A DNA stretch of 64,000 nt, from assembly GCA_964384825.1 (NCBI GenBank), contig CAYLMM010000001.1:38552-102551 (forward strand). The letters are read 5' to 3'. The number at the start of each line of letters is the position of its first letter. Position 1 is the stretch's first letter. The position numbers were made by a program, and so were the translations under genes. The notes under the pieces were generated by a model. It was not told the origin of the DNA. It did not search any database and saw only the letters and a list, made by a program, of their open reading frames with translations. This document shows, piece after piece, positions 1 through 64,000 of this stretch. Origin of the DNA: an uncultured Fibrobacteraceae bacterium (GTDB taxonomy: Bacteria; Krumholzibacteriota; Krumholzibacteriia; LZORAL124-64-63).

Positions 1-338
1 GACATCCGGTACGACGCCACGCGGTGGTAGGACTTGGCCATCAGGAAGAGGGCGTCGTCGGTCAGGCCGGAGCCGGGGTAGTCGTCCAGGACGATCTGGC
101 ACTTCTTCACGGCGCGGTTGTAGGCGGAAGTCTGCTGGGTGCTCAGCTCGTAGGGATCCTCGCCGTTCTTGATCCTCTCCTTGCGCACGTCCTCGGCCGA
201 GTTGAAGGCCTTCCTGGCATTGAAGAAGGTGTTGTACTTGGCGCATCCGCAGAACAGGGCGGCCACGACGACCGCCGCGGCCAGCACGGCGTACCGCAAG
301 GCGTTCGATCGTCCCGGATTCGGGCCGGTTCCGGTCAT
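1..338 (-). CDS. Partial lipoprotein, TPR-like. The N-terminus lies in the window and the gene continues past the window start.
   Basis: The reverse-complement translation from an ATG near 338 begins MTGTGPNPGRSNALRYAVLAAAVVVAALFCGCAKY, a signal peptide with a lipobox Cys. GC3 codon bias is strong. It does not correspond to any listed ORF because it is truncated. Confidence 0.45.
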   Translation of the reverse strand, partial: MTGTGPNPGRSNALRYAVLAAAVVVAALFCGCAKYNTFFNARKAFNSAEDVRKERIKNGEDPYELSTQQTSAYNRAVKKCQIVLDDYPGSGLTDDALFLMAKSYHRVASYRM

Positions 339-405
339 GGTGGCTCCTCTCGGACTGCGGGCGGGGCGCGGCGGGCGCCCGCCGCATCGGCGGACGCCCC
401 CGTCG

Positions 406-1728
406 TCAATCCACGCTAACTTCACCGTCGCGCCAGGTCAACCGTCCCCGCAGGAACGTCGCCTTGACGCGCCCGCTGAGCTTCTCGCCGAGGAAGGCCG
501 AGTTCCGGCTGCGGGAACGCATCCGGTTCGGTTCGACGGTCCACTGCTCGTCGGGATCGAAGAGGATGAAATCGGCGTCGCCGCCCTCCTCCAGCTTCCC
601 TCCCTGCAAACCGAAAACCGAGGCCGGGCGTTCCGACATGGCGGCCACCAATCCGCCCAGATCCATCTTGCCTTCCTTGACCAGGTGGGTGATCCCGACG
701 GCGAGCGCGGTCTCCAGGCCGATGACCCCGAAGGGCGCCTGGTCGAACATCAGCTCCTTCTCCATGCCCGTATGGGGCGCGTGATCGGTGGCGATGCAGT
801 CGATCACGCCGTCGGCCAGGGCCTGGGTCACGGCCTCGATGTCGGCCTCCTCGCGCAGCGGCGGGTTCATCTTGAACAGCGGCGAGAAGTTGCGGCAGCG
901 GGAGTGGTCCAGCGCCAGATGATGCGGCGTGACCTCGGCCGTCACGTTCAGGCCGTCCTGCTTGGCCCGCCGGATGACCTCGACGGCGCCGCGCGTCGAG
1001 ACGTGGGCCACGTGCAGGTGTCCGCCGGTGGCGCGCGCCAGTTCGACGTCGCGGTAGACCATCGAATCCTCGGCAGCCCGCGGGATGCCGGGTAGGCCGA
1101 GCTTGGCCGACCAGTAGCCGCCGTGCATCACGCCCTTGCCCGACAGGGTCGAGTCCTCGGCGTGCGAGATCACCGGCACGCCCAGGCTCTTGGCGAACTG
1201 CAGGGCGTACTTCATCAGGCCGCCGTGCATCACCGGACGGCCGTCGTCGGTGAAGCCGACCGCGCCGGCGGCGACCATGTCGCCGAACTCGGCCAGGACC
1301 TCGCCCTCCTGGCCGACCGAGATCGCCCCGGTGGGCAGCACGCGGCAGAGCCCGGCCTCGCGGCCGCGGTCGATGATGTAGCGCACCGAAACCGCGTCAT
1401 CCACCGGCGGCGACGTATTGGGCATCGTGACGACGGTCGTGAAACCGCCGGCCGCCGCCGCGCGCGATCCGGTCAGGACGTTCTCCTTCTCCTCCTGGCC
1501 GGGCTCGCGGAAATGGACGTGGACGTCGACCAGGCCCGGCGCGCAGACCAGGCCGCCGCCGTCCAGGACCGGGATCTGCGCATCGGACGGAGCATCGACG
1601 CCGATGCCCTCGATCCGGCCGCTCTTGACGTGCAGGAAACCCTTGCGCCGCGACAGCTTGCCGCCGCGGCAGAGCTTCACGTCGGTCACCAGGAATTCCG
1701 CGGGAATCTTCTTCCAGTTCCAATCCAT
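406..1728 (-). CDS. pyrC: Dihydroorotase
   Basis: 440-aa ORF with the DVHVHFREPG metal-binding signature and a TDHAPH motif typical of the dihydroorotase/amidohydrolase family. It lies downstream of pyrB. Confidence 0.9.
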   Translation of the reverse strand: MDWNWKKIPAEFLVTDVKLCRGGKLSRRKGFLHVKSGRIEGIGVDAPSDAQIPVLDGGGLVCAPGLVDVHVHFREPGQEEKENVLTGSRAAAAGGFTTVVTMPNTSPPVDDAVSVRYIIDRGREAGLCRVLPTGAISVGQEGEVLAEFGDMVAAGAVGFTDDGRPVMHGGLMKYALQFAKSLGVPVISHAEDSTLSGKGVMHGGYWSAKLGLPGIPRAAEDSMVYRDVELARATGGHLHVAHVSTRGAVEVIRRAKQDGLNVTAEVTPHHLALDHSRCRNFSPLFKMNPPLREEADIEAVTQALADGVIDCIATDHAPHTGMEKELMFDQAPFGVIGLETALAVGITHLVKEGKMDLGGLVAAMSERPASVFGLQGGKLEEGGDADFILFDPDEQWTVEPNRMRSRSRNSAFLGEKLSGRVKATFLRGRLTWRDGEVSVD

Positions 1729-1768
1729 CGTCGCACCTCTTTCCGCCGGGCCTCGGCCCGACCCGGGG

Positions 1769-2716
1769 TCAGGCCGCCGCGCCGCCGAGCTTGCCGGGAT
1801 CGCCGCCGCCGAGCAGGTAGATCACCGCCATCCGAACCGCGACTCCGTTGGTGACCTGGTCGAGGATCACCTGGCGCGGCCCGTCGGCCACCTCGGAGCT
1901 GATCTCCACGTTCCTGTTCATAGGTCCGGGATGCATCACGAAGCAGCCGGGCTTCGTGCGGCGCATGACCTCTTCGGTGATGCCGTACATGCGGTGGTAT
2001 TCGCGGTTGCTGGGAAAGACCTTGCGGCTCTGCCGCTCGAGCTGGATCCGCAGGACGTTCAGCACGTCCGCGTCTGCCACGGCCTTCTGCAGATCGAATT
2101 CCACCTTCGCGCCGAGGCGCGCGACGGCGCCGGGCACCATCGTCGAGGGTCCGCAGACGGTCACCTCTGCCCCCAGCCGGTTCAGGCCGTAGATGTTCGA
2201 CCGGGCGACCCGCGAGTGGGCGATGTCGCCGATGATCGTCACCTTCCTGCCCGCGAGGTCCCCCAGCCGCTGGCGCATGCTCATGATGTCCAGCAGCCCC
2301 TGGGTGGGGTGCTCGTGCGCGCCGTCGCCGGCGTTGATCACCGAGCAGTCCAGGACGTCGGCCAGATACTGTGCGGCGCCCGGCGAGGAATGGCGCATGA
2401 TGATCATGTCCACCTTCATCGCCTCGATGTTCTCGGCGGTGTCGCGCAGGGTCTCGCCCTTCTTCAGGCTGCTGGTCTGCGCCGAGAAGTTCACGATGTC
2501 GGCCGAGAGCCGGTTCTCGGCCAGCTCGAAGCTGATCCGCGTCCGCGTGCTCGGCTCGAAGAAGAGGTTCACCACCGTGCGCCCGCGCATGATGGGCACC
2601 TTCCGCACCGGCCGGTCGAAGATCGCCCGGAACTGCTCGGCGGTGTCCAGGATGCCCAGGATCTCCTCGCGCGTCAGATCCTCGAGCCCGATCAGATCCT
2701 TGCCCTTGAGAATCAT
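1769..2716 (-). CDS. pyrB: Aspartate carbamoyltransferase catalytic subunit
   Basis: 315 aa. The N-terminus [14 protein letters not shown] matches ATCase, and the STRTR carbamoyl-phosphate binding motif and HPTQ motif are present. Confidence 0.92.
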
Positions 2717-3264
2717 TCCGCGGTCACCTCCCCCACGACGACCTCCTGCACATCATCGAATTCCTCCACCCTCACCTTGATGATCTCCCGGTGCGAGGTG
2801 GGCACGTTCTTGCCGACGAAATCGGGGCGGATGGGCAATTCGCGATGGCCCCGGTCGATCAGCACCGCCAGCCGCACCGCGCTGGGCCGGCCCCAGTCCA
2901 TGATCTCGTTCAGGGCGGCCCGCACCGTCCGGCCGGTGTACAGCACGTCGTCGACCAGCACGACGTTCTTGGCCGTGACGTCGGTGCCGATCTCCGAACT
3001 GGAGACCTGGGGCGCCGGGCCGATGGTGGACAGGTCGTCGCGGTAGAAGGTGATGTCCAGCGCTCCGAGCGGCACGTCGACGCCCTCGACCTTCCGGATG
3101 GCCTCGGCGATCAGCTTGGCCAGGGGCACGCCCCGCCGCTGGATGCCGAGCAGGACCAGGCCGTCGGTCCCCTTGTTGGCCTCGATGATCTCATGGGCGA
3201 TGCGCGTCAGCGCCCGCGTGACCTCGGAACTGTTCATGATGACGGTCTTCTGGACGAATCCCAT
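2713..3264 (-). CDS. pyrR: Bifunctional pyrimidine operon regulator / uracil phosphoribosyltransferase PyrR
   Basis: The internal Met [28 protein letters not shown] aligns with PyrR N-termini. A PRTase motif [13 protein letters not shown] is present. There is a 4-nt overlap with the pyrB start. Confidence 0.88.
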
Positions 3265-3295
3265 GGCCGACGACGTCCTTTCCGGGCCCGGGCAC

Positions 3296-3320
3296 AAAAA
3301 AAAGCACGGCGTCGCGCACC
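3296..3320 (-). promoter_or_regulatory. Leader hairpin plus U8 tract about 35 nt upstream of the pyrR start. This is a candidate PyrR-dependent transcription attenuator.
   Basis: The minus-strand RNA reads GGUGCGCGACGCCGUGCUUUUUUUU, a short GC stem (GCGCG/CGUGC) followed by 8 U. Upstream there is a purine-rich segment AGCCCAAAAGGAGGCCUCGG loosely resembling the PyrR binding loop. Coordinates are approximate. Confidence 0.35.
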
Positions 3321-3500
3321 ATGCTCCTCATTCAGCCGAGGCCTCCTTTTGGGCTTCTCCGAGCCGCATTAAAAGAAAGCGAACCTGTCGATTGCTCCGG
3401 CCCAATCTAACAGAACGGTCCGGGAGCGGCAAGACGAATCCCCCGCCCGCTCCAGGCGCGGACGGAGAACCGGGGTCCGGGAATCGGCCGGGAAAGCGAC

Positions 3501-4325
3501 CTAGGGGACGGCATCCCCGCCTTCGCGCAGGATCCGCAGCTGTTCGCGAGCCCGGTCGGACCAGGCCGAGGAGGCGTCGAGCGCCAGATACGTCTGCCAC
3601 GCCGCGATCGCTTCGGGCCGGCGGCCGGCCTCGGTCAGAGCCCGCGCCCTCCCGAATGCGGCTTGGCGATGCCCGGGGCGGAGGTCCAGGATGGCGGCGA
3701 AGGTCCCGGCGGCGGCCGCGAACTCGGCCTGGTGGAACTGCGCGTTGCCGTAGGCGAAGAGGTAATCGGTATCGTCGGGATCGGCGGCCAGCAGGTCATC
3801 GAGCAGGGCGACGGCGTCGGTGTTCCGTCCCCGCTTCAGGTAGACCAGCGCCAGATTGTAGCTCGCGTCGGAGAATTCCGGATCCAGATCCAGGGCCTGC
3901 GCGAAGGCCTCGCGCGCCTCGTCGAGCCGGCCGCTCCGCAACGCGTCCACGCCCTGGTTGTAGGGATCGAGCGCGGCCAGGCGCTGCTCGGCGCGGTCCC
4001 ACTCCCCGGCGTCGAACCGCAGCTCGAGCACCGAATCCGCGGCCAGCCTGTCGGGATCGTCGATGCCGTTCCAGGCCGCGATGTCGGCGACCCGCGACTC
4101 GTCCAGATAGTAGTTCTCGGCGATGCGGGCCAGGGTCTCCCCCTCGCCCACGACATGGGTCAGGGTGTAGCGGTCCCGATGCGGACGCGCGCGGGCGGGT
4201 TCGTCGCCGCGGACCATCTTGCGTCCGCAACCGCCGCAGAACGGCAGGACGGCCGCGGCCAGCAGGCAGACCAGGGCCGCGCGAACCAGACCGGCGGTAG
4301 CGAGCCGGCGACAGGCGATCATCAT
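3501..4325 (-). CDS. Lipoprotein with a LysM domain and TPR repeats
   Basis: The internal start MMIACRRLATAGLVRAALVCLLAAAVLPFCGGC is a signal peptide with a lipobox. A LysM-like segment YTLTHVVGEGETLARIAENYY is followed by TPR-like repeats. The upstream part of the listed 500-aa ORF is read-through of the dus gene region. The start ATG overlaps the dus stop (ATGA). Confidence 0.65.
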   Translation of the reverse strand: MMIACRRLATAGLVRAALVCLLAAAVLPFCGGCGRKMVRGDEPARARPHRDRYTLTHVVGEGETLARIAENYYLDESRVADIAAWNGIDDPDRLAADSVLELRFDAGEWDRAEQRLAALDPYNQGVDALRSGRLDEAREAFAQALDLDPEFSDASYNLALVYLKRGRNTDAVALLDDLLAADPDDTDYLFAYGNAQFHQAEFAAAAGTFAAILDLRPGHRQAAFGRARALTEAGRRPEAIAAWQTYLALDASSAWSDRAREQLRILREGGDAVP

Positions 4326-5353
4326 GCTTCCTCCCGCTTCCCGGCGTCGATTTCCCGCCGGCGTCGGTGGACCTCGGCCGTGATCTCGGCCAGACATTGC
4401 TGCATCCCGGTGCCGTCCTCGGTGGCGAACAGGCGGCGCCTGATGTCGGCCGCGCCGGGAAAGCTCCGGAAATACCGGACGATGTGCTTGCGGACCAGGA
4501 ATCCCCCGTGCCGGTCCCCGCGTCCCTCGGAAATGGCGCGGATATGCCTCGCGACCACCGGCAGGATCTCCTCGAGCGTCGGCGGCGTGAAGGTTTCGCC
4601 CCGGTCGCAGGCGGCCATCTCGCTGAAGATCCAGGGATTGCCGGTCGCGCCGCGGCCCACCATCACCGCGTGGCAGCCGCTGGTCTCGACGGCCCGCCGG
4701 TAGCTTTCGCCGTCCACGATGTCGCCGTTGCCGATCACCGGGATGTCCAGGGTCTCGACCAGATCGGCGATGCGGTCCCAGTCCGCCAGGCCGCGGAACT
4801 TCTGGGCGCGCGTCCGGCCGTGCATGGTCACGAACACGCAGCCGGCCTCCTGCAGCAGCAGGCCCACCTCGCGGTAGTTGACCGAGTCCTCGTCCCAGCC
4901 GGCGCGGATCTTGGCCGAGACGGGCATCGCGCTCTCGCGGACCACGGCCTCGATCACCCGCCGCAGCAGCGGCACGTCGGCCAGCAGGGCCGATCCCCCG
5001 CATTTCTTGACCACCTTCTTCGCCGGACAGCCGAAGTTGACGTCCAGCACGTCGTGCCGGCTGTCGCGCATCATCGCGGCCGCCGCGCCGAGGTCATCGG
5101 GATCGTTGCCGAAGATCTGGATGCCGACCCGGCCGCCTTCGCCCTCGGTGTCGACGATCCGCCAGGTCGCCTCGTTGCGGTAGAGCAGGCCCTTGGCCGC
5201 GGTGAATTCGCAGAAGCAGAGGTCGGCCCCGAAATCGCGGCAGATGTCGCGATAGGCGCGGTCGGTCACCCCCACCATCGGCGACAGGACGCGGCGCACG
5301 TCGGCGAACCAGGGGATGCGGGGATCGATGCGGACTTCCTTGCGGGGCGGCAT
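4322..5353 (-). CDS. dus: tRNA-dihydrouridine synthase
   Basis: Dus family motifs are present, including FCEFTAAKGL and GADLVDVNFGCP-like (DVLDVNFGCPAKKV). The start is placed at MPPRKEVRIDPRIPWFADV. Confidence 0.82.
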   Translation of the reverse strand: MPPRKEVRIDPRIPWFADVRRVLSPMVGVTDRAYRDICRDFGADLCFCEFTAAKGLLYRNEATWRIVDTEGEGGRVGIQIFGNDPDDLGAAAAMMRDSRHDVLDVNFGCPAKKVVKKCGGSALLADVPLLRRVIEAVVRESAMPVSAKIRAGWDEDSVNYREVGLLLQEAGCVFVTMHGRTRAQKFRGLADWDRIADLVETLDIPVIGNGDIVDGESYRRAVETSGCHAVMVGRGATGNPWIFSEMAACDRGETFTPPTLEEILPVVARHIRAISEGRGDRHGGFLVRKHIVRYFRSFPGAADIRRRLFATEDGTGMQQCLAEITAEVHRRRREIDAGKREEA

Positions 5354-5488
5354 GAATCGGGCTCCCGGACGTCGGCTGGGGTCGGCGGGGGAAGCCGGAG
5401 CGGCTTCCGCGGTTCCGCCACAGGATGGATGCATCCGGGCCGGCGGTCAAGGCCGCCCCCGGAATCGGTCGGTCGCGGTGAAAAGAAA

Positions 5489-5511
5489 CCGGCCCCCGCG
5501 AAGGGGGCCGG
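5489..5511 (-). terminator. Intrinsic terminator downstream of korB
   Basis: Hairpin CCGGCCCCC-GCGAA-GGGGGCCGG. On the minus strand it is followed by UUUCUUUUC, about 25 nt after the korB stop. Confidence 0.6.
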
Positions 5512-5535
5512 CCTCGATCGGACACGGATCCGCGT

Positions 5536-6381
5536 CTAGCGGTAGGTCTCGAGCAGCTGGGTCAGGTTGTCCAGCTTGCCCGCCCTCTCGCGCAGATCAT
5601 CCAGACGCTCGTGCAGGGCCGCACGCTCGTCCTGGTAGAGGACGCCGGTCCACAGCTTGCTCTGGTCCATGGCGATCTGCATGGCGGCGAGCTTGTTCTG
5701 CGAATCGTGATCCTCGGGGATCTCGGCGAAGATCTCGTTCAGCGTGTTGAACGTGATCTGCTTGTTGAACGTCACGCAGGGCGAATAGACGTGCACGATG
5801 GAGAAACCCTTGTGCTCGATCGCCTTGATGAACAGCTCCTTCAGCAGCTTGGGCTTGCCCGAGAATCCGCGCGCCACGAACGACGCGTTGTAGGCCAGGA
5901 ACATCTCCTCGGGATGGACCGGATCCTCGATGTAGGCGTAGGGAGCGGTCTTGCTCACCATGTTCAGGGGCGACGTCGGCGAGGATTGCCCCTTGGTCAG
6001 GCCGTAGATCGAGTTGTCGATCAGCAGGTAGACCATGTCGACGTTCTTGCGCGCCGCGTGGGGCAGGTGGCCGCCTCCGATGCCCAGGCCGTCGCCGTCG
6101 CCGCCGACGGCGAAGACGTTCAGGCTCGGCTTGGCCGCCTTCATGCCCAGCGCGGTCGGCACCGCGCGCCCGTGCACGCCGTGGAAACCGTAGGTGCTGC
6201 AGAAATAGGGCAGACGCCCGGAGCAGCCGATCCCCGAAACGATGACCGTGTTCTTGGGATCGAGCCCGCAGTGCACCATCGCCTGCAGGAACGGGTTCAG
6301 GACGCCGTAGTCGCCGCAGCCGGGGCACCACACCGGTTTCAGGCCGGACTTGAAGTCCTTGACCGTCATCTTCTCGCTCAT
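5536..6381 (-). CDS. korB: 2-oxoacid:ferredoxin oxidoreductase beta subunit (TPP-binding)
   Basis: 281 aa starting MSEKMTVKDFKSGLKPVWCPGCGDYG. It has the TPP motif GGDGDG...NSIYGLTKGQ. Confidence 0.85.
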   Translation of the reverse strand: MSEKMTVKDFKSGLKPVWCPGCGDYGVLNPFLQAMVHCGLDPKNTVIVSGIGCSGRLPYFCSTYGFHGVHGRAVPTALGMKAAKPSLNVFAVGGDGDGLGIGGGHLPHAARKNVDMVYLLIDNSIYGLTKGQSSPTSPLNMVSKTAPYAYIEDPVHPEEMFLAYNASFVARGFSGKPKLLKELFIKAIEHKGFSIVHVYSPCVTFNKQITFNTLNEIFAEIPEDHDSQNKLAAMQIAMDQSKLWTGVLYQDERAALHERLDDLRERAGKLDNLTQLLETYR

Positions 6382-8120
6382 AGCACCTCCTTGAAGGCCT
6401 CGTAGAGCTCTTCCGACGTGAAGGGAATGCCCTTCGCCTTGTGGACCTCGATCGGCTTGATGCCGAACTTGGCCTTCAGGAAGTGGGCGAACTGGCCGGT
6501 GTAGTTCTCCTCGGGCACGATGATCTTCTTCAGCGGGCCGAGGAAGCGGCGGATCGGCCACTCGCGCAGCGGCGAGATGATCCGCGGATGCAGGTGGGCG
6601 ACCGAGACGCCCGATTCCTCTTCGATGCGCTCGATGGCCTCGGTGATCGCGCCGTGGGTGCTGCCCCAGCCGATCACGCCGACCTCCGAACCCTCGGGCT
6701 CGACCTCTTCGCGCTCCTCCGGAGTGATGGTCGACCCCAGCACCTCGAGCTTCATGAAGCGCTTGGCCATCATCATCTCGTGGGCTTCCGGCGTGTAGTT
6801 CGGATCGCCCTTCTCGTTGTGCTCGAGGCCCGTGCCCATGTACGGCAGATCGTGCTCGCCCGGGATGGGCATGGGCGAAACGCCGTTGGGGGTGACAGCG
6901 TAGCGCTGGAAGGTCTTCTTGTTGGCGTTCGGATTCGGCGTGAACCGCGTGCCCAGATCGAGGTTGTTCAGTTCCGGCATGTCGATGTTCATGCTGGAGT
7001 ACGCCATGGCCTGGTCGGTGAGGATGATCACCGGCATCTGGTACTTCTCGGCGATCCGGAAGGCCCGGACCGTCTGGTAGAAGGCGTCCTCGATGTTGAT
7101 CGGGGCCATGATGCACCGGGGCGACTCGCCGCTGGTGCCGTAGATGGCGAACTTCAGGTCCGACTGCTCGGTCTTGGTCGGCAGGCCGGTCGAAGGTCCG
7201 CCGCGCATCACGTTGGCGATCACCAGCGGCACCTCGGTCATCGACGCGAGGTTCAGGGTCTCGCTCATCAGCGACAGGCCGGGGCCGGAAGTGGCGGTCA
7301 TGGCCCGCTTGCCGGCGAAGGACGCCCCGATGACCGAGGCCAGCGAGGCGATCTCGTCCTCGAGCTGGATCGCGGTGCCGCCGAAGCGCGGCAGGTCGCG
7401 GCAGAGCTGCTCGAAGATCGGCGTGGCCGGAGTGATGGGATAGCCGCCGATGAACTCGACGCCCGCCGCCAACGCGCCCAGGGCCACGGCCTCGTTGCCG
7501 TTCAGGATGATCTGGTTGCGGTCCGGATGGCGCTCGAAGGAGTGCTTGTTCACGCCCCGGTGCTCGTCCGCGTAGGCGTAGCCGGCCTTGACGGCCTTGA
7601 GGTTCAGGTTGACGACCTCGTCGCCCTTCTTGCCGAAGGTCCGACGGATCATCTCTTCGCCGTACTTCAGCGAAGCGTCGTAGACGTAGAGCAGGGCGCC
7701 GAGACCGACCATGTTCTTGGCGCGCAGCCCGCCGGTGTGCTCCTCGCAGAGCGCCTCCAGGGGCATCTCGATGGCTTCGGCCTCGCCGTGCTTGTCGGTC
7801 GGAGCGCAGAGCTTGGGATCGTAGAGCAGGATGCCTTCGGCCTTGATCCGGTCGGCGTAGGCGTCGTAAGCATCCTGGTTGAAGGCCAGCAGGACGTCGA
7901 TCTGCTGTTTGAGGGATCGGGCGGGACCGCTGGCCCCGCGAAGCTGGAACATGGCGAGTCCGCCGCGGATCTCGGCCGGGAAAGTACGGAAGGAGTGGAT
8001 GTTCAGTCCGCTGTGAGCGACCGCTTTGGTAAGGATCTCTCCCAGCGAGATGACACCTTCGCCGCCCTCTCCTCCGATTCGGACGACCAGGTCTGCGCTG
8101 ACCACAGGGCACCTCCCCAC
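6378..8120 (-). CDS. korA: 2-oxoacid:ferredoxin oxidoreductase alpha subunit
   Basis: 580 aa with IGGEGGEGVIS and GYPITPATPI motifs typical of the OFOR alpha subunit. The first codon is non-ATG (GTG). The stop overlaps the korB ATG. Confidence 0.85.
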   Translation of the reverse strand: MGRCPVVSADLVVRIGGEGGEGVISLGEILTKAVAHSGLNIHSFRTFPAEIRGGLAMFQLRGASGPARSLKQQIDVLLAFNQDAYDAYADRIKAEGILLYDPKLCAPTDKHGEAEAIEMPLEALCEEHTGGLRAKNMVGLGALLYVYDASLKYGEEMIRRTFGKKGDEVVNLNLKAVKAGYAYADEHRGVNKHSFERHPDRNQIILNGNEAVALGALAAGVEFIGGYPITPATPIFEQLCRDLPRFGGTAIQLEDEIASLASVIGASFAGKRAMTATSGPGLSLMSETLNLASMTEVPLVIANVMRGGPSTGLPTKTEQSDLKFAIYGTSGESPRCIMAPINIEDAFYQTVRAFRIAEKYQMPVIILTDQAMAYSSMNIDMPELNNLDLGTRFTPNPNANKKTFQRYAVTPNGVSPMPIPGEHDLPYMGTGLEHNEKGDPNYTPEAHEMMMAKRFMKLEVLGSTITPEEREEVEPEGSEVGVIGWGSTHGAITEAIERIEEESGVSVAHLHPRIISPLREWPIRRFLGPLKKIIVPEENYTGQFAHFLKAKFGIKPIEVHKAKGIPFTSEELYEAFKEVL

Positions 8121-8142
8121 TGTGTGGGTCGAAAAAGGGCAT

Positions 8143-8192
8143 AAGAGAAAAGGCGACAGTCGGTCAATACATCCGAATCGCCCTTTTCTCTT
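8143..8192. promoter_or_regulatory. Imperfect 14-bp inverted repeat in the korA 5' region, which is the korA/glycosyltransferase divergent intergenic region
   Basis: AAGAGAAAAGGCGA...TCGCCCTTTTCTCTT with a one-base indel and a 21-nt spacer, 25 to 70 nt upstream of the korA start codon. Confidence 0.3.
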
Positions 8193-8313
8193 TGTTCGTG
8201 GTGCCCTATTAATAATAGCCGGTCATACGCGGATCAACTGAAATGCTCCCCGCGCAAACCCTTTTTGGAGGGCGTCCGGGGGGACTCTCCGAAAGCCTCC
8301 GGAGGCGTGCGCC

Positions 8314-9438
8314 TTGGCAATCCGGCACGTCTGCATCATCGATACCATGGATCTGCTCGGCGGCGCCCAGATGTGGGCCGCCGGAATCGCCGCCGATCTG
8401 CCCGGCAGGGGCTGGAGAACGAGCCTCGTCGCGCGTCCCGGATCGCCGCTGGCCGCGCTCGCCGACGAGCGGGGGCTGGCCTGCGACGAGATCCCGATCC
8501 GCTTCGACGCCGCTCCGTGGACCATCCTGCGCCTGCTCGCGGTCCTGCGCCGCCGGAAAGCGCGGGCGGTGCTCTGCCTGAATCTGAAGGACCTGAAGGC
8601 GGCCGGGGTCGCCGCCCGCCTCGCGGGCGTGCCGGTGATCCTGCTGAGCCGCGAGAGCGACTCCCCCCTGCGCCGCCGCTTCTACTACCGCTGGTATCTC
8701 GGCGGGGTGGCCACCGGCGTGGTCGTCAACTCCCGCGCCACGGCGTCGACGACGCTGCGGTCGGCCCGGTGGCTGGATCCCCGGCGGGTCCACCTGCTCT
8801 ACAAGGGGATCGACGCCGAACGGTTCCGGCCCGGTCCGCGCGCGGACGGGAATCGCGACGGCGGCGCCCCGGTGGTGGGATTCGTCGGACGGACGACCGA
8901 GAGCAAGGGCGTGCCGGAGCTGATGCGGGCCTGGGAGATGATCGCCGCCCGCGACGACCTCCGCTCCCCGCGCCTGCGCCTGGCGGGACGCGGGCCGCTG
9001 GACGCCGAGATCGCCCGCTGGCGCGAGGGTTTGCCCCGGCCCGGGAACGTCGAGATCCTCGGCTTCGCCGAGGACATGCCCGGCTTCTACCGAGGGATCG
9101 ACATCCTGGCCGCGCCTTCGCGCGTCGAGGGCTTCGGGCTGGCCGTGGCCGAGGCCGGAGCCTGCGCGGTGCCGGTCGTCGCGGCTCGGGCGAGTTCGCT
9201 GCCCGAGATCGTCCGCCATCGCGAGACCGGACTGCTGACGCCGCCGCGCGACCCGCGAGCCCTGGCCGACGCTTTGGCCGCCCTGATCCTCGATCCCGGC
9301 TTGGCGGCGCGGTTGGGCGCGGCCGCCCGGCGGCGCGTGGCGTCGGCCTTCCCCCGCGACGCCATGCTCGACAACCTGGCCCGTCTGCTGGAAACCGGAA
9401 ACGTCCCCGAAACGGGAGCCGGAAAGGAAACGCCATGA
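8314..9438 (+). CDS. Glycosyltransferase family 4 (GT1 fold)
   Basis: 374 aa with an EGFGLAVAEAGACAVPVVAA motif characteristic of GT4 retaining glycosyltransferases. Confidence 0.78.
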   Translation: MAIRHVCIIDTMDLLGGAQMWAAGIAADLPGRGWRTSLVARPGSPLAALADERGLACDEIPIRFDAAPWTILRLLAVLRRRKARAVLCLNLKDLKAAGVAARLAGVPVILLSRESDSPLRRRFYYRWYLGGVATGVVVNSRATASTTLRSARWLDPRRVHLLYKGIDAERFRPGPRADGNRDGGAPVVGFVGRTTESKGVPELMRAWEMIAARDDLRSPRLRLAGRGPLDAEIARWREGLPRPGNVEILGFAEDMPGFYRGIDILAAPSRVEGFGLAVAEAGACAVPVVAARASSLPEIVRHRETGLLTPPRDPRALADALAALILDPGLAARLGAAARRRVASAFPRDAMLDNLARLLETGNVPETGAGKETP

Positions 9439-10226
9439 GCACGCTGAAAGTCGCCGCCGTCCAGACCGATCCGGCCTTCGGCGAGATCGACCGCAACGTC
9501 GCCGAGGCCCTGGACCTCGTCCCGGCGGGATGCGACCTGGCGGTGCTTCCCGAGCTGTTCAGCACCGGCTACCAGTTCAAAGGACCGGACGAGGCCGCGG
9601 CCCTGGCCGAGCCCCTGCCCGGCGGGCCGGTCTGCCGACTTCTTTCATCCTTCGCGGCGGACACCGGCACCGCGCTGGTCGCCGGCCTGGCCGAACGCGA
9701 CGGCGACCTGCTCTACAACAGCTGCCTGCTGGCCCGCCCCGACGGCTCGACCGCCGTCTACAGGAAGGCGCACCTGTTCTGGGACGAGAAGATCAGCTTC
9801 GCTCCGGGCGACACGCCCTTCGCCGTCCATCGCGCGGCCGGAGCGCCCATCGGGATGATGATCTGCTTCGACTGGATCTTCCCGGAATCCGCCCGCGCCC
9901 TGGCCCTGGCCGGCGCGCAGGTGATCTGCCATCCGTCCAACCTGGTGCTGCCGCACTGCCCCGACGCCATGATCACCCGCTGCCTCGAAAACCGCGTCTT
10001 CGCGATCACCGCGAACCGGATCGGCGAGGAGAACCGCACCGGACAGCCGCTGAAGTTCATCGGGCGCAGCCAGGTGGTCGCGCCGAGCGGCGAAAGGCTG
10101 GCCGCGCTGGACGAAGGGCGCACCGGCGCGGCCGCCGCCGAGATCGACCTCGCGGCGACCGGCAAGCGGATCACGCCGCGCAACGACCTGTGGGCCGACC
10201 GGCGGCCCGAACTGTACCGGAAATAG
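9435..10226 (+). CDS. Carbon-nitrogen hydrolase (nitrilase superfamily)
   Basis: 263 aa starting MSTLKVAAVQTD. It has the catalytic-triad context E (PELF), K (YRKAHLF) and C (MMICFDWIFPE). Its ATG overlaps the glycosyltransferase stop (ATGA). Confidence 0.8.
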   Translation: MSTLKVAAVQTDPAFGEIDRNVAEALDLVPAGCDLAVLPELFSTGYQFKGPDEAAALAEPLPGGPVCRLLSSFAADTGTALVAGLAERDGDLLYNSCLLARPDGSTAVYRKAHLFWDEKISFAPGDTPFAVHRAAGAPIGMMICFDWIFPESARALALAGAQVICHPSNLVLPHCPDAMITRCLENRVFAITANRIGEENRTGQPLKFIGRSQVVAPSGERLAALDEGRTGAAAAEIDLAATGKRITPRNDLWADRRPELYRK

Positions 10227-10232
10227 GAATTC

Positions 10233-10667
10233 TCAGTGGAGAAGGCCGTTGGCGGGTCCCCGCTCGCCCGGCTCGGGCTCGGCGGCCTGGACGTCCGTCT
10301 CGGGCGCGGGATAGGGATCGGCCTCGGGATCGATCAGCATGCACAGATCCCAGATCCGCAGCAGGCCCTCGAAATTGATGTGGTCGACCGAATCCTGCAC
10401 CTCGTCGAGCAGCAGTTCCTCGAGATAGCCGGTGCGCATGTCCATCTCGCGCAGCTTCTCGACCATGGGCATCTCTTCGCGGCGCTGCTCGGTGCCGACG
10501 CGCGACCCGGCGAGGTAGTCGAGGTACTGGTCCCAGTCGCCGCGAAAGAAGCGCAGGCAGATCAGGCTGAGCTGCGCTTCGAGTTCGTTCAGACGGGTCT
10601 CTTCGGTGCTCTTGCTGGTTGCGCCCGTGGCTTCGTCCTCCTTGCGACGCTTGTCGCGTTTGGCCAT
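10233..10667 (-). CDS. Hypothetical small acidic protein, last gene of the glycogen operon
   Basis: 144 aa with an ATG start and strong GC3 bias. It sits 12 nt downstream of the glgC stop. I recognise no motif. Confidence 0.55.
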   Translation of the reverse strand: MAKRDKRRKEDEATGATSKSTEETRLNELEAQLSLICLRFFRGDWDQYLDYLAGSRVGTEQRREEMPMVEKLREMDMRTGYLEELLLDEVQDSVDHINFEGLLRIWDLCMLIDPEADPYPAPETDVQAAEPEPGERGPANGLLH

Positions 10668-10679
10668 GCTCGATCCCCC

Positions 10680-11924
10680 CTACAAGTCCTGCATCCGCCA
10701 TCCCTTGGGCACGACCGTGACTCCCGACGGAGTGATGGTAAAGAACTCGCCGTCGCGCTCCGGGTCAAGGCCGATGACCATTCCCGACGGCACGACCACG
10801 TCCTTGTCCAGGATCGTTCGCCGCAGAACCGCCCCGGATCCGATCAGGCAGTTGTCCATGATCACCGAATCCTCGATCCGCGTGTTCTGTTCCACCCGCA
10901 CGTTACGGCCGAGGATGGAATTGCGCACCAGGCCGCCCGTGACGATCGTCCCGCCGCCGAGGATGCTGTCGCTCACCTCGGCGCCGACGCCGCCCTCGCG
11001 AGTGTCGCCGTGGATGATCTTCGCCGGCGGGACAGGCGCCATCCAGGTCCGCACCGGCCAGCGCCGATCGTAGAGGCTGAACGGCGGCAGCGGCCGCACC
11101 AGATCCAGGGCGGCCCCGTAGTAGCTGTCCAGGGTGCCGATATCCCGCCAGTAGGGAGTCTCGTTCTCGGGTCCGTCGCGGAAAGGCCAGGCGTGGACCT
11201 TGCCCTCGTGGACCATCGCCGGAATGACGTTCTTGCCGAAGTCGTGATCCGAATCGGGGTCGGCCGCGTCCTCGGCCACGTATCGCCGCAGGGCGTCGTG
11301 CTCGAAGACGTAGACGCCCATGTTCACCAGGCATTTTCCGGGATCCCCGGGGATGGTCGCGGGATCGGAGGGCTTCTCCTGGAATCCGATCACCTTCCAG
11401 TTCTCGTCGACCACCATCACGCCGAACTCGCCCGCCATCTCGCGCGGCACGACGTAGGCGGCCACCGTCAGGTCGTCCTGATGCTCGTGGTGGTCCCTGA
11501 GCATTTCCCCGTAATTCATCCGGTAGATGTGATCGCCCGAGAGCACCAGCACATCCCGGGGTTTCTCGCGGTCGAGAAGATAGAAGTTCTGGAAGATGGC
11601 GTCGGCGGTGCCCTGGTACCATCTGGCGCCCACCCGGAACTGCGGCGGGATGCGGTAGAGGAACTCGCCGGCCTCGTAGTTGAAGATGTTCCAGCCCTTC
11701 TGCAGGTGCTTGTCCAGCGAATACGACTTGTACTGGGTCAGCACGTAGATCCGGCGCAGGCCGGAATTCCAGCAGTTCGACAGCGTGAAATCGATGATGC
11801 GGTAGAGCCCGCCGAAAGGCACGCCGGGCTTGGAGCGGTCCCGGGTCAGGGGATTCAGGCGCTCGCCCTGCCCTCCGGCCAGCACCAGGGTCAGGGTCCC
11901 GCGCAGACGTTCCAAGCTATGCAT
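10680..11924 (-). CDS. glgC: Glucose-1-phosphate adenylyltransferase
   Basis: Starts MHSLERLRGTLTLVLAGGQGERLNPLT, matching the GlgC N-terminus with its LAGGxGxRL motif. A C-terminal left-handed beta-helix region is present. Confidence 0.9.
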   Translation of the reverse strand: MHSLERLRGTLTLVLAGGQGERLNPLTRDRSKPGVPFGGLYRIIDFTLSNCWNSGLRRIYVLTQYKSYSLDKHLQKGWNIFNYEAGEFLYRIPPQFRVGARWYQGTADAIFQNFYLLDREKPRDVLVLSGDHIYRMNYGEMLRDHHEHQDDLTVAAYVVPREMAGEFGVMVVDENWKVIGFQEKPSDPATIPGDPGKCLVNMGVYVFEHDALRRYVAEDAADPDSDHDFGKNVIPAMVHEGKVHAWPFRDGPENETPYWRDIGTLDSYYGAALDLVRPLPPFSLYDRRWPVRTWMAPVPPAKIIHGDTREGGVGAEVSDSILGGGTIVTGGLVRNSILGRNVRVEQNTRIEDSVIMDNCLIGSGAVLRRTILDKDVVVPSGMVIGLDPERDGEFFTITPSGVTVVPKGWRMQDL

Positions 11925-13404
11925 CGTCGATTCTCCCTCCGCCTCTTTCCGCACACAGTTGATCGTAGACGTTCTCGTATTCGGCCGCCGGACCGTCCCA
12001 ACCGAGATCCTCGGCCATCCCCCGCAGGACAAGGGCGCGCCACTCCGCGGGATTCTGCCATTTTTCGGCCGCGATGTCCAAGGCCGCGCCCAGGGCCGCC
12101 GGCTCGGCGGCGTCGAAGACGAAACCCGTGCCGTCGGTCTCGGCGACGTCCCGCACCGTGTCGGCCAGCCCTCCGGTGCGCCGGACCACCGGCGGCGTGC
12201 CGTAGCGCAGGGCGTACATCTGGGTCAGGCCGCAGGGCTCGAACCGCGAAGGCATCGCGAAGACGTCGGACCCGGCGATGATGCGGCGGCTCAGGGGCTC
12301 GTCGAACACGTCCCGGAACGCGATGCTGCCCGGATGACGCCGCGCCGCCTCGCGCAGACCGTCGGCCAGTCCCTTGTCGCCCGAACCGAGCGCGGCCAGC
12401 CGCCATCCCGCCGCGATCATTCCGTCGAGCAGCGGCAGCAGCAGATCGTAGCCCTTCTGGCGGGCCAGCCGGCCGACCAGCCCCAGCACCGGCCCGCCGT
12501 CGGACAGCCCCATCTCGGCCAGCAAGGCGGCGCGGCAGGCGGCCTTGCCGTCGAGATCGCCGGCGTCGTAGGGCGCCGCCAGGGCCGGATCGGTCGCCGG
12601 GTTCCAGGCATCGCGGTCCATGCCGTTGCGGATCCCCCCGAAGGCGTCGCCGCGCGAACGCAGGACCCCGGCCAGGCCGCATCCCATCTCCTCGTCGGCC
12701 ACCACCTCGCGGGCGTACTGACTGCTGACGGTGTTCACCCGGTCCGCGAGCAGGATGCCGGCCTTCATCAGGCTCACCTGGCCGTAGAATTCCAGCGGCC
12801 CGGGAAAATGCTCCAGGTCGGAGGGCACCCCGAGGATCTTCGCCCCGCCGGCCGGATGCAGCGACTGGTGCGCCAGATTGTGGATGGTCAGCAGGCTGCC
12901 CGCGGCCTTTCGTCCCGGCGCCTGGTCCAGCGCCTGGAAGATCGCCGCCGGAGTCGCGGAGGCGTCGTGGACGTGCAGCACGTCGGGCGTCCAGTCCAGC
13001 GGATCGGGCGCCGACAGGGCGCCCCTGCCCAGCGCGGTCAGCCTGGCGAGCGTGTCGGGAAACTCCTCCTGCTCGCCGTAGCCGTAAACGCCCGCGCGGT
13101 CGAATAGGGCCGGACATTCCAGCAGCAGCACGTCGGGGCCGGTCCGGTCGCCGCCGCGCAAGCCTTCGGCCCGCCACAGGCGGAGCTCGTGGACGTCTCC
13201 CCCGGCGCGCACGGTCGTCGCGGGTGCCCCGGCGACCGGCCGCATCCCGTACTTCACGCGATCGACGCCGCCGTAGAGCGGCAAAACCGCACGCACGTCG
13301 TGGCCCCGGGCGGCCAGCGCCCCGGAAAGCGAGGCCACCGCGTCGGCCAGACCGCCGACCTTGGCCAGCGGCGCGTATTCGGCGCTCACCATCAAAATCT
13401 TCAC
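11917..13404 (-). CDS. glgA: Glycogen synthase (ADP-glucose type)
   Basis: VKILMVSAEYAPLAKVGGLADAV matches the GlgA N-terminus. The likely start is GTG at 13404; the alternative ATG is at 13392. The stop overlaps the glgC start. Confidence 0.88.
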   Translation of the reverse strand: MKILMVSAEYAPLAKVGGLADAVASLSGALAARGHDVRAVLPLYGGVDRVKYGMRPVAGAPATTVRAGGDVHELRLWRAEGLRGGDRTGPDVLLLECPALFDRAGVYGYGEQEEFPDTLARLTALGRGALSAPDPLDWTPDVLHVHDASATPAAIFQALDQAPGRKAAGSLLTIHNLAHQSLHPAGGAKILGVPSDLEHFPGPLEFYGQVSLMKAGILLADRVNTVSSQYAREVVADEEMGCGLAGVLRSRGDAFGGIRNGMDRDAWNPATDPALAAPYDAGDLDGKAACRAALLAEMGLSDGGPVLGLVGRLARQKGYDLLLPLLDGMIAAGWRLAALGSGDKGLADGLREAARRHPGSIAFRDVFDEPLSRRIIAGSDVFAMPSRFEPCGLTQMYALRYGTPPVVRRTGGLADTVRDVAETDGTGFVFDAAEPAALGAALDIAAEKWQNPAEWRALVLRGMAEDLGWDGPAAEYENVYDQLCAERGGGRIDDA

Positions 13405-15536
13405 GCCGTCGCCTCCGGTCGCCCTCCGGCCCCGATCCGGAATTCGGCGGAAAGAACGCGGCCGGCTCCCGGAGCCAGCTCCAGATCCCAGCCGAAGACC
13501 AGGGCGTGCCCCTGGTAGGTCCGATGGAACCCGTCCTCGCCCTGGGACGCGGTGCGGACCGGATGGATCCATATCGCGGCAGGATCCGAAAAACGCCAGT
13601 CCAGCCGCGCGTCCCGGGGCGGCACGTCCACCGACAGTTCCGCGTGTTCGCCCGCATCGACGGGTTCGCCCAAATCGATCCGATCGAGCCCCGCGACGGC
13701 CAACCGCGTCGCGCCGTCGATCAGGGCCAGATTCCATTCCGAAGCCAGACGGCAGCGCAGGGGCAGGTCGCCGTCGTTGCGGATCTCCCAGGTCACGGTG
13801 AAACCGGCGGCGGCGGGATCCAGGGCGATCTCCTTGGCCAGGAACACCGGCTGCGTCCGGTCGGCGGAAACGAAGGAGCCGGCGCGTTCGCAGCGGCAGC
13901 GGGCGAAGCCCCCGGACACGTCCGGCGGCGCGGAAAGACGCATCGGAGCGGCTGCGAAATCCCCGGCGTCGGCCGCCGCGACATCGCCGGCGCCGGGCGG
14001 GAACGCGGCCCCGAAGGGCAGCAGGCGGTCGAGCAGGGAATACCGCGGAGCGGGATCCTCGCCGAGAGCCTCGCGGACCTCCGGGCTCACCGCGCGCTGG
14101 AGATCATGGATGGAAGCCCCTCCGCCCTCTTCGGCGCCGTCAGGAACAGAAGCCTCGATCGCCGCATGATAGGCCTCGCGCCGCCGCCGCAAGGTGTTCT
14201 GCAGGTTCCATCCCTTGTCGATCAGATCGCAGGCGATCACCGCCGCGCCGCTTTGCGGACAGATCGCCAGCGCGAGGCGGTCGCCGGCCAGACGCACGTC
14301 GCCGCCGGGCGGACCGATCAGGGTCACCGCCTCGGCCCGGGGGCCGGTTTTCGGCAGGGCCGCCCAGCCGCGGATCAGATGATGATGAACGGCGTCCCGC
14401 AGATGCGGCAGGTAGAGCCCCCCGAAGACGCCGTGCCAGTAGGCGCAGTTGCACTGGGCCCGCCACAGATGGTCGCGGGCTCCGGCGACCGCGGCGGCGG
14501 GCGCGCCTCCGGATTCCGCGGCCGCGATATCGCGATGCAGCAGCAGGGCGCGGCGCTGCATCAGCAGCGACTCCTCGTATTTCTGGCCGAACTGGCGCCA
14601 GAAGCCGCCGCGCAGGAAGGGACGCATCTCGGCCCAGCGGCCCTGGTCGCGGTAGGCGTGGACCGCGCGGGCGAAGGTTTCGGCCGCCGGCATCGGCAAC
14701 GACCACTCCGCCATCTCGAAATAGCTGTTGGGAGGCAGATAAACCCGGCGCCGCGGCGGCCGGGCGGCCAGGATCTCCGAGGGGTGGGCCAGCTCCAGCC
14801 AATCCGATTCGGCGGCCAGGGCTGCCACGAAACGCTCCAGCCAGCCGCGCCCGTAGACGAGGTCGGCGGTCCCGGGCCAGGCCCCGAACTTCTCGCCGTC
14901 GTCGACCATCACCAGCACGCCGCCCGGATCGCGGTCGTGGACGGCCCGGCACAAGGCGATCGTCTCGGCCGGGTCACGGAAGGGGATCGCGTAGCGCAGA
15001 TCCTCGCTGATCGGCAGAAGCGCGGCCTCTTCGCCCAGATCATCGGTCAGAAACGCGCCCGATGTCAGATCCCCGGGCTGCACGCCGGCCTGCAGGAAAT
15101 GGAAATCGTCCAGCAGGGCGAATTCCACGCCAGCCCGGCGCAAGGTCCCGGCCAGATGCGGCTCCCAGACGCGCTCGGCCAGCCACACGCCGCGCGGTTC
15201 GGCCCCCAGCCTTTCCGCCAACCGGCGGCGCATCAGATCGATCTGCCCGAGGCGATCCCGTTCGGGTATCGCCGCCAGGATCGGTTCGTAGAAGCCCCCG
15301 CCCAGCAGTTCGACCCGGCCGTCCGCGACCAGGGCGGCCACCCGGTCGAGGAATTCCGGGCGCGAAGCCTCCATCCATTCCAGCAGCGGCCCGGTCAGAT
15401 GCAGGCAGAACCGGAACCCCGGATGCCGCTCGACGGCATCCAGGAAGGGACGGTAGGCCTGCTCGTAGATCTCGGCGACGACATGGTCGAAGTTCCCGAC
15501 CGGCTGGTGGTCGTGGACCCCGAAAACGAACTTCAT
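13401..15536 (-). CDS. GH57 family protein, 4-alpha-glucanotransferase-like
   Basis: Starts MKFVFGVHDHQPVGNF, matching the N-terminus of GH57 4-alpha-glucanotransferases. About 711 aa with a C-terminal extension. The ATG overlaps the stop of the upstream GH57 gene, and its own stop overlaps the glgA GTG. Confidence 0.75.
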   Translation of the reverse strand: MKFVFGVHDHQPVGNFDHVVAEIYEQAYRPFLDAVERHPGFRFCLHLTGPLLEWMEASRPEFLDRVAALVADGRVELLGGGFYEPILAAIPERDRLGQIDLMRRRLAERLGAEPRGVWLAERVWEPHLAGTLRRAGVEFALLDDFHFLQAGVQPGDLTSGAFLTDDLGEEAALLPISEDLRYAIPFRDPAETIALCRAVHDRDPGGVLVMVDDGEKFGAWPGTADLVYGRGWLERFVAALAAESDWLELAHPSEILAARPPRRRVYLPPNSYFEMAEWSLPMPAAETFARAVHAYRDQGRWAEMRPFLRGGFWRQFGQKYEESLLMQRRALLLHRDIAAAESGGAPAAAVAGARDHLWRAQCNCAYWHGVFGGLYLPHLRDAVHHHLIRGWAALPKTGPRAEAVTLIGPPGGDVRLAGDRLALAICPQSGAAVIACDLIDKGWNLQNTLRRRREAYHAAIEASVPDGAEEGGGASIHDLQRAVSPEVREALGEDPAPRYSLLDRLLPFGAAFPPGAGDVAAADAGDFAAAPMRLSAPPDVSGGFARCRCERAGSFVSADRTQPVFLAKEIALDPAAAGFTVTWEIRNDGDLPLRCRLASEWNLALIDGATRLAVAGLDRIDLGEPVDAGEHAELSVDVPPRDARLDWRFSDPAAIWIHPVRTASQGEDGFHRTYQGHALVFGWDLELAPGAGRVLSAEFRIGAGGRPEATA

Positions 15537-17239
15537 TCGGCTTCCTCTCCAAACCCGGAGACCGGGATGTCGGTGATGGCGTCGGGCTCGTGTCCCAGCA
15601 GCGACGCCGTGTTGGCCAGATGTCGCCGGAAGAGTTCGTCGAATTCCAGTCCGAATTCGGTCGGGTTGTCGTCGCCGTACCACCAGAACCAGTCGCTGCT
15701 CTCGGCGTTGGCCAACGCGGCCATCGCCTCGGCCAGCGCTCCGGTGCAGCCCGGCCCGACCAGATCGGGATCCGGGGCGGGAATCGGGATCGTCTCGCCG
15801 GCAATCCGGATTTCACGGACCGCGCCGGCCTGTTCCAGACGCTCCTGGAAGGCTGCGCGCACCTGCCCCAGCACATCCCAGGCCCGGTTCTTTTCGGGAT
15901 GGCCCGACCAGGTCGTGAAATCGGCCCGGATCCAGGATCCGGCCCGCAGCGCGGTCAGGGGCCGCACCTCGCCGCCCCCGTCCAAATACTCCGAGAAGGT
16001 TGTCCAGCGCAGGTTCTCGCTCCGGTTCACCCGTTCGTAGAGTTCACGCAGAAACGGCGCCCCGTTTTCGGGATACGATTCCCATGGGTTCTCTCCGTCC
16101 AGGATCAGGGCGCAGACGTGTCTTCCCGCGGGCACTTCCCGGCGGATGTTCTCGAGGTTCCGCACCAGATCGTCGACCGCGTCGGCGGCGTCCCAGGCCT
16201 GATAACGGAAACCGATGCCGTCGGACATCCCGGTATCCCGGAAGAACAGGGCCGGAGCCTCGTCCCCGCCCCAGCGCCAGGCCTGGAAATGCCGGCCCGG
16301 CGGGTTCCCCTGGCCGATCCTCGCCAGCGAACCCTCCAGAACCCCCTGGTCGGTCGCGGCCCAGCGCACGCCTTCGGTCTGCAGGATCCGCAGCGCCTCC
16401 TCGCTGACCGCCCCCTCGGCCGGCCACATCCCGGACGGACGAACTCCCAGCACCCGCTCGGTCTCGTCCAGGGCCGTGCGCACGTGATACCAGGCGTCGC
16501 CCGGGTGGCGGAACCGGCGCCGGGGCAGCGGCAGGTCGGGAGCCGCCTCCCGGGCCGAAACCGTGTCGCAGAGCAGCGGCAGGATGGGATGGTTCAAGGG
16601 CGTGCAGGAGATCTCCACCACGCCGTCGGCCGCGGCCTTGCGGTAGGCCGGCAGCACCTTCTTCAGGAAACGCGCCTGCTTGGCCAGCAGCGTCTCCTTC
16701 TGCTTCTGGGTGTAGCGCCCGCCCTTGGCGACCAGCTTGGCGATCGTCGCGTCCTCGCGCAGCGTGCGCCCGCTCCAGACCAGATGGAAGAGCGTCTGCA
16801 GATCCAGCAGATCCTGGTCGGTGAACGCAGCGGCCGCCCCCTCGGGCACATCGCGCCCCTCGCCGCCGCGCTTCTCCCAGAGCTCGGCCAGCCGTGGGAA
16901 TTCCGCGAAACGGGTCTTGTGGCGGAACGCGAAGAAGTCGCGGACCAGATTCTCGCGCCCGGCGGCGTCGAGCTCGGACGGATGCGGCCACGCCAGGTCG
17001 AGGTAGTCGTCCCCGAGCTCTCCGGCGGCCAGCATCTCGAGCTGCCGCAGCAACGAGGGCACCAGGTTGACGACGGCCTTCGCCCCGGGAGTCTCGCGGA
17101 CCAGGCGCACCATGTCATAGTAGTTCAGCAGCGCGTGCAGCCGCGTCCAGGGCATCCGGGCACGGCCGGTGGCGCCGTCCACGTAATCCGGCTGATGCAT
17201 GTGCCAGAGTACGACCACATCGAGGATTCGAGCGGGCAT
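15533..17239 (-). CDS. GH57 family glycoside hydrolase (alpha-amylase-like)
   Basis: Starts MPARILDVVVLWHMHQPDY. This is the GH57 HQP catalytic N-terminal motif. 568 aa. Confidence 0.75.
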   Translation of the reverse strand: MPARILDVVVLWHMHQPDYVDGATGRARMPWTRLHALLNYYDMVRLVRETPGAKAVVNLVPSLLRQLEMLAAGELGDDYLDLAWPHPSELDAAGRENLVRDFFAFRHKTRFAEFPRLAELWEKRGGEGRDVPEGAAAAFTDQDLLDLQTLFHLVWSGRTLREDATIAKLVAKGGRYTQKQKETLLAKQARFLKKVLPAYRKAAADGVVEISCTPLNHPILPLLCDTVSAREAAPDLPLPRRRFRHPGDAWYHVRTALDETERVLGVRPSGMWPAEGAVSEEALRILQTEGVRWAATDQGVLEGSLARIGQGNPPGRHFQAWRWGGDEAPALFFRDTGMSDGIGFRYQAWDAADAVDDLVRNLENIRREVPAGRHVCALILDGENPWESYPENGAPFLRELYERVNRSENLRWTTFSEYLDGGGEVRPLTALRAGSWIRADFTTWSGHPEKNRAWDVLGQVRAAFQERLEQAGAVREIRIAGETIPIPAPDPDLVGPGCTGALAEAMAALANAESSDWFWWYGDDNPTEFGLEFDELFRRHLANTASLLGHEPDAITDIPVSGFGEEAE

Positions 17240-17260
17240 GTCTGCGGTCCTTTCTCCTGC

Positions 17261-17277
17261 TCCGGAAATTATCCGGA
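17261..17277. promoter_or_regulatory. Inverted repeat TCCGGA-N5-TCCGGA in the glg operon 5' region
   Basis: Perfect 6-bp arms, 22 to 38 nt upstream of the GH57 start codon. A second 8-bp inverted repeat, CCTGCCTG...CAGGCAGG, lies at about 17288-17323. Confidence 0.3.
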
Positions 17278-17481
17278 ACCTTCGCCCCCTGCCTGCGTAG
17301 GATACACCAGCCCGACAGGCAGGCAAACGAGAGCTTCCATCGAACGAAGCGGGCACCACCTACAGAGAGCGCAGGAAGAGGAGCGGCGACAGCCGCTCTT
17401 CTTTCTTTGAGCGTGAAAAACGGCGCTGTTCCAGGATTCGGGTTCGGATATCTTCAGGCCGGGGTCCGAAACCCCGGCGCC

Positions 17482-18366
17482 TCAGCCCAGCGGCAGTTCC
17501 CGCACCGCCAACCCGCCGCCGGAACGCAGCCGGTCGGCGTATTCCCCCATCGTGACGAACTCCCCCTCGGCCAGGACGGCCTCGAGCTTGGCCCGCGTCG
17601 TGCCCTGCCCGCCCTGGCTGCGCAGTCGGGCGAGCCGGCCCAGCGGGGCATCCGGACGCCTGTCGTCCAGTTCCCAGGGATGGAGATAGGTGATCACGGC
17701 CTGGCCCTGGCGGCGGGCCAGCGCCCGCAGCATCCGGTACGCCCGGCGCGGCAGCAGGCGCAGATAGGCCCCGCCGGCGAAGGGCAGATTCACGCCCAGC
17801 ACCCGCGCGGTCGTCATCGGCAGCACCAGCAGGGGGTCGCCGCCGCCGGATCCGTCCAGCAGGAAGGGCCGGCGCGGTGCGGAGGGCTGGCCGTAGCGGG
17901 GATGGTGGACCGGAAAGAGCGAGGTGTCGTAGACGAATCCCTTCTCCCTCAGGATCCGCCAGTAGTGATGGACCGGCGGCGTGATCGTGAAGCTCGGCGC
18001 ACGGTAGCCCCGCACCTCGGCGACGCCGGCGCGGGCCAGCGCGTCGAGAGCGGCGTCGAGATCGGCCCGGAAGGCGTCCTCGTCGAGATGGTGGACGATC
18101 GGATGGGAATGGCTGTGGCAGGCGATCTCGTGCCCGGCGGCCGCGATGCGCCGCACCAGGCCGGGATGCCGGGCGGCCACCCATCCCAGGACGAAGAAGG
18201 TGGCCCGCACTGCGTGGCGGTCGAGCATCTCGAGGCAGAGATCGGTGGAGGCCTCGACGCGCGACTCCAGGCCGTCCCAGGTCTCGGGCGCAACGGTCTG
18301 CAGGTAGTTGTGGCCGTGGAACCACTCCTCGACGTCGATCGTCAGGATGTCCGGCGGTCGAACCAT
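17482..18366 (-). CDS. Polysaccharide deacetylase (PEP-CTERM/XrtA-associated type)
   Basis: MVRPPDILTIDVEEWFHGHNY matches the N-terminal DVE.WFH motif of this deacetylase subfamily. About 294 aa. Confidence 0.72.
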   Translation of the reverse strand: MVRPPDILTIDVEEWFHGHNYLQTVAPETWDGLESRVEASTDLCLEMLDRHAVRATFFVLGWVAARHPGLVRRIAAAGHEIACHSHSHPIVHHLDEDAFRADLDAALDALARAGVAEVRGYRAPSFTITPPVHHYWRILREKGFVYDTSLFPVHHPRYGQPSAPRRPFLLDGSGGGDPLLVLPMTTARVLGVNLPFAGGAYLRLLPRRAYRMLRALARRQGQAVITYLHPWELDDRRPDAPLGRLARLRSQGGQGTTRAKLEAVLAEGEFVTMGEYADRLRSGGGLAVRELPLG

Positions 18367-18457
18367 CTCCCCCCCCTCCGCGGCGCGCAAGCCGGCGGCG
18401 GGCCCATTGTACACCCGGTCGCAACCGGGTGCCAGCGGGCTGTTTTCCGGCGATCCG

Positions 18458-20530
18458 CTATTGGTGGATGTCGGGGTCGGCGGTCCGCAGCATCCTCTCG
18501 ACGTCCTCGACGCGGCCGACGACGATCAGGCGATCGCGCTCGGTGATCGGCCGCTCGGGATCGGGCAGCTCGTTGTACTTGGGCCCGGAATAGCCCTGGC
18601 GCTTGAAGGCCAGCACCTCGACGTTGAACCGCCGGCGCAGATCCAGTTCGCGCAGCGAGCGCCCCAGGCACATCCGGGGCGGCGTGACAAGCTGCACCCG
18701 GAAGGCGGCGGGCAGGTTGACCGTGTCGCGCGTGCCGCTCTCCTCGTGCGCGAGCTTGATCCCGAAGACCTCCTTGTGCAGCACCTCGCGATTGTAGACC
18801 TCCTGGATGGCCTGCCGGGGCAGGATCCCCACCATCCGCGGGTCGCGGGGCGATTCCAGGACCGGCAGATCCTGCTCGTCGGTGTCGCCGAAGATCAGCA
18901 GGCAGTCCTCCAGATCGTCGTGCCGGTAGCAGACGTGCTCGACCGGCTCGCAGATGTCCGCGGCGATCACGACCTTGCCCAGGCTGTCTTCGTGCAGCAG
19001 GCCCTTGATGTCGTGGATCGACACCTGTCCGGCCAGCTTCCCGCCGGCGTCCACGACGAAGTAGTGGCTCTCGCGATTGCCCAGAAAGAGCTTCAGGATC
19101 TTGTCGAAATCGTAATGCTCGGGCAGGGTCGGCGGGTTGACCTCCATCACGTCCTGCGCGTGGTAGCTCTTCAGGATGGCGCTCTCTCGGCCGAAGTTCA
19201 GCCGCCGCCCCTGCAGCGCGAACTTCATGGTGAAGATGCTGTCGGTCATCAGGCCCTGGCTGACCAGCGTGCCGATGATGCAGGCGAGCATCAGCGGCAG
19301 GATGATCGAGTATTCCCCGGTCATCTCGAAGAGGATCAGGATGGCGGTGATCGGCCCGCGCGTGGCGGCGGCCACCATCGCGGCCATGCCCACCATCGTG
19401 AACGCGCCCACGCTGACGCCCAGCCACGGCTGCAGCAGGGCGCCGAAGGCCCCGCCGAGCATCGCGCCCAGGAACAGGGCCGGAGCGAAGATGCCGCCCG
19501 AGAATCCCGAGCCCAGGGTCAGATCGACGGCCGCGAGCTTCACGAAGAACAGCAGCAGCATCAGCTGCCAGCCCATCTGGCCGCCCAGGGCCTCGACGTT
19601 GGTGGCGTAGCCGATCCCGTAGACCTGCGGGAACCAGATCAGCAGCAGGCCCAGCGGCACCGCGCCCAGCAGGGGCTTGAGAGGCTCGGGGAATCGCAGC
19701 CGGTCGAAGAAGCCCTCGGTGGCGTAGAGCGATTTCACGTAGAGCACGCTGCCCAGGCCCACGATCGCGCCCATCACCGCGTAGGCCGGGAAATCGGTCC
19801 AGGCGGCGATCGAGAAGCCCGGCACCGGGAAGGCCGGATTCACGCCCAGGAAATGGCGGCTGATGGCGGTCGCGAGCACGCTGGCCACGATGATCGGGCT
19901 GAAGGTGACGATGGCGAAGTCGCGCAGGATGATCTCCAGCGCGAAGAAGGCGCCGGCGATCGGGGCGTTGAACGTCGCGGCGATGCCGGCCGCCGCCCCG
20001 CAGCCGACCAGGGTCCGCATCCGCTGCGGCGAGAAGCGCAGCCACTGGCCGAAGGTGCTGGCCATGGCCGCGCCGATCTGGATGATCGGGCCCTCGCGCC
20101 CGACCGATCCGCCCAGAGCGATGGTCACCGCGCTGGCGACGATCTTCACCGCGGCGACGATCGGCCGGATCAGCCCGTTCTTGAAGACGACGGCGTTGAT
20201 GACCTCGGGCACGCCGTGGCCCTTGGCCTCGCGCGCGAACCAGTGGACCATCGGCCCGACCACGATCGCGCCGATCACCGGCAGCAGGACGCGCTTCCAC
20301 CAGGGCACCGTCGCGAGCAGGGCGACGACGTCCTCGCCGCGACCGATGGCCATCCCCTGGAAGAACTGCACCATCCAGCGGAACAGGATGGCGCCGAAAC
20401 CGCCGATCACTCCGATCACGGCGGCCGATATGATCATGACGGTCGTCTCGTCGGGGGCGAAGCGGTCGAATATGCGGTCGGCCAGGCGGCTGACGCGGGC
20501 GGGCGGGGACCCGTCGGATCCGCGGGACAT
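18458..20530 (-). CDS. ClC family chloride/proton antiporter with C-terminal CBS and TrkA-C-like domains
   Basis: GSGIP-like and GREGP (GGSVGREGP) selectivity motifs. Multiple TM helices. Start MSRGSDGSPP. Confidence 0.85.
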   Translation of the reverse strand: MSRGSDGSPPARVSRLADRIFDRFAPDETTVMIISAAVIGVIGGFGAILFRWMVQFFQGMAIGRGEDVVALLATVPWWKRVLLPVIGAIVVGPMVHWFAREAKGHGVPEVINAVVFKNGLIRPIVAAVKIVASAVTIALGGSVGREGPIIQIGAAMASTFGQWLRFSPQRMRTLVGCGAAAGIAATFNAPIAGAFFALEIILRDFAIVTFSPIIVASVLATAISRHFLGVNPAFPVPGFSIAAWTDFPAYAVMGAIVGLGSVLYVKSLYATEGFFDRLRFPEPLKPLLGAVPLGLLLIWFPQVYGIGYATNVEALGGQMGWQLMLLLFFVKLAAVDLTLGSGFSGGIFAPALFLGAMLGGAFGALLQPWLGVSVGAFTMVGMAAMVAAATRGPITAILILFEMTGEYSIILPLMLACIIGTLVSQGLMTDSIFTMKFALQGRRLNFGRESAILKSYHAQDVMEVNPPTLPEHYDFDKILKLFLGNRESHYFVVDAGGKLAGQVSIHDIKGLLHEDSLGKVVIAADICEPVEHVCYRHDDLEDCLLIFGDTDEQDLPVLESPRDPRMVGILPRQAIQEVYNREVLHKEVFGIKLAHEESGTRDTVNLPAAFRVQLVTPPRMCLGRSLRELDLRRRFNVEVLAFKRQGYSGPKYNELPDPERPITERDRLIVVGRVEDVERMLRTADPDIHQ

Positions 20531-20739
20531 CTTTCTCTCCAGTCGAAAATCGCGATTGCGACGCCTGCGGGGCGAGGCGCGGGCGTCCGGCGGGCGTAAC
20601 TTGTCATATGGCGTCGGCCGCGTCAACAACCAGGACGCCGATTCTCGCATATCGAAAAACCAAGTGTCGCCAATCCCGCCCGCGGCGGCTATCGTAGCCG
20701 CTGGCTCGGCCGTGCCGGCCGGCCGGAAAGCGAGAGCGC

Positions 20740-23433
20740 ATGAGGGAACGGGACAACGGGGAGCGCCGGCGCGTGGGAACGGCCGTGGTCGCCGAGCTGG
20801 ACAACGGGTTGCGCGTCGTCGTCCACGAGGATTATCGATCCCCGGTCGCGGTCTGCAACGCCTGGGTGCGCGTCGGCTCGAATCTCGAGACGGACGCCGT
20901 CCGGGGATGGGCCCACGGCATCGAACACATGCTGTTCAAGGGCACGGCGCGCCGGGCGGAGAACGATTTCGCGATGGAGGTCGCCGAGATCGGCGGCACC
21001 ACCAACGCCGGCACCGGCTACGAGACGACCAACTACCATATCACCGTGCCGGCCGAGAACCTTTCCCGAGCGGTGGACATCCTGGCCGACGCCCTGCTGC
21101 ACGCCTCCTTCGAACCCGACGCCCTCGACTCCGAGCGGCAGGTGCTGGTCCACGAGAACCACATGTACGACGACATGCCGTCGGGCTTCGGCGTGACCTG
21201 GCGCTGGGCGCTGGAGACGGCCTTCGACCGCAGCCCCTACCGGCATCATATCGGCGGTCCGGACTCGAGCCTGCTCGAGACGCCGCGCGAGGCGATCCTC
21301 GACTTCTACCGATCCGCCTACGATCCAGCGAACATGACCGTCGTGGTGGCCGGAGCGGTGTCGGCCGACGATGTCCTGCCGCTGATCGAGCGTAAGTTCG
21401 CGACCGAAGGCCGGCCGCGTTCCGCCCCGCTGCCGCAGCCGCCGGTCGAGCCCCCCCACGAGGCCCTGCGCTACCGGATCGAGAACGGCGACATCCAGCG
21501 GGCCTACGGGAAGATCGTCTTCCCGGGACCGGCCGCCGGCAGCCCCGACCGGGCCGTCCTGGCGGTGATCCGGCAGGTGCTGGCCGACGGGCGGAGCTGC
21601 CGCCTGCACCGGCGCGTTCAGCAGGAGATGGAACTGGTCAACGCGATCACCCTGCTCGACGAATCTGGCCCCCGCGAGGGGATCATGATGGTCGACTTCG
21701 AATGCGACCCCGCCAAGGCCGCCGCGGTCGTCGACGCCGTCGCGACCATCCTGCAGGAGATGCGCGACGAACCGCCCACCGTGGCCGAGCTGACCAAGGC
21801 CAAGATCCGCGCCGAGCGGGCGCATCTGTTCGCGCTCGAGACGGTCCAGGGCCAGGCCGCGACCCTCGGCTGGCACGACGCGATGGGCGACATCGCCACA
21901 GCCTTCACCATCCCGCAGAGGATCGCCGCGGTCACCGGCGATGACGTCCGCCGCGTCTGCAACGACATCTTCCGCCGAAGCAACGCTTCGGTGCTGATCT
22001 ATCTGCCGCGGGACGAACGGCCCGCCGACATCGGCCTGCCCGGAACGGCCGCCGAGATGGACGAACGCCTCGCCGGGATGCTGGCCGACCGGCCGGCCCG
22101 GCCCGTCGAGACGAAAGCCTCGCCGGTCGAGATCTCGGTCGCGGCCGCGGCCGCGCGCGGCTCGGCGCTGAAAAGCGAGATCCCGTTCGTCGACGTCCCG
22201 CTGAACGGCGGCGGCAGACTCTTCTGCCGCAGCGATTCCTCGCAGCCGCTGATCTGCCTCGGCGCGCACGTCGCCGGCGGCGTCTGGCTGGAGCCCGCGG
22301 GGCTCGAGGGGCTGTCCGCCCTGACCCTGTCGGTGCAGGCCAAGGCCGCCGTGGGCGAGACCCCCGCCGCCCTGCAGGAGATCGTGGAGGGCCACGGCGC
22401 CTCGCTCAGCCCCTTCGCCGCGAGCGATCATTCGGGTCTCTACCTCACGGGCCTGACACGGCACCTCCCGCTGCTGATGCGGCGGCTGTCTCGGCTCTGC
22501 GGCGTCCCGGCCTTCGCGCCGGAGGAAATCGAGAAGGAACGCCGTTTCGCGCTGGAGGATCTGGCCTCGCTGGCCGACGACACCTTCCAGTTCGCCGCCC
22601 GCGCCCTACGCGAAGCCGTCTATGCGGGGCACCCCTACGGGCACCCCCTGATGGGGACGGAGGCGTCCCTCCCGCGGATCGTCCCCGCGGACCTGACCGA
22701 CCACCACCGACGCATCTGGACCCCGCCGAACGTGACGATCGTGGCCTCGGGAGACGTGACGGCCGAAATCCTGGCTCCGCTCTGCGAGGAACTGCTCGAC
22801 GGCCTGCCCCGCGGCTCGGCGCCCGAACTGCCCGCGGCCCCGGATCTCGTCCGGCCGCAGGCCCCGGTCTTCCGCCGGCTGGAACGCGACGTGAGCCAGA
22901 GCGTCGTGCTGGCGGCCTGGATCGGCCCCGAGGGGCCGAACGAGGACCGCGCCGAGCTCTCCCTGCTGCGCGCGCTGCTCAACGGCCAGAGCGGACGGCT
23001 CTTCGAACAGCTGCGCAACCGGCGCTCGCTGTGCTACTCCAGCGGCGTCCAGACCTCGGCCGGTTTCGGAACGGGAATGACGGTGGCCTTCGTGATGACC
23101 GACCCCGGGCAGGAGCAGCAGGCGCGCGAAGCCCTGGCGGCCGAACTGGCGGCGACGGCCGAAACGACGGCTCCGGACGTCGAATTCGAGCGGGCGCGGG
23201 CTCGTTTGATCGGCAATCTGCTGATTTCGCGCCAGTCGGCGGCTTCGCGGGTGGGAGCATGCGCGCGGGACGTTCTCTACGGACGCGGGCCGAACGATTT
23301 CGACCGCCTGCTCGAGCAGTTGCGACAGACGACGCCGGCGGCGGTGCGCGATGCGGCCGCGCGGATCTTCGACCGTCCGGGCCGGTACGAAATCGTCGTG
23401 GGACCGCCCCTCGACCGGGAACGGCCCCTTTAG
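20740..23433 (+). CDS. Zinc metalloprotease, M16 (pitrilysin) family. This is a fused two-unit enzyme.
   Basis: HGIEHMLFKG is an inverted zincin HxxEH motif, followed by a downstream glutamate region. 897 aa comprising two M16 units. Confidence 0.8.
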   Translation: MRERDNGERRRVGTAVVAELDNGLRVVVHEDYRSPVAVCNAWVRVGSNLETDAVRGWAHGIEHMLFKGTARRAENDFAMEVAEIGGTTNAGTGYETTNYHITVPAENLSRAVDILADALLHASFEPDALDSERQVLVHENHMYDDMPSGFGVTWRWALETAFDRSPYRHHIGGPDSSLLETPREAILDFYRSAYDPANMTVVVAGAVSADDVLPLIERKFATEGRPRSAPLPQPPVEPPHEALRYRIENGDIQRAYGKIVFPGPAAGSPDRAVLAVIRQVLADGRSCRLHRRVQQEMELVNAITLLDESGPREGIMMVDFECDPAKAAAVVDAVATILQEMRDEPPTVAELTKAKIRAERAHLFALETVQGQAATLGWHDAMGDIATAFTIPQRIAAVTGDDVRRVCNDIFRRSNASVLIYLPRDERPADIGLPGTAAEMDERLAGMLADRPARPVETKASPVEISVAAAAARGSALKSEIPFVDVPLNGGGRLFCRSDSSQPLICLGAHVAGGVWLEPAGLEGLSALTLSVQAKAAVGETPAALQEIVEGHGASLSPFAASDHSGLYLTGLTRHLPLLMRRLSRLCGVPAFAPEEIEKERRFALEDLASLADDTFQFAARALREAVYAGHPYGHPLMGTEASLPRIVPADLTDHHRRIWTPPNVTIVASGDVTAEILAPLCEELLDGLPRGSAPELPAAPDLVRPQAPVFRRLERDVSQSVVLAAWIGPEGPNEDRAELSLLRALLNGQSGRLFEQLRNRRSLCYSSGVQTSAGFGTGMTVAFVMTDPGQEQQAREALAAELAATAETTAPDVEFERARARLIGNLLISRQSAASRVGACARDVLYGRGPNDFDRLLEQLRQTTPAAVRDAAARIFDRPGRYEIVVGPPLDRERPL

Positions 23434-23451
23434 GCGGGATCGGCCGCGCGG

Positions 23452-23811
23452 CTAATCCATGACCGGGAAACGATCGGGATCGTCCCCCATGTCGATCAGG
23501 TAGGTGTCCCGGCTGAAATATGTCCGATGCCGGGTACCGGCCGGGATGCTGTAGACATCGCCCGACTGGAAATACTCGGTCTTGCCTTCGATCTCGAGCG
23601 TCATCTCGCCGGAGACCACCAGGCCCGTCTGCGTGCTGTGGGAATGGTCCGGAACCGAAGCGCCCTCGGGAAACATCATGAAGAGGACCTGCTTCTCCCG
23701 GTTCCGCAGGGAGTATCCGCCGGCGCCGGAAACGGGGATCTCGACACGGGGAAGCCCGAGAATGTCTTCGGGCCAGAAGGTGCTGCGAAGTTCGGATTTT
23801 TCGATCACCAT
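23452..23811 (-). CDS. Cupin domain protein
   Basis: 119 aa with two conserved-His motifs (PDHSHS, GTRH) typical of the cupin beta-barrel. Confidence 0.55.
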   Translation of the reverse strand: MVIEKSELRSTFWPEDILGLPRVEIPVSGAGGYSLRNREKQVLFMMFPEGASVPDHSHSTQTGLVVSGEMTLEIEGKTEYFQSGDVYSIPAGTRHRTYFSRDTYLIDMGDDPDRFPVMD

Positions 23812-23934
23812 GCACTGCCCTCCTGCGCGAGCTGGGAATTGGATGGCCTTCGACCCTGTCCAGACAGGTTACCCCAACAGCCGTCGATGGCAAGCCGGCC
23901 GGAGCCCGAAGCCCCGAAAACCCCTTTTACGGGA

Positions 23935-24411
23935 TCATGGACGGTAGTCCGCGCCCCGCATGGGAAGCGCCGGCGGGCCGTCCACCCATTCCGACTCCAC
24001 GATCTCACCGAGGAAGCAGTCGTGATCCCCGGCCGGGAAACGGCCGGCCGAACGGCAGAGGAACCGGGCGGCGCAGCGCGCCAGGGCCGGCGTGCGGTCG
24101 CCGAGCAGGACGTGGTCGGTCTCGGACCATTTGTCGCGGTCGCGCTGGGAATGCATGCCGAAGAGGCGCGCCTCGTCCAGCTGGCCGGCCACCGGCAGCG
24201 AGACGGTGAATTCCTCGGCCGCGGCCAGCAGCTCGTGGCTGTGCCGGTCCGGGGAGACGGAGATCATCAGCAGGGGCGGATCGGTGGCGACGCGCGAGAG
24301 CCAGGCGACGGTCAGTCCGCCGCGGCGATCGCCGTCGCGCACGCCGACCACGGCCACCGGCGCGGGCATCAGATTCAGGACATCGTCATGGGTACGGGTA
24401 TCCGCGGACAT
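23935..24411 (-). CDS. Flavin reductase-like (FMN-binding split barrel) protein
   Basis: MSADTRTHDDVLNLMPAPVAVVGVRDGDRRGGLTVAWLSRV is typical of HpaC/flavin reductase family N-termini. Confidence 0.7.
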   Translation of the reverse strand: MSADTRTHDDVLNLMPAPVAVVGVRDGDRRGGLTVAWLSRVATDPPLLMISVSPDRHSHELLAAAEEFTVSLPVAGQLDEARLFGMHSQRDRDKWSETDHVLLGDRTPALARCAARFLCRSAGRFPAGDHDCFLGEIVESEWVDGPPALPMRGADYRP

Positions 24412-24467
24412 GATTCCTCCCGGCAAGAGACGACTGCATCGATGATGATGGGAAAATATGAGCAACG

Positions 24468-24501
24468 GGCCCCGGCGTCGAGAGAATCCGACGCGGGGCC
24501 C
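24468..24501 (-). terminator. Putative terminator hairpin downstream of the sensor kinase gene
   Basis: Imperfect 13-bp GC stem, GGGCCCCGGCGTCG...CGACGCGGGGCCC. On the minus strand it is followed by the U-rich CAUAUUUUCCC. Confidence 0.35.
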
Positions 24502-24526
24502 GTCCGGACGAGGAACGATCTGCGCC

Positions 24527-26188
24527 TCAAACCCCGGCGGGTTCAGGCTCCGGAATCCGGAGCGATGCGGGAATGCGGAATGTGAAGCATGCACCTTCCC
24601 CTTCGCGGCTTTCGACTCCGATCGTCCCTCCCAGCGCCAGCACCAGCTTGCGGCTGATATCCAGCCCCAGCCCGGTGCCTCCATGCTTGCGTGTCGTGCC
24701 CCGTTCGGCCTGGCTGAAGGCGTCGAAGATCGTGGCCAGGCGGTCGGCGGGAATCCCGCGGCCGGTGTCTTTGACGTTGACCTCGATCATCCGCCCGGCG
24801 ACCGGACGGCAGGCGATCGTCACGCTGCCGCGGTCGGTGAACTTCACGGCGTTGCCGACGAGGTTCATCAGGATCTGACGGACGCGCGTCGGATCGCCCT
24901 GCAGTTCCCCGGCAACGCCGGGATCGATCTCGACCAGCATCTCGATCCCCTTGTCGCGGGCCGACGGCTTGAAGACCGAGGCGATCTCCGCGGCCATTTC
25001 GCGCAGGTCGTAAGGGATCATTTCCAGTTCCAGACGCCCGGCCTCGATCTTCGAGAGGTCGAGCACGTTGTTGATCAGCGAGAGCAGCACCTGGCCGCTC
25101 TCCTTGATCGAGCCGGCGAATTCCCGCGACTCGTCGGGCGTGACCGACGACATCGTCAGCAGGTCGGCGAAACCGATGACGCAGGTCAGCGGCGTGCGGA
25201 TCTCGTGCGACATCGACGCGAGGAACATGCTCTTGGTGCGGTTCGCCCGCTCGGCCTCGGCCCGGGCGCGCTGGGCCTCGCCCAGGGCCGCCTCCAGGGC
25301 CTCCTTGGCCTGCGCCAGATCGTTGGCCGTCTGCTCCTGCAGGATCAGGGCCTCGCGGGTCTCGGTGGTGGACCGCAGCAGCTTCTCGGTGTAGCCGCGG
25401 ACCAGCGTCGCGACCCGCAGCTCGAGCGCCGTGTTCAGCTGCTGGCTGTACTCGTCGGAGGCGTGGCGGCCGGCCATGCGGGCGAGCAGCTCCACCATCC
25501 GCTTCTGCGGTTCGACCGGCTCGTCGAGGGCGTGGCCCGCCAGGATCCCGATGCCTGTCCTGGATCCGTCGTAGCTCAGCATGATCGGTGCGGCCCAGAC
25601 GATCCCGCCGCACCCCTCGCAACGCCAACCGGTCGCGTCGGCCAGACGGGGCAGCTCGGAAACCGTCTTCTCCAGATGGCTGCGGCAGGCGTCGCCGCAA
25701 CGGGACAGGATCGGCAGCTGGGCCGGACTGTTCCCTGCCGGGCGCCGGCAATCGTCGTCGCGAAGGTAGAGCAGGGTCTGCAGGCCGGTGGCCTGCGCCA
25801 GGGCGTGGCGCCAGAAGGTGACCTCGGCCAGATCGAGCACCGACTCGGGCAGGACGCTCCGGATCGGCAGGATCCGGCCGTTGCGCAGCAGCTCCAGATG
25901 CAGTCTCCGGTCGCGGTAATGCAGTTCGAGCGCGTTCTGGACATCGCCGTCGAGCACGTCGCTCAGCTCGTCGCTGAAGGTCTGGATCTCCAGGCGCTCC
26001 TTCTCGAGCCGGGCCTTCTCGGCTTCCAGACGGTGTACCCGCTGTTCCAGCTCCTCCATCCTCCGGCGTTCGTCGGTCTTGAGCCGGGAATTCGGCGACA
26101 GATGGCCGCCGCCGTCCGCGGCCCCGTCCTGCGGAGCGCCATGGGGAATCAAGTCGATGGTGTGCTGGGTCATGGCTCCATCCAACAT
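24527..26188 (-). CDS. Sensor histidine kinase (HisKA + HATPase_c)
   Basis: H-box SHEIRTPL, N-box NLVGNAVKFT, G-boxes DTGRGI and GGTGLGL. The N-terminal region is coiled-coil and Cys-rich. The alternative start is MTQHTIDL at 26173. Confidence 0.82.
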   Translation of the reverse strand: MLDGAMTQHTIDLIPHGAPQDGAADGGGHLSPNSRLKTDERRRMEELEQRVHRLEAEKARLEKERLEIQTFSDELSDVLDGDVQNALELHYRDRRLHLELLRNGRILPIRSVLPESVLDLAEVTFWRHALAQATGLQTLLYLRDDDCRRPAGNSPAQLPILSRCGDACRSHLEKTVSELPRLADATGWRCEGCGGIVWAAPIMLSYDGSRTGIGILAGHALDEPVEPQKRMVELLARMAGRHASDEYSQQLNTALELRVATLVRGYTEKLLRSTTETREALILQEQTANDLAQAKEALEAALGEAQRARAEAERANRTKSMFLASMSHEIRTPLTCVIGFADLLTMSSVTPDESREFAGSIKESGQVLLSLINNVLDLSKIEAGRLELEMIPYDLREMAAEIASVFKPSARDKGIEMLVEIDPGVAGELQGDPTRVRQILMNLVGNAVKFTDRGSVTIACRPVAGRMIEVNVKDTGRGIPADRLATIFDAFSQAERGTTRKHGGTGLGLDISRKLVLALGGTIGVESREGEGACFTFRIPASLRIPEPEPAGV

Positions 26189-26343
26189 TTACGACATATC
26201 AGCAAGAGCATGAGAGCCGTAGCCACCCCTCAGGATCGGCCCGCCGTCTCATTTGATGTCACACGATCATTCTTCGGTCGCGGAGGTCCGGACTTGAGGT
26301 CTAAAAACGGGATGATGAAGGAAGATAGGAGGGATCGGCCCGC

Positions 26344-26922
26344 TCAGGCGTGGCCGTTGCGGCCCAGATCGTTGAAGAGGTCCAGCTGCGGGGCGTGGGG
26401 AGGCAGTTTGATAGCCCGCAGAACATTCGGGATCCATTCGTCGCGGCCCAGGGGATCGAGCCTCAGGTTCGGCACGCTCCACTCCTCGAGCAGGTCCGCG
26501 ATCAACGCGTCCACGCCCATCTGGAACTCAACCGAGGTGTCGCGGGTCCCGTCGAAGGAAGGCGCCTGGACCACCGGCACCCGCACCAGTTGCGTGTAGG
26601 TTCCCAGCCACTCCCGCAGGAACGGCTCGAGATGATCCTGCCGCCCGCTGGCGTGCACCATGTAGGCGTAGTTGTCCAGCACCGACCGGTCGCAGACGAT
26701 CGCCTCGTACAGATGGGTCAGCTCGATCTCCCGCGCCACCTGGGTGTGAAGGATCCACTCCTGGGCGCCGGCGGTGGTGTCGCGGTTGATCGGCAGGGGA
26801 CAATGACGGGCCACCTCCTTGACGACGTCGACGCTGATGTCGAGTCGCTTCAGACAGGCGGCCAGTTCGAAGCAGAGCGTCGTCTTGCCGACGCCGTGGG
26901 TGCCGATGAACGCGATCTTCAT
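26344..26922 (-). CDS. P-loop NTPase (AAA_28/NadR-kinase-like small ATPase)
   Basis: Walker A MKIAFIGTHGVGKTTL. 192 aa. Confidence 0.6.
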   Translation of the reverse strand: MKIAFIGTHGVGKTTLCFELAACLKRLDISVDVVKEVARHCPLPINRDTTAGAQEWILHTQVAREIELTHLYEAIVCDRSVLDNYAYMVHASGRQDHLEPFLREWLGTYTQLVRVPVVQAPSFDGTRDTSVEFQMGVDALIADLLEEWSVPNLRLDPLGRDEWIPNVLRAIKLPPHAPQLDLFNDLGRNGHA

Positions 26923-27070
26923 GATTGGGGACGATAACCGGCTGCGGCCTGCAAGTCCAGAGGTCGATGTTGATGGCGACGCCGGGGGCCATGCCGGCGC
27001 ATAGCCACGAGGCGCTGAGGCGAAGCCGAAGCCGCCGCCTCACGCCATTTGCGGTTGTGTTGGGGGGGGT

Positions 27071-27226
27071 GCGGGGGCGGGGATGCGGGGTGGGGGTCTG
27101 CGGAAGGCGTCGAGAGGGCGGCGCAGCCAGGATGGCGGAGCCGCCCGAACGCCGAGGCGAGCCGGCACAGGATGTGCCGGCGAAGCCGCCCTTCAGCAGA
27201 CCCCCACCCCGCATCCCCGCCCCCGC
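27071..27226. repeat. Perfect 31-bp inverted repeat flanking a 94-nt structured spacer. Candidate MITE or structured RNA element.
   Basis: Arm 1, 27071-27101: GCGGGGGCGGGGATGCGGGGTGGGGGTCTGC. Arm 2, 27196-27226, is the exact reverse complement. The spacer contains nested palindromes GCCGGCACA-GGA-TGTGCCGGC and GGCGG-AG-CCGCC. The G-tracts are compatible with a G-quadruplex on either strand. Confidence 0.6.
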
Positions 27227-27239
27227 CAACGGGCCTCCA

Positions 27240-27653
27240 TCAAAGCCCCAAAACCCTTTCGGCCTCCGCGAACTCATCGCCCCGGACCTGCAGGATGTAC
27301 CCGTACCCGCCCTTCCCGTCGCTCACGCCGCTGGAGCTGATCACGTTGATCTTGGCGTCGCAAAGCCGCTGATGGAGATCGACCAGGGCGCCCAGTTCGT
27401 CATCCCCCTGGATCAGGAACGCGCGGTGCGGGCCCTGGAGAATCAGCCCCGACTTGTTCGCGACCCGGGCCAAGCGCGACGAGCTCAGCGGATAGATCAC
27501 CAGCTGGGTCTTCTTCGGGCCGGCGGGCAAGGCCGTGAACGCGAGCAGGTTCACCTCCTCGGAGGCGAGCCGCTCGAGCAGGCGGCAGGCCTGGCCGGGC
27601 TCGTCTTCCACGATCGTGAAGTAGTACTCGACGCTGTGGATGTTGGCAGACAT
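27240..27653 (-). CDS. Hypothetical protein with an internal duplication, ACT-like
   Basis: 137 aa from MSANIHSV. Two similar halves (VNLLAFTALPAG... and INVISSSGVSDG...) suggest tandem ACT-like folds. The alternative upstream start is at 27686. Confidence 0.4.
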   Translation of the reverse strand: MSANIHSVEYYFTIVEDEPGQACRLLERLASEEVNLLAFTALPAGPKKTQLVIYPLSSSRLARVANKSGLILQGPHRAFLIQGDDELGALVDLHQRLCDAKINVISSSGVSDGKGGYGYILQVRGDEFAEAERVLGL

Positions 27654-27998
27654 CGGATCCTCCTCCCGGCACGGTCCCGCCCGCACGAGCGTCGCGGGGC
27701 GTCCGCCCCCACATCCGAGAATACCATCGCCCCGCGCAGCCGCAACCCGGGGCCCGGGGACGGCGGGCGGACGGCGATATAATGGATATTGATTTCAGAA
27801 ATCGTTCAAGCCGGGATTCCCGCTTCCGAAACCGGATTAATCGCGGGTTCCGGTCGGCCAAAAGCCTCCCCGCCCAAAGGCGAACAGACCGGATCCCGCG
27901 ATGATCGATAAACTCGACTCGCCCTTCTGCCATGAAGATCCGGATCGCTCCGCTGCCGTCGCCCGCCGGGCCGCGGATGGAGCGAGCAGGGGGTTCCG

Positions 27999-29102
27999 AT
28001 GAATGGGAAGGCGGCACATCGCCGAAAAACGAAGCTGCTCTGCGGGGGGCATCTCGTTCTGGTCGCGATCCTCGCCCTCGCGACCGCCGGGCGCATCGGA
28101 TGGTGGGGCCTAGCACCGGCCCTGATCATCGCCGCGCTCTGTTGCATCGCCCAGTTGCAGACGATGGGCCGCCTCTCCCGCACCTGGAACCACGCCCGGC
28201 GCACCATCCCCGAAGCCGCCGCCGCCCTGGCGCGCGAAGCCGTCTCCCTGGCCGACGCCAACGAGCAGCTGCTGGCCGTCTTTTCGCCCAGCGACCGTCT
28301 GCTGGACATCACGGCCAACCGCCTGTCGATCATCCTCTCGTCCGGAGAGGCGATCGCCGCGGCGGCGGACAACTGCGACCGCACCGTCGTCAGCGCACGG
28401 AAATGCCGCGGGCTGGTCCAGAACCTCGAATCCGACCTCGCGACGGTGTCGGACACGATATCCTCGGCCGAGATGACGCTGCAGGCGGTCGACGAGATCG
28501 CCATCAAGACCAGGCTGCTGGCGGTCAACGCCGCCATCCAGGCGTCCCGCGCCGGCGAGGCCGGAAAGGGCTTCGCGGTGGTCGCCGAGGAGATCGGGCA
28601 ACTCTCCGAACTCAGCTCCCAGGCATCCCGGGATTCGGCCCATCAACTCGCGTCCGGACGTTGCCGCTGCGTCGAATGCCGCGACCGCTGCGCCGGGGCG
28701 GCCTCCGCCATGCGCCTGCTCTGCGGCAGCGCGGAATCGGCCCTTTCGGCGATCAGCGGCGCCGTCGCGGAACAGGTGGAACGGGACCGCGAACTGGACC
28801 GGATCCGGGACGATCTCGAACGGAGTTCCCGGCGGGTGCCCGAAGAAAGGGCCGCCCTCGGCGCGGCGGCCTCGTCCGGGCACGTGCTGGCGGAGAAGGC
28901 GCGAAACCTGGCGGAACGCTTCTCGGGCGCGGAAACCGCGATGAAATCCCCGACGACATCCGCGGCGGCCGCTCCGGCGCCCGTCCCCTCCTCGCGCATC
29001 GTCGAAACGGCGGCGGAGGTCGCGAGGAAGGCTTCCGAAATCTGCGGAAATCCTGACCTGGCCGAGGAAAAAGACTCAGTAGATGCCGTTCCCTGCCGAT
29101 GA
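27999..29102 (+). CDS. Atypical short methyl-accepting chemotaxis-like protein
   Basis: Two N-terminal TM helices. It has the MCP signalling hairpin-tip motif [27 protein letters not shown], but no HAMP domain and only half a signalling domain. A Cys-rich segment [11 protein letters not shown] is present. Confidence 0.6.
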
Positions 29103-29186
29103 CTCGGGGTGGACCGCCCACCGGGCCCCGGGTGCGGAGGTCACGAAATCGCGAACAGCCCAGGACCAGCACACGGAGTTCCCGGC

Positions 29187-29549
29187 ATGAAGATCCTGAT
29201 TGTCGATGATTCCCGAGCCATGCGGCGCATCGTGCAGCGCGCCATCCGGAAAGCCGGGTTCAAAGGCAACGAAATCATCGAGGCCGAAACCGGAGCCGAG
29301 GCCCTCGAAACCATACAGCGCGACAAGCCCGACCTGATCCTCTCTGACTGGCACATGCCCGAGATGTCGGGGCTGGCGCTCAAGGAAGCCCTCAACGCCC
29401 GGAACATCGACGTCCCCTTCGGCTTCATCACATCGGAAAATTCCGATCAGATGAGACGGACGGCGGCCGCCGCGGGAGCCAATTTCCTGCTGGCCAAGCC
29501 GTTCACGCCCGACGACATGGCCTCGGTCCTGGAGGCCATCGTCGCATGA
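29187..29549 (+). CDS. cheY: CheY-like response regulator receiver
   Basis: MKILIVDDSRAMRR...DLILSDWHMPEMSGL...FLLAKPF, with the conserved Asp and Lys positions. Confidence 0.85.
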   Translation: MKILIVDDSRAMRRIVQRAIRKAGFKGNEIIEAETGAEALETIQRDKPDLILSDWHMPEMSGLALKEALNARNIDVPFGFITSENSDQMRRTAAAAGANFLLAKPFTPDDMASVLEAIVA

Positions 29550-30058
29550 GCTGCACCTACCAGGAAACCGCTCCGGAGACCAGGCTGCGCGAAGGCATCG
29601 AATCCGCCGCCGGGGCCGTTCTGGAGTCCTGCACCACGCTGCTCGATCTGGACATCGAAATCCGCGGGAAGCCGGCGGGCGATCTGCGGTCGGGCCTGCG
29701 CGGCAGCGCCATCGAACTGCAGAACGAGACCGGCGGCTGGACCCTGGCCCTTCTCTGCAACGAACTGACGGCCATGGTCCTGACCCGCCTGCTGTTCGCG
29801 ATGGAGGTCGACGATCTGCCCGGAGACGAGGACATGGACGACGCCCTGGGCGAGCTGGTGAACGTCGCCGGCGGGCTGTTCAAGACATCGCTCGGGGAAA
29901 ACGGGGAATCGTACGATCTGGGCCTGCCCGCGCCCCTGCGCGGAGCGGATCTGCAGCGGGCGAACGGCGGCGGATCCTTCCTCGTCCAGACCCTGGCGAC
30001 CTCCGACGAATTGACCATGGAAGTCGTCCTCACCCATCGGGAAACACCGGTCCCGTAG
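29546..30058 (+). CDS. CheX/CheC-family chemotaxis phosphatase-like protein
   Basis: 170 aa with an ELVNVAGG (E-x2-N-x3-G) motif. It overlaps the cheY stop (ATGA). Confidence 0.55.
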   Translation: MSCTYQETAPETRLREGIESAAGAVLESCTTLLDLDIEIRGKPAGDLRSGLRGSAIELQNETGGWTLALLCNELTAMVLTRLLFAMEVDDLPGDEDMDDALGELVNVAGGLFKTSLGENGESYDLGLPAPLRGADLQRANGGGSFLVQTLATSDELTMEVVLTHRETPVP

Positions 30059-30169
30059 CGCGCCCCTGCGCGACACGCGCCGCGCCGCGCCTCACCCGCC
30101 CTGACGGATTATCGGCTCCCGGCCCGCGAACGATGATCGTTACAGGAGATTCCGGCGGAATCGTCGGGC

Positions 30170-31249
30170 TCAGTGCGCCATGGTCATGACCGCGTAGAGG
30201 ATCTTCTGGGGAATCCTGTCCAGGGGAACCACCTCGTCGGCGGCCTCGTTGAGGATGGCCGCGCGGGGCATGCCGAAGACGGCGCTCGAGGCTTCGTCCT
30301 GGACGATGGTGTGGGCGCCGGCCTCGCGCATTTCGCGCAGGCCGTCGGCGCCGTCGCGGCCCATTCCGGTGAGCAGAACGCCCAGGGCGTCGCAGCCCGC
30401 GGCCCGGGCCACCGAGCGGAACAGGACGTCGACCGAAGGCCGGTGGCGGTTGACGCGGGGGCCGTCGATCAGCAGGACCCTGAATCCCCCGCACGACCTC
30501 CGCAGATGCATGTGCGTATTTCCCGGACAGATCAGGGCGCGCCCTTCCTCGACACGGTCTCCGTCGCAGGCCACGCCGACCGACATTTCCGACACCTGGT
30601 CCAGGCGCCTGGCCAGGGCGCCGACGAAAGCCGGCGGTATGTGCTGAACGATGAGCATCGGCGGCGCGTTGCACGGCATCGCCGAAAGCATCGAAGCCAG
30701 GGCCTCGGTGCCGCCGGTCGAAGCGCCGACGGCGGTCACCGGCGACGATTCGTGCTTCAAAATCCGCAGGGAGCCTTTCCGGGATTCGCCGGCCCCGCGG
30801 ATGCGGATCCGGGCCCGGGACCGGTTCCTGCCGTCGGATTCCCCGTCCGGGCGCGGCTTCCGGATCCGGGTCGCGATTTTGACCAGGCGCTCCAACTCGT
30901 CGATTTCCGCCGCCGGAGGTTCGCCGCCTCCGATCCGGCACAGGACGGCCGACGCGCCGAGAACCCTGGCCTGCCGGGCGATCTCGCCGCCGGCCCGGGC
31001 CCGGGCCGAATATACCACCACCGGCATGGGACGGTGACGCATCAGGCGCTCGAGGAAGATCATCCCGTCGAAACGGGGCAGATCGACGTCCATGACCAGG
31101 ACGTCCGGCGCCCGGGACACGATCATGTCGCGGGCCTGGTAGGGATCGGCGGCGACGCCGACCACCAGCAGATCCGCACGCCCGCCCAGTTCGGCGGACA
31201 AGGTCTTGCCGACGAGGGGCGAGCCGTCGAGCAGCATCACCCGGATCAT
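30170..31249 (-). CDS. cheB: Protein-glutamate methylesterase CheB (REC + methylesterase)
   Basis: The N-terminal receiver starts MIRVMLLDGSPLV. The esterase domain carries the GASTGGTEAL nucleophile motif and LIVQHIP. Confidence 0.9.
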   Translation of the reverse strand: MIRVMLLDGSPLVGKTLSAELGGRADLLVVGVAADPYQARDMIVSRAPDVLVMDVDLPRFDGMIFLERLMRHRPMPVVVYSARARAGGEIARQARVLGASAVLCRIGGGEPPAAEIDELERLVKIATRIRKPRPDGESDGRNRSRARIRIRGAGESRKGSLRILKHESSPVTAVGASTGGTEALASMLSAMPCNAPPMLIVQHIPPAFVGALARRLDQVSEMSVGVACDGDRVEEGRALICPGNTHMHLRRSCGGFRVLLIDGPRVNRHRPSVDVLFRSVARAAGCDALGVLLTGMGRDGADGLREMREAGAHTIVQDEASSAVFGMPRAAILNEAADEVVPLDRIPQKILYAVMTMAH

Positions 31250-31716
31250 CAGACACCGCCCCGATTCAACTCCAGCCTCAGCAGCACCGGCATGTCGTCC
31301 AGAAGGAATCCGTAGCAACCGGGCTTCTCCAGCTGTGCCTTCACGTCCTCGGAGGACCAACGCTGCACCAGCGGGGGCTTCAGGATGTAATCGGCGCCTG
31401 GCACGATCTCGTGCAGGATCCTTCCGCAGACCACGTTCAGCAGTTCCTTCAGTGCGTCCGCGGCCTTCGCCGGGTCGTCGGCCTCGTCGGCCTCGAGCCC
31501 CAGGATGTTGGCCGCCACCGCCAGGCAGGTGTAGTGGGGCATGGCCAGGATCAGCCGCCCGCGCACGCCGCCGCGGAAAGACATCGCCGCCACGAAGCTC
31601 TCCTCGCCCATGTCCGGCAGGGCGTCGACCGGGATCGGGGCCCCGAACATGAAGCTCTGCCTCTCGACCACGTCCAGGAACGTCGCTTCGACGGTTCCGA
31701 GTTCGGCGCTCTTCAT
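31249..31716 (-). CDS. CheX/CheC-family chemotaxis phosphatase-like protein
   Basis: 155 aa with an ELLNVVCG motif. The stop overlaps the cheB ATG (ATGA). Confidence 0.55.
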   Translation of the reverse strand: MKSAELGTVEATFLDVVERQSFMFGAPIPVDALPDMGEESFVAAMSFRGGVRGRLILAMPHYTCLAVAANILGLEADEADDPAKAADALKELLNVVCGRILHEIVPGADYILKPPLVQRWSSEDVKAQLEKPGCYGFLLDDMPVLLRLELNRGGV

Positions 31717-32099
31717 GCCACCCCTCCCTTGGCGTACCGCGCCACCACGTCTCCGATCTCCTCGGGCGTGAAGGGTTTCGACAGGAAATCCTTGACCCCG
31801 AGCTGGCGCAGCCTTTCGACCCGGGGCTGGCTGCCGGCCGACGAGATCATGACCACGGGCACCTTCTGCATCAGGCCGCGGGTCTCCATCTCCTTGACCA
31901 GGGCCTCGCCGTCCATGAACGGCATGCTGACGTCGGAGAGGACGAGGTCCACTTCCTGGCGTTCGAGGACGCGCAGGGCCTCCTGCCCGTTCTCGGCCTC
32001 GATCAGTTCGCCGACGTCGACCCCGGCCATGTGCAGGGCCTTCGCGATCACCTTGCGAACGGTGATCGAATCGTCAACGATGAGCAGGTTCAGGGACAT
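31713..32099 (-). CDS. cheY: CheY-like response regulator receiver
   Basis: MSLNLLIVDDSITVRK...DLVLSDVSMPFMDG...SKPF. The start may be at 32108, 3 codons upstream. Confidence 0.85.
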   Translation of the reverse strand: MSLNLLIVDDSITVRKVIAKALHMAGVDVGELIEAENGQEALRVLERQEVDLVLSDVSMPFMDGEALVKEMETRGLMQKVPVVMISSAGSQPRVERLRQLGVKDFLSKPFTPEEIGDVVARYAKGGVA

Positions 32100-32940
32100 T
32101 TCCGGCACCTTCCTGTTTGACGTGGATCAGGGTCGTGAGTTCTTCCAGTTCTCCCTGCACGCGGCACATCACCTGATCCGCCATGTCGGCGTCCACGCCG
32201 AGCCGTTCGACCGCTTCGGAATCGAGTCGGTAATGGAGCCCGTCGGTTCCCAGGCCCCAGCCGATGGAAGTGCAGAGGATATCAGCGACGTGGATCAGAT
32301 CCACGAGCTTGCGATGTTCTTCGTCGGCGCCCGCGGGCTCGTGGTGCCACCGCGTCGCGGCGACCACGATGTCGGGCAGGCCCCAGCGCTCGAGCAGATG
32401 GCCGCCGACCTCGGCGTGGTCCAGCCCCAGCACCTGCTGCTCGGCCTCGTCGAACGACAGATCGTCGTGGACCAGGGACTTGATCGGGATGTCGTCGACC
32501 TCGATGAACGTCCCGAGGATGATCTTGCCGATGTCGTGCAGCATCCCGGCGGTGAAGGCGTCGTGCACGCCGCGCAGGCGCAGGCGGCGCTGCAGCAGAT
32601 CCGCGCAGAGCGCCGTCGCCAGCGAATGTTCCCAGAGCTCGTCCGGGCCCAGGGCGTAGCCCCGCACTGCGCGCCGGGTGAAGGGAGCGACGGTCATCGT
32701 CAGCACCAGGTCGAAGACCTTCTTGGTGCCGAGCCTCGTGATGGCCGACTGGACCGAGCTGATCTCGCCGTGCGCCCCGTAGAGAGCCGAATTCGCCATG
32801 CGCAGAATGTTCGCGGTCAGACCCGGCTCTATCTCGATCGATCGCGCCAATTCGCTGAAATCCACTTCCGGATCGGCGAGCAGCCTGCGCAGTTGGATGA
32901 CGACCGCGGGCAGCGCCGGGACGGTATCGACCTTCGCCAT
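32074..32940 (-). CDS. HDOD domain protein
   Basis: 288 aa from MAKVDTVPALP. It has the HD-related output domain pattern (LGLDHAEVGGHLLERWGLPD) and lies inside the che operon. Confidence 0.72.
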   Translation of the reverse strand: MAKVDTVPALPAVVIQLRRLLADPEVDFSELARSIEIEPGLTANILRMANSALYGAHGEISSVQSAITRLGTKKVFDLVLTMTVAPFTRRAVRGYALGPDELWEHSLATALCADLLQRRLRLRGVHDAFTAGMLHDIGKIILGTFIEVDDIPIKSLVHDDLSFDEAEQQVLGLDHAEVGGHLLERWGLPDIVVAATRWHHEPAGADEEHRKLVDLIHVADILCTSIGWGLGTDGLHYRLDSEAVERLGVDADMADQVMCRVQGELEELTTLIHVKQEGAGNVPEPAHR

Positions 32941-32957
32941 GATCTCGGCCCTGGTGC

Positions 32958-33479
32958 TCACAGCTCCACCTCCTTCCCCTGGACCCTGACGGTGACCCGT
33001 CCGTCCTTCATATCCATGCCGAGGGTGCGGGCGGCCGTTCCGCCGATGTCCGACCCGGCGATCAAGATGTTGTTCTTCCACAGGATCTTGCGGACCACCG
33101 TGTAGTTGCGCTTCCCGATGCGGAAGATCTCCTCGTTGCCGAGGGGCGATCCGGCGCCGGCCACCTTGGCGACCAGGTTCTTCTTCGTCGCCCCGCAATC
33201 GAACAACCCCTGCAGCAGGCCGGCGACGCCGCTGTCGACGAACATGCACGGCCGCTTGAGGGCCTTCTGCGGATCGATCTTGGCCAGCGGCAGCATGCAG
33301 TGGATCAGACCGCCCACCGCCGCCACCGGATCGTAGAGGGCGATCCCGACGCAGGAGCCGAGCGAGTACGTGACAAGCACGTCGCGCGGATCCCGCGAGA
33401 TCTTCATGTCCGATATCTCGACCACCTTGCGCCCGTCGACGGCCAGCGGACGCGTGGTGGTTTGAGTGGTCGCGGTCAT
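32958..33479 (-). CDS. cheD: Chemoreceptor glutamine deamidase CheD
   Basis: 173 aa with GSCVGIALYDP and a LIHCMLP catalytic Cys/His context. Confidence 0.85.
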   Translation of the reverse strand: MTATTQTTTRPLAVDGRKVVEISDMKISRDPRDVLVTYSLGSCVGIALYDPVAAVGGLIHCMLPLAKIDPQKALKRPCMFVDSGVAGLLQGLFDCGATKKNLVAKVAGAGSPLGNEEIFRIGKRNYTVVRKILWKNNILIAGSDIGGTAARTLGMDMKDGRVTVRVQGKEVEL

Positions 33480-33528
33480 CGGACGGCTCCCGTTCCGCCG
33501 GATCGGTCATCCGGCCCTGCAGATCCCG

Positions 33529-34416
33529 TCATGCGCGCCGGTAGACCGACGGTCGGACGAAAACGAATTCGTTGTCCATGCCGATCAGCGTCTCGGCGTG
33601 GCCGATGATGAGATAACCCCCGGGCCTGATGAACCGGCGCATCTCGGCCAGGATCATCTCCCTGAGATCCTGGTCGAAATAGATCATCGCGTTGCGCAGG
33701 AACACGATGTCGAACTCGCCGCGGATCGGATACGGGGCGCGCTTGAGGTTCAGCCGCCTGAACATCACCATGTCGCGGACCCGGTCCACGACCCGGCAGA
33801 ATTCCCGCTCCGGCCCGGTCGAGACTTCGAAGTTCCGCCCGCGCAGGTCCCGGGGCACGCTCTCGATCAGGCGCCGGGGATAGATCCCGCGCACCGCCCG
33901 GTCCAGGATCCTGGTCGAGATGTCGGTGGCCAGGATCCTCATGTCCACGCCCTGCGGCACCGCGTCGCACAGGGTCATCGCCATCGAATAGGGCTCCTCG
34001 CCCGAGGAGCAGGCGGCCGACCAGAACCGCATCCGCTTGCGGCCCTGCCGCGCCCAATCCCTGGTCAGGCGGGTCAGGAGCCGGAAATGCTCCTCCTCGC
34101 GGAAGAAGCGCGTGACGTTGGTCGAGATGACGTCGATCAGCTGGATCATCTCGTCCCCGGAATCCCGGCGGCGCAGGAACGAGGTGTACTCGCTGAAGGT
34201 GTCCATCCCGAGGGCCCGCAGACGCTTCTGGACGCGGGCCTCGACCAGGGCCTGCTTGTTGTCCTTCAGGACGATGCCGACCTGGTCGTGGATGATGTCG
34301 CGCAGGGCGTCGAAATCGGCGATCCCCAGTCCGCCCTTGCGCACCGCCGATCGATCGAATGTCCGCTCCAACGCCGTCGATCCCTGGCTCCCCATGCCCC
34401 CTCCAATCCCTTTCAT
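33529..34416 (-). CDS. cheR: Chemotaxis protein methyltransferase CheR
   Basis: IWSAACSSGEEPYSMAM and DIVFLRNAMIYFD motifs. The start is M at 34416, or at 34395. Confidence 0.85.
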   Translation of the reverse strand: MKGIGGGMGSQGSTALERTFDRSAVRKGGLGIADFDALRDIIHDQVGIVLKDNKQALVEARVQKRLRALGMDTFSEYTSFLRRRDSGDEMIQLIDVISTNVTRFFREEEHFRLLTRLTRDWARQGRKRMRFWSAACSSGEEPYSMAMTLCDAVPQGVDMRILATDISTRILDRAVRGIYPRRLIESVPRDLRGRNFEVSTGPEREFCRVVDRVRDMVMFRRLNLKRAPYPIRGEFDIVFLRNAMIYFDQDLREMILAEMRRFIRPGGYLIIGHAETLIGMDNEFVFVRPSVYRRA

Positions 34417-34424
34417 CGGTCCGG

Positions 34425-34922
34425 TCAGTCCGCGAGCCGCGAGACGGCTTCGATGTGCCCCTCCGGCAAAACCGCGTCGATGTCCAACAGGATGATGACC
34501 CGCTCGGACAGCTTGGCCAGGCCTGTTATGAAATCCGACTCGCAGGAGACGCCGACTTCCGGCGTGCCGGAGATCTGGTCGGCGGTCAGGTCCAGCACCT
34601 CGCAGACCTCGTCGACGATGATCCCCATCGGCATCCCGTGATCGCCGCGGCTGAGCTGGACGACCATGATGCACGTCTTGTCGGTGTCGGGAGATTCGTC
34701 GAGTCCGAACCGGCGGCGCAGGTCGACCACGGGGATCACCCGGCCGCGCAGGTTGACGACCCCGCGGACGAAATCCGGGGTCCGGGGAACGCGGGTCACG
34801 TCCATCATCCCGTCGATCTCCCGGATCTTCAGGATGTCCAGGCCGTATTCCTCGTTCCCGAGCTTGAAGGTCAGGTACATGCCCTCGCGGGCTGCGACCC
34901 GATCCGCGGTCATCACTGCCAT
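34425..34922 (-). CDS. cheW: Chemotaxis coupling protein CheW
   Basis: 165 aa starting MAVMTADR...YLTFKLGNEEYGLDILKIREI. Confidence 0.88.
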   Translation of the reverse strand: MAVMTADRVAAREGMYLTFKLGNEEYGLDILKIREIDGMMDVTRVPRTPDFVRGVVNLRGRVIPVVDLRRRFGLDESPDTDKTCIMVVQLSRGDHGMPMGIIVDEVCEVLDLTADQISGTPEVGVSCESDFITGLAKLSERVIILLDIDAVLPEGHIEAVSRLAD

Positions 34923-34951
34923 GTCTCGATCCTCCTGCGGTCGAGGAAACA

Positions 34952-37228
34952 TCAGGCGTCTGGCGCCGCTCCCTGCGGAGCGACGGCGGTTCTGATGAGC
35001 GACGCCACGTCGAGGATGGGCGCGACCCGCCCGTCCGACAGGATGGCGCCGCCGGCGAATCCGGGCGTGCCCTGGATCGAATCGCCGAGGCTCTTGATCA
35101 CGATCTGCTGCAGGCCGATGAGTTCGTCCGCCAGCAGCGCGACGCGGCGGCCTCCATCCTCGACGACGACGGCCACCTCGTCCCGCGCGGACGATCCGCC
35201 CGGCGCGTCGAAGATCTCGCCGAGACGCAGCAGGGGAATGAGTTCGCCGGCGAACGACAGCATCCGGTCTCGTTCCATCAACGTCGCGGTTTCGCCCTCT
35301 TCGGGGCGCACCAGCCGCACCATCGCCAGGGTGGGCACGATGTAGGTCTCGGTCCCGACGCGCACGACCATCCCGTCGATGATCCCGAGGGTCAGCGGCA
35401 GCATGATGCTGAAGACCGTGCCCCGGCCCGGCCGCGACGAGATGACGACCGAACCGCGCAGGTCCTCGATGTTGCGCCGCACGACATCCATGCCCACGCC
35501 CCGGCCGGAGACGTCGGTCACCTCGGCGGCGGTCGAGAAGCCCGGTTCGAAGATCAGGTTGTCGATCTCCCGGTCCGAAGGCCTTTCGCCCGCGGGGACC
35601 AGGCCCCGTTCGACGGCCTTGGCGAGGATGGCGTCGCGGTCCAGGCCGGCACCGTCGTCCTCGATCTCGATGCAGATGTTCCCGCCCTGGTGGCGGGCGC
35701 GCAGCTCGATGCGGCCCCGGTCCGGCTTGCCCGCCCGGCGGCGCTGCTCGACGTCGGCCTCGATTCCGTGATCGACGGCGTTGCGGATCATGTGCACCAG
35801 CGGATCGCCGATCTTGTCGACGACCGCCCTGTCCAGCTCCGTGTCCTCGCCGCTGGTGAAGAAATCGACCCGGCGGCCGGTCTTGCGGTCCAGATCGCGA
35901 ACCAGGCGGTGCATCTTCTGGAAGACCGACCGGACCGGCATCATGCGCAGCGACAGGCCGATCTCCTGCATCTCGCGCGAGATCTTGTCCAGCTTGTCCA
36001 GATGGCGCTGGAGATGGGCCGGAACGTGCCGGCGAAGCTCTTCGGACTGGCTGACCATCGCCTCGGCGATCACCAGCTCGCCGAGGGCTTCGACGAGGTT
36101 GTCGAGCCGCTCGGCATCGACCCGCACGGCCTTGCGGACCTGGACCGAGCCGCCCGCGCCGGGGGCCGCGGCCTTGGCGGCGGGCGCGTCGGAAACCAGG
36201 GGATTCAGCACGATCAGGCCGCCGCCGGTTTCCGGGTCCGGCACATCCCGCGGCGCGGGACCGTCCGCCGGAACGGCGTTCGCGGCCGAATCTCCGGCGG
36301 CGTCTCCGCGCGGGGACGAAGCGAAGTCGCCCAGGGCGGCCAGCAAAGCCGGCAGCTTCTCGAAACGTTCGAGCCGACCGTCGCCCTTCAGGGCCCGGCC
36401 GGCGTCGTCGACCAGCCGGTGCATCGCATCGACCGCGCCGAACACCTGATCCATCCGCTCGCCGACGAGTTCGAGACCGCCCTTGCGGGCCCGGTCCAGC
36501 AGACCTTCCGCCCGGTGGGCCAGTTCGGTCATGTGATCCATGCTGGTGAACCCGGCCACGCCCTTGATGGTGTGGAAGGCGCGAAAGACGCGGTTCAGCG
36601 GTTCGGCGGCCCGCGGATCGTGCTCCAGCTCGAGCAGGGCATCCTCGGCGGCGGCGAGATGGTCGGCCGATTCGTCGAGGAAATCTCTCAGCAGTTCGAT
36701 GTCGCCGGTCCGCACGTCGAGGCCGTAGCAGACGAAATCGCCGGACGGCTCCGCAGCGGGATCCCCGTCGGCGCCGGGCGCGGAATCCGACGGCCCGGCA
36801 TCCGGATCCGCCGTCCCGCCGCGCCCCGCCGCGTTTCCGTCGTCCTCCAGCGCCGCCAGGATCTCGTCGGCCGGCAGCGGGTTTCCCGTGGCCGCGATCC
36901 GGTCGAATGTCTGCCGCATCCAGTCGGTTGCGGCCAGCAACTTGTCGGTGCAACCCGGCCGGGCCTCCTGCAGCCGGCTCTCGACCGCATGGCAGACGCG
37001 GGCCACCGGGTCGAGGCCGAGCAGGCCCGCCTCGCCCTTCACGGTGTGGAAATAGCGCAGCAACTCGGCGGGAGCCCCGCCGGCCGCATCGCGCTCAATG
37101 TCCAGGGCCATGCCCTCCGCCTCGTCCAGCAGGTCCTTCTGCCGCGAGAGGAAGTCGCCGAGGATCTCGTCGTCCACCAGGGAAGCGATTCCTCCGGCCC
37201 GGATTTCATCGTTGCGTTCCATCGTCAT
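34952..37228 (-). CDS. cheA: Chemotaxis histidine kinase CheA with two tandem HPt (P1) domains
   Basis: Two HPt motifs, YFHTVKGEAG and AFHTIKGVAG. The dimerisation and HATPase regions carry DDGAGLD and GRGVGMDVV motifs, followed by a C-terminal CheW-like domain. Confidence 0.9.
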   Translation of the reverse strand: MTMERNDEIRAGGIASLVDDEILGDFLSRQKDLLDEAEGMALDIERDAAGGAPAELLRYFHTVKGEAGLLGLDPVARVCHAVESRLQEARPGCTDKLLAATDWMRQTFDRIAATGNPLPADEILAALEDDGNAAGRGGTADPDAGPSDSAPGADGDPAAEPSGDFVCYGLDVRTGDIELLRDFLDESADHLAAAEDALLELEHDPRAAEPLNRVFRAFHTIKGVAGFTSMDHMTELAHRAEGLLDRARKGGLELVGERMDQVFGAVDAMHRLVDDAGRALKGDGRLERFEKLPALLAALGDFASSPRGDAAGDSAANAVPADGPAPRDVPDPETGGGLIVLNPLVSDAPAAKAAAPGAGGSVQVRKAVRVDAERLDNLVEALGELVIAEAMVSQSEELRRHVPAHLQRHLDKLDKISREMQEIGLSLRMMPVRSVFQKMHRLVRDLDRKTGRRVDFFTSGEDTELDRAVVDKIGDPLVHMIRNAVDHGIEADVEQRRRAGKPDRGRIELRARHQGGNICIEIEDDGAGLDRDAILAKAVERGLVPAGERPSDREIDNLIFEPGFSTAAEVTDVSGRGVGMDVVRRNIEDLRGSVVISSRPGRGTVFSIMLPLTLGIIDGMVVRVGTETYIVPTLAMVRLVRPEEGETATLMERDRMLSFAGELIPLLRLGEIFDAPGGSSARDEVAVVVEDGGRRVALLADELIGLQQIVIKSLGDSIQGTPGFAGGAILSDGRVAPILDVASLIRTAVAPQGAAPDA

Positions 37229-37301
37229 CCTTCGACCTGGTCCGGATCGCGGGCATATCCGCCCGGAATCCAAAAGCAACCCGCATGCCACAGCGGCCGC
37301 G

Positions 37302-38885
37302 TCAGATCTCGATCAGTTCCTCGTCCTCGAGCGGAATGAACTCGTCCGAAATCGGCCGGCTCGCCCGCTGGATCCGGTGCGTCTGGATCGACATCGAGGA
37401 CCGGGCCTGTTCCGAAGCCTTGCCCTTGATCACGGTCCCCTCGGTCTCGAGCTTGCCGCGCTCCCCCTGGAGGATCCGGATCAGGGTGTTGACCAGCTCG
37501 TTCAGCTCCTTGGCCTGGGCGGAAAGCTCTTCGCTCGCCGACGCCGTCTCCTCGGCGTTGGCGGCGTTGGACTGGGTCAGATGGTCGATCTGGGTGACCG
37601 CGTTGTTGATCTCGACGACGCCCTGCGCCTGCTCGTTCGAGGCGGTGGTGACGTCGGACATCAGGGCGGTCATCTTGCCGGTGCGGGTCACGATGCCCTC
37701 CAGGACGCTGCCCACCTCCTCGCAGACGCGCACGCCGTTGTCGGCGCTGTGCTGCGAATCCTGGATCAGGGCGGCCGTCTCGCTGGCGGCCTCGGCGCTG
37801 CGCTGGGCCAGGTTGCGGATCTCCTCGGCCACCACGGCGAAGCCCTTGCCGGCGTCGCCGGCGTGCGCGGCCTCGACTGCCGCATTCAGCGACAGCAGGT
37901 TGGTCTGGAAGGCCATGTCGTTGATGGTGTGGACGATCTTGGCGGTCTGATCGGCGGCCGTCTTGATCTGGACGATGGCCCCGTCCATCCGGCTCATCGC
38001 CTCCTGGCAGGTCTCGGTCGACGAGCGGACCTCGCCGGCGACGCGGTTCGCCTCGCGGGCGCTCTCGGCGTTGCCCTGGGTCGATGTCGACAGCTGGGCC
38101 AGGGACGCGGATGTCTGTTCGAGGCTCGACGCCTGCTCGCTGGCGCCCTCGGCCATCTCCTGGCTGGCGTTTGCGACCTGATGGCTGGCGGCCGCCACCT
38201 GGTCGGCCCCGCTGGACAGTCCGTCGACCAGCAGCGACAGGGTCCCGACGATGTTGCGGACGATGGCCCAGCACATCCCTATCGCCACGGCGCCGGACAG
38301 GATGCTCATGCAAAGCAGCCACCAGAAGTTGCCCCTGGCCGTGCGGTACATCCCGCCTTCATCGAAGGCGCGCTGCTCGGCCGCCAGCTCGTTGACCTCG
38401 TCGAAGACCTCCATCAGCGACTGCAGGGCCGGCAGGGTCCGTTCCAGATAGATGCCGCGCGCCCCTTCGGCGTTCCCGGAGGCCAGGGCGGCCTGGATCG
38501 CTCGAGCCGATTCATGCAGTTCCCGGTGCGGCATTTCCAATCTGGCCAGCAGAGGGGCGAATTCCTCGTCGTTCTCAACCGCGTCGAGACGCTCCTGGGA
38601 GTAGTACCACTTGCCGAAATCGCAGCCGTGGTCGTTGATCTCCAGGTCCTTCTGCGCCGCATCGCTGCCGACGAAGATCTCGTTGAGCGTCTTGACCCAT
38701 TTGAGATTGTCCATCTGGCCCCGGCTCACGTCGGCCAGCAGTTCGTTGCTGGCGCTCGAGTGACCGACCTCGCCCATCAATCTGTTCATGTTGTAGAGCG
38801 AAACCACGGTGCTGATGGTCACCAGGACCAGGACGCAGGCGAAACCCACGCCGATGGTCTTGCCGATGCTGAGATTCTTGAACAT
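37302..38885 (-). CDS. mcp: Methyl-accepting chemotaxis protein
   Basis: Two TM helices. The periplasmic region carries C-D-F-G-K-W...H-R-E-L-H. The signalling domain carries [35 protein letters not shown]. Confidence 0.85.
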
Positions 38886-39129
38886 CGTCCTTCTCCGGTG
38901 TCGATGGCCGCTCCGGTCCCCGGCGGGTGGGTTCCCGAAGCCGTGCGCGCGCTCCGCTCCATCGGGGCGCGGAAAACATGGATTCTGAAGGTTCTTCGGC
39001 CCGCGGCGGGGGAACTTGACGCCTTAATCGGCAATTTCCTCGGGGGTTGCCCGATTCCGGGCCGATCGGTGCCTCGGGCGGGAAATCGGGGGGCGATATC
39101 CTGGGAATCCGACGCAACGGCACGAAAAA

Positions 39130-39156
39130 GCCCCGCGGCAGAGGTTGCCGCGGGGC
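39130..39156 (-). terminator. Intrinsic terminator downstream of porB
   Basis: Perfect 11-bp stem GCCCCGCGGCA-GAGGU-UGCCGCGGGGC. On the minus strand it is followed by UUUUUCGUG, about 30 nt after the porB stop. Confidence 0.7.
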
Positions 39157-39186
39157 CTCGTCTTCGGCGGAATCTTCCGGCGCGGA

Positions 39187-40125
39187 TCAGCCCTCTTCGC
39201 AGAGCTTGACGATCTTGGCGAACTCGTCGTCGACCCAGCGCTGGATCTCCTCGAGGATGCCCTCGTTTCCCGGCTTGAACAGATGCTTGAACCGCACCTG
39301 CTGCTTCAGCCAGTCGACGATCGGCGGACGGTCCTCCTTGGGCTTGTACGTCAGCTTGTACACGCCGTTCTCGACCTCGAACAGTGGCCAGAAATTGGTC
39401 TCGACCGCCTGCTTGGCCAGCTCGATGCCCTTGGCCTGGTCGAAGCCCCAGCCCACGGTGCAGGGCATCAGGACATTCAGGAAGGCCGGCCCGTCGACCG
39501 CCAGGGCCTTGGCGACCTTGGCCTGCAGATCGCGCCAGTGGAAGGGCGTGGTCTGGGCCACGTAGGGAATGTTGTGCGCCACCAGGATCTTGGTCAGATC
39601 CTTGCGGTGCTGCTCCTTGCCCTGCTTGACCGATCCGGCCGGCGCGGTCGAGGTGTGCGCCCCCATCGGGGTGGCGCCGGACCGCTGGATGCCGGTGTTC
39701 ATGTACGCCTCGTTGTCGTAGCAGACGTACAGCATGTCGTGCCCGCGCTCCATGGCGCCCGACAGGGACTGCAGTCCGATGTCGTAGGTGCCGCCGTCGC
39801 CGCCGAAGGCGATGAAGTTCATCTTCTCGCGCTCGACAGGCAGGTCGCCGCGCTTCTTCAGGGCGCGGAAACCCGTCTCGACGCCCGAGATCGTCGCCGC
39901 GGCGTTCTCGAAGGCGCTGTGGATGAACGGCGTCTTCCACGCGGTGTACGGGAAGATCGTGGTGACGACCTCCATGCATCCGGTGGCGCTGCACACGACA
40001 GTGTCGGGGCCCGCGGTCAGCATGACCTGGCGCAGGATGTTGGCTCCGGTGCAACCGGCGCAGGCGCGGTGCCCGCCGGCCAGGAGGTCCTCACGCTGGG
40101 AAAGAGTCTGCAGATTGACAGCCAT
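39187..40125 (-). CDS. porB: Pyruvate/2-ketoacid:ferredoxin oxidoreductase beta subunit (TPP-binding)
   Basis: MAVNLQTL...CAGCTG...GGDGGTYDIG. Confidence 0.85.
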   Translation of the reverse strand: MAVNLQTLSQREDLLAGGHRACAGCTGANILRQVMLTAGPDTVVCSATGCMEVVTTIFPYTAWKTPFIHSAFENAAATISGVETGFRALKKRGDLPVEREKMNFIAFGGDGGTYDIGLQSLSGAMERGHDMLYVCYDNEAYMNTGIQRSGATPMGAHTSTAPAGSVKQGKEQHRKDLTKILVAHNIPYVAQTTPFHWRDLQAKVAKALAVDGPAFLNVLMPCTVGWGFDQAKGIELAKQAVETNFWPLFEVENGVYKLTYKPKEDRPPIVDWLKQQVRFKHLFKPGNEGILEEIQRWVDDEFAKIVKLCEEG

Positions 40126-40139
40126 GATTCCCTCCTTTC

Positions 40140-41327
40140 CTAGAGCCTGACGCCCAGCAGGTTGACGGCCTCGGTTTCGGCGCCGCCGGCGATGGCCTGC
40201 AGCTCGTCCAGAAGTTTCCCGATCATCTCGGTGTCGGTGTCGCGGCCGCCCAGGCCGTAGATCCAGTCGTGGACCTTCGGGGCGTCGGGGACCCCGTAGA
40301 GCGCGGCGCGGATCTCGTTGAAGACCGGGCCGCCGAAGCCGCCGAACGAGGCCGACTTGTCCATCACGCCGACGACCTTGACCGGAGCCAGGACCTCGGC
40401 CAGGGCCGCGGCCGGGAAGGGGCGGAACATCCGGATCTTCACCAGACCGGCCTTGACGCCCTTCTCGCGGTAGGCGTCGACCGCGACCTTGGCGGTGCCG
40501 GCGGCCGAGCCCAGGGCGACCAGGGCGATCTCGGCGTCGTCCATCCGGTACGACTCGAACCAGGAGTACTCGCGGCCGCTGCCGGCGCTGAACTCCTTGT
40601 AGACGTCGGCGATCACCGCCGGCGCCCGCTTCGCGGCCTCGATCTGCGAAAGCTTGTGCTCGAAGTAGTAGTCCGTCAGATCCAGCGGACCGACGGTCAC
40701 CGGCTTCTCGACGTCCAGCAGCGAATAGCCGGTCTTCATGTCCTTCGGACCGACGAACTTCCAGGCGTCGTCGTCGTCGAGAACGTGGATCGACTCGGCC
40801 GTATGGCTGATGATGAAGCCGTCGTAGCACACCATCACCGGCAGCCGGACGTCCTTGTGCTCGGCGATGCGGAAGGACATCAGGGCCTGGTCGTAGGCCT
40901 CCTGAGTGTTCTCGCAGAAGAGCTGGATCCAGCCCGAGTCGCGGCCGCCCATCGAGTCGGAGTGGTCGTTGTGGATGTTGATGTTGCCCGAAAGCGCGCG
41001 GTTGACCAGCGCCATGCAGATCGGCAGGCGCAGGCTGGCCGCCACGTAGACGATCTCCCACATCAGCGCGAAACCGGCCGAGCTGGTGGCGGTGATGGTG
41101 CGGGCGCCGGTCGCGGCGGATCCCACCGCGGCGGACATCGCCGAATGCTCGCTCTCGACCAGGATCATCTCGGTGTCGACCTCGCCGTTGGCGACGAAGT
41201 CGGCGAACTTGTGCATCATCTCGGTCTGGGGCGTGATCGGGAAGGCCGGCGCCACATGGGGCCTGGCCTGCTTGAAGGCGGTGGCCACGGCCTCGTTCCC
41301 GGTCAACCCGACGAAGTTCTGCTTCAT
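40140..41327 (-). CDS. porA: Pyruvate/2-ketoacid:ferredoxin oxidoreductase alpha subunit
   Basis: MKQNFVGLTGNEAVATAF...AFPITPQTE. Confidence 0.85.
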   Translation of the reverse strand: MKQNFVGLTGNEAVATAFKQARPHVAPAFPITPQTEMMHKFADFVANGEVDTEMILVESEHSAMSAAVGSAATGARTITATSSAGFALMWEIVYVAASLRLPICMALVNRALSGNINIHNDHSDSMGGRDSGWIQLFCENTQEAYDQALMSFRIAEHKDVRLPVMVCYDGFIISHTAESIHVLDDDDAWKFVGPKDMKTGYSLLDVEKPVTVGPLDLTDYYFEHKLSQIEAAKRAPAVIADVYKEFSAGSGREYSWFESYRMDDAEIALVALGSAAGTAKVAVDAYREKGVKAGLVKIRMFRPFPAAALAEVLAPVKVVGVMDKSASFGGFGGPVFNEIRAALYGVPDAPKVHDWIYGLGGRDTDTEMIGKLLDELQAIAGGAETEAVNLLGVRL

Positions 41328-41347
41328 TGGGAAGCTCCTTTCCGTGG

Positions 41348-41656
41348 CTACTTTTCCTCGCGGACCATCACGATGGCCGCCTTGCCCTTGGCCGCGGGCG
41401 GACAGTGGTTGGCGCAGATCCCGCAACCCTTGCAGTGATCGTAGTTGAAGCCGACGACCTTGGCCTTCTCGCCGCTGGTGTCGAGCACCACCGCCGAGTC
41501 GGGGCAGTAGATCCAGCAGAACAGGCAGTTGATGCAGTTCTCCTCGACGAACTGCGGAATGTTGGTGCGCCAGTCACCGGTCTTGTAGGTGGCGGCGTTG
41601 CCCGCCTCGGTGATGATGCCGCCCTCATTCAGCTTGTCGGTGGGTATGAAGTTCAT
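41348..41656 (-). CDS. porD: Pyruvate/2-ketoacid:ferredoxin oxidoreductase delta subunit (2x[4Fe-4S] ferredoxin)
   Basis: 102 aa with two CxxCxxCxxxCP motifs, CINCLFCWIYCP and CKGCGICANHCP. Confidence 0.8.
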   Translation of the reverse strand: MNFIPTDKLNEGGIITEAGNAATYKTGDWRTNIPQFVEENCINCLFCWIYCPDSAVVLDTSGEKAKVVGFNYDHCKGCGICANHCPPAAKGKAAIVMVREEK

Positions 41657-42240
41657 TCCGACACCACCTCCTTGGCTGCGCGCTCGACGGCCACGATGTT
41701 GCCGTCGACCACGACCTGGCTGAACTTCTTCTTCAGAAGGGAAACCATGGCGTCGCGCAGCTCGTCCATGGCGATGACGTCGGTGACCGTCGACAGGGTG
41801 CCGATCATGGGCATGTTCGGGATCGGCCGTCCGAAACTCTCCTGGGCGATCAGCGAAGCGTCGACCGTGAAGATCTTCCCGCCCTCGACGCCGAGCCGCT
41901 TGCGGATGTCGGCGGGGGTTTCCATGGTGTTGATCAGAAAGACGGTCCGGTCGGAGGTGCCCGACGTCACGCCGGCGGCCGCCGAATCGAGCAGCGTCGG
42001 GTCCAGAACGATCACGATATCCGGTTCCGCGATGCTGCAATGCACCCGGATCGGCTCGTCGGAGATGCGGGTGTAGCCCCGGATGGGAGCCCCCCGCCGT
42101 TCCGGGCCGTATTCGGGAAAGCCCTGGCTGTGCTTGCCCTGGACCAGGACGGCTTCGGCCAGGAAGATGGCGGCGGTCTTCGCCCCCTGCCCCCCTCGGC
42201 CGTGCCAGCGGATCTCGGTCATGCTCATGGCCATATTCAC
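41653..42240 (-). CDS. porC: Pyruvate/2-ketoacid:ferredoxin oxidoreductase gamma subunit
   Basis: IRWHGRGGQGAKTAA. The stop overlaps the porD ATG. Confidence 0.8.
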   Translation of the reverse strand: MNMAMSMTEIRWHGRGGQGAKTAAIFLAEAVLVQGKHSQGFPEYGPERRGAPIRGYTRISDEPIRVHCSIAEPDIVIVLDPTLLDSAAAGVTSGTSDRTVFLINTMETPADIRKRLGVEGGKIFTVDASLIAQESFGRPIPNMPMIGTLSTVTDVIAMDELRDAMVSLLKKKFSQVVVDGNIVAVERAAKEVVSE

Positions 42241-42476
42241 TCTCCTTCGTCGATCCTTGACCCGAAGGGTCCGGCGCGGTACCCCTATGGTCGTTCTAAA
42301 GTAATCCCGCGAGGGGTCGGGTCAATCCAAAACCCCTGATACGAGTCCGGATTATAAAACCTGTCCCGATCCGGTATTCCGGAGCCGACCCGATCGCGGC
42401 CCGGAACGCGGACCCGCAGGTTAGCAGAGTCCACCACGCCGCGACAAGTCGTCGCCCGACGGCGGAAGGAATCGCC

Positions 42477-43583
42477 ATGGCCGCCCGACATGAAAGAATC
42501 GTCCTGCGCGCCGGCAACGGCCGGACCGAATGCCTGATCGGAGCCGGAATCTCGCAGCGTCTCCCGGATTCGATCGCCGGCCGCGAGGCCTTCCTGGTGG
42601 TCGACGCCCTGGCCGCCCGCAGGCACCCCGGCGCGCTGGCGAAGGTCATCGAATCCTCCGGATCCGGCGGCGCCCCCTTGGCGCTGCGCGGCGGCGAGGC
42701 CGTCAAGACCCACGCCGGGCTCGAACGCATCCACCGGGGCCTGCTGCGCCGGGCCCTGCCGCGCGACGGCGTCCTGGCGGCGATCGGCGGCGGCACCATC
42801 CTCGACGTCGCCGGTTTCGCAGCCGCCACGTGGTCGCGGGGGATCGCGCTGATCTCGGTGCCGACGACCCTGCTGGCGATGACCGACGCCGCCCTGGGCG
42901 GCAAGACCGGCATCAACGTCGACGGGGTCAAGAATCAGGTCGGATCGTTCCATGCGGCCGAGACGGTGCTGATCGATCCCGATTTCCTGGCCACCCTGCC
43001 GCGCCGGGAATGGCGGCGGGGCCTGGCCGAGATGGTCAAGACCGCCGTGATCGGGGCTCCGGCCCTGTTCCGCTCCCTGGAGGACGCCCGGCCCGGACTC
43101 TCGGCCGCGTTCGCCGCCGGTCGGGCCGCCGACACCGTCCCGGAAGCGTCGTCGCTGCCCTGGACCGGCTGGATCGCCGCCGCCGCCGGGGTCAAGGCCC
43201 GCATCGTCGGACGCGACTTCCGCGAGACCGGCGCGCGCAAGGCGCTGAACCTGGGCCACACCCTCGGGCACGCTCTGGAATCGAAGCTGGGAATCGGCCA
43301 CGGCGAAGCGGTGGCCCTGGGAATGGCGGCGGTCGCGCGGCACGCGGCCCGGACGGGATCCTGTCCGGCGGAACTGCCGCGGCGCCTGGAATCGGTCCTG
43401 ACCGCCTGCGGCCTGCCTGTCCGGACGGACCCGCCGGCTGCCGCTGCGATCGCGCCGCTGGTCGGCCGCGACAAGAAACGCGGCGGCGGCGGCGGAATCT
43501 GGGTTCTGCCCCGCCGCCTGGGATCGGTCGCGATCGACAGGAACGCCGAACTGGGCGACATCCTGGCCGCCCTGGCCGGTTGA
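42477..43583 (+). CDS. aroB: 3-dehydroquinate synthase
   Basis: 368 aa with the IGGGTILDVAGFAAAT NAD-binding motif and HTLGHALE metal-binding His. Confidence 0.82.
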   Translation: MAARHERIVLRAGNGRTECLIGAGISQRLPDSIAGREAFLVVDALAARRHPGALAKVIESSGSGGAPLALRGGEAVKTHAGLERIHRGLLRRALPRDGVLAAIGGGTILDVAGFAAATWSRGIALISVPTTLLAMTDAALGGKTGINVDGVKNQVGSFHAAETVLIDPDFLATLPRREWRRGLAEMVKTAVIGAPALFRSLEDARPGLSAAFAAGRAADTVPEASSLPWTGWIAAAAGVKARIVGRDFRETGARKALNLGHTLGHALESKLGIGHGEAVALGMAAVARHAARTGSCPAELPRRLESVLTACGLPVRTDPPAAAAIAPLVGRDKKRGGGGGIWVLPRRLGSVAIDRNAELGDILAALAG

Positions 43584-43602
43584 CCTCGATCCGTCCGGCG
43601 GA

Positions 43603-45648
43603 TCAGAACAGGCCGGCAGGATCCATGTCCAGCAGCACGTCGACTCCCCTGCGCCGCGACTTGGCGGCCCGAGCGCAGTCGGCCAGCCACTGCTTCTGCC
43701 GCACGGTGGGATCCCCCTTGATCAACAGCTGGTACCTGTAGCGGTCCTGCAGACGCGCGAAGACTGCCGGCGCGGGGCCCAGCAGATCGCAGCCGAAACC
43801 TGCCAGGGGTTCGCGCAGGACCTCGGCGAGCTCGTCCGCTGCCGCGGACACGTCGCCCAGGCGGCGCCCGCTGATCCCGACGCGGACCAGCCGCCGGAAG
43901 GGCGGATATCCCAGCTGCTCGCGAACGGGCATCTCGCCCTCGGCGAAGGCGATGAAATCCTGGGCCGCGGCCGCCCTGATCACCGGATGCTCGGGCTGCC
44001 AGGTCTGCAGGATCACCCGGCCGGTCTCGGTGCGGCCGGTCCGCCCCGCGACCTGGGTCAGCAGCTGGAACGACCGCTCCTGGGCGCGGAAATCCGGCAG
44101 CGACAACCCGTCGTCGGCGGCCAGCACGCCCACCAGCCCGACGTTCGGGAAATGATGTCCCTTGGCCACCATCTGGGTGCCCACCAGGATGTCGGCTTCA
44201 CCCCGCGCGAAGGCCGTCAGGATGCGGCCGTGGCTGCCGCGGCGGCGGGTCGCGTCGTGGTCGAGCCGCAGGACCCGGGCGCCGGGGAACTGGGCCGCGA
44301 GCGCGAGTTCGATCTTCTCGGTCCCGCCCCCCGAGGGCAGGAACGCCTGGGCGCCGCAGTCCGGGCATTTCTGCGGCACCGGCTCGGAATGGCCGCAGTA
44401 GTGGCAGAGCAGGCTCCGCGGCCGCAGGTGGAGGGTCATCCCGATGTCGCACCGGGGACAGCGCACCGCCTCGCCGCATTCGCCGCACTGCAGGGACCGC
44501 GCGAAACCCCGCCGGTTGTAGTAGAGGATGATCTGGCGGCTCCGCTCGAGGGTCTGCTCCATCCTCTCGAGCAGCGTTTCGGAGAATCCCTCCCGTCCGC
44601 CGCCGCCCCGCATATCGATGATCTCGACCTCCGGCAGGCTTCCCACCGGCCGATCGAGCAGCCGGACGTGCTCGTAGCGCCCCTCGCGAGCGTTGCGCCA
44701 GCTCTCGAGGTCGGGGGTCGCCGATCCGAGGATGACGAAGGCGCCGGCCTCCCGGGCTCTGATCAGCGCGGCGTGGCGGGCGTGGTAACGGGGTTTCTCG
44801 TCCTGCTTGTAGGAATTCTCGTGCTCCTCGTCGAGCACGATCAGGCCCAGGTCCTTCACCGGAGCGAAGAGGGCCGAGCGCGGCCCCACCACGACCCGGA
44901 TGTCGCCGGCCGCCGCGGCTTCGTGCACCCGGCTGCGCTCGCCCGCCGAGAGTCCGCTGTGCAGGGTCCCGATCCGGTCGCCGAACCGCCCGCGGATCCT
45001 GGACACCGTCTGGGGCGTGAGCGCGATCTCGGGAAGCAGATACAGGGCGCTGCGGCCCCTCTCGATCGCCTCGTGGATGGCCCGCAGATAGACCTCGGTC
45101 TTGCCCGATCCGGTCACCCCGTGCAGGAGCATGGCGCCGTAGGCGCGACGGTCGAGATGGTCGGCGGCCACGGCCACGGCGCGGGCCTGGTCGGCGGTCG
45201 GCACGATCCGCGCCGCGTCCTCGTCCATGGGGAATTCGGAACTTTCGTGCCGGGAACGTCGCGCGCGCGTGCCTGGCGCGGGGGGATGGAACAGGGGAAC
45301 GATCTCGCCCAACGGCAGGGCGTAGTAGGCGGCCAGCCAGCGGGCCAGGCGCAGGCGATCGTCGCCGAGACGATAGGCGGGCCCCAGCAGGCGGGTCACC
45401 GGACGCAGGGGATTGCCGTCGACCTGCTCCACCGCGCCCGGTTCGCGCCTTTCGGCCACGACCAGGCCCAGCAGGCCCCGGCGCCGGCCGAAAGGCACGG
45501 CGACCAGGTCGCCGACCGTCGGTTCCGCGCCGTTCTCCCCGGTATCGGGCTCCCAGCGGTAGGTGAAGGTTCGGGGCAGGGGAACCGGCAGCGCCACCTC
45601 GACCAGCAGCGTGCTCCCGGATCCGCCGGCCGGTGCGTCAGGGGTCAC
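43603..45648 (-). CDS. priA: Primosomal protein N' (replication restart helicase PriA)
   Basis: Walker A GVTGSGKT, helicase motif II VLDEEHE, and a Cys-rich zinc-binding module CGECGEAVRCPRCD...CHYCGH...CPDCG. Confidence 0.9.
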   Translation of the reverse strand: MTPDAPAGGSGSTLLVEVALPVPLPRTFTYRWEPDTGENGAEPTVGDLVAVPFGRRRGLLGLVVAERREPGAVEQVDGNPLRPVTRLLGPAYRLGDDRLRLARWLAAYYALPLGEIVPLFHPPAPGTRARRSRHESSEFPMDEDAARIVPTADQARAVAVAADHLDRRAYGAMLLHGVTGSGKTEVYLRAIHEAIERGRSALYLLPEIALTPQTVSRIRGRFGDRIGTLHSGLSAGERSRVHEAAAAGDIRVVVGPRSALFAPVKDLGLIVLDEEHENSYKQDEKPRYHARHAALIRAREAGAFVILGSATPDLESWRNAREGRYEHVRLLDRPVGSLPEVEIIDMRGGGGREGFSETLLERMEQTLERSRQIILYYNRRGFARSLQCGECGEAVRCPRCDIGMTLHLRPRSLLCHYCGHSEPVPQKCPDCGAQAFLPSGGGTEKIELALAAQFPGARVLRLDHDATRRRGSHGRILTAFARGEADILVGTQMVAKGHHFPNVGLVGVLAADDGLSLPDFRAQERSFQLLTQVAGRTGRTETGRVILQTWQPEHPVIRAAAAQDFIAFAEGEMPVREQLGYPPFRRLVRVGISGRRLGDVSAAADELAEVLREPLAGFGCDLLGPAPAVFARLQDRYRYQLLIKGDPTVRQKQWLADCARAAKSRRRGVDVLLDMDPAGLF

Positions 45649-45767
45649 TTCGTCCTCCCGGAACGAGGCCGCGCCCCGCGCCGGCGGCGCGGGGACGGTG
45701 CGGCCCGTGTGTCGGGAGGAATACTAACCGCCGGACGGCCGGGGGGCAACGGCGGCCTGGAGCGGGC

Positions 45768-46148
45768 TCACTTGCTGGCCACCCCGAGAAAGGAATGGAC
45801 GATATCCATCAGGCTGTTGGGACTGAACGGCTTGGTGACGTAGGCGTCGGCCGCCACCTCGCGCCCGCGTTTCTGATCGCCCCGGGTGGACCGCGCGGTC
45901 AGCAGGACGACCGGGATGTCCCGGGTCCGCGAGTCGGCCTTCAGCTTGCGGCAGGTCTCGAACCCGTCCAGACGCGGCATCATGACGTCCATGATGATCA
46001 GGTCGGGCGGATTCTCGCCGGCCAGCTTCAGCGCCTCTTCGCCGTCCTCGGCCTGGATCACGCGGTAGCCTTCCGCATCGAGGCTGAAGTCCAGGATGTT
46101 CCGCACCGAACGTTCGTCGTCGACAACCAGGATCTGGCGCAATGTCAC
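45768..46148 (-). CDS. Response regulator receiver (stand-alone REC)
   Basis: 126 aa: ILVVDDERSVR...DLIIMDVMMPRLDG...TKPF. Confidence 0.8.
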   Translation of the reverse strand: MTLRQILVVDDERSVRNILDFSLDAEGYRVIQAEDGEEALKLAGENPPDLIIMDVMMPRLDGFETCRKLKADSRTRDIPVVLLTARSTRGDQKRGREVAADAYVTKPFSPNSLMDIVHSFLGVASK

Positions 46149-48862
46149 TCCTTGACGGGCTTGCCGTCGGCGTCTTCGCCTACGACGGCCCCGACCAGCT
46201 CGGGTTCGTCCTCGTCCAGGACTCCCGCGAGTACGGCCTCGGTATTCAGTTCTCCGTTGACCACGATCCCGGCCTCCGTCTCGTCCTCCTCGAAGTCGGA
46301 GGGCGTGTAGCCGAGAGCCGCCGGGTTCAGGGTGCGGTCCTTCTGCAGATTGGCGATCCGAGCCCGGTACTTGCGCGCCTCGGCGGCGAAGGCCTCGGCG
46401 CAGACGGGGCAGTACTGCGAGCCCGCCCGGTCCTTGATCTCGACCAGCGCGTCGTTCAGGCTGATCGCGCGCCGGTAGGGCCGCCCCTGCAGCATGGCGT
46501 TGAGGCTGTCGACCAGCACCAGCAGCCGGGATCCGACCGGGATCTCCTCGCCCTTCAGACCGTCCGGATATCCCGAGCCGTCATAGTGCTCGTGATGGTG
46601 CAGGATGACCCGGCGCACGTCGGCCGAGGCGTCCAGCGGGGCCACCATCTCCAGGCTCCGCGAGACGTGCTGCTTGATGGTCTCCCATTCCTCGTGGATC
46701 AGCGGCGTCGTCTTGTAGAGGATGGCGTCGGGCACGCCGGACAGGCCCAGATCGTAATGCTGCAGCGCGAAGGCCAGGTTCGCCAGGTCGGCGCGCGACA
46801 TCCCCATCTTCTGGGCCGCGCCGACGCAGATCTCGTGGGTGATCTCGGTCAGCCGGTCGTGGCGCGCGCGGCGGACGGCGACGCCCGTGCGCAGCGATTC
46901 GCGCAGGGACGCGTATTCGCGGTTGCGCCGCTGGTAGGCCGCGGTCCGGAAGAGCATCGTGCCCAGGCGCTCGGAAAGCGATTCGAGCAGCAGCTGGTCC
47001 CGGGCCGAGAAGGGCCGGCCGTCGAGACGGTTGTTGACGTTGACCACGCCCAGGATCTCGTCGTTGTAGCGGATCGGCACGCTCAGCAGGGAACCGGTCG
47101 CGTAGCGGTCGCGCGCCGGATCGCGTTCGACGCGGTCGTCCTGATCCATGTCGCTGACCAGCAGGGTCTCGCCGGTCTGCCAGACCTTGCCCGCGACCCC
47201 CTGTCCGCGGCGGACGCTGGTGCGCTGGACGACTCCGTCCTCGAGGCCCATCGCCGCCTCGATCACCAGATGCTCGAGATCGGAATCGGGCACCATCAGC
47301 GAGACGATCCGCACGCGCATCAGCTCGCCGATCCAGTGGATCAGCTTGCCGGCGAACTCCTGCGGCTCGGTGAAGGCGGGCAGCTTCTCGTTGCGGGTCG
47401 AGCGGTGGACCACGCCGTGGCGGCGGGGCAGCACGACGTTGAAACGCATTCCGTGCGGCTGGACGCTCTCGCCCCAGATCCGGCCGCCGTGCCGCGTCAC
47501 GATGTCGCGGCAGAGGGCCAGTCCGATCCCCTGGCCGCCGTGCTGGCGCGTCGAGGAGCTGTCGACCTGGTAGAAGCGGTCGAAGATGTAGGCCATCTTG
47601 TTGGCCGGAATACCCGAACCGGTATCCTCGACGCAGATCCGCACCGAGGAGATCCCGTCCATCAGCGAGAGGCGGACCTCGCCGCCCGACGGGGTGAACT
47701 TCAGGGCGTTGTCCAGCAGGTGCCGGATGAGCTGGCGGACCAGATCGGGATCCACCGAGAGGCGGATCTCCTCGCGGTCCACCGTGACGGCGAACTTGAT
47801 GCCCCTCGCCTCGGCCTGGCTGCGGCCGCTGGCCTCGATGCCGCGGGCCAGCGCCACCAGATCGGTCTGGTGCCGGTTGAGGGTCACCTGCTCGGCCTCC
47901 ATGCGCGACAGATCCAGCAGGTTGTCGATGATCACCGCCAGCTTCTCGCTCTCCTGGTGGATGACCTCGAGGAACTCGGTCGAGGTGTCGCCGTCCAGAT
48001 GGCCCCGGCAGAGGGCCTCGGTGTAGGCCTTGATCGAGGTCAGCGGGGTGCGCAGCTCGTGGCTGACGTTGGCCACGAAATCGCTCTTCATGTCGTTGAG
48101 CTGCTGCGACTGCTTGGCGGCGCGCGAAAGCTCGGCGTTCTGCTCGTGCAGCTGGGCGTTGAGCTCGGCCGACGAGATGGCCGTGGCGGCCTGGCTGGCG
48201 AAGAGCTCGAGCTGGCGGATGACCTCGAGCGAAGGGATCTTGCGGTCGATCGGATCGTCGACGCTGAGATAGCCCACCACTTCGCCGTCGAGCGAGGTCA
48301 GGGGCACGATCAGCATGTCCTGCTCGGTCCATTCACCCTCGTCGCGTTCGCCCAGGTCGGGCTCGTAGGCGCCCTGCGCCGCCTCTTCCCATTCCTCGTC
48401 CAGGTGGGTGACCAGGTAACTGTCCGACACGCGGCATCTGGGCGGCGTGATCCTCTGGAAATCCTCCTGGGTGACCGGTTTGCCGGCCAGGTGGATCTGG
48501 CCCTCCTCGTCGATCCCCGCGAAGGCGCGGGCCTCGAAGATGCCGGTCTTGGGGTCGAAGATGCGCAGCAGCACCATGCGGAAACCCAGCGATTGCCTCA
48601 CCTCGTCCACGATGTCGTCCAGAAGCTGGCTCGTGCTCCGGGTGGCGTGGATCCGGGCGGCGATCTGCAGCAGCCGTTCGAGATTCGAGGCGCGTTTCCG
48701 GCGCCGCGATTCGTCCCGCTTGATCTCGGACCGCTCCCGGCGCCAGCGCAGGATCATGATTCCGGCGCCCGCCAGCAGCGCGAGCGAGGCCAGCAATCCC
48801 TGTTCGGCATAGGGGATCCCGATGGCTGCGGGCATCCCGGCGATGATGGTGGCTACGAACAT
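46145..48862 (-). CDS. Hybrid sensor: TM-GAF-HisKA-HATPase_c-GAF-HD-GYP
   Basis: H-box VSHELRTPL, G-boxes DTGSGI and GGQGIGL, and a C-terminal HHHEHYDGSGYP (HD-GYP signature). There is an N-terminal TM segment and two GAF-like regions. Its stop overlaps the downstream REC ATG. Confidence 0.8.
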   Translation of the reverse strand: MFVATIIAGMPAAIGIPYAEQGLLASLALLAGAGIMILRWRRERSEIKRDESRRRKRASNLERLLQIAARIHATRSTSQLLDDIVDEVRQSLGFRMVLLRIFDPKTGIFEARAFAGIDEEGQIHLAGKPVTQEDFQRITPPRCRVSDSYLVTHLDEEWEEAAQGAYEPDLGERDEGEWTEQDMLIVPLTSLDGEVVGYLSVDDPIDRKIPSLEVIRQLELFASQAATAISSAELNAQLHEQNAELSRAAKQSQQLNDMKSDFVANVSHELRTPLTSIKAYTEALCRGHLDGDTSTEFLEVIHQESEKLAVIIDNLLDLSRMEAEQVTLNRHQTDLVALARGIEASGRSQAEARGIKFAVTVDREEIRLSVDPDLVRQLIRHLLDNALKFTPSGGEVRLSLMDGISSVRICVEDTGSGIPANKMAYIFDRFYQVDSSSTRQHGGQGIGLALCRDIVTRHGGRIWGESVQPHGMRFNVVLPRRHGVVHRSTRNEKLPAFTEPQEFAGKLIHWIGELMRVRIVSLMVPDSDLEHLVIEAAMGLEDGVVQRTSVRRGQGVAGKVWQTGETLLVSDMDQDDRVERDPARDRYATGSLLSVPIRYNDEILGVVNVNNRLDGRPFSARDQLLLESLSERLGTMLFRTAAYQRRNREYASLRESLRTGVAVRRARHDRLTEITHEICVGAAQKMGMSRADLANLAFALQHYDLGLSGVPDAILYKTTPLIHEEWETIKQHVSRSLEMVAPLDASADVRRVILHHHEHYDGSGYPDGLKGEEIPVGSRLLVLVDSLNAMLQGRPYRRAISLNDALVEIKDRAGSQYCPVCAEAFAAEARKYRARIANLQKDRTLNPAALGYTPSDFEEDETEAGIVVNGELNTEAVLAGVLDEDEPELVGAVVGEDADGKPVKE

Positions 48863-48880
48863 CGTTCTCCGCCTTGCTTT

Positions 48881-49267
48881 CTAATGCAGTCCCGTTCTCA
48901 CCTCGAGCAGTTCCCGGACCTGCTCGACCAGGTGGGATATGACGAACGGCTTCGTGACGTACAGATCGGCCCCGGCCTTGCGCATGTCCTCCCGCACGGA
49001 ATGATCCGCCCGGGCGGAAAGCGCGATGATCAGGGTGTCGGCGTAGTCCCGGTTCCAGCGGATCAGCCGGGTGGCGTCGATGCCGTCCAGCTTCGGCATC
49101 ATCACGTCCATGATGATGACGTCCGGCAGGAAGGTCGCGACCTTGTTCATGCAGTCGATTCCGTCGCCTGCCGACGCGACGACGAATCCCTCGTCCCTGA
49201 ATGTCCGGACGAGCAGCGAAACCAGCGGCCTCTCGTCCTCGACGACCAGAACGCGAATCTTCTCCAT
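48881..49267 (-). CDS. Response regulator receiver (stand-alone REC)
   Basis: MEKIRVLVVEDE...DVIIMDVMMPKLDG...TKPF. Confidence 0.8.
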   Translation of the reverse strand: MEKIRVLVVEDERPLVSLLVRTFRDEGFVVASAGDGIDCMNKVATFLPDVIIMDVMMPKLDGIDATRLIRWNRDYADTLIIALSARADHSVREDMRKAGADLYVTKPFVISHLVEQVRELLEVRTGLH

Positions 49268-49278
49268 CCTGCTCCTGT

Positions 49279-50283
49279 CTAGACGGCGCAATTGCCCTTG
49301 TCCGGGTCCACGGCGCCCGTCGGCTGCTGGCCCTGGACCTGGCTGCGGCGGTCATGGACGACAACGCTGCCGGCGAGGGACTTGCCGTATTTCTTGAGTT
49401 CCGCCATGACCGCGTTGATGCTGCCGACGTGTCCGAAGCGGCCCGCGGTGTCGATGATCACCGCGATGGTCACCGAGACCGGGGGGAACTTCTTCAGCGA
49501 ATCCGCGCGGTCGGGGATCTCGATGTAGCCGCGCTCCCAGTCCTCGGGTTCGTAGAGGAAGCGGATGCTCTCGTCGAACCTGTTCTTCATGGTCTCGGCC
49601 AGTTCCATCGCCTCGTCCTCCGAGACGATGACCACGAAATCGTCGCCGCCGACGTGCCCCACGAAGGATTCGGCGGAGTCCCGTTCCTCGACCACCGCGG
49701 CGATGCATTCGGCCAGCAACGCGATGACCCTGTCGCCGCGGGAATATCCGTAGTAGTCGTTGTAGGCCTTGAAGTTGTCGAGATCCAGGTAGAGGTATCC
49801 GAAGGATTCCCCGTCCTCCAGACGCTTCTCAAGCTCCCTTGTGATGGCGCGGTTGCCGGGCAGGCCGGTCAAGGGGTTGGCGTCGCGCTGGCTGCGGCTC
49901 AGCTGCAGCATGTTGCGCACCCGGAGCATCAGCTCGTCGGGAACGAAGGGCTTGGTCAGGTAGTCGTTGGCCCCCTCCTGGAGACCGCGGACCCGCTGCG
50001 GGGTGTCGCCGCGTGCGGTGAGCATGATCACCGGCAGCGTCCTGGTCCGAATCTGGCCGCGGATGCGCTCGAGGACCGAGAATCCGTCCAGTCCGGGCAT
50101 CATGACATCCAGCATCACCAGGTCGGGGTCGTTGGTCTTGAGCCACTCCAGGGCTTCCTCGCCGTCCTGGGCGACCTGCACCCTAAATCCTTCTTTTTCA
50201 AGCATATAACTTAGGATTGTACGGATCGGCGGTTCGTCGTCGACGATCAGGATCAGCTCGCCATCGAACATTGCGGTCTCCAT
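49279..50283 (-). CDS. Response regulator with a C-terminal GGDEF-family domain (motif reads GGDDF)
   Basis: The REC domain reads LILIVDDEPPIR...DLVMLDVMMPGLDG...TKPF. It is followed by a GGDEF domain with LYLDLDNFKAYND and HVGGDDFVV. Confidence 0.8.
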   Translation of the reverse strand: METAMFDGELILIVDDEPPIRTILSYMLEKEGFRVQVAQDGEEALEWLKTNDPDLVMLDVMMPGLDGFSVLERIRGQIRTRTLPVIMLTARGDTPQRVRGLQEGANDYLTKPFVPDELMLRVRNMLQLSRSQRDANPLTGLPGNRAITRELEKRLEDGESFGYLYLDLDNFKAYNDYYGYSRGDRVIALLAECIAAVVEERDSAESFVGHVGGDDFVVIVSEDEAMELAETMKNRFDESIRFLYEPEDWERGYIEIPDRADSLKKFPPVSVTIAVIIDTAGRFGHVGSINAVMAELKKYGKSLAGSVVVHDRRSQVQGQQPTGAVDPDKGNCAV

Positions 50284-50399
50284 GCATTGTGAGACATACC
50301 GAGCCGGAATGACCCCGGCGCGGCGCCAACTTGCAATCCCCATGCCATGTACGGAACGATGAGATACGGTGAGGAACGACGGGAAGGCGATTCCGGGGA

Positions 50400-51410
50400 T
50401 CAGCGCCAGGAAGCGATGGGACGGCGCGCGAAGCTGTCCAGGGACAAGGCGTCGCGGCATCCGGCGGCCAGCCGCGCCCAGCCGGCGTAGGCGATCATGG
50501 CCGCGTTGTCGGTGCAGTATGCGATTTCCGGCGGGCGGAAGTGCACGCCCAGCCGGTCGGCGACCGCGGCGGTCCGGGACCGCAGGAAGCTGTTGGCCGC
50601 CACGCCGCCGGCCAGATAGACCGCGCGCACCCGGTGCTTGCGGGCCGCCTGCTCAAGCCGGGTGGTCAGGACATCGGCCACCGCCTCGTTCAGTTCGAGG
50701 GCGACGTCGGCAACGTCCTGCGGATCGAAGGGGCGGGACAGCTGCTCGACCTGCAGGCGCACGGCCGTCTTCAGGCCGCTGAAGCTGAAGACCACCCGCG
50801 GATCGCGGATCAGAGGACGGGGGAAATGGAAGCGTCCGGGTCGGCCGTCGGCCGCCAGCCGGTCCAGGACCGGCCCGCCGGGATACGGCAGGCCGAGGAT
50901 CTGGGCGGACTTGTCGAAGGCCTCGCCGGCCGCGTCGTCCAGGGTGCCGCCGAGCCGTTCGTAGCGGCCCACCTCGCTCATCAGGACGACCTCGCTGTGG
51001 CCGCCGGAAACCACCAGCACCGCCGCGGGGAAGATCATCTCGCCGCTCAGGGCGTTGGCCAGGATATGACCCTCGATGTGATGGACGCCGGCCATCGGGA
51101 TGTCCGCCGCGAAGCAGATCGCCTTGGCGGTCGACAATCCCACCAGCAGGGCGCCGATCAGGCCCGGGCCCGCGGTCACGCCCACCCCGTCGAGATCCCG
51201 GATGCCCATGCCGCGCCTTTCGAGCATGACGTCGACCAGAGGCAGCAGGTTCACCAGATGGGCGCGCGAAGCGAGCTCGGGCACCACGCCGCCGAAATGG
51301 GCGTGCAGATCGATCTGGCTGGAAACCAGGTTCTCGAGGATGCCCCGTTCGGAGTCGTAGAGGGCGACCGAAGTGTCGTCGCAGGATGTCTCGATGCCCA
51401 GGACCTTCAA
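50400..51410 (-). CDS. tsaD: tRNA N6-adenosine threonylcarbamoyltransferase TsaD
   Basis: LKVLGIETSCDDTSVAL...GVHHIEGH, the Kae1/TsaD metal-binding HxxxH...H pattern. No in-frame ATG or GTG lies upstream, so the start is inferred to be TTG overlapping the nnr stop (TTGA). Confidence 0.82.
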   Translation of the reverse strand: MKVLGIETSCDDTSVALYDSERGILENLVSSQIDLHAHFGGVVPELASRAHLVNLLPLVDVMLERRGMGIRDLDGVGVTAGPGLIGALLVGLSTAKAICFAADIPMAGVHHIEGHILANALSGEMIFPAAVLVVSGGHSEVVLMSEVGRYERLGGTLDDAAGEAFDKSAQILGLPYPGGPVLDRLAADGRPGRFHFPRPLIRDPRVVFSFSGLKTAVRLQVEQLSRPFDPQDVADVALELNEAVADVLTTRLEQAARKHRVRAVYLAGGVAANSFLRSRTAAVADRLGVHFRPPEIAYCTDNAAMIAYAGWARLAAGCRDALSLDSFARRPIASWR

Positions 51411-52981
51411 CAGACGCCTCCGGGAACGAGGTGGGCCTCGATCTCGGCGAAGGCCTCGCCGAGGCGGCGGGCCACGTCGCCGGCCCGGACCACGCGGCGA
51501 GAGCCCAGATCCGAGGCGGCCAGGCATCCGGCCCGGCCGTGCAGGCGGCAGCCGAGCAGGGCGGCGTCGCGCGCCGAGCACCCCTGACCCAGCAGGCCGC
51601 CGATCAGTCCGGTCAGCACGTCGCCGGTCCCCCCGTGGGCCAGCGCGTCGTGGCCGCAGGGGTTGATGGTCGCCGAACCGTCGGGAAGGCCGATCACCGT
51701 GGGCGATCCCTTCGAGACCAGGGTCGCTCCCCAGCGGGCCGCCAGTTCGGGCACGATTTCCAGGCGGCGTTCGGCCAGGACGGCGGTGTCCATGTCGGCC
51801 AGGCGCGCCAGCTCGCCCGCGTGGGGCGTGAGAACGACATGTTCGGAAGCGAATTCCGGTTCGCGGCCGAGCCTGGCGAAGGCCGAGATGGCGTCGGCGT
51901 CGACGACCACCGGCAGCGAGACCTCGGCCAGCAGATCGGCGACGAAGGCGTCGGTCCGGGGATCCGAGCCCATGCCCGGTCCCACCGCCAGGGCGGATTC
52001 CCGGGTCAGCAACGCGGCGCGCGCCTCGCGGTCGAGCGGGATCAATCCCCCCTCCTCGCCGGTCGGCAGGGCGATCTGCGGCGCTTCGGGCAAGGCGGCC
52101 AGAACCGCCGTGGAATGCACGTCCGGCACGGCCATGGTGACCAGGCCGACGCCCGAAGCCAGGGCTCCCATCCCGGCCAGGATCGCGGCGCCGCCGTAAC
52201 GGCGGGATCCGGCCAGCACCAGGGTCGTGCCGCAATTGTACTTGTGCGCGTCGGTGGGACGCGGCGGCAGCAGGTCGGCGTAATCGGCCGGCAGCAGGAA
52301 TTCGATGCGGTCGGTGTGACGCTCGCAGGCCTCGATCGGGAACCCGATGTCGACGACCGAGAGGTCGCCCGTGAAATCGCGGCCCGGCGGCAGCAGCAGG
52401 CCGAGCTTCGGCAGTCCGACGGTGATCGTGACGTCGGCCTTCACGGCGATCGGATCGACGTCGCCGGTGTTGCCCGAGACACCGGACGGGATGTCGATGC
52501 TGACCACCGGCGCGGGACCGGCGTTGAAGACCCGGAAGAGCTCGGCGTGATGATCGCGCACCGGCGGCTGGATGCCGGTGCCGAAAACGGCGTCGACGAC
52601 CAGATCGGATTCCTCGCAGAACGATTCCCAGACCGGCGCCCACTGGTCGCGGGGCGGGATCACCACGTCGACCCCGCCGGGCAGGCGCTCGTGGTTGATG
52701 CGGCCCTCGTCCGACAGGCCGCCGGGTTCGGCCAGGAGCATGACGCTGACCGTGTAGCCCAGGCCGTCGAGCAACCGGGCCACGACCAGGCCGTCGCCGC
52801 CGTTGTTGCCCTTGCCGCAGCAGATCGCGACGCGGGCCGGCGGCTCGAGGCCGGGATGCAGGCGGATCAGCTCCCAGGTGATCTCGCGGCCGGCGGTCTC
52901 CATCAGGTCCAGACCCGGTACGCCGCCGTCGATGGTCTCGCGGTCGATGGCGCCCATCTGCTTGGCTGTGGCTACTCGCAT
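51407..52981 (-). CDS. nnr: Bifunctional NAD(P)H-hydrate repair enzyme Nnr (epimerase + ADP-dependent dehydratase, YjeF family)
   Basis: The YjeF-N half reads CCGKGNNGGDGLVVARLL. The YjeF-C, carbohydrate-kinase-like half reads GPGMG...DADAI...TPHAGE...GGTGDVLTG. Confidence 0.85.
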   Translation of the reverse strand: MRVATAKQMGAIDRETIDGGVPGLDLMETAGREITWELIRLHPGLEPPARVAICCGKGNNGGDGLVVARLLDGLGYTVSVMLLAEPGGLSDEGRINHERLPGGVDVVIPPRDQWAPVWESFCEESDLVVDAVFGTGIQPPVRDHHAELFRVFNAGPAPVVSIDIPSGVSGNTGDVDPIAVKADVTITVGLPKLGLLLPPGRDFTGDLSVVDIGFPIEACERHTDRIEFLLPADYADLLPPRPTDAHKYNCGTTLVLAGSRRYGGAAILAGMGALASGVGLVTMAVPDVHSTAVLAALPEAPQIALPTGEEGGLIPLDREARAALLTRESALAVGPGMGSDPRTDAFVADLLAEVSLPVVVDADAISAFARLGREPEFASEHVVLTPHAGELARLADMDTAVLAERRLEIVPELAARWGATLVSKGSPTVIGLPDGSATINPCGHDALAHGGTGDVLTGLIGGLLGQGCSARDAALLGCRLHGRAGCLAASDLGSRRVVRAGDVARRLGEAFAEIEAHLVPGGVC

Positions 52982-53724
52982 GGCTTCGCGACCCCCTTGT
53001 CTCCGTTGAGGCGATCCAGGACATCCAGCAGCTGCAGCAGATCGTCGATCTCGAATTCCGCGCCGGAATCTCCGTCGGCGCGATCGCGGTCGGCCGATTC
53101 GTAGGTATCGCCGTAGCGCGCGTAGACGGTGTGCAGGCCCGCGCCCGCCCCGCCGACGATGTCGCGTTCGGGCCAATCGCCCACCATCACCGCCTGGTCG
53201 GGGCGGACATCGAGACGCTCGAGCACCATCCGGAACGGCACCGGGCTGGGCTTCGAAGCGCCGGTGTCGTCGCGGGTCAGGACCACGTCGAAGACATGGT
53301 GGAGGCGCAGATTGCAGAGCCGCAGCCAGGCCTCGAAGCGGGGGGCGTCGCTGACCACGGCCAGCTTGTACCCTTCCTTCAGGAGGCGGTTCAGCGTCAG
53401 GGTGACGTGGGGGTAGGGCAGCAGGGACGCCTCGCGGGCACGGCGGTAGGCGATCACCGCGGCGGCCAGGATCTTGTCGTCGACCCGGCCGAGCTGCTCG
53501 TCGAGGAAGATGTTGAACACCCTCTGGTGCTCGATCCCCTTGTCCTGGTAGATCTCGTAGATCCGCTCGGTGACGTCGGCGGGGCTCAGGCAGAGCCCGG
53601 CGTCGATCATGGCGTCGGCGGCGGCGACGATGGCGTTGCGTTTGACCTGCATGAAGTCGGTCAGCGTGTTGTCGAGATCGAAGACCACGGCCTCGATCGT
53701 CCGTTCCGCGATATGTTTCGGCAT
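52972..53724 (-). CDS. HAD-superfamily hydrolase
   Basis: Motif I VVFDLDNTLTD, motif II VVSDAP, motif III/IV K...VGDWPERD. Confidence 0.7.
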   Translation of the reverse strand: MPKHIAERTIEAVVFDLDNTLTDFMQVKRNAIVAAADAMIDAGLCLSPADVTERIYEIYQDKGIEHQRVFNIFLDEQLGRVDDKILAAAVIAYRRAREASLLPYPHVTLTLNRLLKEGYKLAVVSDAPRFEAWLRLCNLRLHHVFDVVLTRDDTGASKPSPVPFRMVLERLDVRPDQAVMVGDWPERDIVGGAGAGLHTVYARYGDTYESADRDRADGDSGAEFEIDDLLQLLDVLDRLNGDKGVAKPCE

Positions 53725-53868
53725 CCGGAATCCTCCCCCCGGTCGCCCGACCGGTTCGTTGGGCATAGTAAGCGTTGCCGGCGGTCATGCCAAGGTCGGC
53801 GCTGGACAGCGGACGGCCGCTTTGCTAGAGAAGGGGGACCATTCACCCCATCGAAGGAACCGCGCCCC

Positions 53869-54672
53869 GTGGAAAACGAATCTCCCGCCCCCCGCAAGCC
53901 GCGCCGGTCTCCGACGATCCCCGAGTCCTGGAGCACGACGCGGATCATCCTGCTGTCGCTGGCTCTGCTCGGGATCTACGTGATCGGGCAGACGCTCGCC
54001 TTCGGATTCCTCGGACACATGTTCGCGGCGGTGGCCTGCGGCGGGCTGCTGGCCCTGGCCGCGGCCACGGCCGTTTCGCTCGGACGCGGCCTCTCGCCGG
54101 CGCGGGACTTCGGATTCGCATCGCCGGGGCTGATGCAGGCCGCGGCCGCAACGGTGGTCGCCCTGGCCGCGACGGCGCCCAGTTCGCTGCTGGCCGGCTG
54201 GTCCACCCGCATCCACCCCCCCGGGCCGGAATGGATCGAACTGTTCAACCGGCATCTGCCCCACGGCGCGCGGGATGTCGCGATCGCCTGCTTCGCCGCG
54301 ATCGTGGTGGTGCCGCTGATCGAGGAGCTGATCTTCCGGGGGCTGCTCTACCGGGCCTGCCGGCGGCATTGGGGGGTCTTCGCCGCCGCCGCGGTCTCGG
54401 CCCTGGTCTTCGCCCTGGTCCACGGCGAACCGTGGTACCTCTTCGGCCTGGTGGGGATCGGGACCGTCTTGGCTTTGGTCTACGAATTCTCCGGTTCGCT
54501 CGTGCTGGCGGTATGGACCCACGCCGTCTACAACGCCTTTTCCCTGGCGATGATCCTGCGCGAGGGCGGCATCGGCACGGAGCCGCAGACCGAGGATCCG
54601 TCGCTGCTGCTGGTCCTGCCCTCGCTGGCGCTGCTTGCCGTCGCCCTGCTCGCGCTGCGCCGCCGGAGCTGA
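53869..54672 (+). CDS. CPBP family intramembrane metalloprotease (CAAX protease-like)
   Basis: EELIFRGLLY and FALVHG motifs. Multiple TM helices. A GTG start at 53869 is inferred so that TM1 is included. Confidence 0.7.
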   Translation: MENESPAPRKPRRSPTIPESWSTTRIILLSLALLGIYVIGQTLAFGFLGHMFAAVACGGLLALAAATAVSLGRGLSPARDFGFASPGLMQAAAATVVALAATAPSSLLAGWSTRIHPPGPEWIELFNRHLPHGARDVAIACFAAIVVVPLIEELIFRGLLYRACRRHWGVFAAAAVSALVFALVHGEPWYLFGLVGIGTVLALVYEFSGSLVLAVWTHAVYNAFSLAMILREGGIGTEPQTEDPSLLLVLPSLALLAVALLALRRRS

Positions 54673-54678
54673 CCGGCC

Positions 54679-55974
54679 CTAGGTCTTCTGCGGCTTCGGA
54701 CGCGCGGCCGGGAAGAGGATGTTGTTCAGGATCAGCCGGTAACCCGGCGACGTCCGGTACAGATCCAGGTCGGTCGGCGGATCCCCCACCGCGTGCTGGT
54801 AATCCTCGGGATCGTGCCCCCCCAGGAAGGTGAAGGTGCCCCGGCCCCGCTTGCCGTGCAGGTAGCGGATCTCGTCGGTGCCCTCGACCTGCGCCAGGAC
54901 CGTCACCGACCGCTTCAGGAAACGCTCGTGGAACCCGGTCGTCTGGCCCATGAACCCGTCGATGACGTTGACGTGGCACTGGGTGAGCATCGTCGGCACC
55001 GGATCGTGCTTGGCGGCGAAGGCGAACAGCGTGAAGTAGTCGGCCTCCGGTCCGCGGAGCCGGACGTAGTCGCTGGTGTCGATGTCGGAGAACTCGTAGA
55101 CCAGCGGATCGGTGACCAGCGTGAAGTCCCGGAAGGCGAAGGTCCGGCCGTCGTCGCGCCTGCTTTCGCGGTCGGGATCGAGACCGTCGCCGTCCATCTC
55201 GGTCGGCACGATGTCCGAGCCGAGATAGGCCAGCGCGATGTCGATGGTGTCGGTGGCCGAGCACATCGCGAACAGGAATCCCCCGTCCTCGACGTAGTCG
55301 CGGATCCGCAGGGCCACCGCATGCTTCATCCGCCACACGTCGGCGAATCCGAGCCGGCCCGCCAACTCCTGCTGCATCTTCTTCTGATCGAGATACCAGT
55401 CGGCGTTGCGGTAGGCGGCGTAGAACTTGCCGTACTGGCCCGTGAAATCCTCGTGATGCAGATGCAGCCAGTCGTAACCCGCGAGGCGGCCCGCGAGCAC
55501 CTCGGCGTCGAAGACCAGGTCGTAGGGGATCTCGGCGTAGGTCAGCGCCAGGGTGACCGCGTCGTCCCAGGGCTGGAATCCGGGCGGCGCGTAGACCGCG
55601 ATGCGGGGCGGCTTCTCGAGCAGGACCTCTTCCATGTTCCCCGCGCCGATCGATTCCCGGATGCCCGCGGTCTCGGCGTCGCCCACGATCTCGAAATCCA
55701 CTCCCCGCAGCCTCGCCGCCAGCCTGGTCCGCGGGGCGTCCGCGAAAAGGAAGGCGCCGCCGCGATAGTTCAGCAGCCAGCTCACCGCCGCGCCTTGCTG
55801 CAATTCGCCGAAGGCCAGCCCGTATGCCTTCAGATGGTTGGACTGGCTCAGATCCATCGGCACCAGCAGGCTGTCCGCGCGCGCGGTCGCGGCGGCGGCC
55901 AGCAGGATCAGGATCGCCGGGATCGTTGCGGCGGCCGGAAACCGGCGGCGATGCGCGCTGATCTTTCGATTCAC
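54679..55974 (-). CDS. Secreted hypothetical protein with a class-I glutamine-amidotransferase-like N-terminal half
   Basis: GTG start VNRKISAHRRRFPAAATIPAILILLAAAATA, a signal peptide. About 431 aa. The start overlaps the upstream gene stop (GTGA). Confidence 0.5.
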   Translation of the reverse strand: MNRKISAHRRRFPAAATIPAILILLAAAATARADSLLVPMDLSQSNHLKAYGLAFGELQQGAAVSWLLNYRGGAFLFADAPRTRLAARLRGVDFEIVGDAETAGIRESIGAGNMEEVLLEKPPRIAVYAPPGFQPWDDAVTLALTYAEIPYDLVFDAEVLAGRLAGYDWLHLHHEDFTGQYGKFYAAYRNADWYLDQKKMQQELAGRLGFADVWRMKHAVALRIRDYVEDGGFLFAMCSATDTIDIALAYLGSDIVPTEMDGDGLDPDRESRRDDGRTFAFRDFTLVTDPLVYEFSDIDTSDYVRLRGPEADYFTLFAFAAKHDPVPTMLTQCHVNVIDGFMGQTTGFHERFLKRSVTVLAQVEGTDEIRYLHGKRGRGTFTFLGGHDPEDYQHAVGDPPTDLDLYRTSPGYRLILNNILFPAARPKPQKT

Positions 55975-57953
55975 GGCAGGCTCCTGAGATGATCGCGGAT
56001 CTCGTCCGCGAAGATGTAATCGGGGTACTGGAGCAGCAGCCGCTCCCACGATGTCCGGGCCTCGGCCGGGCGCCCGGCCCGCTGCAGCAACTCGCCTTCC
56101 AGCGCCAGCGCCGGCGCGGCGTAGGATCCGGCCGGATGATCGCGGACGATGCGGTCGCACTGAACCAGCGCCCCGGCGATGTCGCCGGCGTCGCCGAGCA
56201 GGCCGGCCAATTCGTAGAGGCCGCGCTCGATCAGGGGATTCGATCCTCCGTCTGCGGCCTCGCCGGCCGCGGAATGCTCCGTCCCCACCATCTCGGCCAG
56301 GACCGCCCGCCGGGATTCCGGATCCGCGGTCAAGGCGAACCCGACGCTGCGGGAATAGAGATCCATCAAGGGTCGCGCGACTCCGCCGTCCAGCGCTTCG
56401 GCCGCAAGCAGGCCCAGATCCAAGGCGTCGTTGGCGACGTCGGAATCCGGAGCGTCCAACGCCACGCTGGCGAAGCGGTCGCGGGCTCCATCCCAGTGCC
56501 CCTGCGCCAGATCCAGCCGACCGAGGATGAAATGGGCGACCCCGGCCGCATCGCGATGGTCCGGATCGGCGGCCAGTTCGGCGAGGGACCGGCGCGCCCC
56601 GGCGGTATCGCCCGCCGCCAGGCGGCATTCCCCCCAGGCCAGCCGGGCCAGCGCCACGCCCTCGATCGGCAGATCCAGGTCCGTGAGCAGCCTCTGCAGG
56701 CGCTTCGCCGCCCTTTCGGGCCGCCGCAGGACCTCGCGGTCGTAGCGGGCCAGGGCGATCTGCGCGGTATAGAGATGGCCGCTGCCGGGATTCCCCAGGC
56801 GTACGCGTTCGAGCGCCCGTTCCAGCCGGTCCACGGCCGCTTCGGGGTCGTCGCCGGGAAAATCGAGATCCAGGGCCATGACCGCCGCCCGCGCCAGCAG
56901 ATCGAGGGTCCGCGGGACGCGCCCCGGCGTCAGCCCCCCGCCGTCGGCCAGGCCCTCGAGCATCGCCAGCAGCCAGCGGACGGTCGCGGCCCGGGCTTCG
57001 GGCGATTCGATCAGCGGCGCCTCGCGCAGGGCCACCGACACGTTCTCGAGCAGGAAGATCGCGGCCCGGGGGTCGGCTACCAGCGGCGCGACGGCCGCCT
57101 CGGCCCGATCGGCGTCGCCGAGCCGCAGGGCGAGATCGGCCCGCAGAAGGCGCACGGCCGCGGCCTGGTCCGGAACCGCGTCCAGGGCGTCGGCGGCCCG
57201 CCCGATCCGATCGGGGTCGCGCAGCACCCGGCTCAGTTCGCCGCGCACCAGAGGCAGATTCAAGGGACGGATCGCCAACTCGCCGGCCAGGACCACCGCC
57301 CCCTCCTCGATCCGGTCGAGTTCGATGAGGCAGGCCGCCCGCTGGCGGTCGAGATGATCGGCGGGCGGATGCTCGAGACGCTCCCGGTCGCAAAGCGCCA
57401 AGGCCCGTTCCGGAAAACCCGCCTCGCGCCATTGCCGGACCGCCGAGGTGACGGCCGGTCTGCGGTCCGAACTCATCGCGATCAGCTCATCCAGGACATC
57501 CGCGGCCTCTTCCACGCGCTCCAGCGCGATCAACGAACGCGCCAGCTCCCGGCGCAGCTTGATCGAGGCGGGCGAAGCCAGCAACCCGCGGCGGCTGAGG
57601 TCGACGGCCTGCTGCTCGTCGCCCCGGAGCCGGGCCAGCCGGATACGGCGGCCTACGAGTTGCCCCTGCGGCGCGCCGAGCGCATCGAGACGGGCGAGCA
57701 GAGCCTCGGCGCCGCTGATGTCGCCGCGGCTCAGGGCCCGGTCCAGATCCGGCATCAGCACGCGCCAGTACAGCGGCTTGGTCTGCAAGCCGGGTTTCCG
57801 GCGCACCGCGGATTCCGGTTCGGGTCCGGGCTCGGCCGCGGATTCCGCGCCGGTCGTCGGCACGCCCGGCGACGGCGCCGCGGGGAGCGGGCCGGCCAGC
57901 AGCAACAGGCCGCCGGTCGCGACCAGGAGGGCTACGCGCAGAAATCTTCTCAT
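55971..57953 (-). CDS. Secreted TPR-repeat protein
   Basis: MRRFLRVALLVATGGLLLLAGPLPAAP is a signal peptide. About 660 aa, rich in helical repeats. The ATG overlaps the upstream stop (ATGA). Confidence 0.6.
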   Translation of the reverse strand: MRRFLRVALLVATGGLLLLAGPLPAAPSPGVPTTGAESAAEPGPEPESAVRRKPGLQTKPLYWRVLMPDLDRALSRGDISGAEALLARLDALGAPQGQLVGRRIRLARLRGDEQQAVDLSRRGLLASPASIKLRRELARSLIALERVEEAADVLDELIAMSSDRRPAVTSAVRQWREAGFPERALALCDRERLEHPPADHLDRQRAACLIELDRIEEGAVVLAGELAIRPLNLPLVRGELSRVLRDPDRIGRAADALDAVPDQAAAVRLLRADLALRLGDADRAEAAVAPLVADPRAAIFLLENVSVALREAPLIESPEARAATVRWLLAMLEGLADGGGLTPGRVPRTLDLLARAAVMALDLDFPGDDPEAAVDRLERALERVRLGNPGSGHLYTAQIALARYDREVLRRPERAAKRLQRLLTDLDLPIEGVALARLAWGECRLAAGDTAGARRSLAELAADPDHRDAAGVAHFILGRLDLAQGHWDGARDRFASVALDAPDSDVANDALDLGLLAAEALDGGVARPLMDLYSRSVGFALTADPESRRAVLAEMVGTEHSAAGEAADGGSNPLIERGLYELAGLLGDAGDIAGALVQCDRIVRDHPAGSYAAPALALEGELLQRAGRPAEARTSWERLLLQYPDYIFADEIRDHLRSLP

Positions 57954-60900
57954 CGCGGCGCCTCCCCGGGATTGGCAGGAGGAACCGCCAGCTCTTCGAG
58001 GCTGCGGTAATACCGGCGCACCAGATCGCGGTATTCCAGCGGCACCCGGTCCAGGGAGCGCCGGCGCACACGGGCGGCGGCGGCATCCCGGTCGGATGCG
58101 GAGGGGATCGGGTCGGCGATCTGATCGGAAGCGGCCCCGTCCGCGGAGCGGCTGCGGCGCAGCATCGAGAAATCCCGGCGGCGGACCGAATTGTGGGCGT
58201 CTAGCAGACGCCCGAGAATCCGCTCCTGACGGCGCAGGGTCCTCTCGTCCAGCACGCCCTGGCCGAGATCCCGGGCGACGCTCTCCATCTGTTCGGACAG
58301 ATCGCCCAGATCGCCCAGCATCCTGCGGGCTTCCTCGGGATCGAGCCGGCTCTCGATTTCGGCCTCGCGGGTCTCTTCGGCCAAGGACCGCTGATCGGCC
58401 TGGAGCCTCCTCATGGCGGCGCGCTGCTCCATGTCCGAGGCGTCCCTGCCGTTCATGCCGCGCCGGAGGGCTTCGGCCAACCCGTTGAGGCCGGCCTGCT
58501 TGCCTGCCAGGCGGCGCAGACGTTCGCTCAGCAGCGGCGAAGACCCGGCCCCGCCGCCTCCGCCCGACTCCGCGCTGGTCAGCAGGTTGATCACCAGGGC
58601 GTTCATCGCGCCGAGACCGGCGCGGGCCTCGCGCGCGGCGTCCAGGCCCCATCCCGACTCGAGAAACGAGCGTGATGACTCGACGCGCCCGGCGGCCGCG
58701 TCGAGCCGGCGCAGCAATCCCATCGAGAGCATCGGCGAGGATCCCAGCAGAGTCCGCAGCCCTTCGCGCAACGAGCGCAGGGCCCGCAGGATCCGCGCCT
58801 GGTCGCGGGTCAGCCCCGGTGCGCGCACGTCGCGCAGATTGGCGGGGATGCGGCCGGCCAGGTCCTCCTCGCGCGCGGACAAGGCCAGCACGTCGAAGGC
58901 GATCCGCCGCAGGGTGCCGGCGACCTGCTGCTGCATCCGGGCCTGCATGGCCCGGTCGCCCTGGAGGATGACGCTGTAGAGAGAGGCCAGGCGGCGCATC
59001 GCCTCATGGCGGCTCTCGTCGGATCCCGACCCGCCGGAGCGCATCCGGCCGGCCGTCTCGCGCATGGCCCGGGCGGGATCGCGCTCTTCGAGACGGCGCA
59101 GGGCCTCGGCGAGAGTTTCGCGCAGCGATTCCTCGGCGGGCGAAGAAGATCCGGGGTCTTCGCCGCCGGCGCCCATCTCTTCGAGCTTGGACCGGATGCG
59201 CTCGGCGAGGCGGTCGATCTCCTCGGCCAGGGCCTCCTGACGGCGAGCGGCTTCCTCGTCGGCCGCATTATCGGATTCCCCGTCCCCGCCCGTGTCCGCA
59301 TCCGACGCCGCGGCCTGGTCGATCAGATCCTGCTGCCGGCGCAGCATCTCTTCGAGGGCGCCGGCCATGCCCTCGAGCTCCTGCCGGCCCCGCATCTGCT
59401 CGAGCAGGCTTATGGTGCGGTCGAGACGCTCGATCAGGGCCTGCTGATCGCGGGCCGCCTCGGCGACGGCCTCGCGGATCTCGTCGGGCGTGAGCTTGCC
59501 CATCTCCTCGCGCAGGCTGTCCTGGAGCCGGCGCAATTCCTCGCTGCGCACGTCGGCCAGCAGGTCGGAAACCTCCTGCATCTTCTCCAGAAGCTCCACC
59601 GATGTCTGGTTGCGCAGGGCCATCTCGGACAGACCGTCCTCGAGATCGGCGGCGATCCGGTCCAGTTCCCGCTGCAGTTCGCGTTGGCGCTCGAGCGCCG
59701 TCTCCATCTCCTGACGGCGGGCGAAATCCGGTTCGGGATCCTTCTTGAGCTCGCGGGTGATCCTTTCGAGATCGGCGTCCATGCGGATCGAGCGTTCGCG
59801 CAGTTCCGCCAGGTCGCCGATCCGGCTCTCGTCGGTCTCGGCCCGGGATGCGAGGATCTCGGCCGCCGAGGGCATGACCAGGCGCAGGATCGAACTGCGC
59901 CCGATGCCGGGCGGTCCCGGACGCCGGCGATCGCGGGCCTCGAGCCGCATCAGCAGCACGTCGCCCGGGACGATCTCCAGATCGCCCGTGTCGAAAAGGA
60001 TCCGGCACGATACGCCGAGGCCGTCTTCGGACTCCTCCGCGTCGACCCCGACGCGGACCGGCCCCAGGGCGGTGCGCGACTCGCGGGGCTCGGCGACGCC
60101 CGCCCGCTCGCCGGGTTCGTCGCTCCGGCGCCAGACCGGAATGTCGATCCAGGCGGCCCGATCGTCCCCGCCGGCCGCCTCGACCTCGCCCCGCCGCCGG
60201 AACTGCAGGACCAGGTCGGCCAGGCCGTAATCGTCCTCGGCGACGGCGCCCAGGTCCAGCCGCCCGTCGACCGGCAGCAGACCGGTCCGCTCGGCGCAGG
60301 AGATCCGTGCCGTGGGAGCGGAGTCGGGCAGCAGATCGACCCTGTGGGCCAGGTCCGCGCCGCCGGTCGCGCCGCGCCGGTCGCGCAGCAGCAGATGGAA
60401 TTCCAGAGGGGCGTCGCAGCGCCGCGACCAGCGCAGCGTATCGCCGGCCACCGCCGCCGGCAGGGTGTCGCCGGCCGTGGTCACGGCCGCGGCCGCGGCC
60501 AAGGCCCGGTCCGCAATTCCGCGCAGACGCACGACGCTGCCGGCGGGCGCCTCGATCCTGGCCGGGAAACGGGGCAGGTCGCGCGCGGGCAGACCGGTGT
60601 AGGCCGGCGGCTCGTAGGAGCCGGCGAGTTCCATCAGCAGGGGCGGATGCCGCACGTCGATCCTCGCCTCGGCGGTGACCATGCCGTCGCGGCGGAAGCG
60701 GAAGCGGAAGCTCTCGTCGACATCCTCGACCCTCGCCGTCCAACGCAGGGCGATGCCGGCGGAAGACGTATCGCGGGACGCCGGCAAGGGCCGCCACAGG
60801 CCGCTGCCGCGCCGCACCTCGCAGACGGCGGACTCGCGCGGATCGCCGAAATCCAGCGCCGCGAGCACCACGTCCTCGCCGGCCGCAGCCTCGCGATCCC

Positions 60901-61534
60901 CATCCTGCAGATAGATCCCGGCCGTGGGGGAAAACGCTTCATCACGCAGGGGATGGCACAGACGGTCGATTCCCCGGGCCGAGCCGGCCGGTCCCGCGGA
61001 GATCACCCAGAACGCCAGCGCCGCGCCGCAGATCAGGGCGGCCAGATTCCCTCGGACATCGGGAACGGCCAGCAGCCGGGCCCTGTCGATGGATTCGGAC
61101 CTGTCCGCCGCGACCGCGAAAAGCCGCCGGCGAAGCTCCCCGGCGACGCCTCCGCCCTCGCCCCGGCCTTCGCCCGCCCCCCATCGCCCGGGCCGTCGCG
61201 ACGCCTCTTCGGCCGCCACCAGCAGATTCTGGAAATCCCCGCCGCTCTCGAGCCGCCGGCAGAGGAGCTCGGCCGACCGCAGCCCCCACAGCGGCAGCAG
61301 GACGTCCCGCAACAGCAGCCATCCGGAGAAGACCGACAGCAGGGCCCATGCCGAAAGCTTGCCCGCGACCGAGGAACCGGCCGGCCCGGAGACCAGGACC
61401 GCCGCCGCGACCGCCGCGGCCAGGGTCCCGCCCGCCCACAGCGGAGCTCCGGCGCCCAGCACACGCCACCGCGCCGCGGCGAGATGTCCCCGCAGCGATG
61501 CCTGGAAGCGTTTTCTGTCGCCGGCGGAATCCAC
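57950..61534 (-). CDS. Large membrane-anchored coiled-coil protein. Possibly DUF4175-like, at low certainty.
   Basis: About 1195 aa from a GTG at 61534. There are N-terminal TM helices (LAAAVAAAVLVSG, LSAWALLSVFSGWLLL) and a central region of about 500 aa rich in E/R/L coiled-coil sequence. The gene lies 9 nt after the DUF4159-like gene. Confidence 0.55.
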   Translation of the reverse strand: MDSAGDRKRFQASLRGHLAAARWRVLGAGAPLWAGGTLAAAVAAAVLVSGPAGSSVAGKLSAWALLSVFSGWLLLRDVLLPLWGLRSAELLCRRLESGGDFQNLLVAAEEASRRPGRWGAGEGRGEGGGVAGELRRRLFAVAADRSESIDRARLLAVPDVRGNLAALICGAALAFWVISAGPAGSARGIDRLCHPLRDEAFSPTAGIYLQDGDREAAAGEDVVLAALDFGDPRESAVCEVRRGSGLWRPLPASRDTSSAGIALRWTARVEDVDESFRFRFRRDGMVTAEARIDVRHPPLLMELAGSYEPPAYTGLPARDLPRFPARIEAPAGSVVRLRGIADRALAAAAAVTTAGDTLPAAVAGDTLRWSRRCDAPLEFHLLLRDRRGATGGADLAHRVDLLPDSAPTARISCAERTGLLPVDGRLDLGAVAEDDYGLADLVLQFRRRGEVEAAGGDDRAAWIDIPVWRRSDEPGERAGVAEPRESRTALGPVRVGVDAEESEDGLGVSCRILFDTGDLEIVPGDVLLMRLEARDRRRPGPPGIGRSSILRLVMPSAAEILASRAETDESRIGDLAELRERSIRMDADLERITRELKKDPEPDFARRQEMETALERQRELQRELDRIAADLEDGLSEMALRNQTSVELLEKMQEVSDLLADVRSEELRRLQDSLREEMGKLTPDEIREAVAEAARDQQALIERLDRTISLLEQMRGRQELEGMAGALEEMLRRQQDLIDQAAASDADTGGDGESDNAADEEAARRQEALAEEIDRLAERIRSKLEEMGAGGEDPGSSSPAEESLRETLAEALRRLEERDPARAMRETAGRMRSGGSGSDESRHEAMRRLASLYSVILQGDRAMQARMQQQVAGTLRRIAFDVLALSAREEDLAGRIPANLRDVRAPGLTRDQARILRALRSLREGLRTLLGSSPMLSMGLLRRLDAAAGRVESSRSFLESGWGLDAAREARAGLGAMNALVINLLTSAESGGGGGAGSSPLLSERLRRLAGKQAGLNGLAEALRRGMNGRDASDMEQRAAMRRLQADQRSLAEETREAEIESRLDPEEARRMLGDLGDLSEQMESVARDLGQGVLDERTLRRQERILGRLLDAHNSVRRRDFSMLRRSRSADGAASDQIADPIPSASDRDAAAARVRRRSLDRVPLEYRDLVRRYYRSLEELAVPPANPGEAPR

Positions 61535-61542
61535 TGCGCCTC

Positions 61543-62271
61543 CTAGGGCCCGGTCAGGGCGTACATCAGGATGTTCACGGCCATCCGCGCTGCGGCCTCG
61601 CGCACCGCGGGGGGATCGCCGTGCACGTCGGGATCCTCGAGCCCGTCGCCGATATCGCTGGAATACGAGTAGAAGACCACCATCCGCCCGCCGCGATAGA
61701 CGCCGAAACCCTGCGCCGGCTCGCCGTCGTGCTCGTGGATCTTGGGCAGGCCGTCCAGATCGTAGAAGCTGTGGTAGATGGGATGATCGGCGCCGAGCCG
61801 GATCAGCGGATCGTCGGGAAAGACCCGCTTCATCAGGTCGCGGAAAGCGAGGTCGAGGCCGTAGTTGTCGTCGGCGTAGAGGAATCCCCCGGAATCCAGG
61901 TAGCGGCGCAGGGTCGCGATCTCGTAGGGGTCCAGATCGATGTCGCCGTGGCCGCTCAGGTACAGGAACGGATGGCGGAACAGGTCCTCGCTGTCCAGGC
62001 CGACCACCGCCGCATCCGCGGCGGTCGGGATGCCGGTGCGCGCCGCGAAGAGCTCCAGCCAGTTGGGCAGCGAACTGGGATCGCAGTACCAGTCGCCGCC
62101 GCCGTAATGCAGCCGGGCGATGCCGACCCGGTCGGCGGGCGCGTCGGCCGGCGCGGCGGAGGCCGGAGCCGGCGATCCGAAAACGGCGAACGTCCACAAC
62201 GACGCGGCCAGAAGCGCCGGCGCGATCGCCGGACGCGGGGCGGCGCGGGGCGGACGGACACCGAAGGTCAT
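61543..62271 (-). CDS. Secreted DUF4159-like protein (GDW motif, GATase1-like fold family)
   Basis: MTFGVRPPRAAPRPAIAPALLAASLWTFAVFGSPAPASAA is a signal peptide. Also LHYGGGDWYCDP, and FYSYSSDIGDG. Confidence 0.55.
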   Translation of the reverse strand: MTFGVRPPRAAPRPAIAPALLAASLWTFAVFGSPAPASAAPADAPADRVGIARLHYGGGDWYCDPSSLPNWLELFAARTGIPTAADAAVVGLDSEDLFRHPFLYLSGHGDIDLDPYEIATLRRYLDSGGFLYADDNYGLDLAFRDLMKRVFPDDPLIRLGADHPIYHSFYDLDGLPKIHEHDGEPAQGFGVYRGGRMVVFYSYSSDIGDGLEDPDVHGDPPAVREAAARMAVNILMYALTGP

Positions 62272-62288
62272 GCTCGGGAGCTCCCGGT

Positions 62289-63866
62289 TCAATCGGCGGG
62301 CGGGGCGGCGTCGGCCCGCGGCAGAACGACTTCCGCCACGGCGCCGGAACGGTCCCCGCGATTCCTCAGGCTGATCCGGCCGTTCATCTTCTCCAGGAGA
62401 TTGCGGCATATGGAGAGGCCCAGACCGGTGCCCTGGCTCTTGGTGGAAAAATAGAGATTGAAGAGACGGTCGGCCACTTCGGAGTCCAGCCCCGGACCGT
62501 TGTCCCGCCACAGCAGGGTCACTTCGCGGTCGTCGATGCGCCAGCCCACCACGACCTCCAGCGCCGCGGGATCGCCGACGGCCTGGATCGAATTCTCCAT
62601 CAGGTTGCCCAGGACCTTCTCCAGGGATTCGGCATGAGCCAGCACCGCCGGCACCTCGGCCTCCTCCCACCGCACCCGGGGACCGGCCGCGGCCTCATCG
62701 TCGCCCTGCCGGTAGCGCCCGCAGACCCTGGCGGCCAGTCCGGGCCAGTCCAGGGATTGGCATTCCAGGCGTTCCGGCCGGCCCAGCAGGCTGAATTCGG
62801 TGGCGATCGACCGCAGCAGCGACACCTGTTCGAGAACCTGTCCGACGGTGGACTCGAGGATGCCGTCCATGTCCTCGGCCCGGTCCCGCCAGGCCTGCTG
62901 CAGGAACTGCACCGAAAGCTGGATCGGAGTCAGCGGATTCTTCACCTCGTGGGCGACCTGGCGGGCAAGCTGGGCGTTCAGAGCCAGGCGCTTGTTGGCC
63001 AGGAATTCGGTCACGTCCTCGAAGACCAGCATGGTGTCGCGGCGGCCGCCGGGCAGGTCCAAAGGCGCGATGCGGCCGCGCAGGGTCAGACGCCCGTCCC
63101 AGGCGCGCACCTCGGCCGCGGCCTCGCCTCCCGTCGCCGCGTCGCGGAATTCGGCCAGCAGGCGCGGCGGACGGGCCTCGGTCCCGAGATCGGCTCCGTC
63201 GTAGAAGGCGTCGATGATCCTGCGGGCGGCCGGGTTCAGAGAGACGACATCCTGGTCGTCGGCGTAGACCGCAACGCCCACCGGCACCTTCTCCAGCAGC
63301 GAACTGAGGAATCTCTCGCGCTCGGCCAGGGTGCGCTGGGCGTCACGCAGATCATCGCGCATCCCGCGGAACGAAGCGCTGAGCGTACCCAGTTCGTCCA
63401 GCCCCTCGTCGGGCAGCGGAGCGTCGAAATCCCCCGACGCCAGACGCCGGGTCGCCGCGACCAGCACGCGCACCGGGTCGAAGATCCGCCAGGTCAAAGC
63501 CAGGGCCAGGAACGAGGCGGTCAGGAAGATCAGGGTCGCCAACCCCGCCAGGAACAGGATGATCTGTTCGCGCTGGGCCGAGTATTCGCGCTCGCGAGCC
63601 GGGAAGGTCACCGCCAGCGCCGCCGGGACCTCGCGCAGGGACAGCCGGCCGCCGACGTTCTCGAGGGTCGGCATGGCCAGGATCCCCGTCCAGGCCAGAT
63701 CGCTGCCGGGCAGGCGGTGCAACGAGGTGTTGCCGGGCTGCCGCTGCAGACGGGTCATCACCCCGGGCGGCAGCATCAGGAATCCCGCTCCCGAGAACAC
63801 CCTTTCCGGGTGGCTGGCGTAGAGGGCCTCGCCCGCGACATGGAGCGTCATCTCGCCCTGGATCAC
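62289..63866 (-). CDS. Sensor histidine kinase (periplasmic domain - TM - HAMP - HisKA - HATPase_c). The N-terminus may extend further upstream.
   Basis: HAMP-like segment after the TM helix ILFLAGLATLIFLTASFLALALTW. H-box AHEVKNPLTPI, N-box NLMENSIQAV, G-boxes DNGPGL and GTGLGLSI. The gene ends 17 nt upstream of the DUF4159-like gene. Confidence 0.75.
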   Translation of the reverse strand: MIQGEMTLHVAGEALYASHPERVFSGAGFLMLPPGVMTRLQRQPGNTSLHRLPGSDLAWTGILAMPTLENVGGRLSLREVPAALAVTFPAREREYSAQREQIILFLAGLATLIFLTASFLALALTWRIFDPVRVLVAATRRLASGDFDAPLPDEGLDELGTLSASFRGMRDDLRDAQRTLAERERFLSSLLEKVPVGVAVYADDQDVVSLNPAARRIIDAFYDGADLGTEARPPRLLAEFRDAATGGEAAAEVRAWDGRLTLRGRIAPLDLPGGRRDTMLVFEDVTEFLANKRLALNAQLARQVAHEVKNPLTPIQLSVQFLQQAWRDRAEDMDGILESTVGQVLEQVSLLRSIATEFSLLGRPERLECQSLDWPGLAARVCGRYRQGDDEAAAGPRVRWEEAEVPAVLAHAESLEKVLGNLMENSIQAVGDPAALEVVVGWRIDDREVTLLWRDNGPGLDSEVADRLFNLYFSTKSQGTGLGLSICRNLLEKMNGRISLRNRGDRSGAVAEVVLPRADAAPPAD

Positions 63867-64000
63867 CTCGCCGAGCCCGGGCAGCAGGCCGCCCTCGACC
63901 CGCTGGCGATAGAAGAACAGGCCGTTGCTCGATGGCGCCTCGTGCAGTTCGGCGCCGACGCTGTCGGCGGCCGAGGTCGCCGGGTCGGCGGCGAGGATCC

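What the first reader, a model, noticed from the sequence alone, without database searches (positions are those of the whole stretch)
54679..63866. Translationally coupled operon of uncharacterised secreted and membrane proteins, preceded by a sensor kinase
Four consecutive minus-strand genes are joined by 4-nt start/stop overlaps (ATGA at 57950-57953, GTGA at 55971-55974) or a 9-nt gap. They are a small secreted GDW-motif protein, a roughly 1195-aa inner-membrane protein with a 500-aa E/R-rich coiled coil, a secreted TPR protein, and a secreted GATase1-like protein. A sensor histidine kinase ends 17 nt upstream. I could assign no enzymatic function from the sequence. The architecture (signal peptides, TM anchors, giant coiled coil, TPR) suggests an envelope-spanning structural or sensing assembly. 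DUF4159/DUF4175-type genes are conserved but functionally undescribed. The tight coupling argues for a stoichiometric complex.
Basis: partly seen in the sequence, partly recalled or inferred. Interest (0 to 1): 0.6.

Follow-up and report, generated by a model that had tools for sequence, protein, structure and literature searches.

The report
Conserved envelope operon of unknown function
Four tightly packed genes for exported and membrane proteins, sitting behind a giant sensor kinase in an uncultured Krumholzibacteria genome, form a module kept together across several related phyla; one member, wrongly named "asparagine synthetase B" in databases, looks like a new exported thiol enzyme, but nobody knows what the module does.

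Summary
On the minus strand there are four genes. A (61543-62271) is DUF4159. B (57950-61534) is a divergent DUF4175 membrane protein. C (55971-57953) is a TPR protein. D (54679-55974) has no family hit. The ATGA and GTGA start/stop overlaps are real. The A/B gap is 8 nt, not 9, and the kinase stops 17 nt before A. Corrections: the kinase runs off the window and is a 1626-aa, many-pass membrane protein. Window B itself does not hit the DUF4175 model; its relatives do.

The A-B-C-D order is conserved in Krumholzibacteriota, Latescibacterota, Longimicrobiales and Poribacteria: 49 of 54 informative loci have D downstream of A. Flanks differ between phyla. No MoxR, DUF58 or vWA partner is nearby.

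Best reading: a membrane-anchored extracytoplasmic assembly, with B as stalk, C as adaptor, A as non-catalytic partner and D as catalytic subunit. Its substrate is unknown. This is a well-documented "known unknown" of moderate interest.

The parts
62289..64000 (-). C-terminal 570 codons of a giant sensor histidine kinase (last membrane helix, HAMP, PAS, HisKA, HATPase_c). The gene runs off the window; its full length is 1626 aa.
   Evidence: Pfam hits to HAMP, PAS_8, HisKA and HATPase_c. The full product is seen on identical ENA scaffold L001. Full-length relatives of 1618-1685 aa have about 12-14 hydrophobic segments, and their first ~1200 aa have no Pfam hit.
61543..62271 (-). Gene A: exported DUF4159 protein, 242 aa, GATase1-clan fold without a nucleophile Cys (GGFLYADDNYG).
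   Evidence: PF13709 at E 3.3e-61. N-terminal hydrophobic segment 14-33 with ASA|AP. PDB relative 4i66, an uncharacterised protein, at E 1.5e-26. 51-77% identity across phyla. Invariant GGGDWY, GHG, KIHEHDG and DIGDGLED motifs.
57950..61534 (-). Gene B: 1194-aa inner-membrane protein of the DUF4175 family (GTG start).
   Evidence: 16 of 18 aligned relatives hit PF13779, best E 2.3e-14; the window protein does not. The Latescibacterota counterpart scores 73.9 bits.
60983..61453 (-). B residues ~28-184: three hydrophobic helices with an R-rich loop between helices 2 and 3. Predicted topology: N-terminus inside, bulk of the protein outside.
   Evidence: Kyte-Doolittle segments 30-56, 64-82 and 160-184. 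The topology is inferred from the distribution of positive charges.
59876..60919 (-). B residues ~206-553: about four tandem Ig/FN3-like beta-sandwich domains.
58085..59866 (-). B residues ~557-1150: long E/R/A/L-rich helical region.
   Evidence: Composition and low Pro+Gly content. The model shows helices of 35-42 residues (model residues 372-413 and 419-454) starting right after the last beta domain.
57953..58049 (-). B C-terminal conserved motif (residues ~1163-1180, VPLEYRDLVRRYYRSL). It is the most widely shared part of the family.
   Evidence: Invariant P1165, Y1168, L1171, V1172 and Y1175. The same C-terminal module is found in the WOR-3 B-like protein (hhalign 93%).
55971..57953 (-). 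Gene C: exported TPR protein, 660 aa. Its ATG overlaps B's stop (ATGA).
   Evidence: TPR_19 at 51.7 bits and TPR_6 at 42.1 bits. N-terminal hydrophobic segment 3-27 with no lipobox Cys. 25-50% identity in related loci.
54679..55974 (-). Gene D: exported 431-aa protein with a GATase1-like fold and no Pfam or NCBIfam family. NCBI names it 'asparagine synthetase B'. Its GTG overlaps C's stop (GTGA).
55261..55263 (-). Codon of D Cys238, the candidate nucleophile (strand 233-237, then Cys, then helix 240-249).
   Evidence: Invariant in 42 close homologues. Present in 17 of 18 sequences down to 38% identity. Secondary structure from the model.
54814..54816 (-). Codon of D His387 in GGHDPE, resembling the HPE motif of class I amidotransferases.
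   Evidence: Invariant in close homologues. Lost only in P0163, the one sequence that has also lost Cys238. Local model confidence is low over residues 388-396.

Best explanation
This is one transcription unit: a giant polytopic sensor kinase followed by a four-gene extracytoplasmic module inherited as a block in the FCB-group phyla.

Proposed roles:
- B (DUF4175) is anchored in the inner membrane by three helices. It projects about four Ig-like domains and a ~600-residue helical stalk into the periplasm.
- C (TPR) acts as an adaptor.
- A (DUF4159) is a non-catalytic protein of the GATase1 clan.
- D is the catalytic subunit: a GATase1-fold thiol enzyme (Cys238/His387), most likely an amidohydrolase or acyl/amido-transferase. 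It would act on an envelope or extracellular polymer (peptide or glycan-peptide amide bonds).
- The module holds D at a defined place in the envelope. The kinase is co-expressed with it and probably senses a related envelope or substrate signal.

Shown: gene structure, families, folds, conserved residues, synteny.

Inferred: export and topology, physical association, catalysis, substrate, the regulatory link.
For: Gene packing:
- 4-nt overlaps and 8- and 17-nt gaps with Shine-Dalgarno sequences.
- No promoter-like or terminator-like sites above chance inside 54000-64000.

Synteny:
- In 54 genome loci with enough sequence, B is adjacent to A in 51 and D lies downstream in 49.
- The block occurs in Krumholzibacteriota, Latescibacterota, Longimicrobiales and Poribacteria.
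- The flanks are unrelated in Longimicrobiales.
- A B-like/x/D trio with overlapping genes occurs in WOR-3.

Location:
- All four products have signal-like or membrane segments.

Structure and conservation:
- B model: Ig-like domains followed by long helices.
- D fold: GATase1-like.
- Cys238 sits between a strand and a helix, as the nucleophile does in this fold.
- Cys238 and His387 are invariant in 42 homologues. They are lost together in the only exception among 18 distant ones.
- D and A are the most conserved members (52-79% and 51-77% identity). B and C evolve fast (22-50%). That pattern fits enzyme/partner against scaffold.
- D relatives with type IX secretion sorting domains show the family works outside the cytoplasm.

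Kinase:
- It lies directly upstream in 52 of 68 loci and within 5 kb in further Latescibacterota-type loci.
Against: - No experiment or interaction prediction links the four proteins.
- D works alone in Bacteroidota, so it does not need A, B or C.
- Some Latescibacterota loci have A, with or without B, but no D nearby (L054, L066, L068).
- The third triad residue is not conserved: Glu390 varies in four of 18 sequences.
- The model is unreliable around His387 and over residues 302-345.
- Many GATase1-like domains (ThuA-like, IFT52, OST48, GH42 middle domains) are non-catalytic.
- No response regulator is adjacent to the kinase.
- The 80 loci analysed are the best matches to A, so they are biased towards close relatives.
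Confidence: 0.45

Rival explanations
1. The module is the DUF4159/DUF4175 arm of a Bat/cmd-type envelope-integrity system. It would depend on a MoxR AAA+ ATPase, a DUF58 protein and vWA proteins encoded elsewhere in the genome. Its role would be stress tolerance of the envelope, as reported for the Rhizobium cmdA-D and Bacteroides Bat operons.
For: - A and the B family carry the DUF4159 and DUF4175 signatures.
- From my own knowledge, not tested here, these signatures sit beside MoxR and DUF58 in alphaproteobacterial operons.
- Bat/cmd operons also contain TPR and membrane proteins with large periplasmic parts. Mutants have envelope and morphology defects (PMC5700661).
Against: - No MoxR, DUF58 or vWA gene in the 64-kb window.
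- None within 10 kb in Krumholzibacteriota, Longimicrobiales or WOR-3 loci.
- The four-gene block moves between genomic contexts on its own.
- NCBIfam models give no link to the alphaproteobacterial families.
Confidence: 0.2
2. D is an exported nutrient-scavenging hydrolase that releases usable carbon or nitrogen from extracellular amide-linked polymers. A, B and C capture or present the substrate, and the kinase senses the substrate or its product.
For: - D relatives in Bacteroidota are stand-alone type IX secretion cargo, typical of secreted or surface hydrolases.
- In Latescibacterota-type loci a CstA transporter gene, and in one locus (L055) a transglutaminase-like gene as well, lie between the kinase and A.
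- The GATase1 fold includes gamma-glutamyl hydrolases and peptidases.
Against: - D is unusually conserved (67-81% identity among the top 120 hits). That is more typical of housekeeping envelope functions than of substrate-adapted secreted hydrolases.
- The window D has no type IX sorting domain.
- The intervening genes differ in content and orientation between loci.
Confidence: 0.2
3. The genes are co-transcribed neighbours without a shared machine. Tight spacing reflects a compact high-GC genome and shared ancestry. Each protein acts separately.
For: - D occurs without A, B or C, and A occurs without D.
- A stand-alone DUF4159 gene sits on a Corynebacterium plasmid.
- Downstream housekeeping genes (HAD, YjeF, TsaD) are also syntenic among Krumholzibacteriota.
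Against: - The four-gene order survives across at least four phyla while the flanks change.
- B/C overlap is kept in distant loci.
- All products share the same compartment.
Confidence: 0.15

Closest known systems
Rhizobium leguminosarum cmdA-D (RL3499-RL3502) and Bacteroides/Leptospira/Borrelia Bat operons
   Same: - Operons of inner-membrane and periplasmic proteins with TPR components.
- Function unknown; envelope-integrity or stress phenotypes (PMC5700661).
- From my own knowledge, the last two cmd genes carry DUF4159-like and DUF4175 domains.
   Different: - No MoxR ATPase, DUF58 or vWA protein here or nearby.
- A Cys-bearing GATase1-like protein (D) and a giant kinase are present instead.
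- I could not fetch the cmd proteins, so the domain equivalence is untested.
Pfam DUF4159 (PF13709), with solved structure 4i66 (Hoch_4089)
   Same: A is a full-length, high-scoring member.
   Different: The family has no described function. Here it is a stand-alone exported protein fixed next to DUF4175.
Pfam DUF4175 (PF13779)
   Same: B's relatives match the model. They share the N-terminal helices, beta domains, low-complexity helical region and C-terminal YRxLVxxY motif.
   Different: - The window protein falls below detection by the model.
- The only literature mention with biology is Acinetobacter AdvA, a division protein whose DUF4175 match lies in the N-terminal part of the protein, upstream of residues 203-238 (PMC7481262). 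That is not comparable.
Class I glutamine amidotransferase-like superfamily (ThuA-like, 3rht, 2gk3; catalytic members HisH, PdxT, gamma-glutamyl hydrolase)
   Different: - 9-16% identity only, and no sequence-level match to any PDB chain.
- An extra N-terminal alpha/beta domain and an insertion of about 100 residues.
- It is exported.
- The acidic triad residue is not strictly conserved.
Asparagine synthetase B (the database name of D)
   Same: Nothing beyond the name given by NCBI.
   Different: - No hit to any asparagine synthetase or Ntn-type amidotransferase model in Pfam or NCBIfam.
- From established knowledge, AsnB is a cytoplasmic enzyme with an Ntn-type (class II) glutaminase domain and a synthetase domain.
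- D has a signal-like N-terminus and a different fold (class I-like).

Membership tests
DUF4159 (PF13709) | Score above the Pfam gathering threshold over the whole domain | tested here: met
   A scores 206.8 bits against a cut-off of 25.9, covering profile positions 2-202 of 202.
DUF4175 (PF13779) | Score above the Pfam gathering threshold | tested here: inconclusive
   Window B has no hit at E<=1. 16 of 18 aligned relatives (39-54% identical to B) hit the model, best E 2.3e-14. The syntenic Latescibacterota protein scores 73.9 bits against a cut-off of 27.3. Membership rests on transitivity only.
TPR proteins | TPR repeat models above threshold | tested here: met
   C: TPR_19 at 51.7 bits (cut-off 25) and TPR_6 at 42.1 bits (cut-off 26.3).
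Class I glutamine amidotransferase-like fold | Structural match to the GATase1 alpha/beta fold | tested here: met
Catalytic class I amidotransferases / C26-type hydrolases | Cys-His-Glu triad: Cys at the nucleophile elbow, His and Glu in an HPE motif | tested here: inconclusive
   Cys238 follows strand 233-237 and precedes helix 240-249. Cys238 and His387 are near-invariant, but Glu390 varies. The three-dimensional geometry was not inspected, and confidence is low over residues 388-396.
Asparagine synthetase B | Ntn-type glutaminase domain plus asparagine synthase domain | tested here: not met
   D has no Pfam or NCBIfam hit at E<=0.01. Its fold is GATase1-like.
Bat / cmd (MoxR-associated) operons | MoxR AAA+ ATPase, DUF58 protein and vWA (BatA/BatB) proteins in the same cluster | tested here: not met
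   None in the window or in the 10-kb flanks of related loci in three phyla. The rest of the genome could not be searched.
Two-component sensor histidine kinases | HisKA phospho-acceptor and HATPase_c domains | tested here: met
   HAMP 52.8 bits, HisKA 27.3 bits and HATPase_c 67.5 bits, all above their cut-offs. No partner response regulator was identified.
Type IX secretion cargo | C-terminal sorting domain (PF18962) | tested here: not met
   Window D ends in ...FPAARPKPQKT with no sorting domain. Six distant homologues do carry it, at 33-55.6 bits against a cut-off of 27.

The most novel reading that the evidence does not exclude
D defines a new family of exported Cys/His enzymes built on the GATase1 fold. 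The family is mislabelled 'asparagine synthetase B' across thousands of genomes. In the FCB-group phyla it is the catalytic end of the DUF4159-DUF4175 scaffold. Finding its substrate would give these two widespread domains of unknown function, and by extension the Bat/cmd-type envelope operons, their first biochemical activity.
Probability: 0.3. Interest if true: 0.6.

Novelty: new variant of a known kind. Interest (0 to 1): 0.42.

Why it matters
- DUF4159 and DUF4175 are widespread envelope-protein families with no assigned activity. Related Bat/cmd operons have had envelope or stress phenotypes for over twenty years without a mechanism.
- This module offers a handle: a highly conserved partner (D) with a plausible active site.
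- D has relatives in cultured Spirosoma species and in type IX secretion cargo, so it can be purified and mutated.
- The work also flags a systematic misannotation ('asparagine synthetase B'), which inflates apparent nitrogen-metabolism potential in metagenome-assembled genomes.
- It documents an unusual kinase of about 1650 aa, with many membrane passes, whose sensing region has no known domain.

Tried and rejected
- **MoxR/DUF58/vWA partners.** I annotated 20 further window genes, the genes upstream of the kinase in relatives, and the flanks in Longimicrobiales and Gemmatimonadota. None were found.
- **A and D as paralogues.** Profile-profile comparison aligned only a 15-residue GGFLFA motif, at 26% probability. 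I treat them as sharing a fold class, not as demonstrable paralogues.
- **Sequence search of D against PDB.** Nothing at E<=1.
- **NCBIfam link from B relatives or A to alphaproteobacterial families.** None.
- **Fold search of B's beta region.** Only generic Ig/FN3 matches, with no functional lead.
- **AFDB fold library.** Unavailable.
- **The cmd operon paper (PMC3133104).** Not held.
- **Plasmid search for annotated DUF4159 neighbourhoods.** It returned a lone gene in a resistance region, and an unannotated Gemmatirosa plasmid whose neighbours (ORF sizes only, not annotated) did not suggest a MoxR arrangement.
- **Homology search with the kinase N-terminal region.** Four hits, no domain annotation.
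- **Conserved convergent Rce1-like protease as a processing partner for D's conserved C-terminal tail.** Dropped, because it is absent next to the module outside Krumholzibacteriota.
Full report
**1. What is in the sequence**

The window is about 69% GC. Real genes stand out by a high GC content at the third codon position. On the minus strand, between 54679 and the window end, there are five consecutive genes.

- The first is a sensor histidine kinase. Its TGA lies at 62289-62291. In the window its reading frame stays open to the last base.
- On an identical ENA metagenome scaffold the kinase product is 1626 aa.
- Gene A (61543-62271, 242 aa) starts 17 nt after the kinase stop.
- Gene B (57950-61534, 1194 aa, GTG start) follows after 8 nt. 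An AGGAGG straddles A's stop.
- Gene C (55971-57953, 660 aa) starts inside B's stop, as ATGA.
- Gene D (54679-55974, 431 aa) starts inside C's stop, as GTGA.
- Independent gene calls on the ENA scaffolds give the same four products.
- No sigma-70-like promoter was found between 54000 and 64000, and terminator-like sites (3 found, 2.7 expected from shuffles) do not exceed chance.
- D's stop lies 6 nt from the stop of a convergent Rce1-like (CPBP) gene.

**2. What the proteins are**

A is a full-length DUF4159 protein (206.8 bits). It has a signal-like N-terminus ending ASA|AP and the GGGDWY motif. Its only solved relative is the uncharacterised Hoch_4089, PDB 4i66.

B gives no Pfam hit itself, even at E<=1. 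However, 16 of its 18 aligned relatives match DUF4175. The syntenic Latescibacterota protein scores 73.9 bits. B is therefore a divergent DUF4175 protein. Its parts are:
- three hydrophobic helices in the first 185 residues;
- a region that AlphaFold models with confidence (pLDDT 84.8) as about four Ig/FN3-like sandwiches;
- an E/R/A/L-rich helical region of about 600 residues;
- an invariant C-terminal motif, PxEYRxLVRRY.

The distribution of positive charges puts the large part of B outside the cytoplasm. That is an inference.

C has a signal-like N-terminus and TPR repeats.

D has a signal-like N-terminus ending ARA|D but no Pfam or NCBIfam family. NCBI nevertheless calls its relatives 'asparagine synthetase B'.
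- Cys238 sits between strand 233-237 and helix 240-249, the place of the nucleophile in this fold.
- Cys238 and His387 (in GGHDPE) are invariant in 42 close homologues.
- Among 18 sequences down to 38% identity, they are missing in only one, which has lost both. Glu390 is less conserved.
- A has Asp-Asp-Asn where D has Cys, so A is probably non-catalytic. This is read directly from the sequence.
- A and D cannot be shown to be paralogues by sequence.

The kinase has HAMP, PAS, HisKA and HATPase_c domains. Full-length relatives (1618-1685 aa) have about 12-14 hydrophobic segments. These are arranged in clusters separated by loops of 220-275 residues. Their first 1200 residues have no Pfam hit.

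**3. Conservation and context**

The source organism is an uncultured member of the Krumholzibacteriota. A scan of one genome per species found 433 species with a close relative of A. I analysed the best 80 loci.

- Of 54 loci with enough downstream sequence, 51 have B next to A. In 49, D lies 4.5-8 kb downstream.
- The block occurs in Krumholzibacteriota, Latescibacterota, Longimicrobiales (Gemmatimonadota) and Poribacteria.
- In Longimicrobiales the flanks are unrelated: ClpB and a methylase on one side, an aminotransferase on the other. The four genes are therefore the conserved unit.
- In a WOR-3 genome, a 921-aa protein that shares B's C-terminal module (hhalign 93%) is followed by a 427-aa protein and then D, with overlapping genes. 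No DUF4159 gene is adjacent.
- D (52-79% identity) and A (51-77%) are far better conserved than C (25-50%) and B (22-48%).
- The giant kinase ends within 400 nt of A in 52 of 68 loci. In Latescibacterota-type loci it lies 2-5 kb away, with CstA or transglutaminase-like genes in between.
- Upstream of the kinase in Krumholzibacteriota are secD, secF and a polysaccharide deacetylase.
- No MoxR, DUF58 or vWA gene was found in the window or in any flank examined.

The D family is compact. Among 1.84 billion representative proteins there are 1463 hits at E<=0.001 and 189 at E<=1e-30.

In Bacteroidota, D stands alone. It is found in cultured Spirosoma species. In several uncultured Bacteroidota it carries a type IX secretion sorting domain above the Pfam threshold. 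The family therefore works outside the cytoplasm and can work without A, B and C.

**4. How it most likely works**

My best reading (confidence about 0.45) is a membrane-anchored extracytoplasmic assembly.
- B is a stalk or scaffold, fixed in the inner membrane.
- C is a TPR adaptor.
- A is a non-catalytic GATase1-clan partner.
- D is a thiol enzyme, most likely an amidohydrolase or acyl/amido-transferase, acting on an envelope or extracellular polymer.
- The polytopic kinase is co-expressed with them.

What is shown: the gene structure, the families and folds, the conserved residues and the synteny. What is inferred: the export and topology, the physical association, the catalytic activity, the substrate and the regulatory link.

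Points against this reading:
- D can act alone.
- Some loci have A, with or without B, but no D.
- The acidic triad residue varies.
- The model is weak around His387.
- Many GATase1-like domains are non-catalytic.

Rivals:
- A MoxR-dependent Bat/cmd-type envelope system whose ATPase is encoded elsewhere (0.2).
- A nutrient-scavenging exported hydrolase with accessory proteins (0.2).
- Co-transcribed but independent genes (0.15).

**5. Comparison with what is known**

Full-text searches found one paper that mentions DUF4159 (the Pfam paper). Four mention DUF4175, and only one of these has biology: Acinetobacter AdvA, a division protein whose DUF4175 match lies in the N-terminal part of the protein, upstream of residues 203-238.

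The nearest described systems are the Bat operons and the Rhizobium cmdA-D operon. Their mutants show envelope and morphology defects, and their mechanism is unknown (PMC5700661). That cmdC and cmdD carry DUF4159-like and DUF4175 domains is my recollection. I could not fetch those proteins or the original paper.

The defining MoxR, DUF58 and vWA components are absent here. I therefore do not file this as a Bat/cmd operon. I file it as a new variant of that kind of envelope module.

The name 'asparagine synthetase B' for D fails every test I could apply.

**6. Verdict**

The finding is real and carefully described. Its interpretation is largely right, with four corrections:
- the kinase is giant and truncated by the window;
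- B is DUF4175 only by transitivity;
- D probably is an enzyme, and it is not tied to the operon in all lineages;
- the expected MoxR partners are not there.

It remains a 'known unknown'. Interest is moderate (0.42). It would rise if D's activity were established, because that would give the DUF4159/DUF4175 modules their first biochemistry.

Noticed in passing
window 62289-64000 (-), continuing beyond the window; L001 1-3686, L007 4948-9900, L051 5013-9869, L083 405-5441: The 'sensor kinase' is a 1620-1685-aa protein. It has about 12-14 hydrophobic segments in three clusters, separated by loops of 220-275 residues. The first ~1200 residues match no Pfam family. It is conserved next to or near the module in Krumholzibacteriota and Latescibacterota.
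   Followed up: partly
P0138, P0141, P0145, P0149, P0150, P0158 (relatives of window 54679-55974); L087, L089: Distant D homologues in Bacteroidota carry a type IX secretion C-terminal sorting domain (PF18962) and stand alone in the genome. The window protein and its close relatives end instead in a conserved basic tail, FPAA(R/K)xKxxKT, of unknown meaning.
   Followed up: partly
L088 10001-11272 (Spirosoma telluris) and WP_142774371.1 (Spirosoma sp. KCTC 42546): Cultured Spirosoma species encode a 423-aa D homologue (about 48% identity), named 'asparagine synthetase B' by NCBI. This is a tractable organism in which to test the family.
   Followed up: no
window 53869-54672 (+): A convergent Rce1-like (CPBP) intramembrane protease gene ends 6 nt from D's stop. 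The same arrangement is seen in another Krumholzibacteriota genome (L004), but not next to the module in Longimicrobiales.
   Followed up: partly
L086 8941-9558 (Corynebacterium crudilactis plasmid pCRULAC1, NZ_CP015623.1): A stand-alone DUF4159 gene (42% identical to A) lies beside a dihydrofolate reductase gene, inside a mosaic of aminoglycoside and sulfonamide resistance genes and IS26 copies.
   Followed up: no
window 46142-53784 (-): Beyond the convergent gene lies a run of minus-strand genes: HAD hydrolase, a YjeF_N/Carb_kinase-domain protein, TsaD, a response regulator-GGDEF protein, a single-domain response regulator, a GAF/HisKA/HD-domain kinase, another response regulator, then PriA. 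None is an obvious partner of the giant kinase.
   Followed up: no
window 27936-39023: Chemotaxis genes (two MCP-type receptors, one with a CZB zinc-binding domain, and CheA) lie in the same window. Glycogen-type GH57 genes at 13401-17359 and two pyruvate:ferredoxin oxidoreductase-type genes suggest an anaerobic, motile lifestyle.
   Followed up: no
L055 5925-9566; L083 7226-8920: In Latescibacterota-type loci, a CstA transporter gene lies between the giant kinase and the DUF4159 gene, in differing orientation. In L055 a transglutaminase-like gene lies there as well.
   Followed up: partly
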